Shown: positions 1 through 64,000 of the stretch, piece after piece
How positions within the stretch are numbered: the stretch's first letter is position 1
How the letters are laid out: every line of letters begins with the position of its first letter
Origin: Marsupella aquatica
Lineage: Eukaryota; Plantae; Marchantiophyta
Length of the DNA stretch: 64,000 bases
Direction: 5' to 3'
Assembly: GCA_973895155.1 (NCBI GenBank)
Contig: OZ316895.1
Coordinates: 11,667,958 to 11,731,957 of the forward strand
Translations under genes and position numbers: made by a program
The notes under the pieces: model-generated
Seen by the model: the letters and a program-made list of their open reading frames with translations, nothing else
The model's database searches: none
What the model was told of the DNA's origin: nothing

Positions 1-783
1 AATACAACTCCATGAATACAGCCACATGATTTCCTTTGGTCTGCAAACTGGACAAAACTAAACTAAAATCAGCTTGGTCAATTTTAAATCCTTCGTAAGG
101 GTCTCTGACAGCAGCCCGGTATAGTCATTTGTGCACGAAGATAGAGTACGGTGCAGCTTTTGAAAAAGTGGGTGGACCAGCAGCTTGTTGAGAGTAAAGC
201 AACTTATGGTTCTGTAACAGATGTGTGCAGCAGCTTAAGATGTAGAAGGCACACAATAAAACTTGATTTTTACAGATTTAAAAAAGGGCAGGGTGAGTGA
301 GCACTGCATGTTGAACTCACAGGTCCGAATCTTGATTTGATTTCGCTGCTAAAATTCGTATCTCTTGCCTGAGTCCCAGTTTGCTGGAGTTTTGTTGCTC
401 TCTGTGCTTTGTTGTGCACATTGTTGTGTTTGCTCTGTCCATTTTAAAACTTGAGAGCCAAATGAATGCTTTGCTGAAACTCAATTGCTATTTTTTCTGT
501 GTTGCCCTTACAGATTTTAAAAAGGCAGGGTGAGTGAGCACTGCTGTACAGCAAGCAAAGGCATACAGGTTGCAATATTTGTGATTGCTTCCAATCATCT
601 AGGCCAAGGTTATTTGCGCTGCTCAGTCCTAAATGCTTTGCCATCTATAAAGCATTGGTTTATGTTGCACCCTTGTGGTTACATGTCATATTTTATGCTG
701 CACCCTCATTCTTTTGTGTCATACTGCACCCTGTTATTCCTTCTTGTTTCACAATCTGATGTAGGGTCTGAGTGTGCAGGACC

Positions 784-1443
784 ATGGCTCGCAATAAGCA
801 GAAGGCCATGAATCGTTGCAGAGGTGAATCCTCTCAAGCACCTCAATTGTCCTTATATTCAGACATTGAGATTAACCAGAATAGTCCACATGTATGTGCG
901 ATTTGTGATGAGGGAGGGGATCTCATTGTTTGTGATGGGCCTTGCCACCGACATTTCCATAAGAATGTTTCCTGTCCTTTGGGTCAGCAATGGCTATGCC
1001 CAACTATATCCCTCGCTGATGGCCATGTTGGAGAATGGCTTTGTGTTGATTGCAAGAATGAGGAACATTCTTGCTTTAAGTGCCATGTGTCTGGAAAAAT
1101 TGGTGAAGAGGTAAGAAAATGTCCAGACTCTCTCTGTGCCCGGTTTTACTGTCGGCAGTGTTTGGTTCCTGGCACAGCATCATGTGGACTCCATATTTGT
1201 CTTACTTGTGGACAGGGGCCCAATGATGGGGCTAATGGCTTTTTGGTTCAGTGCATGAGGTGTCCTAAGGCATGGCACAAAGACTGCCTGCTGTTTATCC
1301 AGCAGAGGGGATTTGCCCATGATCGAACAATTTGGGATCACTCAGCGCATGGGCAGCCCAAGAAGGGGATGTTTTACTGTCCTGACCATGACATTGACCC
1401 TACACTAGGCACTCCTGCTAGGAGCCACATATCTTGGATTTGA
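784..1443 (+). CDS. Stand-alone EDM2-type composite (atypical, ~2.5x) PHD zinc-finger protein, 219 aa, inside CACTA element 1
   Basis: accATGg start at 784. The motif series VCAICDEGGDLIVCDGPCHRHFH / WLCVDCKNEEHSCFKC / VRKCPDSLCARFYC / CGLHICLTC / CMRCPKAWHKDCL / RTIWD / FYCPDHDIDPTLGTPARSHISW parallels the PHD cluster of plant EDM2 (VCAICDNGG...CRRCPKSYHRKCL...TRAWD...IYCQEHEIDEELLTPVRDH, recalled from knowledge of the family). An AG acceptor at 778-779 allows upstream exons. Confidence 0.85.
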   Translation: MARNKQKAMNRCRGESSQAPQLSLYSDIEINQNSPHVCAICDEGGDLIVCDGPCHRHFHKNVSCPLGQQWLCPTISLADGHVGEWLCVDCKNEEHSCFKCHVSGKIGEEVRKCPDSLCARFYCRQCLVPGTASCGLHICLTCGQGPNDGANGFLVQCMRCPKAWHKDCLLFIQQRGFAHDRTIWDHSAHGQPKKGMFYCPDHDIDPTLGTPARSHISWI

Positions 1444-2040
1444 TTGAGGCTGGATCGAACACAAACTTGAGATAGAGCTTTTTGATGGTTTCACGTGGAC
1501 TTAAACAATTTTCAGAGTGCTAAAACATGTGGACTATTTATATGCAGTTTGATGAACTCCTCATGTATACACACTCTACGACAGTGCATTGCGGATTGAG
1601 GCAATTAATTTTGAGAAATCAACTTTATTATCTTTTCCAGGGTAGGATTCTGATTTTCAAGCATGTACTTTGAGTGTGACTTTCCTCCATATTGATGTCT
1701 AAACTTCACTTGTAAATTTGTCACTGGTGTCACAAACGTTACTTATTCCAGACCTGTCTGCTCACATTCCTAATAGGCAAACAAATACTGGAAATGATGA
1801 AGGCACAGAGATTTACGTTCATAGTATCATTCTGATGACACTGTATGTGATGCTCTATTTGTATGCAAGGAGAAGGTGCCCTACTACAGTGGATTTGAGA
1901 AACTGGGCTCTGTGGGTTTGAGCAATTGGACTGTGGTTGGCATCGGTTGTACAACTGTGACGGTAGGCCCAATTTTGTATGCATGTCACTCTGATTCAGT
2001 TTGAAAATCATAGTTTGAATACAATTTCAATCAAGCTAGC

Positions 2041-5000
2041 ATGGCACAATTGCCACAGAATACGTTAGGTGTGGGTAGAACTCCAAAGTTGCCGCTCTTC
2101 CATCCAGCTAGAGTACAACATCGTGATGATGCTTTGTGGGTTCGAGAACAGAAGGCCTGCCACAAGAGTGGGGACCATAAGATGTACTGCCCTTGTGTGA
2201 ACTGCAAAGGGAATTATAGGACTAATCGGAATACTGCTAGACTGCACCTTATTAAACATGGTCGGTACCCTGCATGTCGAGTGTGGGTGGGAGAGGGACA
2301 GGACTCTTCTGATGAAGAGTGGGGTGCTGACTACATGTCACAACATGGCCCTGAGGCATTGAGGGTAGCAAACCTTCAGCAGGCAACCTGTGCACAACAG
2401 CCAACTGTAGATGTTGAAGAACATTTATTTGTAGATGTTCCAGAGTATCCAACTGTGGATGTTCCAGAGTATCCAACTGTGGATGTTCAAGAACATCCAA
2501 CTATAGATGTCGAAGAACATATCAGGGCTCTACTGGAAGAAACGTTGCTGAGAACCAGTGAAGAATCCCCTGAGCATGAGCTAGATGATCAGGACCGTTT
2601 TGACTTGGATTTTGTACTTGGGGATGATGAGAGTGAAGGAGGTGCCCATCCTGTAAACCCCCTTGAAACCTCCAAAACTCCTGTGGAGACTGATCCTGCA
2701 CAGTTATCTTTAGATGCAGCAATGCAACCTTTGTTCCCAGGCAGCAAAATAGATGTTGTGTCATTCATGTTGCTTCTGCTGAACATCTGTCATGGCCATG
2801 GATTCTCAAACAAAGGAGTGAATGCATTGTTGTCTTTGATGGGGGAGCATGGTATGCCTACAGAGCATAATCTGCCCAAGAACTTATATGCTGCAAAGCA
2901 GCTATTGAGAAAGCTTGGCTTGGATTATGAGAGAATCCCTGTCTGTGAGAAAGGTTGTATGCTCTTTAGGGGTGAGAATGCCAAGTTAGAAAACTGTTCA
3001 GTGTGTCAGCAGCCCAAGATGAAGAGAGTGGGGAATTCATTACAGGCAAGGAAGGTAGTGCGGTATTTCCCTATAATTCCCAGGTTGAAGAGATTGTATG
3101 CCACTGCTGGTACATCTAAACTCATGACTTGGCATCATGAGAATAGAAGCACAGACAACATGGTTCGGCACGCAGCAGATTCAAAGGCTTGGAAGCATGT
3201 GGATACAAATATTGATCGGGAATTTGCAGCTGAACCAAGGAATGTGCGATTTGGGTTGGCACTTGATGGGGTGAATCCCTTTGGGAATAATTCCACAGCT
3301 TGGTCTACCTGGCCAATACTGTTGTTGAATTACAATTTACCTCCTTGGCTTACCACCAAGAAGTTCTTTGTCATGCTAGCTATGCTGATTCCAGGACCTG
3401 ATTCAGTAACAGAGGAACAGCTAGACATAATATTGGGCCCATTCTATGAGGAGTTGGAGCTGTTGTGGAAGAAAGGAGTGCCCTGCTTTGACAAATTGCC
3501 ACGCCCAGGATTGTCTCAACACTTCAACCTTAGGGCTGTGCTATTGTGGACAATCAATGATTACCCTGCATATGGTTTAATATCTGGACAACAACACTCT
3601 GGATACAAAGGATGTGTCATCTGTGGGCCAGAATGTGTGGCACGTGGTTCTAAGCACTTGCAGAAATTAGAGTACAGTGGCCACCGTCGATGGTTAGCAA
3701 CAAGGCATCTTTTTCGTAGACCAGATAGTGCACAATACTTTGATGGTGCAATTGAGAGTCGACCTGCACCGTGTAGAATGACAAGCTCTGATAGAAAGAA
3801 GTGGGGAGACGAGACAACAGAATATTTGAAGAAGGGAGGAACCAAGGTTGAGGATGAGAAATGCCCCATAAAGGTGCATGGAGTGAAGAGGGCTACTGGT
3901 CTGTACAAGTTGCCCTATTGGAATGTAAGACTCCATACTACTACAATGAATTTCTGCAATCTCTTCATATGACTTTGAAATATATTCTCTTCATATACTT
4001 CCTGTAGCCCAGATTTTGTAATTGTTGTATTCAATGCACTAATTTCTGAATTGTGTCCACTGCACAAACTACTGCCCAGTGATGCCAAAAGTTGTATTCA
4101 ATGCCCTAATTTCTGAATTGTGTGTCCACTGCAGAAACTACTCATTAACCATTGTCTAGATCCCATGCACTGTGAGAAGAATCTTGCACACAACATTGTG
4201 CACACTATCATTGGGACCAAGGACACTCCTTCTGTGAGAGAAGACATGAAGCTCTTACAGGTGCGCCAACACCTATGGCTTGTACCCAATCCAGCTCCCA
4301 AGCGTAAGGATGACAAATTGTTGATGCCCCCAGCCCCATATTGCCTGAGCAAGAAGGAAAGAACAAGGTTCTTGGAGGTTTTATTGACCTTGAAAGGGCC
4401 CACTGGTTTTTCAAGTTCTTTGGCAAAGTGTGTTACAAAATCCAAGAAACTCTCTGGGTTGAAATCACATGATTTCCACCAACTCATGCAACAGATTCTC
4501 CCTCTGGCAACAATGGGATTACTTGATGAAGGGGTTCGCTTGGCCATAGCTGGGGTGAGCAATATCTATCGCCAGATCTGTACGAAGGTGTGGGACCCTT
4601 CAATGTATGAGAATTTGATGATGGATGTTGCATTCACTCTCTGCATTTTGGAAATCCATTTTCCACCAAGCTTCTTTGATGTCATGACCCATTTAATGAT
4701 TCACCTAGTGGAGGAATTAGACTTGTGTGGCCCAGTTACAGGCAGATGGATGTACCCAATAGAGAGGAACCTGAAGGTATTGAAGGGTTATGTACGAAAC
4801 AAGGCACGTCCAGAGGCTTCTATGGCTGAAGGCTATGTATTAGATGAGTCTTTGGGATTTCTTTCTGAATACATGATTGATGCAAAGGGAGAGGGAAAAC
4901 GAACCTGGGAGTTGGAGGAGGATGCTGGCGTTGCAGGCATTGTTTTGGAAGGGGCTGCAAAGGCGATAACTTTGGATTGGTCTGAAATGATGGCCATGCA

Positions 5001-6034
5001 TCATTATATATTAGAGAATGAAGAGACAGTGGCTCCATGGTATAGGTACATAAACCCTAGAAACTCTCCTATCCTTAGGCATATGGATCATAATTATGTT
5101 TCCCCATTGTGTTTGTATATTCATGGTGGATCGTGCACTAATGTCTTCAGTGTTGTTGTTGCCATGCAGGATATATGATGCTACCAATGAGACTGTTACC
5201 AAACGAAGAGTGGATTTCCGGAAGGAGTGGATGAGGAAGCCTGCCAATCGAAGAAAACCAGTGGAATTTCCCGTAGACTGCCAAGAATTGCCACCTTTCA
5301 GGGAATGGTTTCAAACATTAGTCAATACCCATAATTTTGAGAAAGAGTCTGAGCGGTCATTACTATCTGCATACTCCACACCACCTAGTTTGAAGGCACG
5401 ACTGTATAGGGCATGTAGAGCCTATGGGCACCATTGGAGGACTATTCCATCCTTGGGGTGTTTGAGTGATTGTGATTCTGGTGCTTTCAGCACTTTTGAT
5501 TCTGGGATGGCTTCTACATTCACTGAGAAGCGAGTGGACAGGTCTGGTGCAACCATAGAAGAATCTGTACAGTATGTAGGGGCCTTGACAGATATCTTGG
5601 TACTGAATTATGGCAGCTTGAGGAAAGAGGTGATTCTTTTCAAAGGGAAATGGGCAGATCCATCATGGACTCCTAAATCCTCTGCCAGTATGAGGTATAC
5701 CAAGTCTGGTCTTTGGCAGGTGAATTTCCATAGAGAACTGGGTGTGTCCAAGAAAATGGATTACGTTTTCCCAAAGCAAGTGGAGCAGGTTTTCTTCCAC
5801 CCCAATGAGAAGGGGATAGCATGGAGAACAATCCTCCACAAAGAATCCAGGTCCACAAGGGTGTTAGGTGATTACACAGACGTTGATTTCCATGCTACAA
5901 TGGAAAACAATGTCAAATTACACATCGAATTGGCTAAGGCCTGTAGGTCCAGAGAAAATCCAGGACCAAGTACTGGTCCCAAACGAGGCAGAGATGCAGA
6001 GGGATCTGCAAGAAAGGGCAGGCCTAAGCAGTGA
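2041..6034 (+). CDS. TnpD/Tnp2-like CACTA transposase; predicted exons 2041-3924, 4135-5045, 5170-6034 (~1219 aa, no stops or frameshifts)
   Basis: N-terminal transposase-associated MYCPCVNCKG. The Transposase_21 core includes RYFPIIPRLKRLY, HAADSKAWKHVD, EPRNVRFGLALDGVNPF, YNLPPW and LRAVLLWTINDYPAYG. The GT..AG intron 3925-4134 joins YWN|KLLINHCLDPMHCEKN. DUF4218-like GLKSHDFH...RWMYPIER...ARPEASMAEGY and DUF4216-like YVFPKQVEQVFF follow. Confidence 0.93.
2401..2520 (+). repeat. In-frame 24-bp tandem repeat x5 (PTVDV(P/E/Q)E(Y/H)-type octapeptide) in TnpD
   Basis: Units such as ccaactgtggatgttccagagtat are read directly at a 24-bp period. Confidence 0.9.
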
Positions 6035-6132
6035 ATAGGTTTTAGCTAGGTGTGTGAAGTCCATAGATGGACTACATGTATGGACTATTTATGAAATCAG
6101 ACTAATGGTTTATCCATTTGTGCAGTTGGTGA

Positions 6133-9100
6133 ATGCAGCCTGTGAAAGGAAGATTGCAAGGGTTGTCACATTCTGTGAATCCTTATGAGGAGGCCCGAAA
6201 TCGGAACATAGAGCATAATGTCAGAATTATGCGTGATCTAGGACTGGGGCCAGACTGCAAGCTGATGTGTGTGTTGATATGTCTATTGCAAATTTGATTC
6301 AGTAGATGGAGTTGTCAGGTTCATGTTCTGTTTTCATATTCCAGATTGGTCTCATACTAGTATGGATCCTGTACATAAGTACTAGTGTTATGGTGTTGTA
6401 GATTCATTTTGCATGTATGTTTGATCTGCATTGGTGTATGTTGATGATTGCTTTGTTCCTTAGAGGCCCAACCACACATGTACAACGAGAGAGAGGAAAG
6501 CCTGCTTTGGTGAAAGGTACTTCAACTGAAACATTGCCAAAGAGGAGGAGCTCTAGACTATCAGAAGTTACCAAGGTGAACATGGCAGAGTTTGGTGATG
6601 ATGGCTATGGTTCTCCTTCTGAGTATGACACTGAGGATTCTGACATTGGAGGGTCAGAACCAGAGAGTGCACAACAGGTAATGCTTGAACTTCATCATCC
6701 TAATAGGAAGGGATCCTTGTCCCTTTTTCAAATTATATGTTGATATGCTTACGTTGTCCATGATGTAGGTACAGAAACAAAATCGTGGTCCTAAGAAGAC
6801 TGGGCCTGGTGGAGGTGGGCTAGTGAGATGTTGGAAAGACCCAGACACTGGACTCTTATATGAAAGTGAGTGGATTGTACTGTTCTACTTTTCAGGTGTG
6901 TTTGGAAGTTGATATTCTACTTGGAAATGAAATTAATTGAAGTGCTTTGGTGTTGTGTGTTTGTTTAGTGGTTCCATCAGCATCTGAAGGCAGATCAGGT
7001 CAATCTGATGTACTACATTCCAGAGGATCTTCAGGTAATACACAATCTGCTCGTGTTGCATATGCAAGTACATTTGCTCAACTTTTCAATCATGTACATA
7101 TTTTTTGATTGAATGCATGTGTGTGCATTGCAGGAGGGGCCTCTGAGATGCGCAGGGAACGAAGGCATGCTAAGAAGCAGTTTGATAATACTGCCAAACA
7201 ACGAAGGGATTGCGGAGAGGTGCCCAAACACATTAAAGTGAGTATTGTACTTGTTTGTAGATTTAGACAAATCTGATCCTCTCTGTTGTTGTGTGTATAA
7301 AACCTGGACTCTGCATAAATTCCAGAGTTATGATCTGACATTGTCTATGAAATGCAGATTTATGACAATGATATTGATGATTCTGATGGCAACAAACAAT
7401 ACTGGCTGGAGGAACTTCGTGGCAACGTACTCAGAGTCTTTGATGTATCAAAGCCAAAATGGACTGATCATCCACAAGTTCATACAACCACAGTGTGGAA
7501 TAACATGGCAGCTGAGTGGGAGTATGTGGGTGGGGAATTTATTAACACCAAATTCCAGAGTCATTGTCGTGGCATATTGAAGAGAGAGCGCCATAAAATG
7601 CATGTTTATTGGAAGAAAGTTTGCAATGAGGATCCAACCAAACTTGGGCCATCTGGTGTTGATCCAAAGAAATGGGCAGCTTTGGTATCTCATTTTACCA
7701 GTCCAGCATTGATATCTTTGAGTAAACAGATGACTGATAAAAGAGCACGAGTGCAAGATACCTCTCACTTTGGAAGGGGAGGGCATGCTGCAGCAGCAAA
7801 GAGAATGGTAAATTGTCTATCATTTTCACTATCAATTCTGTCTTGTTTGTGAATCTTGATGAAAACAAACTCTGTGATTTCTCATTCATTGTGTGTTTGA
7901 ACAGAAGCAGAAGAGAGGATCAAGCCCAGGTATATCTGACCTGAAAGAAAACCATGGTAGTCAGGGTTCATTGCCAAAGGTGACAATGAGCCCATCATTG
8001 GCAAGTGCAGAAGGTCAGACTGGTAGTTTTGTGGGAGCAAAGGTGAGCCCATCATTGGCAAGTGGGGAGGGTAAAAGTGCTAGCTTACTGGGGCAAGGAA
8101 ACAGACATGGATCAGCTGTGAGTATTGTCATACCAATTTGATTTGTACATCATTCTCCATTTGACAGAGCCAGTGTTGTGTCGTTTGTAAGTTTGACAGT
8201 GAGACTGTTGTGTTGGTTTGTGGTTCATTTACAGACCCCACATTCAAAAGAAGAGATCACTGCCATTGGGGCTGTGAAATTGGATGTCGCTGAGTTGAAA
8301 GGCACTGTGAGGGAGTTGACAAACATGATGACTACGTGGATGGCACATCACCCCAGTAATGCACAAGTTCCAACAGTTGTGCCTAGTCACAGTAAGTTGA
8401 CTACAACTACCAAACAAGGTAGTAGAAAGCGATCTCTTACTTTTTCAGGCGATAATGAAGGTAAAATTCTCTATCATGTATACACTGTCCATTCAATGTA
8501 ATTATTGTGATGTGTATATGTCATTGCATGTTTATAATGTTCTTGCATGTTTTTAGTGTGATTATATGTTGCTGGTGTATACATGTTTGTTTATGCATTT
8601 CTTTTGTGTGTGTTTTATGACAGCATCTTTAGGGGAGCCTCCTGTGTCGCAGGGAAGACCAACTGACACAGCTAACAGTACTCTAAAGCAAACTGAATTG
8701 GAAGTGAACCTTTTGCCATCTAAGTTGCCCAAAGAAGCCATTTCAGATGTCTTTCAGTTGCCAGAGGATAAGTCGACTCAGTTGACACCAGATGTAACCC
8801 CAGAATCATCTGAGTTGCCAAAAGAAACTCCCATTCCAAGTGAACAGGATGACACTCCATCAACTAGAAAGGGAAAGAAGAAAAGGAAGAAAGGATCCTC
8901 AGCAAATGCATCACCTGCACAGAAGAAACCAATGCAGTCTCCTAACCCCGTTGCAAAGGTAAATGTGTGTTTGATTTGAGTGTTCTTCTATCTTTCAATT
9001 TCTGTTTATTGCATTTTTAACAAAATGTGTTGTTCACAGTTTGCAAGAGGAGATTTGGTGAAGATGAAGAGCGTTGTGGACAATTCCATGATAGTGGCAG

Positions 9101-9300
9101 AAGGTGAGGTGACAGGGCTGCCAGGAGAAGATAAGTTTCATTGTGCAGATTTTGAAAGCCCTTTCTTGCGAGTGCGTGTGATTGAAGTGTTTGTAGATGT
9201 GGCATTGCCATTTGCCAATTCAGGGGAGAACCAGTCTAAATTATCTGATGTGAAAGGGATGAATGCCCTATGGAACTCTAGATTGCTTAAGAAGCAATAG
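6133..9300 (+). CDS. TnpA-like (Ptta/Tnp1 En/Spm) multi-exon gene of CACTA element 1
   Basis: ATG at 6133 (MQPVKGR...NPYEEARNRNIEHNVRIMRDLGL) splices in frame to the exon at 6464. The exon ~7358-7807 has Transposase_24-like ERHKMHVYW...VDPKKWAALVSHFTSP...SKQMTDKR...HFGRGG. The last exon ~9040-9300 has Transposase_23-like IVAEGEV...FLRVRVIEV...ALPF...KLSDVKGMNALW. Internal exon boundaries are approximate. Confidence 0.8.
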
Positions 9301-9654
9301 AAATAGCACTCTATCAAGAAACAATAGACATGATAGAATGACAACTCTGTTTTTCTATAAACATGCAGAGTGATTGGTATGTCAGGTTGTAACAATTGAC
9401 AATCTAATATTATTGATGTCAATGTAATTTTGTTTCATAAATTTGCATTGAGTTCAATATTTACCGTGAGACTTATGAAGGTATCTTGTATGAATATCAA
9501 TTGGATTTGTGATATATATCGAATGTTTCTTTAAGTTTTCATTTAGCAACTCTATTGAATGGCTTTGTAATATATGATTTTTGATTGACATCAAGTTTTA
9601 TCTATCATGATCACTTAAATTTGAATTTCTCCAAATCATTGAATACTTCGTCTG

Positions 9655-10370
9655 AATGATTGGCTTGAATGACTAAATGACTAGCTAGAATGACTGATGT
9701 AATGGTCATTATTCACAACTATCTTTGTGACCAATATGACTCAACTCTGGTCATTAAAGACATAGACTAAATGATTCAAAGAATGACATATACAATGACC
9801 TTTCTCATGGTCATTATAAACAAGTCCACTATGACTCACTTTATGTCATTCAAGACATGTCATTAATGACTAATGTGTATCTTTACGTGTCTTCTCCCAA
9901 TTGAACCACGTGTCTCAATATGACTTGTTTATACTGTAGTCATTTTGGACACGTCCAAAATGACCCAAATATATTGCCAAATGGTGAATCCTCTTTGAAC
10001 CACGTGTCACTATTTGATTTGTTATATAATGTACGTCATTTTGGACTGTCCAAAATGACCAATGTTATTAGTTTTTTTATTGCCACGTGTCGTTGTGTGA
10101 TTGGGTACGGGGACCATCGACGGTCAACGGCAATTGACCGTCGATGGTGATTTGTGTCGTCATTTTGGACCGTTCAACATTTATGACCATATCATAAAAA
10201 CGGTCATTTAGGATAGTATGAAATGACCACATGTTTTTAGCGTCATTTGTCCAAAAGGACCGTGACCAAAATGTCCGTTGTGACGTGTCTGGAAAGACGA
10301 GAACAATTGCGTCATTGTTTTGTTAAAAAGACCTGATTAATAGTCATTGTTTTGGTCATAAAATACATTG
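9655..10370. repeat. CACTA-1 right subterminal repeat region (AATGAC/GTCATT motifs in both orientations, three perfect palindromes)
   Basis: Dense (a)atgac/gtcat(t) motifs. Palindromes at 9939-9964, 10035-10059 and 10113-10148. Confidence 0.85.
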
Positions 10371-10383
10371 TTTTCTACTAGTG

Positions 10384-13300
10384 TATGTTTGAAGAATTTT
10401 TCTTGAAGTGAAGCATTGAATGTTGCCGTCATCCATTCTGCTATATGTAGTTCTCAAGCATGAATGGCATTGTATTTTCCCAGGTGGCTTCAGAACCCCA
10501 GGTAGGGTGAATGAAGGGGTGGCCAATACAACGCCCAGTACTACCGAGAGCAGTGCACGAGGGGAGGTGACAAAGAAAGGGAACGTAAAGTTGAATGAGA
10601 GACAATGGGTGGATGCTGAGTGTCCTCGCAAGAACCGATGGCATGCTGATTTGAAAGCTGAAGTATTGCGTTGGTTAGATGTGAGTGTTATTAATTTTAA
10701 AAAACAGCATCCAAAAGATTGGAAGACTGTATGTGAAAATGTTGCTGCCAAATGGAATTATGTGGGCAGTGATGATGGCGTGGACATAGGTTGCCTAGAG
10801 AGTACAGCAGGTAAAATTATCAAGCAAGAGAGGTGGAGAATGCATAAGGCTTGGAAGGAAGGTGGGGAGAAGCCAGATATGCCTCCACCAGCCAGTTGTG
10901 ATGATAAAGTGTGGGCAAGGTTAGTAGCTTATTTTGTAACAGATGCTTCAAAAAAGAAGAGTTCACAGATGACCGAGGCCAGGTTGAGTGTTCAGAACCC
11001 TAATCTGACAGGAAGGACCGGCACTGCACCGACAGCTAAACGTTTGGTAAGAATGAATGGCCTAGCTATGTAATTTATGCTACACTATGTACTATTTTTT
11101 AGTGTAAACCCATACATGTAAACTTTGTTTTTTAGTGTACGTTCCCTAAATATTGATCGATAACTTGTGTTTGCCATGCATGTGCAGAAAGCCCAATTGG
11201 GGCAAAGCCCTTCAAAAGAAGAGTTGAGGGCTGAAATTGTGAACACCCGGGCTCAAGAGGGTGCATCTGAATCCTCCAAGCATGTAAGTTATATGAGTTC
11301 TGATTGGTAATTGAATGACCTGCATTGAATTTCAGGTGTACACTGTATATAACATTGATTGTGCATATATTGCCCAACATTTCATATGGAGTGATTGAAC
11401 CTATACCCCTGTGTCATGTAGGGAGGTGGATCTTCACTTACAGAGATAAGTGGTCGTTTGAAGGCTGTCGAAACATGTCTTCCAGAGATCAATGAACGTT
11501 TGAATTCATTGACTGACTTGTTCCATGTGAACTTCAAGACATTAATGGAAGCTGTTGTGTCGGTGAGAGATAAAATTGATTCCAATTCTGCAGGAGTTCC
11601 ACCATCACCGCTTGAGGTGGCAAAGTCGATGCACTCTTCTGGCATGCCAACGACATGTAGGCTTGAAGGTAAGGCCTTTACAACTGTGTGGGATATGATT
11701 ATTAAATGTATAGTTTGAATTGACATTGTTTGTTGAATGTGTTATTTTCAGTAACATATATTGTGGTTGTTGTGTCCATAGAGAATAAGACAGGTGCTAC
11801 AGAGAAGAAGTATGAGAACCTGGCAAATACTCGCTGTAATTTAGAGGCAACAAAGTTGCAGTCTGTACAAGCAACTTGTTTGACAGAGGGCAGTCAACCA
11901 TGTTTGGATGAGGATGACATTGGCAAGGGAGTGGATGATATCAATGTTGGGGCAAATGAGGATATCAACAAGTATGACAATGATACCATTGAGCCAGATT
12001 CATGCTATGTAGATCTTGACTCCATTGCAGAGATAAATGATTTGCAGAATGTATCATTCTCAATGACAGGTGTGCCTCTTGTTGAGATAAATCCAACCAA
12101 AGAGTTAGTTGGTATGACACTCCCAAGTGATGAACCTGCTACTGTGACAGTCCTAACAGAGGAACCTACTGAGCCTAGCTTCACTACTGTGAAGAGAGGA
12201 AGCATGCGCACACGAAGCAAGTCTGCTGGTGGGAGCAGAGCCACGTCAAAGGTTTCATACAAACCTCCAAGAACAGTGCTGGCAGAAAGATCTAAGGTGG
12301 AAGTGGGGAAAGCACCTAATGCTGAGGGACAAAGTGGCTTGTTAGCTGTTGATGAGAGTGGAACACGAGTAGGATTTGCCAGAGTGCAGGTTGGTTCCAC
12401 AACGTTCCATGGCAAGAGGATTCCCCCAGGTTATTCAGTAGTGTTAGTCACATTACTAGTGAAACCTAAAGCTGTCCTTCCCATTCCAAACACAAATGAT
12501 GATCCTCCTCAAAAGACACTTGGAGATGCTGCAGGTTCTTTGGTATTATGGCCAAGCAAGTTCATAGAGGATCCATAACAATGTCATGCCATTATTTGTT
12601 TGTAGTGTGAGTCATGTTATGTAGATTTTAGATGTCAAGAAGCAGTACAAGAATCATGTCCTCTTGGAGATTCATAGTATCATGCATGTGCTTTCAGTTA
12701 TCTCATCCTACAGTCATCAATTATGAGTTCCTGTTTTGTCTAAATTACATTGATCACATTGTAAACTATTCCATTGGAATTCAAATGATCTTCATTTTTT
12801 AGCAAGATTGTGATTGTGTTTAATTCTTATGAATGTTTTATGTAGGATCTGCTTATATGATGCTTTGTTTCATGTGGATGTCATTCATGCTATGTTCATT
12901 TCTTGTATTCAATGTGTTATATTTCTAAAGTTAGAACATCAGGTTTCTATGTATTGTAATGTCGAGTGCTCTCTCTCCTTATGAACTGTCCCTCTGTGTT
13001 CATTAGTCATGGTTATAACTTGCATGTGAACCTTATTAGTTATAAACATGAGTATATAGAGTCCCAAATGGTTCTGTTGTGTGACGCGGGCCAAGGTCTC
13101 CATTGGTCTCTCCTGTGACACTAAATAGTCACACGCTAGTCGTTGTTGAATGCGGGTAAGTCATGTATGTGACTTACGATGTGACTCGCTGAAGTCATAT
13201 TGCAGTCACGTCGAAACAAGGCTAGACTCCACAATAAAGTCACAGATCAGTCACAAATGGGTATCAAGCAAGTTGCAAAGCTCAGTATCAATAGTGACTT

Positions 13301-13433
13301 CCATTTTTTGGTCTCAACTTTTGCAACTCCAAGGGTCACAGCGTGGGTCAAGTCACGTTGAGTCACAATGAAGTCACATGAGCCAAAATGAGTCATATAT
13401 TGCGGTCTCAGTTCACCTCGGATTCTTCTAGTG
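10384..13433 (+). mobile_element. 3' portion of a second, different CACTA element (element 2), interrupted by element 1
   Basis: Right terminus GATTCTTCTAGTG (13421-13433) is the reverse complement of CACTAGAAGAATC. GTCAC/GTGAC subterminal repeats lie at ~13080-13400. It contains TnpA-like exons and ends exactly inside the Copia gag. Predicted TSD ATG (13434-13436). Confidence 0.85.
10484..12578 (+). CDS. TnpA-like gene of CACTA element 2, 3' exons only (~10484-11047, 11189-11283, 11422-11668, 11783-12578)
   Basis: ERWRMHKAWK...PPPASCDDKVWARLVAYF...SSQMTEAR...TGRTG is paralogous to the 7358-7807 exon. The C-terminus FHGKRIPPGYSVVLVTLLVKPKAVLPIP...TLGDAAGSLVLWP is Transposase_23-like. The 5' part is displaced by element 1. 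Confidence 0.78.
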
Positions 13434-13999
13434 ATGTCATCGGTCAACAAGGCACTCACCACATCATTGTAGGATATAGTTGTCTTATCACGGAATAGAA
13501 GAACTCGAGACAAAGATTGGTACGAAGGTGGTAGTGAGCTCAAGAGTTGTAAGGCTTTCTTTTCTTCGCTCAAATGCTCCCCCAAATTCTCTAGGTCAAC
13601 CACAAGATCATTGAACTGATCGATATGATCTTGAATCTTGACTCCATCAGCCATTTTGAATTGCATGAGCTTCAGACTTGCATACATTCGGTTTGACATC
13701 TCCTTCTTGTAGTACTTGTTGCGCAATGCTTGAAACAAGTCCGTCACCATTTGTGTTGCTTTTTCATCGAACTGCTTCTTTACATTGTTTTTCAGGTACA
13801 TGCCAACAATACTTACCGCTTGATCCTGGAGATCATGCCAATCATCATCTTCCATCTCCTTGGGTTGAGATCTTAGTACCTTGCCTAGGCCCATCGCCCT
13901 AAGTGCATCCCTCACGTTACGTTCCCACATTGTATAGTCCATCCGACCATCAAATTTTTCCACCTCAAACCTTTGACCTCCAATCCTAGTAGTCGCCAT
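13434..13999 (-). pseudogene. Copia gag (UBN2-type, Tnt1/Tork-like), truncated by the CACTA-2 insertion
   Basis: MATTRIGGQRFEVEKFDGRMDYTMW...LMQFKMADGVKIQDHIDQFNDLVVDLENLGEHLSEEKKALQLLSSLPPSY. Homology stops at LLTDDI, exactly where the CACTA TIR begins. Confidence 0.9.
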
Positions 14000-14918
14000 C
14001 GCTGGAATGCCAAATGTAGTGTGGAGTCGCCTTCTCACAAGAAATAAACGTCGAATGCTCAGATGTGGGGTGTGAAAATAAGGCCAAAAATGAAAGTTGG
14101 TGAATTTTGAAACTGATCACTCCTATGTGTAGCCCACAAGGTAACGCTCCGAATTCTGAAAATGGTTTGTCAAATGGACTCTCGAGTGCCGAGAATTTTT
14201 ACTCCGACCGGAGGGGGGTAAAAGATGAAATAATTACCCCTCGAGGGAATCTCTTATGCCAAAGATTCCACTAGTGTACTTTTTCAGAATTGAACGCACC
14301 AATACTTGCCTAGCTTCCCCAAGTACGTCTCTCCAAAAGTTGAAGTTGATCCGATTTTATTTGCCGCTCGGAATCTTTGACCTTCGGTAAAAATTTAAGC
14401 CTCTGGAAAAGAATCTTTTCGGGAAATTCCGTCCGCCCTTGTACAGCCCCTGTGGGGGACTTCACAGGGGGCACTTCCCCCTGCCCAAGCCCTGTCGAGC
14501 CCTAAAAGGCCTCCTCGAAGTTTTCGACCTCCTCGCGCGTCCGCGGAAGTCGCGACTACTCGCGGCAGAAAGTACCCTCGGTGGATTCACTCAAATTCCC
14601 GTCTTAGTTTTTGACGAAATCCAATTCTGATTTCAGATTCAGAAACTAGACTTCGAGGGCATCAAGATTGATATAAAGAACTCGCAAAACGGTGGAGTAA
14701 TGAGGGAGAAACAATTCGGTGAAAGTGAAATTGTTTCCGTTTCTGACCTCAGGCCTTCATTGCTTCACTGAAATGAGCCCCTAGTTGTGTGCTCCACACT
14801 TGTGAGAAGATTGAGTTCGATCTTCTTTCAATAGCTCCGCTTCGAAGAGGAAATCATCCGCTGTTCGCTTTGCTTGAAGCAAGTTCTATGGAGTTCCTAA
14901 TCGACTGAAAAAATCTGA

Positions 14919-14930
14919 GCTCTGATACCA
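14919..14930 (-). promoter_or_regulatory. Primer binding site complementary to initiator tRNA-Met
   Basis: Plus-strand gctctgatacca equals TGGTATCAGAGC on the minus strand, 2 nt from the LTR CA end. Confidence 0.92.
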
Positions 14931-14932
14931 AT

Positions 14933-15255
14933 TGTGGGGAGAAATCAGATCAGGAAAAACACTCCAAACATACACGTGCTCAATAGGTACGTGGTTCGCC
15001 TCAAGGTTGGCTACGTCCACGGGAAGACCAAGCTTTATTAACGGTTATGTGTCTACTCAAGCATCACCATAGCTCTCATCTCTTCAAGCTCTCATCTCTT
15101 GCTATATCACTGTGTTCTCTCTTGAGAACTCTCTTGTGTGTTCTCACACCACATAGAAGTTGAAGAGATAAGGACCAACTCTTCAACTAGGGTTTACTCT
15201 AACCCTAGTTAACATACTAACCATAGTTCAACCCAAAACTGAGTTAACCTCTACA
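14933..15255 (-). repeat. 5' LTR (~323 bp) of the Copia element
   Basis: TG..CA termini (tgtgggga...cctctaca) adjacent to the PBS. Contains the acgtggttcg...ctacgtccac motif typical of Tnt1/Tork-like LTRs. The outer end is inferred; flank GGATG would be the TSD. Confidence 0.7.
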
Positions 15256-15755
15256 GGATGTAACTATTTGCACAAGGAAGTAGAATTGTTAAGTGTCATT
15301 TCAATTGAGTATGTGTGGGCAATATTGCTCCAGAAATTGCTGTCAACATGTGAAGTTTATCAAGGGCTAATTGTTTACTTGCTCATGCTTTGATTATAAT
15401 TCATGAACTTGCACCTTTTGTGCTCAATGCCTTTAAGATTAGAAAAAAACTCAAACACAACCCTGAACATTCAAACACATAGCCACAATTGAACACAGCA
15501 CCATATTTGAACTGCTTTGTGTTAAAAGGGTGTTGTGTTTGAGTTGAACAACTTTTTCTTATCATGACTAAAAAATGTCAACTTTTCAACACAACTCCTA
15601 CGCACTCTGTTTGGGGGAAGATGGTAGCACCAACATCAAACTAAATATTGTAAAAAGAAAAGGGATATCTAATGACTGGCTGAGCTGTAGTGTCTTTGGG
15701 TGAATATACTGAAATGGGTATATTTAGTAAAAGTAGGGGGTGAATCTTAGGAGGA

Positions 15756-16301
15756 CTTTACAAGACGTCTGGGGCACTTGGGAGTTTTTTTTACCAAAGC
15801 AAACTGGAGGGCCATTGCACACACTAAATATAGTGTCCCGGGGCTAAAAGCATTTTTTGAGTCCTTTTATTGCCCCCAAGGTCTTGTAAAGCCAAGTGCA
15901 GCCAATGGTGCCAGATTAATTGATTAAAAGACAGATTGAGGATCCACTCCACCTGAATGTCACGTAATCTTTGGCTAAAGTCTTTGTAAATGTGAGAAGA
16001 GAATATCTTATGAAGGACTTGTGGGTCCCTTTTTATTACAAATGACTTAAAATAGAAATGGACCAAGCAGCCAGAAGAAGAGACCACCAAGAGAGGTGGT
16101 CTAAAATCTAGGACAAAAGAGTGCTCCACATAAGCAAAATTTGGGCCCCATTGCATTCCATGTAGGATTGGTAACAGGTTCGGTTGAAAGTGCCCCCAAG
16201 GTTTTGTAAAGTGAACAACAGCAATTTCTCTCAAATGGATGGCCTTGATCAGATCTTGGACACAAAAAAAATGTGGAAACTGCCCCCAACGTCTTGTAAA
16301 G
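15756..16301. repeat. Four copies of a ~21-bp motif (tgcccccaaggtcttgtaaag), one inverted
   Basis: Copies at 15756-15776 (inverted), 15871-15891, 16191-16211 and 16281-16301. Confidence 0.7.
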
Positions 16302-17508
16302 CCACCCTTACATTCCCCACCTTTATGTGATATTTATTTGTGAAAGAGTCAGCAACTGTCCTGGATGAGCTGGCTTCAGAGGCATCCTCAAAACCAACTG
16401 CCAGATGAATCACCGTTGGAAACAACAACAGAGTCATTGAGTAAACAACTGCCAGTCAAGTTGGGATATTAATAGAGACACACCCCATCTAGTCAACTAC
16501 TTTGGAAAGTAACTAATCACCAGTGAAGTGTCATCAGGCCGTCCAGCATTAATTTATTTATTGGGGAAAGGAAGGAAGGAAGGTCAACAGAGCTGGAGTA
16601 TGGCAGCCAGGCAACGTACCAACATGGTAGTTTTGAACCTGTGTCTATATGGGGGCTTGAAGTAAGCACCCTTAAACTTAAGAAAAAATGTGAAATTTCT
16701 TGCCTCTATGAATTTTAGATCTTTCTGGAATGTTAGAAAACTTCCTAGAAAAAACCTTATATTAAGACCCCATCTAAGACCCAAGTGTTCTTTCACAACA
16801 AACTTCAAGTCTTCCCTAGCTCTTAGAATAAATCAAATGACCTCATGCTTGGTTGCATGTGATGTGTTGTTTTTCCCAAGCAAGACCTCTGGAGACAAGA
16901 GAACAACAAGTTTTCCAATTGAAAACTTATTTAACCACTACTCCATCAATCATGATTCTTACCCAAAGTACTAGGCTCTACCTGAACACTTAGACTCTAT
17001 TACGAAGGAGCCTTGATCCATTGGAAAGAAGTGTTGCTAGGACTCCAACCATGACTCCTCGGGGTCCTCACTTCTTTTCTTCCACACCCTTCACTTCTCA
17101 CCATCCCCCATCTGTCCAAATTAAAATTATGCAGCACTTTGCCACACCATCCTTCTTCATTGGCTTTGGTTGGTGTTCATTGCAAGGTACTTAACTCGGC
17201 CAATAATACACACGGGAATACACAAGCCTTTGGGGTCGCCTCTGCCTTGTACCCTGCTGTAAATTTGGCTTTTGTCAATGTCAAAGCTTTGGTTGACAGT
17301 CTTGGTTGATGTTCTGCCAAATGCTTCACTGTTCACATCACAATTGGTACCATTTCTTAAGCTTCAGTCGAGGTATTGCGGTTGACTAAAAGCAAACTGG
17401 CACATATCAATCCACTTGTTACACTGTAACTTCACATGTTATTTTCCAGATTGTCCGATGATCAGCACGCATCCATCAACTTGCTACAGGGCAACTACAC
17501 TCTTTCTT

Positions 17509-17667
17509 TTCCCTTTGGAAATCCAGATTTATACACATAAAAAAGGGAACATATAATAAGTTGAGGGAGACCCACTCCAACTCTGGGTACTTTTGTACAG
17601 GCACTACAGGCAGGAAGGAAATGCCCCTTTGATTTCCCCTTGGAAATCCAGATTTATAAACATAAAA
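17509..17667. repeat. ~34-bp direct repeat pair (ttccc(c/t)ttggaaatccagatttata(c/a)acataaaa)
   Basis: Two copies ~125 bp apart, read directly. Confidence 0.65.
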
Positions 17668-18077
17668 TGGGTCTAATGAGCCTAAGATAGTCAAATTGCA
17701 TTGTGAATTGAGATACTTACAAAGTTCCAAAGATTGCTGGGATATGATCTAGACCAAAATATTCCTACACTGAAAGTATATGGTTCACTCCATCTGAGCT
17801 ACGTTCGCAGCCGTGAGAGAAATCCAGTAATGTTAGTTTTCATCTAATCTTTTCTCTGTGCGTTCTTTTCTCTCTGCGTTTGGGTAATCGTTTCGCATTA
17901 TTGGATTTAACGCAAAGAGAAAAGTCATTGGGGGGGGCATCGGAATGAACCATGAATCAGCCTTGGAATGAAATGTATGAGTTCTTAGTCAGCTTTTGGA
18001 TGAAGTATATCCATGTAGAGTCTTGATTTATGTTTTGGAACTCAGATAGGGCACGAGCATTGGGGACTGGGATGGCA

Positions 18078-18232
18078 GTGTACAGAGTCCTAGGAAAATG
18101 GGGGAGAATTAAGTGTACAGAGTCCTAGGAAAATGGGGGAGAATTAACGTATTGTAGATTTAGGAAAATGGAGGAGAATTAACGCATTGTAGATTTAGTA
18201 AAATGGAGGAGAATTAACGCATTGTAGATTTA
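18078..18232. repeat. 35-bp tandem repeat, ~4.4 copies
   Basis: gtgtacagagtcctaggaaaatgggggagaattaa x2, then cg(t/c)attgtagatttag(g/t)aaaatggaggagaattaa x2 plus a partial copy. Confidence 0.9.
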
Positions 18233-19561
18233 ACGGCTCGGTCTAGGTGATGATTGTGAAGGACTGACAGTTTCTCCCATACTTTACTAGAGTGAAGCCT
18301 TCTAGTTTTGCTTCAGACTTCAGGGCTAGAGTGGCTGCTTCGTCCTCAATTCATTCTGACGACTCCATTCAGTCTAGCAACAACAGTAATTCAGTAGCCA
18401 GCGTTGCTGACTCCTAAGGTTCTGGAGGCGTTCTGTCGTTGTCCTCATTGGAAGGACTCAGCATTCCCAAGGGTCTAGATCCGGCTGTGTATGAAATCTG
18501 CCCTTAGCTTTCGTTCCCAAGGACTCGCGATCTAGACCGGCAATTGAATAAACGAAAGGAAGTGATGATGTTTCTCGTGTCAAAAAATAAAAAAGGTAAA
18601 AGAAAGGACTTCATGGTCGGGAATCAGCCCATGATCCATACCATGAATAGCACGGATGAGGGGTGCAGTCATGAAAGCTCCTCCAGCGGGACACATATGT
18701 CACAGTGATGTCCAGTGCGATCTCTACTGGAATATCGCCAGATTTAACTAGTTTCACAGTGTTTTACTTACAATAGTCTGTCGCTTTAGCACGGACAAAC
18801 AGTCAGAGAACGCGGGGAGAGTAGATGAGACGTTAGTGAAATGCTGGGAAAATTCAGGAAGGAAATACTCAATTAATGACAAATATATTTTTTAAAGTCG
18901 GTGCGCGTGCAAAATATGTGGGCCAGAAAATAATAATCCAGAGTCTTCCTCAATCGAGGACGTGTGGAGAGACATAGCTATTGCAAAGGTTTTTCTTTCT
19001 CGTTTCTAAAGGGACCCCTCAAGCCCCGCAACTGGCTTGAGGGGAAAACTACTGCAAAGGCCAGGTTTTGGGAGTGTGCTGCTCCTATGGTAGTTTCCTA
19101 ATCTCTTGTTTGGTAGCTGAACGACATTCTCAAGTTGAGATCCGCGGTTTCTTTGCACTTTTCCCCGCGGGCGAATTTGCGATCGACGATTTCTTTCGCG
19201 ATGTTTGCCTCGACCGGATCTGATTCAAATCACATTGGATTGGATGTGCAACTATTTAATCTCAACGGAACTAGATTTCTCTACTGTAGACTAACAGTTT
19301 TTGCCGCTTGACGTATTCAGATCCATAATTTTCCTCCGATCACAGGTAACTCCGTTCAGTTTGAGAGTCAATGTACACGAGTCGACGAGTGGACGTCAGT
19401 AGTTCCTCAGCGCGAGTAACTTGTACTCTATCATCTGGAGCCCGCCAGCCAATGTGATGGCACGATTCCCGGATATCACTTTGCATGCCCGCGGTATCGT
19501 ACTTATCCATGGAGGCGAGGATATGAAAAACTATCAAACTGTCGAACCAGAGGATAAACGT

Positions 19562-19712
19562 GAGAGGGATACTTGATGGACCCTTAATTGAAAAGTGTTA
19601 CTTTGATGGACCTACGAGGCCTCATGAGATTTTAGGTCCGTTTATTTAAGGTCTATCAAGGGTATCGATCACTCATGATTAAAGCTTTGAAGGTCCATCA
19701 AGAATATCTCTC
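19562..19712. mobile_element. Small foldback MITE, probably Mutator-type
   Basis: Imperfect TIRs gagagggatacttgatggaccctt / aaggtccatcaagaatatctctc and an internal second ttgatggacc arm. Flanks ggataaacgt (19552-19561) and ggatgaacat (19713-19722) match 8/10, like a decayed 10-bp TSD. Confidence 0.65.
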
Positions 19713-21639
19713 GGATGAACATATTACAACTACACTTGTTAATCACGTTTTCTCGGCACTTTTGACGCCTACAGCGTGCTCCGCGAACGCAGTAGACACG
19801 CGGCATCTACAGTACTATTATCGGTGGTTCGCCCTGTGTCTCCAGTGCGGGTTCGTAGATGGGGTCCTGTACACTTGTTATCCAATCTTGCAGGGATCGT
19901 AGGATATCCAAATCCCAAAGAAATGCGCACCTCTTCGTCTGAACAGCCAAACAAGGCCAAGCATGAAGTTTTCTTGTTTCGAGCCTTATATATTGACATG
20001 AAATGTGACGTTCCAAATTTGATTTTACAATCGGAATAAAGAAAATGAAAATCTGACCCAACAAGAAAGGCAAGTGACAATCGATCCTCAACTGAGCTGG
20101 CTTTCCATACACATCGTGCCATGGAGGTAGTTATATATATGTTATCTGGACTTACTCTTTCAGGGCGCCATTTGTCTGAAGTTGGTGATCATAGTGCGAC
20201 CGACGCAAACCATGGTAGGCTACAAAGCTAGTGATATGGATATAGTCACAAATCCCATTGAGCAAAACAGTTCCGCACTGACGTTGGACGGACCATCTCC
20301 AAATTATTAAGCTACGACTTCCCGCAGACGCCAAAAGGGGACCCCGAGCAGCTATCTCCAATCTACTCCCGTGACAGCGTTCGATCCCCTAGATGAACTC
20401 AGGCACTAGTCGGGGCACTAGTCTTACGTGAAGTACTGCTATTTACAACCTATTTAATTAACTACAGTAGTACCTAAGTACATCGCCCCCAATAACGGCG
20501 GCGACGTTGTCTACAGAAAGACAGCTTCAGGTGAATGGATAATTCGATACAACGTTGCCTCCCCTAGTGCCCTCTATGAGCTGGAAAAGGAATTGACCAA
20601 AAGATTACTCAACACAAACACAAGTTTATTTGAAGCGTGGAATTAATCACGTTAGTTTCAACGAGGACTGGTACATGAATGAAAGAACACCTTCGACAAT
20701 GCAGACATATAAGTACGTAGGCCCGCGCCAGCCTGCATGCATATCTCAAAGCCAAGAAAAGTTCACGACAAAGCCAAGAAGAATTAAATCTACGCTAAAA
20801 TTCATGTTGCGTGCACTCAGGCTCACAAACAAAGCACAGTGTCAATTTCTTCACTTCCTTCGTTACTTTCGCTCTTTCGATCTTTTTTTCTACGGCAAAA
20901 TATAACATTACGTTCTTCTTCACCTCGTTTCACGTTTCTGGTAATGCTAATTCTTTAGAGAGTAGTCAAATAGCTTGAGATTACATCTCGTTTTGCATCT
21001 CCGCGCGTGACGATTTGGCCTGGCTATTAAAAGTTCAGTCAATACTTATGTCAAGAGTATTAGAGGAACTAACTGTTATTGTTCACTTTGCTCTTAATCT
21101 TCTTTCATATACACTCTAAAATCTTTATTTATTGCGCAACCATGGATAGCAGCACTATGGTAGTGGGCATAGCAGGCTCTTGACAGGCAACTGGCTGGTG
21201 TGAACCGGATTGATTGGCTTGAAGGATTTGGACCTGCGAGTTTGTGACCAACCTCATGGCAACAGACACGGGAGCAGACATTGAAGCAGGCAAAAGATGG
21301 AGAGAAACTACATTTTCCCCAAAGACAACTGCACCGTAGGCTTGTGACGCTAGTTGGGTTCGGATTATCCCACCATGGTTGGGGCTGCTTGAGTTGGCCC
21401 TAAAACAACGTACAGTGAACAAATATAGCACATTGTCAGCCTGGGTATTTAATTAATGTACACAATAAGCAAAACCCATTTGGATTGGAGATCCTCTAAT
21501 GGTCAAACCTAGATCTAGAGATTTTGATAAGGAATGTTCCTAGCGTATAATCTTATCTGGGCTGCATATATTCTTATGTCCCTTTCTCGGTCCCTTTACA
21601 CTTTCTGGCTTAGGGTAACTTTGTGAATTTGGGGCTCAG

Positions 21640-24600
21640 ATGAAATCCCTGCTCAGACCTTTTGCTTCGATAGGATACCTAAGCTCAGACGGGATCCTAA
21701 GGACAAGTATTTTTGTACTAGGGATGGCATGGAGTAAACTGATGGACTTTGATAGTGTTTTGGGGATCCCATCCAAGTTCAAAGGTTTGTATGTAGAGCC
21801 CGTCGAGCTTACTACTAGCTCGTGTTTCTGGTCGTCCCCTTACTTGTTTCTTTTCCTTCAGGAATAGACACTGTTCTATCGCAATTGACACTAGGATACA
21901 GCACACTCAACACATGCATAGCCCCCATCAACCGCAGGGATGGGCAGAGCAAGCATCAGCTGAAGTCAGCGACAAACCATAGAGGCCAAAATGGCAAGAC
22001 CAGACGACCACACAGGCCTGATAGAAACCCGGATAGAAATCAACACCAGTATTTACTTAGACTGTAAGAGAATTCGAACAAGGATGGGAGAAACAGGATA
22101 AATTTACGGGAATAGCTGGAACAAAGTAAATAAGGTCGTTGTATGCAACTGAACTATTTTCCAGCTTTTGGAGCAAGTCGAGGACTAAACCCTCATTTCC
22201 ATTTCTCTTTCTTTTTTCTTGACTTAAAAGGCACTTTTTACCAAGTGAGACACCAACTGAGTCAATGCTGGCCCTGAGTACGGTAGTAGCCAAGCTCGTG
22301 GCCACGTGGTGAGGAATTACCAGAAGGGATCAAGTCATTGAAAATTGACGTCCCATCACAGCTCCCAAGAAATTGAAGTGTGAATGGACCTCCCTATTTG
22401 GCAAAATGCTTTGGGGCTCTGACCTTTGTGTGAAAAATAATAAATAATAAATGCTTGGATAGAATTTCTCAATCTAGATGGACCCCAAGGAAAGAATCTT
22501 TTCTGCTCTGATGATAGATATTTAAGGAACGTGACAGAAAACGAGGGTCATCTAGGGGAAATTCTTAGTGAAATTTGGGGATATTCGACTTCTTGGAAAG
22601 TTAGATCTTTCCAGAACATCTCTATCGAACCCAAGAACATCCAATATCAGCATCATATCAAGGCAGAAGGTGAAGGTCAAAGTTGAAAGCGGAAAGGGTA
22701 CAGTGAGCGAAGGGGTAATCTTTGGGAATTTGCAGCACTCTCAATTCTTCATGAGAGTTGGCCATACTAGACTAGTTAGAAATGTCTTTCAGGCTACTAG
22801 TACTAAGAACACAAGAACAGCCAATTCCGCTGCAGATCAAGGGAGAAATTGAAAATCAAAGTTCGCTGATCAAACACTTTAGCGGGTAGAATATGAAGCA
22901 GTTAAGGTGTAAAGGATGTTACGTTCCATGGAGATTGTATGTTCCCAAGCTAGGCCTATCCTGGGTTAGATTAGGGTTCCCAATGTCTACTTGCACCTGA
23001 TTATATACAATAGACCTGACCTTCAGACAATTTGATGATTGTAACCTGAGTAGATTGGAAGATCCTAAGTCAGACCCGGGAAGTCAGAACCCCTTTTCCA
23101 AGTATATAGGCAACCTCAGAACGACATGTGTGTTAGTTGCACCACCTTAGTTAGACCACATGGTGAACTCCATTGTGTCAAAACACTCCCTGAACTCTCA
23201 CTTCCATGTCAAGTAAATTTTTCTTTCAATTCACCTTATTGAGGCCGGGATGGAAGGGAGAATGGTCCCAAAGAAATCTTTCTTTACGTCTCCAAAAACA
23301 GAAATATAAGAAGCTTTTAGATGAAATAATTCGATCCTGATACATGACGTCTTTAAAACAATTCGGAGAGGGAGAATCTATATGTCCAGTTTGCGAGATC
23401 AATGGCTTCAAACCCTGTCTAAACTAACTCTCCATATATAGATATTAGAAGTCCGATTGAATGAATACCTGGAGATGCTAAGACATAAACAACATATACC
23501 CACGCGTGGAGGCCTTCGATAAACAGAACTCCCTCCACACCTGCCAGAGAAGACCCTTGCCAGTAGCTGCAGATCTTTTGCTTCGGATGTCATTTGCCAT
23601 ACAGATCAAATTATTTGAGATCAGAAACCAGATTGTTCAACAAGCGGACAACAAATGCATTCGAGGCTTTGACTGGATGGCTATGCATCCAAGGAGCATT
23701 TGTTCAAACCATCAAAGAAAAACATATTGTTTGGAGTTCCCACAGTAGTTCTTAGTTACCTGACATTCTCAAGAATTCTGGTGTTGCATCTTAATTCTCT
23801 TTTACGTTTGAGATATCTAGACTGGCATCGCATTCAACGAAATTGACTACAATGCCAGCTACAAATTAACTAATTGCAGAATTTTCTGGAAGTCAGCCAA
23901 ATCTTTTAGCAAGCGAACGTGGGAAACCTGGAAGAAAATTTGGCAGGCTCAGATTCTCCACAATCAACTAGGATCTTATATGACTCCCAGTCTAAAACTT
24001 TAGCCTCCAACTGGCCTCAGAAATTCCGAGAGAAATTTCAGAGAGCAGAAATAGAATCGGGAATAGAATTAGTCATCGTTGATTGATCCTAAACGTCCAA
24101 GTTGAAAACATGTGAATCTCTGAGAAAGAGTTGAGAAAATAATTCACTGCTCACAATGAAGCTCAATGCTAACTAGTCTGGGAAGCTTGCAAGTCAAAAA
24201 TATTGTTAGCACAATCTCAAGTACAATACTTAGGCTTTTACGCATGCTTCTCGATGGGATAAACCAGATCACAGTCTTCCGTGATCCTTGGAAGTTGCAA
24301 TAAATACGCTCTACAAAGACAGATTCTTGAAAATCTGAATAGTTACTTTGGAGTTTGTCAACGTCAGAAAAATTACCTTGACTCAATTCGTAGTACACAA
24401 ATCAAAATGAATAATGGAGAAGTAACTACTGACATCTTGAGCAGAGCATTGTCCTGGACATGACTATCATGCAGTTTACGTTCTCGGAAAGGATGCTATT
24501 CAACCTGTATTCATTCTAGTATTAATACTAATCAACCAGGAAAAAGGCTGAAGGAAGAGTCGACAAGATCATACTGAAAATTATAAGATCTGATAAGGAA

Positions 24601-25540
24601 ACGTTCTAGATTTTTTGAAAAACTTAAGATCTGATACGGCAACCTTCACTCTAGAACGTTTTGCGTACTGAGGGTGAATTGTATTCGACCCTACTTAACT
24701 GTTGTATCATTCAGACCTGGACGTTTGGAAAGCAAATACGCGTCGCATTCTCTAGCGTTCAATATCCTTTCAAACTGTCTTCTTTTCCGACGTCCATGTG
24801 TCCAACAATTTGCTGACAGCTGCATCCTGATCCACTCTTGAAACCTGATCAATTTGGCAAGAATGATTTTTTGTTGCAATCTTCAAATCTTGAAAGGACG
24901 TGCGTTCTCCAGAAAAGGGTGTAAAGCTCCTATATAAGGATCCTCCAACGTTGAGGAAATAAATGGGGATATGAGGACCCTAGAATGCAAATCTTCAAAC
25001 CTCCACAAAATTTGAACTCCTGTAACAGACGGACTTTATCTCCCCTGGGGAACATTATGAAAGTCTCTGAGCATTACAATGTGCACCTACACAAAATTAG
25101 GACTCCTGAGTGTGTACATTGTAACAGAACGACGATCAGAAAGGTTTCCAGCGGGGCGAAGCAAATTAGCATCCTCTTTAACTAGAGATCTTGTCCGTGA
25201 GAATCCAGTTTCACCGGGATAATAACTACTCATAGAAATCTTTCGTCCAGATTCACAAAACTCACGGAGTTCGGGGACCTCAAACTTTGACAAGAGCGAA
25301 TGCTTCTTCTCCGTGAGCATGATTAAACTTTAGAAGTGGCGGAATACCGAACATGTAGTTCGAGACCCCTTATGATACATATAGTCCACAACGAGTTTTC
25401 CTGACTGACTGTACATCCTTCTCTACCGAACCAGGAAACTCGCTCCCCGTCTCGCTCTACTTCTCTAAGCAATTGTAACGACATAGCTAGAATTGGGCTC
25501 AAGTGGAGGAACTGACTAAGTAAAGATCCAACCATTCGTT
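21640..25540 (-). pseudogene. Highly degenerate LINE (L1-like) ORF2 relic
   Basis: Colinear minus-strand remnants: LSDRRSV (~SDH-P endonuclease end), EFKF, KRPGLND (~KSPGPDG), FIPSRSMRKSL (~GFIPGRSI), ERFLWD (~RxFLW) and ELGWDP. Many stops and frameshifts; boundaries are approximate. Confidence 0.55.
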
Positions 25541-27204
25541 CAAATATGCGCCTCAATGCCTGAGTTCATATTATCACAGCGTTCCTACAGATGGCAGGGC
25601 CTTATATTATTGAAAGTGGGCTACTGGTCTTGCTAGCTCTATAAAATGTGGGCTAGTGTCAAGGTACCAGTTCAGTTCACCAGTTCGCCACCTCAAGACG
25701 CGTTGGTCCACGCCTCAAATTCAATGAACTATTGAATGATTCGCCAGTGCTCCAAACGGATGGCTAGAAGTCCTGACGACCTTGCCATATATGCCGTGCC
25801 TTGGCTTGGCTTGGCACACAGGACATTTATAAGTTGGATTGGCACCGTACATATTGGATTGAACTACCGTCGCCTCGGTGGTTCTGTCCATGCCGCTGGT
25901 GTTCATGTGCCACCGTGCGTCGCTAGCCACATGCAGTCATCCCACAGAAGTGAACCGAAGTGCCGAAGGCCCAGAAAACGGCGAAAAACTTCATTGCTGC
26001 CACACAGCAGCTCACCACAACCAACATACTGTATCAATCGATCAACAATTCCGCAGACGAATCAATGTGACACCAGATGCCGAAAAACAATAGGAAGACA
26101 GGAAACCAGCTCGCTAGCTATTCCGCCAGCCAGCCAGGCGACTTGTCACCCATACTCGAAGTCCCAAGCTTCGATCGATGAAGTACTGTACAACAACAAC
26201 CATTATATCATGACCACTAAAAATCTCAAGGTGATCCAGCAGTAACTTGGACAAGAATAAGTCTCATTATTACCTCAAGAATGCACTGGCTCACTACCCA
26301 TCAGAGACACTACCTAGCTACAATAGCTGCCTCCTACAGTAGTTGCCTTCTGCAGAACCACAGCAGTGCATCATGATGCTGTGTAAAGCACTGACAACCT
26401 CTATGAAAACGCCAAGCGATGTATTATCGTAATATAAGCTGCAAGCTCTTCTGGATGCGAACATATCAGATTCCCTGTGTGTGCCTGCAATTGCATGCCT
26501 GGCTGCTCTAACTACTGGTGGGCGAGTTCAGGCCAGAACCCAAAATCGGCAGCCTTTGCCACTTTTTGACCGTTTGTTGTGGTGATCGGCGGTGCTGATG
26601 ACCCACTACACTTTTCTAACTTTGCTCGCAGCTTTTTAGGTCTGATCCAACCCGTTGAATATCCTATTGGACAGTCCTATTTGCACGGCCTAATAAGTCG
26701 AAATGGTGGGACATGGCCCCACGGCTTACCAGCCTTACCTTCTGGCCTCCAAGAGACTTTACTCCTTAGCCACCAATTTACCAAATATATGCATAGAAAA
26801 GCTTCATGATTGTTTACATTCTACCTTTCTAGTGAAAAAGGATAAAAGGACCAATTTATCATATAGGGCGGAACAAAATACAATGGAGTACATTTTGTTT
26901 CAATTTGTCAGTGAAGATTCCTCCCCTGACAAAAAGCAAACCTCAAAATATTCCAGAATCTATTGAAATATTAGGAAGACGCACCGAGTATCGTCTATCA
27001 CGAAGGAATCTTATCTGTACTTTTCCAGATGAAATTGCTTTTCCCTTCTTTACTTTTCCCCTGATAATTGTCTCACCTACACTCAAAGGGAGAGTTGTGA
27101 GTTCACATGGGAGACTTGTGGCCAGGACTGATATTCATCCCAAAATATATTTAAAAAGATAGTATTTTTCATCTCATCAATATGTCATACTAGCTTAATG
27201 CCCA

Positions 27205-28330
27205 TTCATTGCACAAACGATGCATTAAAAGATGTTGCATAAAAGATATAGTCAAATTTGTTCTTGTGCAATTAAAGATGTCGTTGCACAAAACATATGG
27301 TCAAAAGCAAGCTTGAGGGGTACTGGAAAGTCTCCCATTTTCTCCATAAAGAGTACATACTACTTGCCTATATTCCAAGAATATTGCACAATAACCAAAA
27401 TGTGACATATATGGAATGGTTATGATTGTTTGGAAACGATTCAAATGTTAGATCTTGCATGTCAAATATTTGGAAGTGTGCACAACATATATTGCTGGAA
27501 GTGCCCCCATCCTTGTGGAAGTGTGTCATTTCCTTCAATCCTTTAAAAGTGTATGTCCTTAGTTCCAAATGCCTCCTTTGGTACCCACTCAATCTTGCAC
27601 TTGACCATATCATTGTGAACAAGGTGCTATCTTGTTGCACAAAAAATGTCATTGTACAAAAGATGTCATGGACGAAAAGATATTGTTATGTGAAAGCAAC
27701 TTCGTGAAAGAGGTAGAACTTGTGTAAGAGATAGCGTTCCACAAAAGAGATTGTTGTGTAGGATTTCAAATGTTGGGTAAAAGACGCCATTGCATAAACT
27801 AAGGATATCATACAATGCAGTAGTTGCATAAAATGTTAGTTTATGCCTCTAGTAAAACCCGGGGTACAACCTATTTAATTTCTTTCACAATACTAGTTAG
27901 GATGGGAGTTAGGATTCAGGTATGATAGCACTTTTTTAGTTCCAGGCTCCCATAGACCATGGAAGGAGGTATGCCCGAGAGGAACACAAACTTGCGCTCA
28001 CACGTGAAGATTCACTTTTTAGGTGCTAACAAGTGAGGGGGTGTGAGGAGGAGCTCTAGCGCATTGATCATATATGGCGGGTGTGATCATTTCATATTTC
28101 TGGGTTTCGAGAGTGATCATTTCATATTTCTGGGTTTCTCTCACAACCATGCTCATAGCCTGGACGGGGTGACCCACAACATTCAGTGTTAATGTCCATG
28201 AATGTTGTTCACATGTCTTGACAATATCTTGTTTGGTCTACATTACTCCCAACAAAAACAAATATATAATTGCATTTAGGTTTTCATTGACTAGAAGATG
28301 TTGTGACATAAAATATGCACGTTGTGCAAA
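27205..28330. repeat. Degenerate ~20-bp repeat tract (aaagatgt(c/t)(a/g)ttgcacaa), interrupted by a solo LTR
   Basis: Repeated aaagatgt...gcacaa/gcataa motifs at 27205-27300, 27630-27830 and 28290-28330. The same motif occurs inverted at 46131-46760. Confidence 0.55.
27834..28254. mobile_element. Solo LTR, copy A
   Basis: TGTTAG...CCAACA termini with A-rich matching flanks. Colinear similarity to 48868-49231 (cccat(a/g)gaccatgg..., ggaacacaaacttg(c/t)gctcacac, gaggagctctagc). Confidence 0.7.
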
Positions 28331-28724
28331 AAATGGAGCTCTAGTAAATAATAAATTTGCATAGAACAGATTACAATTTATGAAGTGGAAAAACATGGCC
28401 AACATCGCAAAGTGAAGATAATACACACAATGAATTCTTTATTCATTTTAGTGGAGAAGTTCATCAAATATTATTAGTCAACTTTGTGCAAATGCCTTAA
28501 TAGCTAGAACTAAACTGTTTATCTTTGTAGTAGGACATGTTGCTCTTTAAAAAGAAGTCAGCATACAATTAAACCATGACTACAATTGACTATCTGACCC
28601 TCAGCCCTTAGCACACTTAATACAGAACCTCCATGCAAACTACTCAAGGGGTGTTTTAATCCCATTTTGCAATTCTATTTAAGTTTTTATAGAAGAAAAA
28701 CCCCTGGTTGTACTTCGCAATCGG

Positions 28725-28940
28725 TTATAATCTTTGGGCCCTCAGTGTTAACTAATATGAGAGTACATGTGAACGCTCAAAGGGTGTATTTTATCCATTT
28801 GAAACTACTAATTATAATTATTACCGGCAACAAGGGAACTTTTTATAGAAAAATGAAAATAACAAGGGGTAAGAGGGAAGGGGTCCCAATCGAAGGGGGG
28901 TTCACTTTGAATCTTCGGAGTGAGGGCCCAAGGGTTATAA
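28725..28940. mobile_element. Degenerate MITE-like inverted-repeat element
   Basis: Arms ttataatctttgggccctca (28725-28744) and tgagggcccaagggttataa (28921-28940). Confidence 0.45.
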
Positions 28941-29808
28941 TGAAGTCAAATTTATGGAGTTTTTCTAAAATGTCCCAATTAGTTTTCTCTAATTAAGGGT
29001 GGTAAGTATGGGTGTGTCACACGACACTATAGTATTGCTCCGCATGTCTTTACATGATCCGAGCATGTCGCACATTTGGGGGGAATATAGATTAGGCTAT
29101 TTTTTTCCAAGCCCGTTGCCAAGTTTGTGCAAGAGGATGGTTCAAGACTTGGAGGTGAGTTTGGGAGCAAGGGGGATTGTGAGTTTCAGGGTGAGTTTAG
29201 GAGTGATGTTTGAAATTAATTTTGGGAGGGGGATATCAAGGTTTAGGTGCCTGCAAAACAGCACAAGCCATCCAGGGTGCCCTAGATCAAACGGCCTCCA
29301 TCAAAGGCAACAATGGAGCGGGCTGAGGCAGGGGCAGGCAAAGGGGAGGAGTCTTTCGAGCCTGCAAGTTCTCTTGCCAGTCTTGCCTAGCATCACAACT
29401 GCACACATGATTGAACACCCCATTGCATACTCAATGGGGCTTGTTTTCATTCTTGTCTTTTTGCTTGTTATGTAAATGTTATTTGAGGTTTAGGGTGCAA
29501 GTGTTGGAGGTGCAGCCCTTGGCTGAGGCCACTGTGGAAAGGCATAACTCCAAAACCAGCCCCTGCATGCTCTTTGTAGAGGTTACATGCTCAATTGACC
29601 GGCTGAGATGCACTTACACACAACCGCTGGTTGGCAGCCTTTCCAAGAGCTACCGAACACTCAAAGCATGGTGCTGCCGTGGGGGCTATCTTGTCATTTT
29701 CACTAACGAGGCCTGTGACCCAACCTAAGTGGTCACAATAGATTGGGCCTCTATCTTGTCATTTCACTAACCCGGCTCGGGACCTTCTACGTGGTCACCT
29801 CAGGTTGA

Positions 29809-29893
29809 ACAATACTATTTTGGCAAGATGGTTTTACAATACTATTTTGGCAAGATGGTTTTACTATACTATTTTGCCAAGATGGTTTTACAA
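29809..29893. repeat. 27-bp tandem repeat x3
   Basis: acaatactattttggcaagatggtttt units. Confidence 0.9.
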
Positions 29894-30737
29894 CACAGTT
29901 TCAAGTATTTTCCTTAGAGCCATGCATTTCCTACAGTACAATATGTTCTGGGGCCATTTTTGGACTCCCATCACTTCAAGGGAACTAATGAATAGCTAGT
30001 GACACAACTGAAGTTAGTCGGAATTGTGATCGACTGCAACTGCATGACCAGGCTACTTTTGCCTGAGAGCATCCCCTCAGCCCACACTAGTTAAGGTTGA
30101 TGGTTAATTGGTGACTTGAGATAGAGGTCAATTCCTGACCTGAAACCATCCCCATGGGTCATGCTATTTAGGTTTTATTCGCGACCAGGTATCAAGGTCA
30201 ATTTGCCTTAAGAGCGTCCCCACATATAGCACTATACAATGATTATGACTGCATTTGTTCCAATGTTCCATGATTGACTCGACTGTTGAGTACTGTTTAG
30301 AGTGTTGACATGCGCGACAGTACCGCCTATGAGCAATGCCATGCGCCAAACCCCACGCTCCCACCCATTTTCAAACCTGATGGACAGAAACAGAAAACTG
30401 TCGTGCACATTGTGCCAGAACTTAAAAACTGCCGTACACATTGTGCCAGAACGTAAAATAACTGTCCTGAGTCTTTCAAGCTTGTTGGTGTCCATTCAGA
30501 CTCAAATTCCTATACTTTGCTTTGAGTTTCTGTATGAGCATTTTTCAACGTTACGTCTCCTAGCTTGACCAGTGTGCATTCCAGACAGTCCATCCTTGCC
30601 GTCACTTTTTGCCCACATTGTACCAGAACATGAACCAGCCTCCGTAAGCGCCAACAAGCAGGGTGAATCCGAGACAACGACACAGTGTACATTCTTCCTG
30701 GCATGAGCATTAACACAAAGTAGATTTGACGCACAGG

Positions 30738-30867
30738 TCTGGCATTCAGGGTCATCTTTGGCAGGTGCACTGATCCCAGTGTACGATAATTCCTGGAATG
30801 CTGGAGGGCATTAACGCAACGTAAATCTAACACACGGTTTTCTGGCATTCAGGGTCATCTTTGGCAG
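30738..30867. repeat. 27-bp exact direct repeat pair
   Basis: tctggcattcagggtcatctttggcag at 30738 and 30841. Confidence 0.75.
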
Positions 30868-32820
30868 ATGAGCTGATCCCCACCAGTCCTCGAGTTAACA
30901 TTGATGAAGCTCCATGTGAGTGTACACAGGACCAAGTGCACATTTCCTGTCTGCAAAGTGGAGATTGGTGCAATCCACACAATTTGGCACCACTAGGCAA
31001 GACTGGGGAGAGGAATGCTACTCACTCTCCCACTCTAGCGCGTAAGGGTGCTTATAACAGGCCTTATTTGTAACTTTATAGCTACCCCGTGGGGATCAAA
31101 AACGAGCTTTCACGAGCACCTCTCACTAAAGTCACTGCCTGAACCCAAAGTTGGCAGAAAATAGGGGGGGGAAAGTGCCTTACTCCGGTCCTGCAACTTA
31201 CCGCCCCAGGTGATATGGCCGCTGCTGCATGGAGAACCCACTGAGAGGAACACCAAGAAACACGAAAAAACATAATGGGGTCTTTCGGTTATTTACAATT
31301 CAAGACAACAGGGCAATGCCTCAGACCTAACCTCAGCCCCTACATTAATAACTGGGGATTACCAACTTTCAAGGACACCTATACATTGGGATGTACAAAG
31401 CTGCAAGGGTGACACTAAGAAACTAATGCGAGTATTCTGTAGTAGTTGGCCCCGAAATATGCAGGGATTTGATATCTAACTGCAGGAGCAGATCTTAGCA
31501 ATACCCATTAAAGTACGTGATTGAAGATTGGAATAACAATCGAATATGACTTGGCAGAGAACAGCTACATTCTATGCTTTTCACAGTTGCAGTAGGAAGA
31601 AAACGGAATTTACTGCAAACAATGATGGCCGAACGGATCCAAAATCATTCCATATACACTCGGTATATTTCCTCGTGGTATACTAGTGAACTTTCAAAAT
31701 TTAACTGAACCTTCAGCAATTCGCTAAGTAAAGAGTAATCCCAGACCCAAATCTAAACTCAAATCTGCAGTTCAGTGGTCGGAACCATCTTTGTACGATT
31801 AGGGCAATATTAGAAGTGGGAAGTCTTCATGTACCATGTGCAGATTCCCAGACCAATAGATACTGAAGGTCGTACATTCAGTGTACCACTTGACCAAATG
31901 GTCATTGGCTACTCACCTCGACTGGCAAGCTTCCTCTGGAAAAGATATCAAGAGATAGGTGAAGGCAGGTAGCTATGGGGGACTTCCCGGTCCAGTCGGG
32001 AGCAACTAGGTGACCGAAGGCTGCCGCTTTGCAATCACCATCCGTTTCCAATCATGCATTCACCAACTGGCCAATCTCCAAAGCGGGACGGAGGCAGGTA
32101 TAGGCAGGCATCTAAGATAAAAAAAAACCATATACACCCAACTACACGCAGTAGCCAACCAATCTACTCTAGGCCAATCAGTACACCCTGACCAGCCCCA
32201 GTAACCTGTACACTACAGCTCCTCCTGTAGCGCCCACAGTCCCACTCCTGCTCCGGCTCACTTGACATAAAACGTTCACGAGTAGCAAAAGGGTGCTGGT
32301 CTTCAACTGCTTTCATAAGATCGCGAACGGCAACGTGGCCTGCCTTGTAATTGCCACTCGAAAGCATTTTCTCAAAAGCCCAACCAGGGGAACGAAGCAG
32401 CAGCCCCTTCTGAAGTTTCCAATATTTTGGAGAGGAAGCATGTTAACAAGGACCAAAAGCTTAGCACATATCTCCTGCACAATGGAATGGACCGACATCA
32501 AACCTCGAGGAATAACATAGAAACGTCGTGAATGCTCACAAACCCGTATAGACAAAGGACTCCCATAACGCGAGGAATTGTAGACAACTAATTCAAACTG
32601 GGTAGCAACACCATAACCCCACCCATGTTCTCCACCTTAGTATGCCACAAGTCTAGCCATTAGACACAGCTCTTGGTGGAGAGAGGCAGGAACTAAAGCT
32701 GGAATTTTGGTTGAAAATGCTTTACACAGACAAGTTTTCGAGGCGTCTGTTTCCAATATTTTACACGTGACAGCAGACAATCAGAACTCAGCAGAAAGCT
32801 GTACAGGTTTTAGGACAAAC

Positions 32821-35800
32821 CTAGCCTCCAACTTGGCTGGGTACAGCACCCCCTGCTGCATCAATTGGCAGTCGCTGCTTAGATAGCTGCTCACGCCTAT
32901 GTTCAATCTCACCGCCCCTCCCTGAGCCCGAATACCTACCGCCAAACCTTCCTCGTCTTGAATGGCCATGCTCTCGACCTCTGAACGGTGGTGGGCTGCC
33001 TGGCCGCTCCCCATTCCAAGGTGAGCTGTTGTGAGCAGTGTCTACTTTGAGACCTTGGGAAGCTTGTGGTTGAGGCCTCTGATGTTGAGAAACTGGTTGG
33101 TACTGAGGCTGCTTCTGAGAATCATTTGAGGGAGGTCCTTGCAGTTTATTCTGGGGATCAGATCTGGCCGAAGGCTGTTGAGAACTTGAAAGACTTGGGA
33201 GTTGGTCCTTGTCCACGGAGCCACCAGGAATAATTTGCGACTTATGAGATGTAGACCTTGTGGTGTTTTCATTTGAATGACCAAGATCTGTACTAGGATG
33301 AGAGCGCTCTGGAGGAGCAACCCCTGTCTGCTGCCAATGACCATCAGATGTTCCCCTTTGGTGCTGCTGGTGATGGACAGCATTTGGCACATCTCTATGA
33401 TGATCCTTTTCTGGCCCTGGTTGCCTGTACCTGGACTGCTGGTGGGTATGCGATGCAGGAGCTTGCTCTCTTTCGTGGGCAAGTGCCTGTTGTCTAATGC
33501 GCTGTCTGGGTGGCGACCTTGGCTGCTGATGTGCCCCAACACGATCTGTCTGACGTTGCTCTCTATCTGTATAAGGGTGCTTCTCATGGACGGATAGAGA
33601 AGCAGACCTTCCTTGGACAGCCCCAACTGCCAGTGAGCTTTGTTCTCGGGTGGTCGTTGCTCCTTCTGGAGCAATTGGTTGCACAGCAGGAGCAGACCTT
33701 GGTTGCTGATGTGGTCCAGAATGGGCCTGGGACTGATCTCTATCATGCCTAAAGCTTTGCGACCTGGATTGCTGATGCCCCTGTCCCCGCTCATGTGAGC
33801 CATGGTGGTCTCTGTCAAATTTTCCAGGTGCCCCATGGTGTCTATTATCCTGTGAGATATTGATCCGATGGGATCTGACATGCTCATGCGAGCTTTGAAC
33901 ATCACTCTCCAAAACTCTGTTCTTTTGACTAGATCCTGGCCGAGGTGGCTGATACGGAGTCACTCCCTCTTGGGGGGCTTTCGACTCCCTCTCGATGGCT
34001 GCCGGAGCTGGTGCTAGCAAACGGGAATGCGAGGAACTTCCTTGCTGGGAACCCTCCAAATTCTGCTGCTCTTTCTCTTCTGCAGAGGTCGAGGGATGGA
34101 CTCGACCTACCTCCCTAGTTTGATGAGAGCTTCCTGGACGGGATTGCTCAGACGTTGCATTCTGAGGTCTGCTGCGGTGATGGTTTTGTTGTGTGTGACT
34201 ATTGTGGCTTGGCTGTTGGGATTTTCCACCTGTCTCGACAGATTCGGAGTGCTGGACCTGATTGGTCTCCTTGTGTGCACTCGAACGTTCGCTTCCTGAT
34301 GTTCTTTGTCGCCAAGAAGCATGGGGACGGCTCTGCTTGCTGCTGGTCTCAGCCTGCCTCGCTTCACTTCCAAACTTGATCTCTGACAAGGAAGTTGAAT
34401 TTTGTGGCACTTCATTGGTTACAGGAACATTTGCAGATTCATTTCCTTGATTATGTGCGACCGATGGCGCCTGTTGGTGCTGTTGCATCTCTTCCTGCTG
34501 TTGTGCTTGCTGCTTCACCACAGGTTTGGGAGTATAGCGCTCCAACTCTGCCCTTCGAGCCCGACCTGTCTGCGGAGCAACAACACCTTCTTCCTTCTTC
34601 TCTGTTGCAGTATCAGAACTTGGAATGCAATCTGATCCGAAACCTCCTTTGGGACCTGCAGGATGGACACCTGAGGGTGACCTCACTGGTGCCCAAATCA
34701 TTCCCTCTCCTCCATGTGATTTGTCACCGACTCGCACATCTTGAGAAGTCCCCCTCTCCCTAGCAGGTACCCGTCTCTCTCTGGCAACTTGTGATTTCCG
34801 TTGGGGTCTCCTACTTAGCATTTCACCATTTGATCTTAGAGACCCTCCATCACTTCCAGCAATCTCAACAGAAGTAGGTTGATCACTTGCCGCAGACTCA
34901 GATTTGAGGTCCTGCGGGCCGAAGTCTTTTTGAGAGATCGCGGACGGTAGAGCCTTTGTAACATCATCACCTCCACTTACGGTCAGTGCCTTAGGTGTTA
35001 CCTTTGCAACTTCAGTCCCCGAGTCATTGGAGTCATTCCACCCTTGGTTTGAGTCCACAAAGGAAGTAGAATCAGTGGACACGGTCAAACCTTCCGGTTT
35101 CTGTTTATTTCTTCCACTATTTTTGGTTTTCTTCTTCCGAGCTGCAGCAACACCTTCACTACTAACCACATTACTACCCAAACTTAGAGTCACATCCTTG
35201 GGTTCCAAATCCAGCGGAGCACTGGTCCCCACAGGCCATCCCCCGACCTTATCGTTGCTCTCACTAACAGCTCCTTGTCCTTGGACAGGATGATCTGGTT
35301 CCACTGATGGCGGAGGCTGCCTGGCCGCCTGCTTCAGCTGTGACGCAGATTGCTTCCCTCTATGCCTTGCTTCTTGAGTTTTAGGAGGAACCTGTTGCTG
35401 CACTTGAGTACCTAGAGAACCACTTGTTTCAGGTGAGGGAACTGCTAGGTCTTGCTGCACAGGATTCGCGTGTCCAGTGGAAGGGGATAATAGTGAAGCT
35501 TGACTTGTAGTTGCTGGCTGAGATGTTGGAGATAAAAAGGATTGCTCTGTTTTCACCTGGCTAGGCAATGCGGTTGTTCTTGCTTTTGTTAGTTCACGTT
35601 GCTCACCGGGGCCCATTTTCGCTCGATGTTCTTCTCTGTTACGTCCATTGCTTTTTCGATCCCCGGCTCGTTCACGTTTTCCATGCTCATTTCTGCCACT
35701 GCGAACTCGCGGGGTACTAGCTCCCGTTCCACCACCGCTAGTCTCAAGAACCTGCACTTCCTCCGTTACCACCTCTGAGATGACAACTTCAATTTCCTCC

Positions 35801-38800
35801 GTCTGAATAATGACAGCAGTAGGCTCTTCAGTTGGTTCATCCGAAGGAGGTTCCTCGGGCTTGGACACAGAAGCCCCTAGAGACCGCCTGTTCAACTCCT
35901 CAAGTTTTGCCAAAGCTTTTGCTTTCTGTTCCTTAATTCTCTCATCCTCCTCTTTCCGCAACTGTATCGCTCTCTGTGCTGCAATTTCCTTCATTCTTGC
36001 ACGCTGCATGAGTTCAACGCCCTATTACTTTCGAGAAGCATGTGCAAGACAGGAAGTAGACATATTGAAGTCGAGTAACTTCAGACCCCATGGTACCAAA
36101 TCAAAAACTTGTGACAGAGATTCCATCCACAGAATATATTCAATTGAAATTCAGAGAGAAAAACAATGCTGACCTGGGCCTCATAATCATATGAGTCAAC
36201 ATTGGATAAATTTTCGGAGTCAATCCCTGCGTTTTCTGCAGAGCCTGCCGCCCCTCCCGGTGAAGGGACTCCACCACTTGACTGTTTAGGACTAGCTGTT
36301 GACGAAGGTCGTGAAACCTCGGTAGTTATGTCGGTAACAGGAACAACCTTGGGTCTCCACTCCTTCTCACCATCATGACTATTCAAAGACTTACTTTTGG
36401 GTCTGATATCGTCTTTCACCAGTGCCTCGGCTGCAATCGATGAGACAGATAACTCTGTAGATGAGGTTTCGGTAATATTTACAATGTCGCTGTGCGGACT
36501 TTCAGGACCTGGATCCCCAACACGCTTCAAAATGCGTACTTTCTCGTTACCTTTCTGACCATCTGATGCGGACGGAGAGGTCGGATCACTTGACTGCATG
36601 TGCTTTTCTTGCACGGGGGGAGAAGCAACCTCCTCTGAAAGAAGAGTTTCAGCAGTAGATGGCCTGGAACCTTGAGTGACACTAGGCGTGGTCGGTCTGC
36701 TTTTCGAACTACCACTGGCATGCAATCCAGGTCGCAGAGAAGCACTCACTGAAGGTACGACACTAGATGTGACTGGGTTAGTCTCCTTCTTACTCCCTAC
36801 AGCCCTTCCAGTGTGAGGCGAAGAGATAGGTTCTCTTCCAAAACTCCGATCTCTTGTTTGTGCTCTCCCCCAACGTTTTTCCGAGGACTCACTGCTTTCA
36901 GAGACATGAACCTTCTTTGCAAGCTGGTCCTTTGTCTCCAACGGACTGACGTCTTCTCCTCTAATCTTTGAGACTGAACCACCAGACTCTAACTCCTTTA
37001 GTTTGCGTGTTTGCACATGTTCGCCTTCACTGGTGCCACTTGACTTGGGAGCCTGCACCACAACAGCATCCTTAGCTTCTCCACCGTCAACTGCCTTGTC
37101 CGTAGGCAGTTCGGGAGAATCTTCAATCTTCAAGTGATCCACATGTTTCCTTTCACTCCCTGTTTGTATGGTGTCACTATGCAACCCTGGTTCAGATTGA
37201 GTCATTTTATTACCTGGACCTGGCGATGCAGATGAGACGTCCTCCTCAAATACTGGCTTTGAGAAGTCCATTGGTTCATCACTGCTGGCAGCCGCCCCCC
37301 AGTCACGGTGGCTTCCCTGATGACCTCCACGTGAAGATGGCCTTTGCAATTCACTTGTCAAATTACTACTCATAATATGTCCTGCTCTGCGACTTTCTCC
37401 AGGATCCTGAAACGAAGTCAGTCGTCCTCCATCCTTGTAAAGTCCACTCTCTTTGGTGTATGCCCCTCCATCCTTATAGCCCGGCCCATCTTTAAAATTG
37501 ACATTGTCTTTGTATTTCGGCCCTTCACGATAACCTTCACCATCATAGCCCATAGACTCGTTGCGCTCCCTACTGATGCCCAAGTTATTCGGCATGTGGC
37601 GAGGTCCTGGCCCAGGTCCTCCGTGCGGATAACGACCATAAGGTTCAACAGGTGGACCTTGTGGGTAGTTTCCATACATTCCAGGAGGACCATTCATTCC
37701 AAGCATCATCATCTCACGTTCATCCATATTACCATAGCCAGGTCCTGGTGGTCCGTAGTAGTTGTCATAAGGACCCGGACCTTGATACATCCCTGGTCCC
37801 ATAGGAGGCCCAGGTCTTGGAGGAGCACCACCTGGTCTACCAAAAGGGGCTGTGTTTCCATACATATCACCATGTCGACCATATCCACCAGGACCTGGAC
37901 CTGGGCCTGGACCTCCACTTCTAGAATAAGGCCCTTGCCCAGGTGCAGGATATCTCTGCTGATGCATAAATGCAGGATCAGGTTGAAACCTTCCAGGGCC
38001 GGGAGGCCCATATGGACCGACAGGTGGACCACCTCTGCGCCAGTTCTCATCTGATGGGCCACCACCTGGAGCTGCTCCATGACCAGCTTCTCTGCGCCAT
38101 GTATCAGCCACTTGTGGTTGACCCCCACCATACGGTTGAATTGGTGCAGGCCCTTCCTTGTGCCAACTAGCGTCTGTCATCCCTGGATGGCCTCCATATG
38201 GTCTTCCTTCCCGCCGCCACCCCTCGGGCATTCTTTCCTGACCTCCATAAGCTCCAGGAGACGTTGGCCGTGGTTCGTCTGAAGAAAGAACATAGCCTTA
38301 CCAGTGAACTTATGATTGAAATAAAAATCACTTCTGATTATTAACCCATAAACTAAAGTTTTGTCTCTTTCTTGCCACTCAACAGAGGTTCATGAGGTTG
38401 GTATGGGATTGAACAACCGAGTGGAAGTTGACATCACGTCCTTATCATATTCAAGGCACCTTCTAATGCAACTATTACACTAGTGAAGGATGTAGCTCCT
38501 TGACTTAGCAACTTTGAGTTGCCCAAAACTATTAACATTACTTCCAGCGGCTCGGTAGGGTATAAGTTAGGAAGAGACCACAAAGCTATCAAATTTAACA
38601 CAGAGGACGGGAAGCCTTTCATTAAAAGGATAGAATGTAGACTTGTATTAAAGATGGCGACACAGTCCAGTACAAATCTTACCATAAGGACCAGTTGGGC
38701 CAGATGGTGGCCTCTCCTCAGTAAGAGGCACCCTTTCACCCCCAGATGCTGGGCGATCACCCGAAACACTACCTGGTAGGCACAAACAAAATTCTTGATT

Positions 38801-41131
38801 TCAATGATCCATGTCGCCAGGCCAAAGTAAACTACATTTGACGTCTACGTGAAAGAAATCCTCGAGAATTCAAAGGATATAGAAACAAAAATATCGTCAG
38901 TGTAGTGCAAGGGAGTCTAGTAAGCAACTTTGAAGAACGTCATTGATATGTCAGAGAACATACCAGTCTTATTCTGCTGAGGACGAAGGTCAGGATTCTT
39001 CTCTGACCCCAACGTTGGGAAGTCAACACGGGTCAATGTAAAGCGGGCAGGTTGATGAGGCTCTTCACCCTGCAAAATGCAAAACGTTACTGGTGCTGCT
39101 GGTGTACACATTCCTACCCACCAGATCACATCACTCTCCTCTTAACTCGGAAAACTATGAGTACAAAACACACTCAAACCAGGCCCAGCATAACTATTGT
39201 GAAAGACGTTTTAACAAAGTAAGTTTGAGATTATCGTCCACAAAAAATCCACTTCAACTAACGCTTGTGTCCATTCACCGGCAAATAACTAAGCTGTTGG
39301 GCCCCGACAATTAGGGAGAATAAGCACAACCTAACACAAAAACACATAAGGTTATCCTAGACGCCAGTCAAAACATACCAATTTCCGAGCTCCTCCGGCA
39401 CCCCCCCAAGCAGCAGGTGACGGAGCAGCAGGTCCATTTGTCTGGTCAGCAAATCGAGTCAATGCTGGTGCTTGTGCCCTTGTTTCTGCACTGCGAGGTC
39501 TAACGGAAGGTGACTGCGGTTGAGCCTGTCCTAAAACCCCAGAAGCAGAAGACGGTCGAGCCGTTACTGGGCCCCATGCATTTGCCGCTGCCCCTGTTTC
39601 CTGAGTTTGCCGCAAACTGCCTGCTGATGAGGGTCGGGTGCCACTTCCAGCAGATGATGGACGAGGTGGATGTCCACCCCATGGTACCCCACTGCTGACC
39701 GTTCCTGGTCCACCGCTTGCTGTAGCTGATCCACTGCTGCCCGCTGTAGACGGTCGAGGCGGTGCACCAGCCCATGGTCCACTACTCACAGGAGGGGATG
39801 ATGACTGTGCAGAGTTACCCCATGGACCAGCACTAGTTGGAGGCGAACCCGTTCCACCCCAGCTGACACTCCCCCTGCACCATAGTGAGGACAACCTAAT
39901 TAGAATAAAACAAGCTTTTGTGACTATAGAACGCTTTTGTGACTGTAGAAGCTCCAAGGCCTTAGGTTGAATATGACTATGCCCAGAATCTTGCCCTCAA
40001 CATCTTCCACTCGGTTGTCTCCTCTGCCGTTACTCTCGCACCACCGTTTGGCATACTGACTTCCGTTTTCTTTATATGTATCAGAGTTCACCAAAGAGGT
40101 GTCGGGAGATGAGAATATCCCATACATAAAAGAGTCGATCTTAATACGAGTGCTGAGAAGTGTATTCTATTCAACAAAACCTTCCCACTAATATAATCCA
40201 CCACATCGACACTTGTGAACCAGAACCCAAGGCTCTAAATTGCCTCCGTCTGTTCACAAGACTCCATGACAGCAAACTCTCCGCCCTTCTTGCTTTCCAG
40301 AAAGCACTCTATCACCATTTCTCCTATCATTCGTAGAACGATTGACGCCCCTGGCTCTGGTGCAGTTTCGGAAGCAGATTAAGTCGCAGGTCCCATGGTA
40401 GATACTCTTCCACAACCAAAAACCATGCTTCGTGTCCATCATAATCCAAGGGGACTTACATCAAACGAACTTCAAGGATAGACTTCTCTTGTCTCATTCG
40501 GCAGTGCAAGAAATATGGCGACAGCTCTGACTGAGAGCCCAGAAACTTTAAAAAAACAACCCGACCTAAACCGTTTCCAGAACTTGTAAGAATTCAACAA
40601 GTAACATCACCCAGTTTTAGCCGAGTAAAACATCCCAGATATTCCCAGAGCAGAAGAATAAGTAACCACAAATGGATCGCATAGCCATGTCCTTGAATAA
40701 AGGAATTTGCCACTCGACGAATGACATTTCGGACGCTGGAACCATACCTAGGAACAATCTCCACATTGGGATCCAGTCCCCGATTCTCCAACCTGGTGAG
40801 TACATACAAGTAAGATATACTAGCCATTTCAACGACCAGGAGGTTCCAGCAAAATAATACCAATGTAACAAAGAACTGGAATGACAGTAAAATTCCAAAC
40901 CCACTACTTCATGCTCATCCAACTGAATTAAAATAATAATATACTGACAAATGAAAAGTACGAAGAACCAAGCAAAGATTACAAATCTCGAAGGACTCTA
41001 CCCAGTATGAACGCTGAACGTGCAAACCTAGGGCCAGCCAATCAACTTATCCCGTAAAAACTGCGCTCTGAAGTTTCTTACCTTTGGCTTGGTAGATTAA
41101 CAGGCTTCGGCACTTTCCCGAGAACAGTCAT
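32821..41131 (-). CDS. MOS1: MODIFIER OF SNC1 1-like (BAT2/PRRC2-family) protein, ~2024 aa; predicted exons 41082-41131, 40748-40792, 39379-39874, 38964-39069, 38683-38772, 36174-38278, 32821-36003
   Basis: BAT2_N-type MTVLGKVPKPVNLPSQR|LENRGLDPNVEIVPR|GSVSWG, RPSSASG, LTRFAD and DFPTLGSEK. Coiled coil DYEAQ|RARMKEIAAQRAIQLRKEEDERIKEQKAKALAKLEELNRR, then WAPVRSP and RAELERYTPKP. All junctions are GT-AG and phase-consistent. The frame is open upstream of the ATG, so the true start could be further 5'. Confidence 0.88.
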
Positions 41132-42539
41132 GCCCCTCCGGCCAGACACCGGTCTGCAAAACAACGACACACAAATCAAACGCGTGAGAAAAATGAGCTG
41201 AACGAATATTCCACAATCGAAATGGGGAAAATGCTGTTATTGCTGCGCGGGATAATTGAATGCGCTTCACTTCGTTGACACAATCAAGGTGTAACACGCG
41301 ATGTTTCACATCCAGAAACCATCAATCATATCAACCAGAGAAGACTCTTCCCCATGCCGTTGAGTAAGGTCAACCTTTATCCTCAGCGGCATGGCTGAAC
41401 GAAGAACAATATAAAGTGTGTGGAATCAACTAGGTGTTCAGTCGTTGCGGTCATGGCGTCTGAGTGCTTCCCTTTTCCTACAACTACTGACAAGCCCATA
41501 AAGCACAATAAATTCGTAAAGCCTAAGAAATGTAGACTGCAGACACTGTCTCCTTCCAAAAAATTATTTTCCTTAGGTTATTTGTGTGCCCAATCTCGAA
41601 TGTATGCCCTATTTTACTCACTACTTCACTTAATGTTCTCTACCCTTAGCAGATGACCAGCTGATCCATACGTGAGACATGAGTGGCATGCTAGGCAGTA
41701 CTAATCTGCTAAGAAATTGTAGAACAACTACGGTATACAAAACACTGGCGCCGTGAGCCCTAGTATTCCATTCATTGCGGTACTACCTGCTAGTTTATGG
41801 GCTTCTAGTTGAAAAACTTCGCTAAGATTCTCAGTCCGAGGCTAAACGAATGCAAGCCATGGCAACATTACAAGAACGTGCCCGGAAGTCGAAGATCGTA
41901 GGAACAACCCTGACATAGACTGAAATTTCCAACCCACCCCACCCCTTCCTCCAGATAAGGTATTCGAATAGGTCGTTTTCGAGAAAGATTTAAGGTGTTC
42001 AAATAAACCGCGGCAGACGGCAGTAGTGGAAAAGAGTACAGATAGGGTTAGATTGTACGAGACGTTTCAGAACGACATTCAGCTCGTCATCCAACTTTTT
42101 GGCCATAACCATTCCTTAAGAATAGAGATTTCGAGTAAAAGAAGAGGAAGCACCTTCCGACCCCGGTCGACATGGCTGACGTTCAAATTCCGGAGAGGTA
42201 GGACCGATATATCGAGGTCAATGATTGTCAGATACTCAAGACCTGCTTCAAACAACCACAACCACTCCATTCAGAATCTGTCTCTCCATCTCTCGCGCAG
42301 CAACAAGGGCCTCTGCGTCGATCTACTCCTGTCCACCCTAGACTAGGGATCTGAGGACGACGTAAGCCGCTAAAACCAAAATAGGGCTTCTCTCAGATGC
42401 ACAAACTCGCAAAAACGGGATCCCATCACTCTACCGATCTTCATTCCATCGAGGCCACATTCAAGCAAAGCCGCTACACGTCAATACTCCCATCGCCAGT
42501 GACCCTCCCCGCCTTCCCACGCTTTTCAGATTCCCAACG

Positions 42540-43205
42540 CACACACACAGACACACACACACACAACCACATCCAATCCAAACCAGAAAAGAAAAGAAAA
42601 GAAAAGAAAAGAAACGCAGAGTTAGCACTCACGAAAGCAGGTTACGAGACACACAGAAGTGGCGTACCTAACCGCATTTAAGGTGCAGTTACATAAACCT
42701 GCAAACAGACACGGGATTAAAACGATGTGCAGATTAAACGCTCGCGGCGATGTGTGGGCGGGCGGGGGCTGGCTGGTGGATCGATGCTGCTGCACGCCGA
42801 TGCCCCAGCAATGAAGAGAGGGGGGAAGGAAAGGAGGGAAGATGGGAGGAAGGAAGGAAGGAAGGGAGGGAGGAGGGGAGGGGGGAGAGAGAGAGAGTAA
42901 GAAGAAAGGGGGGAAGAGAATGAATGGGTTGCAAATCGTAGATCTGCGACGGGACTCGTTTGTTATACGAGTGGGCAGGGTCATGGGCAGAGAGCCATAC
43001 AGGTAGGCAGAAAAGAACGAGACGAAAACGAAGAGGGGGAGAAAGGCAGGGCAGGGCGGAACAGGGCAGGGCAAGGGGCACAAGGGGACGAAAACTCGGG
43101 TGGCCGGGCGAGGAGCGAGCACACACACACACACACACACACACACGAAGAGGAGAGGAGAGGAGAGGAGAGGAGATGAGATGATACGAGGTGAGATGAG
43201 ACCAG
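42540..43205. repeat. Microsatellite/low-complexity cluster in the MOS1 5' region: (AC)n, (AAAAG)n, (GGAA)n, (GAGAG)n
   Basis: Read directly. Typical plant 5'UTR/first-intron pyrimidine tracts on the minus strand. Confidence 0.8.
42668..42698 (-). promoter_or_regulatory. Predicted 31-nt leader micro-exon of MOS1-like gene containing two upstream ATGs
   Basis: Minus strand tttgcag|gtttatgtaactgcaccttaaatgcggttag|gtacgc, with strong acceptor and donor. Confidence 0.5.
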
Positions 43206-43369
43206 ACCACGAGAGAAAAGCTTGTTCGTAACTCTTCCTTTCTTTCCTTTCCCTACACGATTTCTTGTCAGTTCAGCCTCTCTTAGTCTTGTACCAAACT
43301 CCGAAGTGGCGCCCACCTCGGCTTCCTTTCTTTCCGCTCATGGGTACAGTGGCTAGGGGTTGCGGTCGG

Positions 43370-44820
43370 CCGGGTGTAAAGCCCCGTTTCCTACAGTAGT
43401 TTCCTACAGTAGTTTCCTACAGTAGTTTCCTAGTTTCCTTTGTACCGAGTTTTTCTCCTTGATGCTCTTAGTGACCTTTTCTTTTTGTAGCTTTTGGTAC
43501 ACCTCCAACCTAAGGGGATTTTGCTGTGAGCCGGGTGTAAAGCCCCGTTTTCTTTGCAGGGAGTGTTTTTTAAACCGTCACTGTGTCCCCGTAGCAAAAC
43601 CTGGTGGATCCAGGTTACCAAAACGAGTTAAGAATGTTATTAAAAAACTAAAACAGTTCAATTTTTTTGTCTTCCCTGAACTTGATGGAGAGTGGCGGTT
43701 TAAGGAGGCACAATTCTCCTTAATGCCTGTAGTGGTTTTTCTTTTTGTAATACTTGGTGTGTAAGAGCATCTCCAACCCCTTCTCTGTGCGTGTGCTCCT
43801 CCATTTAGCCCCCTTAATTTCTGTCTAGTTATTGCCTGTCTCCTCCTCTCAGACAGGTGTTACATCACGTACAAAACTTAGTATGATACCACTTCGATGA
43901 ATGGCTCGCAATGCTGTATCTCTCCCTGGACCTGGGCCATTAATCATAACTTTGGCTTGTTTCAAACCTTGATCAATTAAAATCCACGTAGCATTTTCTG
44001 CTGCAGTTTGAGCAGCAAAAGGTGTACTTTTTTTTGCCCCCTTAAACCCACAAGCACCAGCAGAAGACCAAGAAACTACTTGTCCACATATATCCGTAAC
44101 TGTTACAATTGTATTATTAAAACTTGCTTGAATATGAATAACTCCTTTGGGTTAGTTCAAGTAGCAACTGGTTTTGCAATGACTTTCTTTTATCGTCCTA
44201 CTGTAGTTGAAGCTTTTTAATCGGTTCAATATATAATCACTCAAGTCAATTTTGGTTGGCTCATTCGTTCAGTTCATAGATGGTCAGCGTGTTGCTTCGC
44301 TCTGGTTCTCCTGTTAATAAAGTTTGTTTGGGTGTTGCCCCCCCCCACCCCCCCCCCCCCCCCACACACACACACACAAAACCTAAAAAACAGAGAATCT
44401 CCAACCCAAAGGGATTTTGCTGTCGGCCGGTGTAAAGCCCCGTTTCCTAGTTTCCCTTGTATAGAGTGTTTCTTAAGGAGGTGCTATTCTCCTTAATGCC
44501 TACAGTGATTTTTCTTTTTTGTAAATTTTGGTACTTAAGAGCATCTCCAACCCAAGGGGATTTTGCTGTCAGCGGGGTGTAAAGGCCAGTTTCCTAGTTT
44601 CTCTTGTATGGAGAGTTTCTTAAGGAGAAGTCTCTCCTTAATGCCCTTAGTGATCTTTCTGTTTGTACTTTTTGGTGCTTAAGAGCATCTCCAACCCAAT
44701 GGGATTTTGCTGTCAGCCCAGTGTAAATCTCATTTCCTAGTTTCCTTTGTATGGAGTGTTAGGGAGGTGTTTTTCTCCTGATTGCCCCCAGTGATTTTAT
44801 TTTTTGTAATTTTTGTAATC
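43370..44820. repeat. Two clusters of a ~144-bp unit beginning with a PIF/Harbinger (Tourist)-like end TAA-GAGCATCTCCAAC
   Basis: taagagcatctccaac at 43762, 44536 and 44680, with variants at ~43500 and 44393. Except at 43762, each is followed by gggattttgctgt...ggtgtaaagccccgttt. The period is 144 bp in 44392-44820. A 13-bp gtttcctacagta x3 repeat lies at 43386-43430. Confidence 0.75.
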
Positions 44821-45438
44821 AAGAACTACAATACAATGTTCCATCTTTTTATGAAGTGATAGTCTTTTGAATTTGAAGGGCCCAAAAAGTAAAGAAACTG
44901 ACCAAAGAGAAGGTATAAACCAAAATAGAATTATATTTTCGGACCCCACTAGAGGTCCCTTCCAAAATTCCTGGCACCACAGCGTGCCATGTCAACAACA
45001 ACCGCAACAAACAAGACTCTTCGGTTTGGTGAATCAAACTTATAGTTTTCATTCGTGTTTGTGTCAATTTGGGTGTAAATTTTGGGACGCCGTGCCGTAA
45101 AAAGAAAAGTAAAAACATTGGAAATGCAAAGAGCAAGACGGTTAAAACTGTCACAATGTAACCGTTTTAGTTACATTTCCAATTTTAAAACTTAAATTCA
45201 AAGAATTATAAAAAGTATTTTTCATATAATAAATAATGACTAATAACTAACTTGATAACTTCCTTGTTAAACCGCAACTCCCGGTATGTAAGGACCTCTC
45301 GTATTGTACGGCATTAATGCTGGGAAGAGCACATAGAAACCCAGGATCGAGGAGGAGGAATGGCTGGAATCTTGAAAGTTTATCGAATTTTATACTCAAA
45401 ACTATTTACTCATTCTCAAAACAAAAAATACCCAGTCG

Positions 45439-45705
45439 TAGATCTCATTGAGATCTTTCTTTTGCACCCTAGATCGCCTTCTAACATGGATGAATAAGAT
45501 TTCTAGAGGCATTACAAAATGGATGACAAAGATCTTAAAATCAACAAAATCGACGGCTAGGAAGGTTTGGATTGGTTTAATTTTTCATTTGAAAAATATT
45601 AACCCATTTGCAAAACGGACAGAACCCATCCATAGATCTATTTGAGATCTTTCTTTTGAGCCATAGATTGGCCATTATGATAGACGGACGAGATTTCCAA
45701 AGATA
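45439..45705. repeat. Degenerate direct repeat pair (tagatct..ttgagatctttctttt...)
   Basis: Copies start at 45439 and 45633. Confidence 0.55.
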
Positions 45706-46130
45706 AGAAATGGAGATGGCTCAGATCGACTCTTCCCCCTAATTTTATTAGCCAAGGGGTCCACGAACTAATTAGTTTGAAGGAGAGAGTGACATGTTTT
45801 CCAAGCAAGAAATAAAGGAGAGTGCCAATGCAGGATAATCAAGTACTTTATGGATCATCTATGCATAGTACCATCCATGCATGGAAAATACTCCTCTCCA
45901 TGCCTATACATTCATATCAAGTACCCCCAAGATAATGTGTCATACGAGGAGTTTAATTGATTACAAAGATTACATAATGTAATAGAAAAACAAAAGTAGT
46001 GAAAAAAGAGGGAAAAAGGGGGGGCAGGCTGTTTAAGAATTAAAATTAATTAACAAAACAGAAAAATACAAAGGCAAAAGTCATTCTTACCTGGTGGTAC
46101 TTTGTGGTTGCTGTCGCACTATTTTTGTGC

Positions 46131-46760
46131 CATGACATCTTATTCTAGATAACATTTTTTGCATAATAAGATATTTTTAGCAAACAAATATTTTACTCAA
46201 TGATATATTTTGCACTATGATATTTTTACAAAGAACATCTTTAGTGTAATGTCATCTATTCCCACATCTATTATGCATTTACATCTTTTGCCAAACGATA
46301 TATATTATTACTTAGACATCTTTTGCTCAATGATGTCTTTTACTTAACCATCTTTTGAGCAACAACATATTTTATTATATACATTTTTTGTACAACATCT
46401 TTTACTTAACAACATCTTTAACTAGCAAGATTTTTTTACTTGACAACATCTTGGACATAACAACATTATTGGCATCACAACATCTTTTTATTTGATGACA
46501 TATTTATTACTTTACAACATCTTTGGTAACAAACCTTCTTTTATTTTACAATATCTTTGACATCATGACATCTTTCACACAACGAAATATTTTTACTTGA
46601 CTACATCTTTGGTGACACAACTTCTTTTTTCTGAATGACAGCTTTTTACTTCACTACATTTTTGGCGAGAAGACCTAATTTTTCCTGACTACATCTTTTA
46701 CATAACAACATCTTTGGTGACGTACACAACTTCTTTGTTCTTAATGACATCTTTTGTGTA
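46131..46760. repeat. Degenerate ~20-bp repeat tract (acaacatcttttt), reverse complement of the 27.2-28.3 kb tract
   Basis: Many (g/a)acatctttt motifs at a ~19-21 bp spacing. Confidence 0.7.
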
Positions 46761-48266
46761 ACTTACGGGTATTGAGCTAGTTTTCAATAAAAGTTAAGTC
46801 ACCCACAGCATTGTAGCCAAGTAGATAAGTTAGTTTGTAAGAAGACCCTACTCAAACCATCCCTGTACTCACCCTTGTACCTTCTTAAAACGCTCCAATC
46901 ATCTACTCTAGATGAATTCAAATTTGTTTTCCAAGTGGCACTTGCTATTTTCATTGAAAATCCACTTCATGAGGACCAAGATTTACTCTCTCCAAACCTG
47001 AACTTGTACTTCTCTCTTTCGGTGAACTTTTACTAACATCTCAGTTTTTTATTATCAAACACAAACAAGAATTGCCACTCATCAACTAGGATGAATGAAT
47101 TGCAAAAGCAGAGGAACAGGAGACAAACAAGGAATTTGAGATTGTTTTTCTTTTCTTGAATTCTCAAAGGGGACACTGCCTTGATCAAAGCTGTAAAAAC
47201 TGGCTTGCAGCAGGGAAAACCTCTAGTTTGTAATTTTGTAATCTTTTATATAATTCTTTTATAAAATACCACCCGTGTCTTCACTTAACACATTCAATTT
47301 TGTCTTCACTTAACGCATTCAATTTGCACCATTCAATTTGCACGCGACTGTGCGAAACAGGTTATGGGCGACCAAAGACAAACAAGAGTAGAACCCTTTG
47401 ATCAGGAATTCAATTTGAGATGTACTGGGCACAAATCATCCCTGGTACCTGAGTTAGACCACCAGACCCCACTTAGATTGTCAGGAATTAATTGAGAATG
47501 TAATTGAATGAAGGAGACTAGATTAACTACAGGAGCTAGACCAATCAAACCATCTAATTTTGCAGTTCATAACTATGATAGAGCCATACTTCCCCTTTGA
47601 ATAAGGAGCATAATGAGGATGGACAACATTAAACTAAACTGAGAATGCCAACCTTTGTTTTTCAATTGACATCCTCAATCTCGAACCTTTTTACAGTCAT
47701 ACACATAAAATATACGACAGAGAAATCAAAATTATGTGTGGTTACAACTAACATCACTACACTCTTCCCCCACATCCTCCACCATGGTGGTATAACATGA
47801 ACAAAAAGTGGATAAGTTTGTGGGGAACAATAAATAATGTAATAATGACAAATACATTTATATTCCATTTGTAACAAGGAGGAGACACTCTTGAAAGTTC
47901 TTGACCATGTTACAAAGACTAATTTCATATACAAAGACCAAAGCTTGTATTGAGGCTAATAAATATTGTGGGCAAGTGACAAAGCTTGGGGCAGTTCGTG
48001 TTCCATGGGTCCCGTCTGACTTGTGTATTGGGTAAAGTTCTTCCTCAAAGCAAACATTCCAGGAGGCAAGCACGGTGCAGCCCATAAGCTCTTGGTTGGG
48101 AGCCAAGGTTGACTCCTGCAAGTACACTTTGTAACACTCACGCAACTGAAGCAAGGTACATTGAAAAAGCTAATTATAATTTGAAAAAAGGTCTCTAGGG
48201 AAAAAGGTGTGCAACTTGGAGTACAAATGTAGGCTCAAAGCTCAATAATGGTAGTCAAGCCCTATT

Positions 48267-49432
48267 GTCCTCACTTATTTTCTTTCAACCCATCACTCAC
48301 TAATAAGTATAGGGGTCTTTTCATTGGATTAAGTGGAAGACTCAAAAAACATATGAAAGAACATTAGGGAATTATAAGCAACTATAAGGGATGAGTATTT
48401 AAACCAAATCCCTAATGTTCTTTCATATGTTTTTTGAGTCTTCCACTTAATCCAATGAAAAGACCCCTATACTTATTAGTGAGACTCAAAAAACATATGA
48501 AAGAACTATAAGGGATTAGGGATTTGGTTTAAATAACATCGTCTAGTTGCTTATAATTCTCATATGAAAGAACATATGAAAGAACATTAGGGAGAATTAT
48601 AAGCAACTAGACGATGTTATTTAAACCAAATCTAGAAATATTTAGAATACTCCATAAAGTACGTATAGAAAATAGTATCAACAACTTTTTCTTAGTTTTT
48701 AGCATGTTTATTACTCAAAATTTTTGCATGTGATATCATAAGCCCCTTAGAGTGGGTCCCCAAAGCTAAGGGCCCTCAATCCAAGGGGTGTCCCATATCA
48801 CGCGCAAAGTTTTGGGGGAATAAACACCCTAAAACTTAGGTCAATTAAGTTGTTTTTAAGAATTTGTTGTTAGGATATATCTCTAGTATAACCTATATAC
48901 TTCCATAGTACTAGATAGACTTCAGTAAACTAGGATAACACTAGTTTGAGTTTGAGGTTCCCATGGACCATGGGAGGGGGTATACTCAAGGGGAACACAA
49001 ACTTGTGCTCACACTTGAAGGTTCACTCTAGAGTAGAGAGAGTGAGAGAGTGAGAGGAGGAGCTCTAGCACATTGGCTATGCCGGGTGTAACCCTTTTGC
49101 ATTACTAGATTTCTACGAGGCTTGTGGACATAAACCAAACGGGGTGAACCACGTACTTTTAGTGTCGGAGTATGGATGAATGTTCACACATGTTGATGCT
49201 GTCTCATACGGTCTAGATTTATTTCCCAACATTTTTACCCTTGACTTAAGGAAATATTCTTGGAATATTACCAAATTTGGTTTTTACAAACCCTATGATT
49301 CTGATAATTCTCAAAATTGGATTAAAATAACCCTAATGTTCTTCAACAAAAATTTAAATGTCTTTTACTAAACCCAATAAAACCCCCTATACTTATTCGC
49401 CTATGATGGGTTGGAAAAAAAGAAGTGAGGAC
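48267..49432. mobile_element. Foldback (long-TIR) non-autonomous DNA element with a rearranged left arm and a solo LTR in its right arm
   Basis: Outer arms gtcctcacttattttctttcaacccatca...aataagtatagggg and cccctatacttatt...tgatgggttggaaaaaaagaagtgaggac. Symmetry centre near 48765 (tgtttattactcaaaatttttgcatgtgatat vs atatcacgcgcaaagttttgggggaataaaca). Confidence 0.65.
48868..49231. mobile_element. Solo LTR, copy B (same family as 27834-28254)
   Basis: TGTTAG...CCAACA termini. Flanks tttgt/ttttt match 4/5, consistent with a 5-bp TSD. Confidence 0.7.
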
Positions 49433-52069
49433 CCCTGGCCCCCAAGAGTAATGCTTAGTTGGCATTTAGACTAAGTACTATAGAAATGAGGGACTTTTAA
49501 TATGTATTACAAAGGAGAATGAAAGAAGTTGCACAATATTTCGAATCTCAAGTAAGAGCTCAAGCTCCCGCTTAAGCAAGGTGTGTGAAATTGTGGTGCC
49601 AGTTTTTGTATTCAAAACTAAGACATGATGTCATACTCGGAGAGATCTTTAGTGACTTCCATACTAAAGAAATCTGTTCCTTTTCAAAAGGTTAATTTCT
49701 TGGAAGCTAGCTCAATGTGAGCGATGGGCGGAGCTGTGCAAGCTCATGTGGGTGACTAGGCGGTTTGGGCTCAGCCTGGCCATTTTGTGGGGGATCTTAG
49801 TTTGTCAAATTTCTGTGGGGTGAACATCGTTGTGAAGGGCGTGCAGAGATATTTGGTATGAACTAAGATGCAAGGACAACAAGTGATGTTGAGTGGGAAT
49901 GTTGTCGAGCATAAGTGAGATGGCCAGGGATTCGGATGCTATGGGGAGCTGGCCTGGTATTTGGATTTCAAGGAGTGTGCAGGGTGGGAGAGTGATCAGC
50001 GGGTTGGGTGTCCATCTTATGGTTAGGAAAATATGTCATAATCCAATGGCCGTGGAGACTTCCTACCAGACTGAAATCTTAATTGTAGACAGACCATGAG
50101 AAATGAATGAATACAATTTATTGCATATTATATTATCAAAGATATTATTTAGTGGCTTCGCTTGGGCTCTTTGCATGTTGGGGTGTTGCCTGACTGTGTA
50201 CTTTGTGTCTTGTGGGTGTCCTTGGTCCATGGGATGCACCCAAAATTAATATAAAGTCAAAAATTGAACATCACTAGTGACTTTGGTGAGTAACTAAGAT
50301 GTTACAGCTATGGTGATAGCTTCGGAAATAATCTTCCCATCCTTGTTTTTGTTCACCCTCATTTTAGTTTTGTCTTTATTTAAAATCAATATCAATTTTG
50401 TCTATCCTCAATTAAAGTTTTTTAATTGAGACTTATGATCACTTTTGTCTGAGTGTGTTAAGGGTTACGGTCTAGAGGCTTCACTCTGGACCCTAGGCCC
50501 CTTTAGAGTAGACTTTATTTGTGCTTTTATAGTAAAATGGTGGTTTGTGGGAGCAAGAGGTTATATGTTTTCCTCTAAGTTTGTGCACGTTGCTTGAAAG
50601 AAAAAGTGACCTTGTACAGTAGATCACAAAAAGGCTCATTGGCAAGATGATGTAGCAGTGGGTGCATGTATCCCACTTGTCGAGTGCAAATAAAGTTTCT
50701 GATCTCAAAAATAAAAAATGAAGTAGTAAGAATAGAATTTGAATTCGAAACATGGAAGAATTTAACAAATGCAAACTTTAATGCATTATTTCCCTGGTTG
50801 AGCAAGATGTCAAGAGTTTGTGTAACTTATTCTGTAATCTCTCTATTGTTGGAATAATTAGGTTTAATTGATAGAAATTGATGAATTTAAACTCTGAGTT
50901 ACTGTGTTTTTTGGCAATTAGAAAAAATATTAGAATCCAGATTTTCAAAATATTTTAACCATTTTGATATGGAGACTGATTTCTCAATGTACACGGGTGT
51001 TGAAAGTTAAAAAATGAAATCTAGAGACTCTTTGTTTGTTGGGTTGGGTCTGAAAGCAATATTTTAGAAACGTTTTGCGCAAGCTTTGTGTGAACTGTGA
51101 AACTGTGAGACGAGGTGTTGTAAGTGGCAGAGTAGCCTTGCTGCTACGATCCACTGAGATTTGGTCTCTGTCCCAACGATTTGTCCTAAAAATATTTAAA
51201 AATAAAAAATTAGATTATCAAGGTCAACCTGGATCTTTATAGCCCTCACGATCCCTTCCCTGGTTCCAGCCTAGCACAACAGGGATTGGCAACATAGATG
51301 GGTGCTGATGAAGATACTTTCCATGATCCCTTGATAGAGAAGAGCATTTACGCTTTGACTTAGTTTAGGCACCCACCTCCTGCCCATAGCCAAAAGAACC
51401 AATTCCTAGGACCAGGCCAACACCACAACTAAAGCATACACAAAGCAATTCTACATGCATGTTGAGGAAATTGGCTTTGGGTGAGTGGTGGATGTATCTT
51501 CTGAAGCTTTGACAAGAAAGCCAAAATGGTGATGGGTAGTACATAGCCATTGGCCTGCCCCAGCCACGCCATGGACTTGTGCAGGTGTTGGAGGCCATCT
51601 TCTAAGATTTGTCTTTTCTAAGACAGTGGCAGCACATACCTGTCTTTTCATGCTCTTCCATAGTCCTTGTTGACCATGTACTACAATTGTTTTTGGGGTA
51701 CTAGATGTCACCATGATGCCTTCCCAAACTGAGTGGTGTCATGTTAGTTTTGGGTGTTTGCCAGCTATAATCCAGAAATGAGGATAGAAGAACAAGGGAA
51801 GGGCAAGGAGGGGAAGCAGAGGGGAATGTTCCATGAATAGTCAAACAAGCTATTTTCCAATAGCCCTTTGTTACTTCGGAGCAATCCTGAAATTAATTTG
51901 TACTCAAGAGTGGATGGGCAACAGAGCCTTCCACTGAGGTTTTGATGCCCTCAACTCTTTAAGGGCTAACGGAATAGAATAGTGCCCAAAAGAAGAGCAG
52001 AAAGTCAAACAAGGGCAAAAAAGGGAAGTGGAAGGATATATTTTTACCTTGTTTTCTTCCCTCTGTTGG

Positions 52070-53140
52070 GGCTTATGTATATACATATCACTGCCACAAA
52101 AAACAAGGGTCAAACTGGGAGACAGGATCCCAACACAGGAGATCCAATCCCAATAAAGGGGAGAAAACAAAAGAAAAAGCCCAGGAGAACCAAAGTCCCA
52201 TATAGAGCCCGCCCGCCACCAACCCAACAGGAAACAAAAGCCCTAGTGAGCAAAGGAGAACCTAAGAGCACAAGGGAGAAAATGGGCTGAGGAGAGTGGC
52301 AGGGCAAAACTGGAAAGGCAAAATAATAGGGGCATGAGAGCAATAAAAGGGCCAAGGAAGGACAGAGGGAGGGAAGAGAGCAAACAACTAGGGTAAGGTA
52401 TACATTATTGGATCACTTCCACAAAACAAAATGCTCCAAACTAGGAGACAAGATCCCAAAAGCACGATATCCTATTTCAATAAGGGGAAAAAACATTAGA
52501 AGAACCCCAGAAAACCAAAGCCCCCGCGACAGCAAACTAAAGCCCTAGTGAGCACATGGGAAGAGAATAAGGGAGAGAGGGGGTGGAAATGGGAAGGCCA
52601 AACAACAGGGGCATGAGAGCAAGGGAAGGGCAAAGGAAGGACAGAGGGAGGGCAGCGACCGGCTAGGGTAGGGTATACATTATTGGGTAGTATACATAAC
52701 ATTGCCATAAAACAAAATTGTGCCAAACTAGGAGATAGGAGATCCAATTTCGAAAAGGGGGAGAAAACAATAGGAGAGAACAGGGTATACATTATTGGGT
52801 AGTATACATATCATTGCCATAAACCAAAATGCCCCAAACTAGGCATATCATTAAAACAAAATGTGCCAAACTAGGAGACATGAAATCCAACTTCAAAAAG
52901 GGGAAGAAAGCAATATGGAGAGAACCTAGGAGATCCAATTCCAAAAAGGGGGAGAAAACAATAGAAGAACCCATGAAGACCAAAGTCCCCACAAGAGCAA
53001 ACTAAAAGCCCTACAGTAATGAGCACAAGGGAGGAAAGGGGAGGCAAGGGGCGGAAATGGGAAGGCCAAACCACAGGGGCGTGAGACAAGGGAAAGAAAG
53101 GCAAAGGAAGGAGAGACCGAGAGAGGGAGGGAGGGAACGG
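52070..53140. repeat. Purine-rich degenerate tandem array (~280-330 bp units with internal sub-duplications) upstream of TRN1
   Basis: Recurring blocks gtatacat(t)attggg, caaactaggaga, gatccaat(t)cc, ccaaagtccc, aagccctagtgagca, gggaaggccaaac, ggggcatgagagcaa and aaggaaggacagagggaggg. Confidence 0.75.
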
Positions 53141-53144
53141 CAAT

Positions 53145-53175
53145 GGTAGGGGTAGGGGTAGGGGTAGGGGTAGGG
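53145..53175 (+). repeat. (GGGGTA)n repeat with G-quadruplex potential
   Basis: ggtaggggtaggggtaggggtaggggtaggg: four G4 runs with 2-nt loops. Confidence 0.8.
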
Positions 53176-53310
53176 CATAAGGCCAGGAAAGGGCAGAAGG
53201 GCAAGGGAGGAGCAGAAAAAGGGTAATAAGGGCGTCGTCGTCGTCGTCTCGTCCCCTCTCCTCCCCCCTCCTCTCTTCTCCTCTCCTCTGCGCTGGTGCT
53301 GTTGCGCGTT

Positions 53311-53318
53311 CATAAAAG
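53311..53318 (+). promoter_or_regulatory. Possible TATA-like box of TRN1
   Basis: cataaaag flanked by CT-rich Y-patch sequence, upstream of a candidate leader intron (~53436-54748). Confidence 0.3.
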
Positions 53319-54819
53319 CTTCATACCTGCGCAGACACTCTTTTCCCCCTTCTCCTCCTGAAAACTTGCTGCCGCTGCTGAAGCTGCTGCTGCCTCTCTG
53401 CTGCTCCGCCTCTCAGGGATCCTCCATCCCCGCCTGTACGTACTTTGTTGAACAACAACAGCACTTGTGTACCGCCGCGAGTGGGGTCTTCAGGCTTCAG
53501 CTTTTAGCCTAGACGACAACAGGTCTGGGGCTGCTGCTGGCTGTCTGCTCGGAGTGGTGGAGAGGAAAATTGGGGCACTGAAAATTCCGGTTAAGATAAA
53601 TCGGTGACGAAGAAGGAGGAGAAGGAAGATCGGCGGGGGGCGGAGAGGAAGGAAGTGGATTGCGGCAGTCTCGGATTGTCTTTGTTTGGGGTGGCGTCCC
53701 AGACAGTCAGTCGTCCTGGAGCGGAATAGGGTCGTTCGGTAGATTCATATAGACTGAGAGACAGCCGAGCCCTTCTTTCGTTTTGTGTACCGTATGTAGA
53801 TTTAGTGAGATTTTCATCTCATTGTATAGCAGTGACATTCTAGAGAGGAGAGGTAGAGATAGATAGGTAGCTAGGTAGGTGCTGTAGAGAGTGAGCCACA
53901 GGTAAATAGTGCAAAGGAGAGATAGATAGATGGGCAGGTGGAGAGAGAGGAGCAGAGTGGAGTGAAGGTTTTGATCGAGGTTTCGAATCTATCGAGAGTT
54001 TCGACCTACGTACCGTAGTTTCGTAAATTTCTCAGCGTGGCTGTGGCCTCAGTTTTTGCTTTCGAGGCTAGAGACCATTGAGGTGTGGTCTCATCTGTCC
54101 ACTTCTCACCGAATCTTTTCGTCGTTCCTTCAGTTTTTGTCGCATTTGTTTTTCTGTTTGTACTGCTTCTTCCGTGCTTTCCTACTACTTTGAGAAGTGT
54201 TTCTATGTACTAATCATCATCAGTCAGTTTGCTGCTCATACTCCCCATGTAACGTACACATCTTCCTGGGGATTTTCCTTTCTGGAAAATTTGGTAGGCA
54301 AGTTGTTCCCGACATATTCCTGCTGCTTCCAGCCCACCAGTTCACTACTGATCCCCAACTTCCGCACTCACATCCAATTCGTATGCTCAGCTCCATCGGA
54401 ATGGAGTTGAGGTTTGTTTGGTGCAACTTTTCGTTTTAATCTACCTTCTTGTCCACCTGTACTCCGCTGTATTTGTCTGCAGTTGACCGTTGGTCTCGTT
54501 TTCCTCTCCGCATGCATTGGGATCTCCTCTCCTCTCCTCTCCTCTCCTCGGTTGCATCAGTTCTGAATCCTAGATATATTTAAGCAATTCAAAGCCTCTT
54601 GATGTCTGAAATTCCTGACATCCGTGCACAATACTTTAGGATATCGGTCAGTAATCGTCATCTTCCTCTACCCCACTCGTGAGGCAGAGTGAGATAGTTA
54701 GTGAGAGGGATTGCGGCTACTCCTGTCTTAGCATCTTGACCTGGTCAGGCGCGGGCGGCTTCAGAACCAGAAGGAAGGACGTCGCAAGGACGTTGGAGGA
54801 GGAGGAGTAGGAGGAGGAC

Positions 54820-57800
54820 ATGGCTTCATCTGTGTGGCACGCTGAAGACGCTGGAGTCAAGGAGATTTGTGGGCTGCTTCAGGAGTTTAGACAGCCGAGT
54901 GTGGATCAGACCCGCATATGGCAACAACTACAGCGTGCCAGTCAATTCCCTGACTTCAACAATTATCTTGCCTTCATACTTTGCCGTGCCGAGGTATTTT
55001 TCCGGCGCAATTCTCATGTGCGCTTAAACTTTCAGCTTTACCGATTTTAGGGTTTCGTCGAAACAACATGTGAATCGTGAGTTTCCCTCTCAGGGGGACG
55101 ATTAGGTTGTTCTCCCTGCGGACGATGTAAATCATGGCAATCTGGAAGGATTTGTCCTTGCCGATGTAGGTAGTCTGCCGCGCCTATATTACCTAACAAA
55201 TTTCTAGACAGCACACTCTGGCACACTCGAACCGTATCAGTTGGGAATAATTACTTTTACGATTGAATGATCATTTCGAACATGGCTGCATGCGAGCTAA
55301 TTATTCGCAGCTTTTACAATCGACATCGTAATGCGCTCAAAGTCTTCATGGTTAGCTGTACACAAACTTATCCTGTTACAGACAGGAACAGTGAGGAGGC
55401 CATAATGCTTGATTTTTGTGTCATACTTTATCGCTGGAATGCTCCTTTTGCGTTGTCCTCCTGTTTCTTTGAAACGCTAGGTCAGTGCGTGCTTTGCCCC
55501 TGAATGCTCGGGTATATTGCGCCGGTAGCTTTCATGTTAGCGTCGTTATTGTCGGATTGGATAGGCAGGCTTGGAGGTGGGAGCTGACAAGAAGATTTCA
55601 TCGTTACTTCTCAGGGACACTCTGTTGAAGTAAGGCAAGCTGCTGGCTTGCTGTTGAAGAATAATTTGAAGACCAACTACTCTGCTATTGCTCCTCATTA
55701 TCAACACTACATCAAGGCTGAATTGCTGCCCTGTCTTGGGGCATCTGATAGAAATATCAGGGCTACAGTCGGGACTGTTATTAGTGTCGTTGTGCAACAA
55801 GTTCATGTTCAAGGCTGGCCTGAGATTTTTCAGGCAATCGCGCAGTGTTTGGACAGTAATGACTTCAATCACATGGAGGGTGCCTTGGATGCCCTATCTA
55901 AGGTTTGCTCACTACTGCTTCCCGCTGGAATAACTGCGGTCACCGAGCACTACAGAGGGATTGAACGAAAAGCAAATGAACGTCTCACGGCAGTGAGTTT
56001 GGTCCATAGAGGTTTTGGTGTAAATAAAATGTAGAGCCTCCTGATTTAATCCAAAATCAACCTAAGAAGTTTGTAAGCACAACACCAGATGGTTCTTTAG
56101 AACGGGTTACTGATTGTTACCTTTCTATATTTAGAACTGTAGTAATCTTATGCTCTTTAGCTTTGGTGCTTCAAAACATTGAAAGGTGCGCAGGATTGAT
56201 CTTCACAGATCTCAGGTAGATTCGTGTGTTGTTAGTCAGATGAAAATAATTTTGGTGTTGCTGTTGTGTCCGTAATTTCCTTTGTTTCTGGTCCTGGCCA
56301 CGTATCAGATGGTTTCATTGGCAAGAACTATTTGAACCCCCTGAACTCTTAGGTCCATCCTGGTTGATTTAGTGGGTGTGTAAACATATGAGAACTTGAT
56401 GGAACTTTGAACATGAATGTATTTATTAATTTGTGATTCTAGAAAAGACTGGATGGATCGTAACTTCCTTTTTATCGAATAATGAACTGCAGATTTGTGA
56501 AGATATGCCGGTGGAACTGGATACTGATGTTCCAGGATTATCAGATCGACCCATCAATGTATTTTTGCCACGATTGCTACAGGTCTATTACCGTTCCATC
56601 GTCGAGGACACTTAATTGACCTGTGATTTGAAATCTAATTTGAAGGTCAATGAAATTGAATTTGCTAAGGTTATCATTGTACCATAGGATTTAGCTCTAG
56701 GACGTTCTGATTATAACGCACTTTTGTGTAAGACTGCAGCTGCTAGAGACGGGTTAGAACATGGTAGGTACTGAGTGTGACATTGGAATCTGTCGTTAAA
56801 CTTCACTATGTCGTACTTGGCAGTTCTTCTCGTCACCGCATGTGTCTCTCCGGAAGTTGGCTCTTGGCACTGTGAACCAATTCATTGTCTCCCTGCCAAC
56901 TGTAAGTCATCTGTAAATGTTGCAATACTCACGTTTCCTGTTCGACCTAATTATCGTCTGGCTTGCTTTATTCTCCTAACGATCCTGCTTTCAATTGCAG
57001 GCATTATTTGTCAACATGGATAATTTTCTTCAAGGCCTGTTCTCTTTGGCAGATGACCCTGCTCCTGAAGTTCGGAAACTGGTAATTTCCTTTGTGACCT
57101 ATCTGTTGATTTTTCGTCACAGGTAGTGAACCTAGTACCAGTGTTATCAGGGGCTGTAGAATTAGTTTAGAAATCAGGCCATTTGTTAGCATCCGTCAAT
57201 TCTCTGCCCATATAAATAACTACTGCTGTAGAAACGTTTGACATCTTCAATGCCGAGGAATACTTTGAAAGTTTATGCTCATAAATCCATAACTCATTGT
57301 GCTGCCTGGCATTGGCAGGTATGTGCCGCCTTAGTAGAGCTGCTGGAAGTGCAGCCCAATTTTCTCCAGGTATGGATCTGTTATTGGTGTTATCAGATTC
57401 AATTCCCGTTGGTTCAAGTACACTTCACTGTGTGAATCATTTGCTTTCTACCCAAGGATGCTACTGAATTCTTTTGCCAAATGGAGATGCTGACTCCGTG
57501 GTTTGCTTCTTCTATGCAGCCCCATATAACGAATGTCATCGAGTATATGCTGCAGGCGAATCACGACGTTGACGAGGAAGTCGCCTTGGAATCATGTGAA
57601 TTTTGGTGGGGATTTGGTTCTTGTGCAATATCTATAGAGTCATTTGTTGTCGATGGTGTATTGCATGTCAGTCTATCGACAACTTTGCTTGACGAGTTTG
57701 CTTTAAAGATGCAACCCATTTCCCCGAACTTGTAATCTGCTGTTCATGGTCCGGTTCTTTATTAAGCTACAGTTTAACATCAGAAATGCCAATGTTGACA

Positions 57801-60800
57801 GGTCTGCGTTCTGTGAGGCGCGTCTCTCGCCTGATCTTTTGAGGGAATTTCTGCCCAGGTTGATCAATGTAAGTGGCTTGTGACGCGTGTCCTGTCGAGA
57901 ATTCGTTTTGTCAGAAATCCCATCCGCACGGTGGCGGAATAATCATCGCTTCATTGTGAAGCGACAGTGCATTTGTGCAGATCTGCTGGTATTCATGAAG
58001 TGTTCTCTATCGCATGAAGTTGAATGGCATGCATAACTCTTCTATGCATTGACCAATGTGCTGGGTGCAGGTTCTTTTGTCAAATATGGCCTACGCTGAT
58101 GATGATGAAGCGTTAGTTGACGCAGATGTAAGCAAACATGGTTGCTTGTGAGTAGCTTCAGTGTTGAATTTGGTCTGCAGTGAAAGAAGACGTGCTATGT
58201 CTGACCTCTCCTATCTTCAGAAGTTTGAGGGTGCAGTTTGTTTTGGGAAAAAATTGAAGTGGTTGTTGGGATTGTGGGTTCATTGTTACAGGACGATGAA
58301 AATGGACCCGACAGGGACCAGGTATGTAAATGGTTTGTCCAATAGGATTGACATGTTCCAGTTACGAACTGGCAGTGTTGCTACTACTCTTTAATGTTGG
58401 GCCTGAATTGATTGCTAAGCTTATGGCCTTCTTATCGTTGGTATCTTGATTGATCTTTTCTTGTTATTTTCCAGGATCTGAAACCTCGTTTCCATCAATC
58501 TCGCCTACATGGTACTGACGGAACTAACGAAGAAGATGAGGTTTGTATTAGAGTTTGAGCTGTCTTCGCATTGAGTTCTTGAAATGGAAAAATATATTCC
58601 AAGTTCAGCCTGCTTTGCAGAGCCTTAAGTTGGTACGTTTTTTCGCAGGAAGATGATGATATAATTAACTCATGGAACTTGCGAAAGTGTAGTGCTGCTG
58701 GTTTGGACATCTTGTCAACTGTATTCGGGGATGAGCTCCTTCCCGTTCTTATGCCTCTTGTTCAGGTGTGCAGTCTGATTTGTGCTTTCAGATTGTTTGT
58801 TCGGAGCTGCTGTCTTCAGTGCGTGCCAGCAGTTAGATTTTCAATTTTTGAAGGATCTTAAGCTTGTTTTTACTGATCTGAGGGATTACTAATTATATTT
58901 GTTATGTTGGGCAGGCGAAGTTGTCTCAAAATACAGATACAGCCTGGAAGGCAAGAGAGGCTGCTGTGTTGGCCTTGGGGGCCGTTGCTGAGGGTTGCAT
59001 CAATGGCCTTCTTCCTCATTTGTCCCAGGTTTGGCGCCTGTTCCCTCCCTCTCCGCTTTGAGGCCGAAGTTACTTATGGTTCCAAGCTGCCTTGGGCAAT
59101 TACTTCTGGAGTTCTGGAGCTGAAAGTATTACCTACTTCATCTACGGTGCAACATTCTATGCTGTTTTTTGGGGGCAAGTCGTTCATGTCGGGTTTGGCT
59201 CAAATACGAATACCTGTGGCGTATTCTCTTAATCCTAATAGCTTGTGGGCATGTGCAGATTGTTGCGTTTCTTGTCCCCTTGCTGGAGGATAAACGTCCG
59301 CTTGTACGAAGTATTACATGCTGGACTTTGTCACGCTACAGCAAGTGGATTGTGCAGGTGATCCTTGGGGACACGTGCATAGTAATTGGGTGCTCTTAAG
59401 AGTCTCTGATCGAACAGAAAATATCTCCTTCATATGTTTTCTTTCACTTTGAGCTATCAGTGGATAGAGAATGCTGTCGATGGTTTTACTTCATGTAAAC
59501 GAGCAAATATGCGTCTAATCTCGGTGTGATGGCATGATTTACTCCAGGCTGTTGGACATCCTGATGGGCATGCACAATTTGACAACGTGCTGACAGGGTT
59601 ACTTCGGCGCATTCTTGACAGCAACAAGCGAGTCCAAGAGGCTGCTTGTTCTGCATTTGCCACTCTTGAAGAGGTAAAGGCGATTTGTTCCCGTTCATTC
59701 TGGAATATGTTCATTCGTCGTTTTGTGATAATATCTCTTTCTTGTGCCAATCTGGTTCTCTGATATTCAGTGAAATGTCTGTCTTTGATCTTGAACGTGC
59801 AGGAGGCTGCAGAAGAATTAGCGCCACGTTTGGAGCTGATATTGCAGCACCTAATGTTTGCCTTTGGTAAATATCAGGTACGTTCGAGATCTGTCTTACT
59901 TGTCGTCAGTGGTTGCGAGAATGAGGGTTTTACCCTTAGCCGGTCTTGTGTGTCACTTTTTCCAACTATGCTTCTCTACCCCAATCAGCTGAGATTGTAT
60001 TACTTCAACTAGATTGAGGCATTGTTGCAGTTACTTTTAAACGCAGATCTTCGTTTTTGTTATATATATATTGCAATGGAAATTTTATCATTAGAAAATT
60101 GCTTGATTTGGCCAATTTTTGCGCCGTGGGGAATTTTGTAAATTGATGCGATTGCTTCTCTTCTTCTCGCTCCCTCTGATGCAGCGAAGAAATTTAAGGA
60201 TCCTCTATGACGCCATTGGTACATTGGCAGACGCAGTAGGCTCAGAACTGAATGAGGTGAGAATGAAGTTTATTTTCTAGGTACACTAACAGTTCTGTTA
60301 TTACAGTATTGCCCTCAAGTTCTGGAGTGGACATTGTTGCCAACATTGCATCATGATTTATGATTTTGGTGCCTGAAAAATCTTGTTCCTGAAAAATTGA
60401 TGGTCTCGAATCACTTCAACAAGTTTTTGAAATTGAACGAATTGTGGAAACTTATCTTGGCTGCCTCAAGTTGACTGTCCCAGATTATGACACTCATTCC
60501 AATTAACAATAACACGTGTTTTTCAGGTTAAGTATCTGGAGATCTTGATGCCACCCTTGATAAACAAATGGCAGCAGTTGCCTGATTCGGACAAAGATTT
60601 GTTTCCACTCCTCGAGTGCTTTACGTCAATAGCACAGGTTAGAAATATGGCATCCTGGACCTTTATTAATGTCCGTTGTTACTTGCCTACTGCTTAAAAT
60701 CTATACCTTGGTTTACAGTTTTGGGCTGGAGGTACTTTCAGTGCCAATCTGATGGCGTGGCAGTATTCTACTTATGGTTTAAACGAGTTGGTTTGGTAGA

Positions 60801-63800
60801 ATCGAATTTAATGTCATCGTGAACATCGTTCTGCTATTCTATTAGTCGAAGAGACACTGTCAATTCCAAAATCTCTGAGACAGGACTTGAACGCAGAAAG
60901 TGAAACACTAAAGGAATGTGTGAAGATACGTGGAAGCAACATTAGAAATCTACGAAAATGCGACTTTCTTAGAAGAGGAGTGCTTACGTAGACTTAGTAT
61001 GGAAGCATGATTGTACACTAGGGACATTCGCCAAAGTCCGAAAGGGAACAAATTCAGTCGCACTTGTGATTCTCTTGGGATAAATAGTGATAATTGAGTT
61101 GGGTATGTGGACAGGCGCTCGGTTCAGGATTTTCACACTATGCCGAACCTGTGTTTGTAAGGTGTATCAATCTTATAAGAACACAAGAGCTTGCAAAGGT
61201 GAGCATCTAAGGGTCAATTAAAGTAATATCGAAGCTGTTAGCATACAAGGTTTTCTATGAGTAAGATTACATGAACCGGCCAAATTGTTTTCATTGCTCT
61301 GCCTGCGTGGCGGATGATGACGTCTTTTGTTCTATTTGGCACTCCCGGAAACTTTTTGCATATTTTTGGCTGTAAAACGGTACAATGAATGACTCTCAGA
61401 GATTTTGTATGTGTTGCGTTATCTAGATCTATCGCGGGGATGATAATCCCACAGATTTTCATTCTTTTGTTTCATCCTTGCAGGCTGATCCGGGAAGGGC
61501 AGGAGTAGCTTATGATAAAGAGTTCATCGTTTGCTCCTTGGATTTGCTGTCTGGCCTTGCTGAGGGTCTCGGTACCAGCATTGAAAGTTTGGTATGACGC
61601 GTTTCCTTCGTTTCTTTGTTTCTTTATTGCTATTCGGCAAACACACGCACAGTCCTTAGCTACTGGAAGGTTCATTGATCCTGAAAAAACTCCGGTATGT
61701 CGAATTCAACCAGGTGTCAAGAAGTGATCTAAGGGATCTTCTTCTTCAATGCTGTGCGGATGAGGCAGCTGATGTTCGTCAGAGTGCTTTGGCTCTGCTA
61801 GGAGACCTTGCGAAGGTGCGGGAATGGGAAACCTTTCTTTGTGATGGAAAAATAATAGAGTTTGAGTTTTTTTGATAAGTCTAAGGCATCAAATACCGTG
61901 CAGCATGGCAAGTCACTTGTACGCAAATTGTTTTTGTGAAGTATTTTGTTGAGAAAGATTATTTTCTGAAGATCGGTCCCAGTTATGTGCGAGAGTGGAG
62001 CTTGTCATGGACTCCACTAGTAGTTGTGCTATATGAAGTTGACCGGTAGTATCTTTTGACAGGCATGTGCAGTGCATTTGCAACCACATTTGCCGGAATT
62101 TCTCAATCTAGCCGCCAAGCAGCTGGTACAGTTTTTCTCTCCTTCCTTGCCGAAGATTGTATTAAAGTTAAGTGGACGTATAACCCACTACTTGAGATGG
62201 ACCAACGAAGACTTCAGAACTGTCTAATGACACAATTGTACCGTCACAGGGATTGGCTTCGAGATTGGAATTTTACTGGTATTTGAGGTTTTACTTCCTC
62301 TGTAGGTATATTGTAGGTCTCTAAGTTGCAGCAGTTGTTTGTGTGTGAGTTCAGCAGGTTGCAGAAGTGAAAGACAATGTGTCGGTAGCGAACAATGCAT
62401 GCTGGGCCATCGGCGAAGTTGCTGTCAAGGTTGTTATGGTTCACTTCTTACCTTCGCAGCTAATGTTTCTTCTGAAAATTGAAGTCTAACTCCTCTTTTG
62501 ATAATTTGATAGCTTTACTGACTTAAACCTGTCTGTTGTGAGTGGTTGCAGGTTAGACAAGAAATTGCGCCTGTTGTGATGAATGTAATCACCTGCTTGG
62601 TGCCGATCCTAACCAATTCTGAGGTTAGTCAGACTGTTTCCCTGAGTAACGCATGTTGCGGTTAGGTATTGCTTCACGGTGGTTGTTTGTGCAACATTTG
62701 AGGTCAATCACCTCTTCAAATTATTGGCCTCATGTATGGAACAGGCTATAGATTTATCAGTTTATTCTTGATCGATTCATTTCAGCTGGAGCGGTTGTTT
62801 TTGCGACGATACGGTTCTAATTATTTTTAAGTATTGCTTATTGAAATCAATGGATGTGGTCGCAGGGTCTTAACAAATCATTGTTAGAGAACAGTGCAAT
62901 CACGTTAGGAAGGCTGGGATGGGTGTGTCCAGAGCTGGTAGCTCCACATATGGACCACTTTATGCTTGCTTGGTGCCATGCACTCCGCTCGTAAGGGCCA
63001 GACTTCTTAACTTTCACTCCTGAGTCATTTAAACCCCAATTGTCCTTCCTGTATTGGATGACCGCTGAATGCTGCATTTGATACTACTTCACAACTCGTT
63101 GGCTTTTGCAAGAAAATTGCGAAGAGGGGTGCTTTCTGACTAGTGTATTGCACAGTTTGAATCCGTCAAGAGTGGCTTTCAGATGTTCGTTGACAATCAC
63201 ATATATTTGTAGGAGAGAGACCAACCTACTTATTCCTTAGTTTGCATTAAGAAAACAAAAACTGAAAATGTGCCGTAGGATACGGGACGACGTTGAGAAG
63301 GAGGATGCCTTCAGGGGTCTTTGTGCTATGGTAAGGAAACTTTCACTCCGATGGCATGATTTAATTGGTATATGTGACGGTTGGATCTTTCGAATGCCGA
63401 GACTTTGAATTAACGAGCTGCACGACAGAGACGTATATGTAGCGATGAAGTTCACAATCTTGTACATCTTTAGTTGGGGATTGAGGCAGATGTGGTTATA
63501 GAACAAAATAACTTTTATGGATAGCTAAACAACTATGACTGAGCGATATTTTTGAAGTACCGACATTTTTCGTCGTTGACAATTGTCTTTTTTAATCAGG
63601 TACGATTGAATCCTGGTAGTGCCGTGAGCGCCTTTGTGCCGATGTGTGAAGCTATTGGTAGCTGGCATGTAAGTTGTGTGTTTTAATTCTGCAATGATCA
63701 GGTTTGAAAAATTAGATCTGTCGTAGATGATAATGTTTTCATTCGTGGTTAGTGACCAATTATCTTTGGTTGACTGTTGTGTTATCGATGTACTAGTGTT

Positions 63801-63952
63801 TGGCTGTGGGCCGGCGGTAAGGCGAGAGGCCTCGTTGTCATTCCTATTGGGTGCTAATGGTTATGAACTGCATGTTCTGTATTTGCGAACAGGAAATACG
63901 AAGCTCTGACTTGCGGACTGAAATTGCTGGAGTCCTGCATGGCTACAAACAG
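54820..63952 (+). CDS. TRN1: Transportin-1 (importin-beta2/Karyopherin-beta2), multi-exon, 3' end beyond the window
   Basis: Exon 1 54820-54993 (EICGLL...[12 protein letters not shown]) and exon 2 55615-55902 ([13 protein letters not shown]...[10 protein letters not shown]). Later exons include [17 protein letters not shown] and the acidic H8 loop DDDEAL...PDRDQ|DLKPRFH...[15 protein letters not shown]. Then [90 protein letters not shown] and [10 protein letters not shown]. The last visible exon ends at 63952. Confidence 0.95.
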
Positions 63953-64000
63953 GTGTGATGTCTGTTTGAAATTACCTTTGTGCGTGTCTGGAGCTTAAAA

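What the first reader, a model, noticed from the sequence alone, without database searches (positions are those of the whole stretch)
784..1443. CACTA transposon carries an intact stand-alone EDM2-type PHD heterochromatin-reader gene
Seen: a 219-aa uninterrupted ORF on the same strand ~600 bp upstream of TnpD, with no CACTA TIR between them, so it lies inside the element unless the element is truncated. The Cys/His pattern and the C-terminal YCxxHxIDxxLxTPxRxH tail match the EDM2 PHD cluster, but EDM2's N-terminal domain and C-terminal methyltransferase-like domain are absent. Known: Arabidopsis EDM2 reads H3K9me2-containing marks and, with ASI1/IBM2 and AIPP1/EDM3, promotes full-length transcription through heterochromatic TE-containing introns. 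TE-encoded anti-silencing proteins exist (VANC of VANDAL Mutators). Inference: the element may use a captured, trimmed reader as a decoy or recruiter to keep its own long spliced TnpD/TnpA transcript read through in heterochromatin, or to target insertion. This copy itself sits in an intron. I know of no description of this cargo in CACTAs.
Basis: partly seen in the sequence, partly recalled or inferred. Interest (0 to 1): 0.88.

Follow-up and report, generated by a model that had tools for sequence, protein, structure and literature searches.

The report
Transposon-borne PHD gene with H3-like tail
A plant DNA transposon has, next to its intact transposase and very likely inside the element, a small zinc-finger gene descended from the plant's own heterochromatin-reader family EDM2; the protein starts with a motif resembling the histone H3 tail and likely serves as a decoy against host silencing, which is untested.

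Summary
An intact 219-aa ORF (784-1443) encodes an EDM2-type three-finger module (Pfam E 5e-8; model pLDDT 88), 597 bp before an intact 1219-aa spliced TnpD. No element end lies between them, and in one run its contig is about as deep as the element's others (701 against 750-800). The left end is outside the window, so 'inside' is inferred.

New here: (1) It belongs to an old family of about 35 short proteins (median 42% identity; 20 of 21 cysteines kept; one clade 100/99 for the 13 tested). (2) It shares four characters with liverwort EDM2 paralogs that already end soon after the fingers, so the trimming may predate capture. (3) The family lost the acidic patch before the first cysteine (24 of 24 scored), so it need not read histones as EDM2 does. 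(4) 24 of 30 keep an N-terminal [ATS]-R-x-K motif in register with the H3 tail.

Best reading: a long-maintained accessory gene, likely a chromatin decoy (0.45). Expression, codon-level selection, binding and the context of the other members are open. The 'intron' is that of a second CACTA. Not found in my literature searches.

The parts
276..292 (+). candidate 17-nt upstream micro-exon (AG before, GTGAGT after)
   Evidence: sequence only; near-duplicate of 514-529; splicing not shown
514..529 (+). candidate 16-nt upstream micro-exon
   Evidence: sequence only; pyrimidine share 0.69 before the AG. Joined to the acceptor at 779 it leaves the ORF's frame open, so a few extra N-terminal residues are not excluded
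700..779 (+). pyrimidine-rich tract and candidate splice acceptors (AG ending at 765 and 779) just before the ATG
   Evidence: inferred
784..1443 (+). stand-alone EDM2-type zinc-finger ORF, 219 aa, no intron
784..813 (+). N-terminal Met-Ala-Arg-x-Lys motif resembling the histone H3 tail; predicted disordered
   Evidence: [ATS]RxK in 24 of 30 family members with a usable N-terminus against 6 of 119 hosts in the 45 residues before the first finger; residues 1-18 pLDDT under 50
895..1053 (+). finger 1 (C38-C90), canonical PHD-like; no acidic residue in the six positions before C38
1072..1194 (+). finger 2 (C97-H137), PHD_NSD type
1198..1440 (+). finger 3 (PHDvar_NSD type) and the EDM2-type tail ending two residues before the stop
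2041..6034 (+). TnpD transposase, exons 2041-3924, 4135-5045, 5170-6034; 1219 aa, no stop when spliced
   Evidence: Transposase_21 E 4.5e-66, DUF4218 E 8.7e-36, DUF4216 E 3.6e-5, Transpos_assoc E 6e-5; splice test
7334..9300 (+). probable TnpA-like exons of the same element
   Evidence: 7334-7852 is 36% identical to the Ptta-type ORF at 10420, which hits PF03004 at E 1.5e-4; it has no Pfam hit of its own; the later exons are inferred
9601..10370 (.). subterminal short-repeat zone
   Evidence: direct repeat 9901-9965/9995-10060
10371..10383 (-). right terminal inverted repeat CACTAGTAGAAAA
   Evidence: exact match
10384..10386 (+). TAT, candidate 3-bp target-site duplication
   Evidence: one contig in run X1 continues leftwards from here with other sequence that supplies a GT donor (table 7); the left copy was not seen
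10420..12578 (+). TnpA-like exons of a second CACTA into which this element appears inserted
   Evidence: PF03004; 36-38% to the element's own TnpA-like ORF; 3.7 to 7 times deeper than the ORF bin in run X1

Best explanation
This is an intact gene for a folded three-finger zinc module of EDM2 descent, lying just upstream of an intact CACTA transposase and very likely inside the element, whose product likely acts as a chromatin decoy that helps the element escape silencing. Shown: the ORF, its domains, the intact TnpD, no element end between them, and an old protein family with kept zinc ligands. Inferred: a CACTA ancestor took up an EDM2-family paralog of the liverwort type, which already lacked the methyltransferase-like end, and kept only a basic N-terminal Ala-Arg-x-Lys arm and the fingers. 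It is probably expressed by splicing from the element's 5' exons to the acceptor at 779, as an alternative to TnpD and TnpA. My odds by step: inside the element 0.88; kept by selection as a protein 0.92; liverwort-type donor 0.6; decoy or counter-silencing role as a whole 0.45.
For: Inside the element: the X1 contig over 681-1881 has depth 701; contigs over TnpD and TnpA have 771, 800 and 750; the outer CACTA has 2680-5004. Minor X1 contigs of depth 17-24 suggest some tens of copies (rough; the tool warns that depth is no copy number). All four runs laid, of three organisms, cover both ORF and transposase. Selection: both common differences listed inside the ORF (1014, 1281) are synonymous (only 40 of 933 rows were shown). 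Across 25 aligned members the median identity is 42%, 20 of 21 cysteines are kept in 91-100% and other positions in 39% on average, and 22 of 25 end within 11 residues of the tail histidine. The 13 members put in a tree form one clade, 100/99. Several relatives break off into unrelated residues (P0017, P0019, P0093, P0094, P0138, and the tails of P0008, P0203), as decayed transposon copies would, and none of the 28 strong hits has a functional name. Donor: the top three host matches are liverwort paralogs; four characters are shared with them (chosen after seeing the alignment); union with them is not rejected (p-AU 0.33). Arm: (among 12 strict cases, position 7 is Ala in 8 and position 9 Lys in 6). 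Context from papers (passages): EDM2's fingers bind H3K9me2 (PMC7472560, PMC6208443); the EDM2 complex and SUVH6 form a loop that deposits H3K9me2 (PMC9910501); EDM2 and ELP1 help repress the DNA transposon Mu1 (PMC3632883); H3K9 methylation stays on Spm elements activated by TnpA (bioRxiv 10.64898/2026.08.24.746577).
Against: The left end was not seen and no listed contig spans ORF and TnpD start together. No other family member has known DNA context, so CACTA linkage rests on this one element. The free tree puts the family outside all streptophyte EDM2 proteins, not beside the liverwort paralogs (the branch is long), and union with the moss short paralogs is also not rejected (p-AU 0.09). 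The acidic patch that marks fingers binding unmodified H3K4 (PMC3241642, passage) is gone, so chromatin binding may be lost or changed; acidic residues remain 9-11 positions before C38. The motif is at a free N-terminus in only 12 of 30; others have 2-8 residues before it, and 6 of 30 lack it. Position 6 is Lys in 9 of 12, not Thr as in H3. It could be a nuclear-import or DNA-binding arm. The depth ratio of ORF to TnpA bins runs from 0.6 to 2.5 among the four runs. In Arabidopsis EDM2 promotes some transposons' transcripts (COPIA4; PMC3632883), so a decoy could also hurt the element.
Confidence: 0.45

Rival explanations
1. Targeting subunit. The protein docks TnpD/TnpA on nucleosomes of a chosen chromatin state and so steers or stimulates insertion, as the PHD of RAG2 and RAG2-like transposon proteins does for its transposase.
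For: RAG-like transposons, related to CACTA through the Transib group (PMC12730594, passage), carry PHD fingers that bind methylated H3K4 (bioRxiv 10.1101/2023.08.20.553239, passages). This copy landed inside another CACTA. The fold resembles H3-binding multi-finger modules.
Against: One insertion site only. The protein has no domain known to bind a transposase, and most CACTAs transpose without it (established knowledge).
Confidence: 0.2
2. It reads H3K9me2 like EDM2 and brings ASI1/AIPP1 to the element so that the long spliced transcript is read through.
For: The finger module and tail are those of EDM2. EDM2 promotes read-through of intronic heterochromatin (PMC7472560, PMC10241880, passages). 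The element has a multi-intron transcript of over 8 kb.
Against: Acidic patch lost in 24 of 24; the family carries paralog-type rather than canonical EDM2 characters; union with seed-plant-type EDM2 is rejected; all other EDM2 domains are absent. The host already supplies EDM2 (Marchantia has a 1628-aa form).
Confidence: 0.12
3. A maintained accessory protein with a non-histone job: a protein-binding or DNA-binding scaffold for the element, whose basic N-terminus is only a nuclear-import signal or minor-groove arm.
For: The motif is basic and short, is not at the free N-terminus in many members, and found no histone chain in the PDB sequence search (24 residues, low power). Some plant PHD modules lack H3 binding (PMC9640981, search listing only). 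The family has its own invariant residues (Q32, H186) in place of the acidic patch.
Against: The register with H3 extends beyond the searched positions (Ala7 in 8 of 12, Lys9 in 6 of 12, P0001 identical over the first five residues). Distant host EDM2 proteins of algae, liverworts and a lycophyte also begin Met-Ala-Arg, which suggests a conserved role of these first residues.
Confidence: 0.15
4. Not cargo of this CACTA: a neighbouring repeated gene or part of a different element, or a neutral captured fragment.
For: Left TIR unseen; depth over 1-440 is lower than over the ORF in all four runs; hosts have short finger-only genes (Marchantia Mp4g03050, 280 aa).
Against: Depth parity with TnpD and TnpA, not with the outer element; no end or subterminal repeats between ORF and TnpD; only 30-36% identity to the best host matches, with kept ligands, which a neutral fragment would not show.
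Confidence: 0.08

Closest known systems
Arabidopsis EDM2/ELP1 and the ASI1-AIPP1-EDM2 complex
   Same: Same finger module and C-terminal tail.
   Different: 219 aa against about 800-1600 for canonical forms; no RFD-like or methyltransferase-like domain; acidic patch lost; separate long-branched clade; beside a transposase.
Liverwort EDM2 paralogs (Marchantia Mp1g03210 and Mp4g03050; Riccia and Calypogeia proteins)
   Same: Best host matches (33-35%); end 4-47 residues after the tail (six of seven; the seventh was not scored); share R[HQY]FH, Trp, loss of the CLP proline and W-x-H.
   Different: Most keep 400-530 residues before the fingers and all keep acidic residues before Cys1; they are annotated host genes. 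No paper naming them was found.
VANC of VANDAL elements and TnpA of Spm (transposon-encoded anti-silencing factors)
   Same: Accessory gene of a plant DNA transposon; VANC is proposed to be captured from the host regulator MAIN, and TnpA to hold an NDX-derived domain (PMC13547354, section 10).
   Different: Those bind their own element's DNA motifs and lower DNA methylation; this one is a zinc-finger histone-reader derivative with no known DNA-binding domain, and it comes in addition to a TnpA-like gene.
TET/JBP genes in fungal EnSpm and other DNA transposons
   Same: A CACTA-group element carrying a chromatin-related extra gene (PMC12730594, passages).
   Different: An enzyme acting on DNA methylation in fungi, not a reader module in plants.
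RAG2-like genes of RAG-like transposons
   Same: A second transposon gene with PHD fingers in the wider Transib/CACTA group (bioRxiv 10.1101/2023.08.20.553239, passages).
   Different: Kelch plus PHD with an aromatic methyl-lysine pocket, in animals; a different finger type.
Viral histone mimics (influenza NS1, SARS-CoV-2 ORF8)
   Same: Short H3-like motif on a parasite's protein (PMC11738798, passages).
   Different: Here it is on a transposon protein, joined to a reader fold, and only a sequence resemblance so far.
Pack-CACTA captured fragments
   Same: Host-derived sequence inside a CACTA (PMC13317346, passages).
   Different: This element has an intact transposase, and the cargo is an intact, old, diverged gene rather than a recent fragment.

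Membership tests
CACTA/En-Spm transposon | TnpD transposase (Transposase_21, DUF4218, DUF4216) | tested here: met
CACTA/En-Spm transposon | CACTA terminal repeat and subterminal repeats at the right end | tested here: met
CACTA/En-Spm transposon | left terminal repeat upstream of the ORF | not testable with these tools
   the window starts inside the element; no whole genome is held; a metagenome scan for the end found nothing
CACTA/En-Spm transposon | 3-bp target-site duplication | tested here: inconclusive
   TAT on the right and a matching empty-site contig; left copy unseen
CACTA/En-Spm transposon | TnpA-like second gene | tested here: inconclusive
   no Pfam hit of its own; 36% to a neighbouring PF03004 ORF
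EDM2/ELP proteins | atypical PHD repeat module with the EDM2 tail | tested here: met
EDM2/ELP proteins | N-terminal RFD-like domain | tested here: not met
   absent from the ORF and the window; present in host hits such as P0004, P0018
EDM2/ELP proteins | C-terminal adenine-methyltransferase-like (ELP) domain | tested here: not met
   stop two residues after the tail; domain list from PMC7529245 (passage). Not filed as an EDM2 member, only as EDM2-derived
EDM2/ELP proteins | acidic residues directly before the first cysteine | tested here: not met
   0 in 24 of 24 scored family members; at least 1 in 106 of 107 scored other EDM2-type hits
EDM2/ELP proteins | binding of H3K9me2 and of AIPP1/ASI1 | not testable with these tools
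   needs biochemistry
NSD-type methyltransferases | SET and PWWP domains; no EDM2 tail | tested here: not met
   none in the ORF; the tail is absent in 8 of 8 NSD-type hits but present here
Neutral Pack-CACTA fragment | recent, high-identity, often broken host fragment in a non-autonomous element | tested here: not met
   30-36% to the best host matches, intact, ligands kept, TnpD intact; the organism's own EDM2 genes were not available
Transposon anti-silencing factor (VANC/TnpA kind) | activates or demethylates its own element in trans | not testable with these tools
   needs plants
Histone H3 tail mimic | conserved motif in register with H3 residues 1-9 | tested here: inconclusive
   [ATS]RxK in 24 of 30; Ala7 8 of 12, Lys9 6 of 12, Thr3 3 of 12, Thr6 0 of 12; rows are related, so counts are not independent
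Histone H3 tail mimic | recognised or modified by histone readers or enzymes | not testable with these tools
   needs peptide assays

The most novel reading that the evidence does not exclude
An old lineage of non-seed-plant CACTA transposons carries a dedicated counter-silencing gene built from the host's own heterochromatin reader: an EDM2-derived finger module plus a histone H3 tail mimic. It would be a histone mimic encoded by a transposon, of a kind so far described for viruses, and the Met-Ala-Arg start shared with algal, liverwort and lycophyte EDM2 would point to an unrecognised H3-like control motif in the host family.
Probability: 0.25. Interest if true: 0.9.

Novelty: new variant of a known kind. 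Interest (0 to 1): 0.7.

Why it matters
Known plant transposon counter-silencing proteins (VANC, TnpA) work by binding their own DNA and lowering DNA methylation. A captured histone-reader module kept over a long divergence would add a second route, acting at the histone level, in lineages where transposon control is little studied. The gene is small, intronless and folds with confidence, so it can be tested directly in peptide assays and in Marchantia. It also draws attention to unstudied short EDM2 paralogs of liverworts and to a conserved N-terminal motif of non-seed-plant EDM2.

Tried and rejected
Whole genome: none is held for this window, so the left end, copy count and the organism's own EDM2 genes were not read. 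Metagenome scans with the 4-protein alignment and with a 30-base pattern of the right end found no locus; the wider alignment had no stretch conserved enough for locus scans. Sequencing runs: no RNA holder listed, which is no evidence on expression. Codon-level dN/dS was not obtained; only two listed differences fell in the ORF. Complex prediction of the N-terminal 30 residues of P0001 with its own finger module gave no verdict (score 0.03, mark 0.34; alignment not used; peptides are untested by the tool). PDB sequence search with a 24-residue N-terminal stretch found nothing. Foldseek gave only partial finger matches (TM 0.2-0.3 over the query); the wider structural search was not run. Earlier findings of this scan: nothing. 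Rejected: exon of a host EDM2; NSD or ASHR3-type origin (tail motif); part of the outer CACTA (depth); descent from seed-plant-type EDM2 (p-AU 0.03). Rows dropped: 10 of 155 from the first tree (5 short, 5 with a misplaced or repeated region); the careful tree used 57 chosen rows, four of them cut to their aligned part; 6 of 36 from the motif count (3 lack the N-terminus, 1 too short, 2 missed by my pattern though they show the motif).

Full report
Observation. The ORF at 784-1443 (+) is open for 219 codons, which 1 of 2000 base shuffles of 1-2040 matched. It hits PHD_NSD (E 5e-8) and PHDvar_NSD (E 2e-7) in Pfam and NSD3 and NSD2 chains in the PDB. It aligns with an annotated EDM2-like protein at 29% including the tail. 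AlphaFold2 on a 46-row alignment gives pLDDT 88 and pTM 0.83, with residues 1-18 under 50. Foldseek finds only partial matches to PZP and NSD tandem fingers.

The element. TnpD starts at 2041. Three exons with GT-AG ends give 1219 aa without a stop, with the four expected Pfam domains. A probable TnpA-like region follows, then a dense short-repeat zone and an exact CACTAGTAGAAAA at 10371-10383 (-) followed by TAT. With up to two mismatches the motif occurs 4 times against 2.3 expected, so it is the exact match at the end of the repeat zone that counts. No match with up to three mismatches lies in 1-2040. Right of the end lies a different TnpA-like gene, 36-38% identical to the element's own. 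One contig of run X1 continues leftwards from the TAT with other sequence that supplies a GT donor. The copy therefore appears to sit in an intron of a second CACTA, not of a host gene.

Is the ORF inside? The left end is outside the window and no genome is held. In run X1 the contig over 681-1881 has depth 701 with 4 other letters; those over TnpD and TnpA have 771, 800 and 750; bins of the outer element have 2680-5004. Minor contigs at 17-24 suggest some tens of copies; the tool warns that depth is no copy number, so this is rough. All four runs laid (three organisms; 4 of the 8 holders) cover ORF and transposase. The ratio of the ORF bin to a TnpA bin is 0.6, 1.3, 1.5 and 2.5. No listed piece spans ORF and TnpD start together, and only 32 of over 13,000 pieces were shown. 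I put 'inside' at 0.88.

The family. Three searches gave about 35 short relatives from Logan, JGI and ENA records; none of the 28 strong hits has a functional name. Among 25 aligned, median identity is 42%, 20 of 21 cysteines are kept in 91-100%, other positions in 39%, and 22 end within 11 residues of the tail histidine. Seven break off into unrelated residues, as decayed copies of a mobile gene would. The two common differences listed in the ORF are synonymous, too few for a rate. The DNA context of the relatives is unknown, so I cannot say that they all lie in CACTAs.

Origin. In a 57-row tree the 13 family rows form one clade (100/99) on a long branch, outside streptophyte EDM2 proteins. 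The tail motif is, however, found in land-plant-type EDM2 (93 of 109) and not in the algal-clade (0 of 10) or NSD-type hits (0 of 8), so the deep placement may be a long-branch effect. Union with seven liverwort-type paralogs is not rejected (p-AU 0.33), nor with three moss-type short paralogs (0.09); union with ten seed-plant-type rows is (0.03). Five of the seven are named as Marchantia, Riccia or Calypogeia proteins and one of the three as Physcomitrium. The family shares four characters with the liverwort group: R[HQY]FH (25 of 25 and 7 of 7; Ser in 81 of 109 others), Trp (24 and 7; 5 others), no CLP proline (24 and 6; 4 others) and W-x-H (24 and 6; 7 others) (picked). The top three BLASTP matches are from that group. 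These paralogs already end soon after the tail. The organism of the window is not shown; a bryophyte is my inference.

What changed. H3K4-type PHD fingers carry acidic residues before the first cysteine (PMC3241642, passage). Hosts keep them (106 of 107 scored; 7 of 7 liverwort paralogs); the family has none in those six positions (24 of 24) and has invariant Q32 and near-invariant H36 instead. The family keeps a basic N-terminal motif: [ATS]-R-x-K in 24 of 30 with a usable N-terminus, 12 directly after a Met, against 6 of 119 hosts in the 45 residues before the first finger. H3 residues Ala1, Arg2, Thr3, Lys4, Gln5, Thr6, Arg8 and Lys9 are named in PMC3241642; Ala7 is recalled. Among the 12 strict cases, at positions not used to select them, Thr3 occurs in 3, Gln5 in 4, Thr6 in 0, Ala7 in 8 and Lys9 in 6. 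The window's copy has Asn at 3 and 9. Thirteen of 137 host hits begin Met-[Ala/Thr]-Arg, among them the named Marchantia, Riccia, Calypogeia, Selaginella and Micractinium proteins; three short unnamed ones begin Met-Ala-Arg-x-Lys. The resemblance is real but short and basic; a nuclear-import or DNA-binding arm remains possible.

Mechanism. I commit to a decoy (0.45). The transcript is probably spliced from upstream exons to the acceptor at 779 (not shown). The protein would compete with host EDM2-family proteins while lacking their other domains. In Arabidopsis the EDM2 complex recruits SUVH6 in a loop that deposits H3K9me2 (PMC9910501, passages), EDM2 and ELP1 help repress Mu1 but favour COPIA4 (PMC3632883, passages), and Spm elements activated by TnpA keep H3K9 methylation (bioRxiv 10.64898/2026.08.24.746577, passages). 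Rivals: targeting subunit 0.2, non-histone scaffold 0.15, read-through recruiter 0.12, not cargo 0.08. The primary EDM2 peptide-binding papers were not read; I rely on passages of PMC7472560, PMC6208443, PMC7529245 and PMC9292364.

Novelty. Searches for cacta + phd finger + transposon + captured (1 unrelated paper), cacta + liverwort + transposase + phd (0), enspm + phd finger + encode + dna transposon + accessory (0), edm2 + phd + h3k9me2 + moss (2 unrelated), histone mimic + transposon + h3 tail (7 listed of 8, none on a transposon protein by title or abstract start) and six Marchantia gene ids (0; partly rewritten by me from the locus tags) found no description. A 2026 capture review, a 2026 Arabidopsis atlas and the Spm preprint have no PHD or EDM2 in their main text. 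The library lacks most subscription papers and Repbase reports, and I saw no supplements; these may bear on the claim. Transposon-borne chromatin genes as a kind are known (VANC, fungal TET/JBP, RAG2-like PHD), and short finger-only EDM2 forms exist in plants. Verdict: a new variant of a known kind, interest 0.7.

Noticed in passing
window 10384-12578: A second, more deeply covered CACTA TnpA-like gene, interrupted by this element just behind a splice donor; no CACTA end for it was found with the first element's motif.
   Followed up: partly
proteins P0012-P0016, P0021, P0030, P0065, P0079: Long EDM2-type proteins of liverworts, a lycophyte and algae begin Met-Ala-Arg, 250-830 residues before the fingers; most other hits do not (13 of 137 in all).
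   Followed up: partly
proteins P0092, P0095, P0118, P0130, P0025, P0039, P0069, P0124: Unnamed short (270-386 aa) finger-only EDM2 forms that group with seed-plant-type EDM2; three begin Met-Ala-Arg-x-Lys. Possibly an independent arrival at the same design; whether host or transposon genes is unknown.
   Followed up: no
proteins P0012, P0013, P0015, P0020, P0022, P0037: Liverworts and moss have separate EDM2 paralog groups that end after the fingers; no paper naming the Marchantia genes was found.
   Followed up: partly
window 7334-7852 and 10420-11073: TnpA-like ORFs in what may be a non-flowering plant, whereas two 2026 papers describe TnpA-like proteins as restricted to flowering plants. 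The organism is not established.
   Followed up: no
window 270-307 and 508-544: A near-identical 38-bp pair, each holding a 16-17 nt AG-GT bounded micro-exon candidate.
   Followed up: partly
window 13250-14003 (-): Copia-type gag fragment (Retrotran_gag_2, E 1.6e-23), ending early beside the outer CACTA.
   Followed up: no
window 32824-39996 (-) and 55588-56031 (+): Host-like genes: long low-complexity ORFs without a Pfam hit, and an importin-beta family exon (IBN_N, E 2e-8).
   Followed up: no
window 48267-48632: Imperfect palindromic region of about 370 bp, possibly a small foldback element.
   Followed up: no
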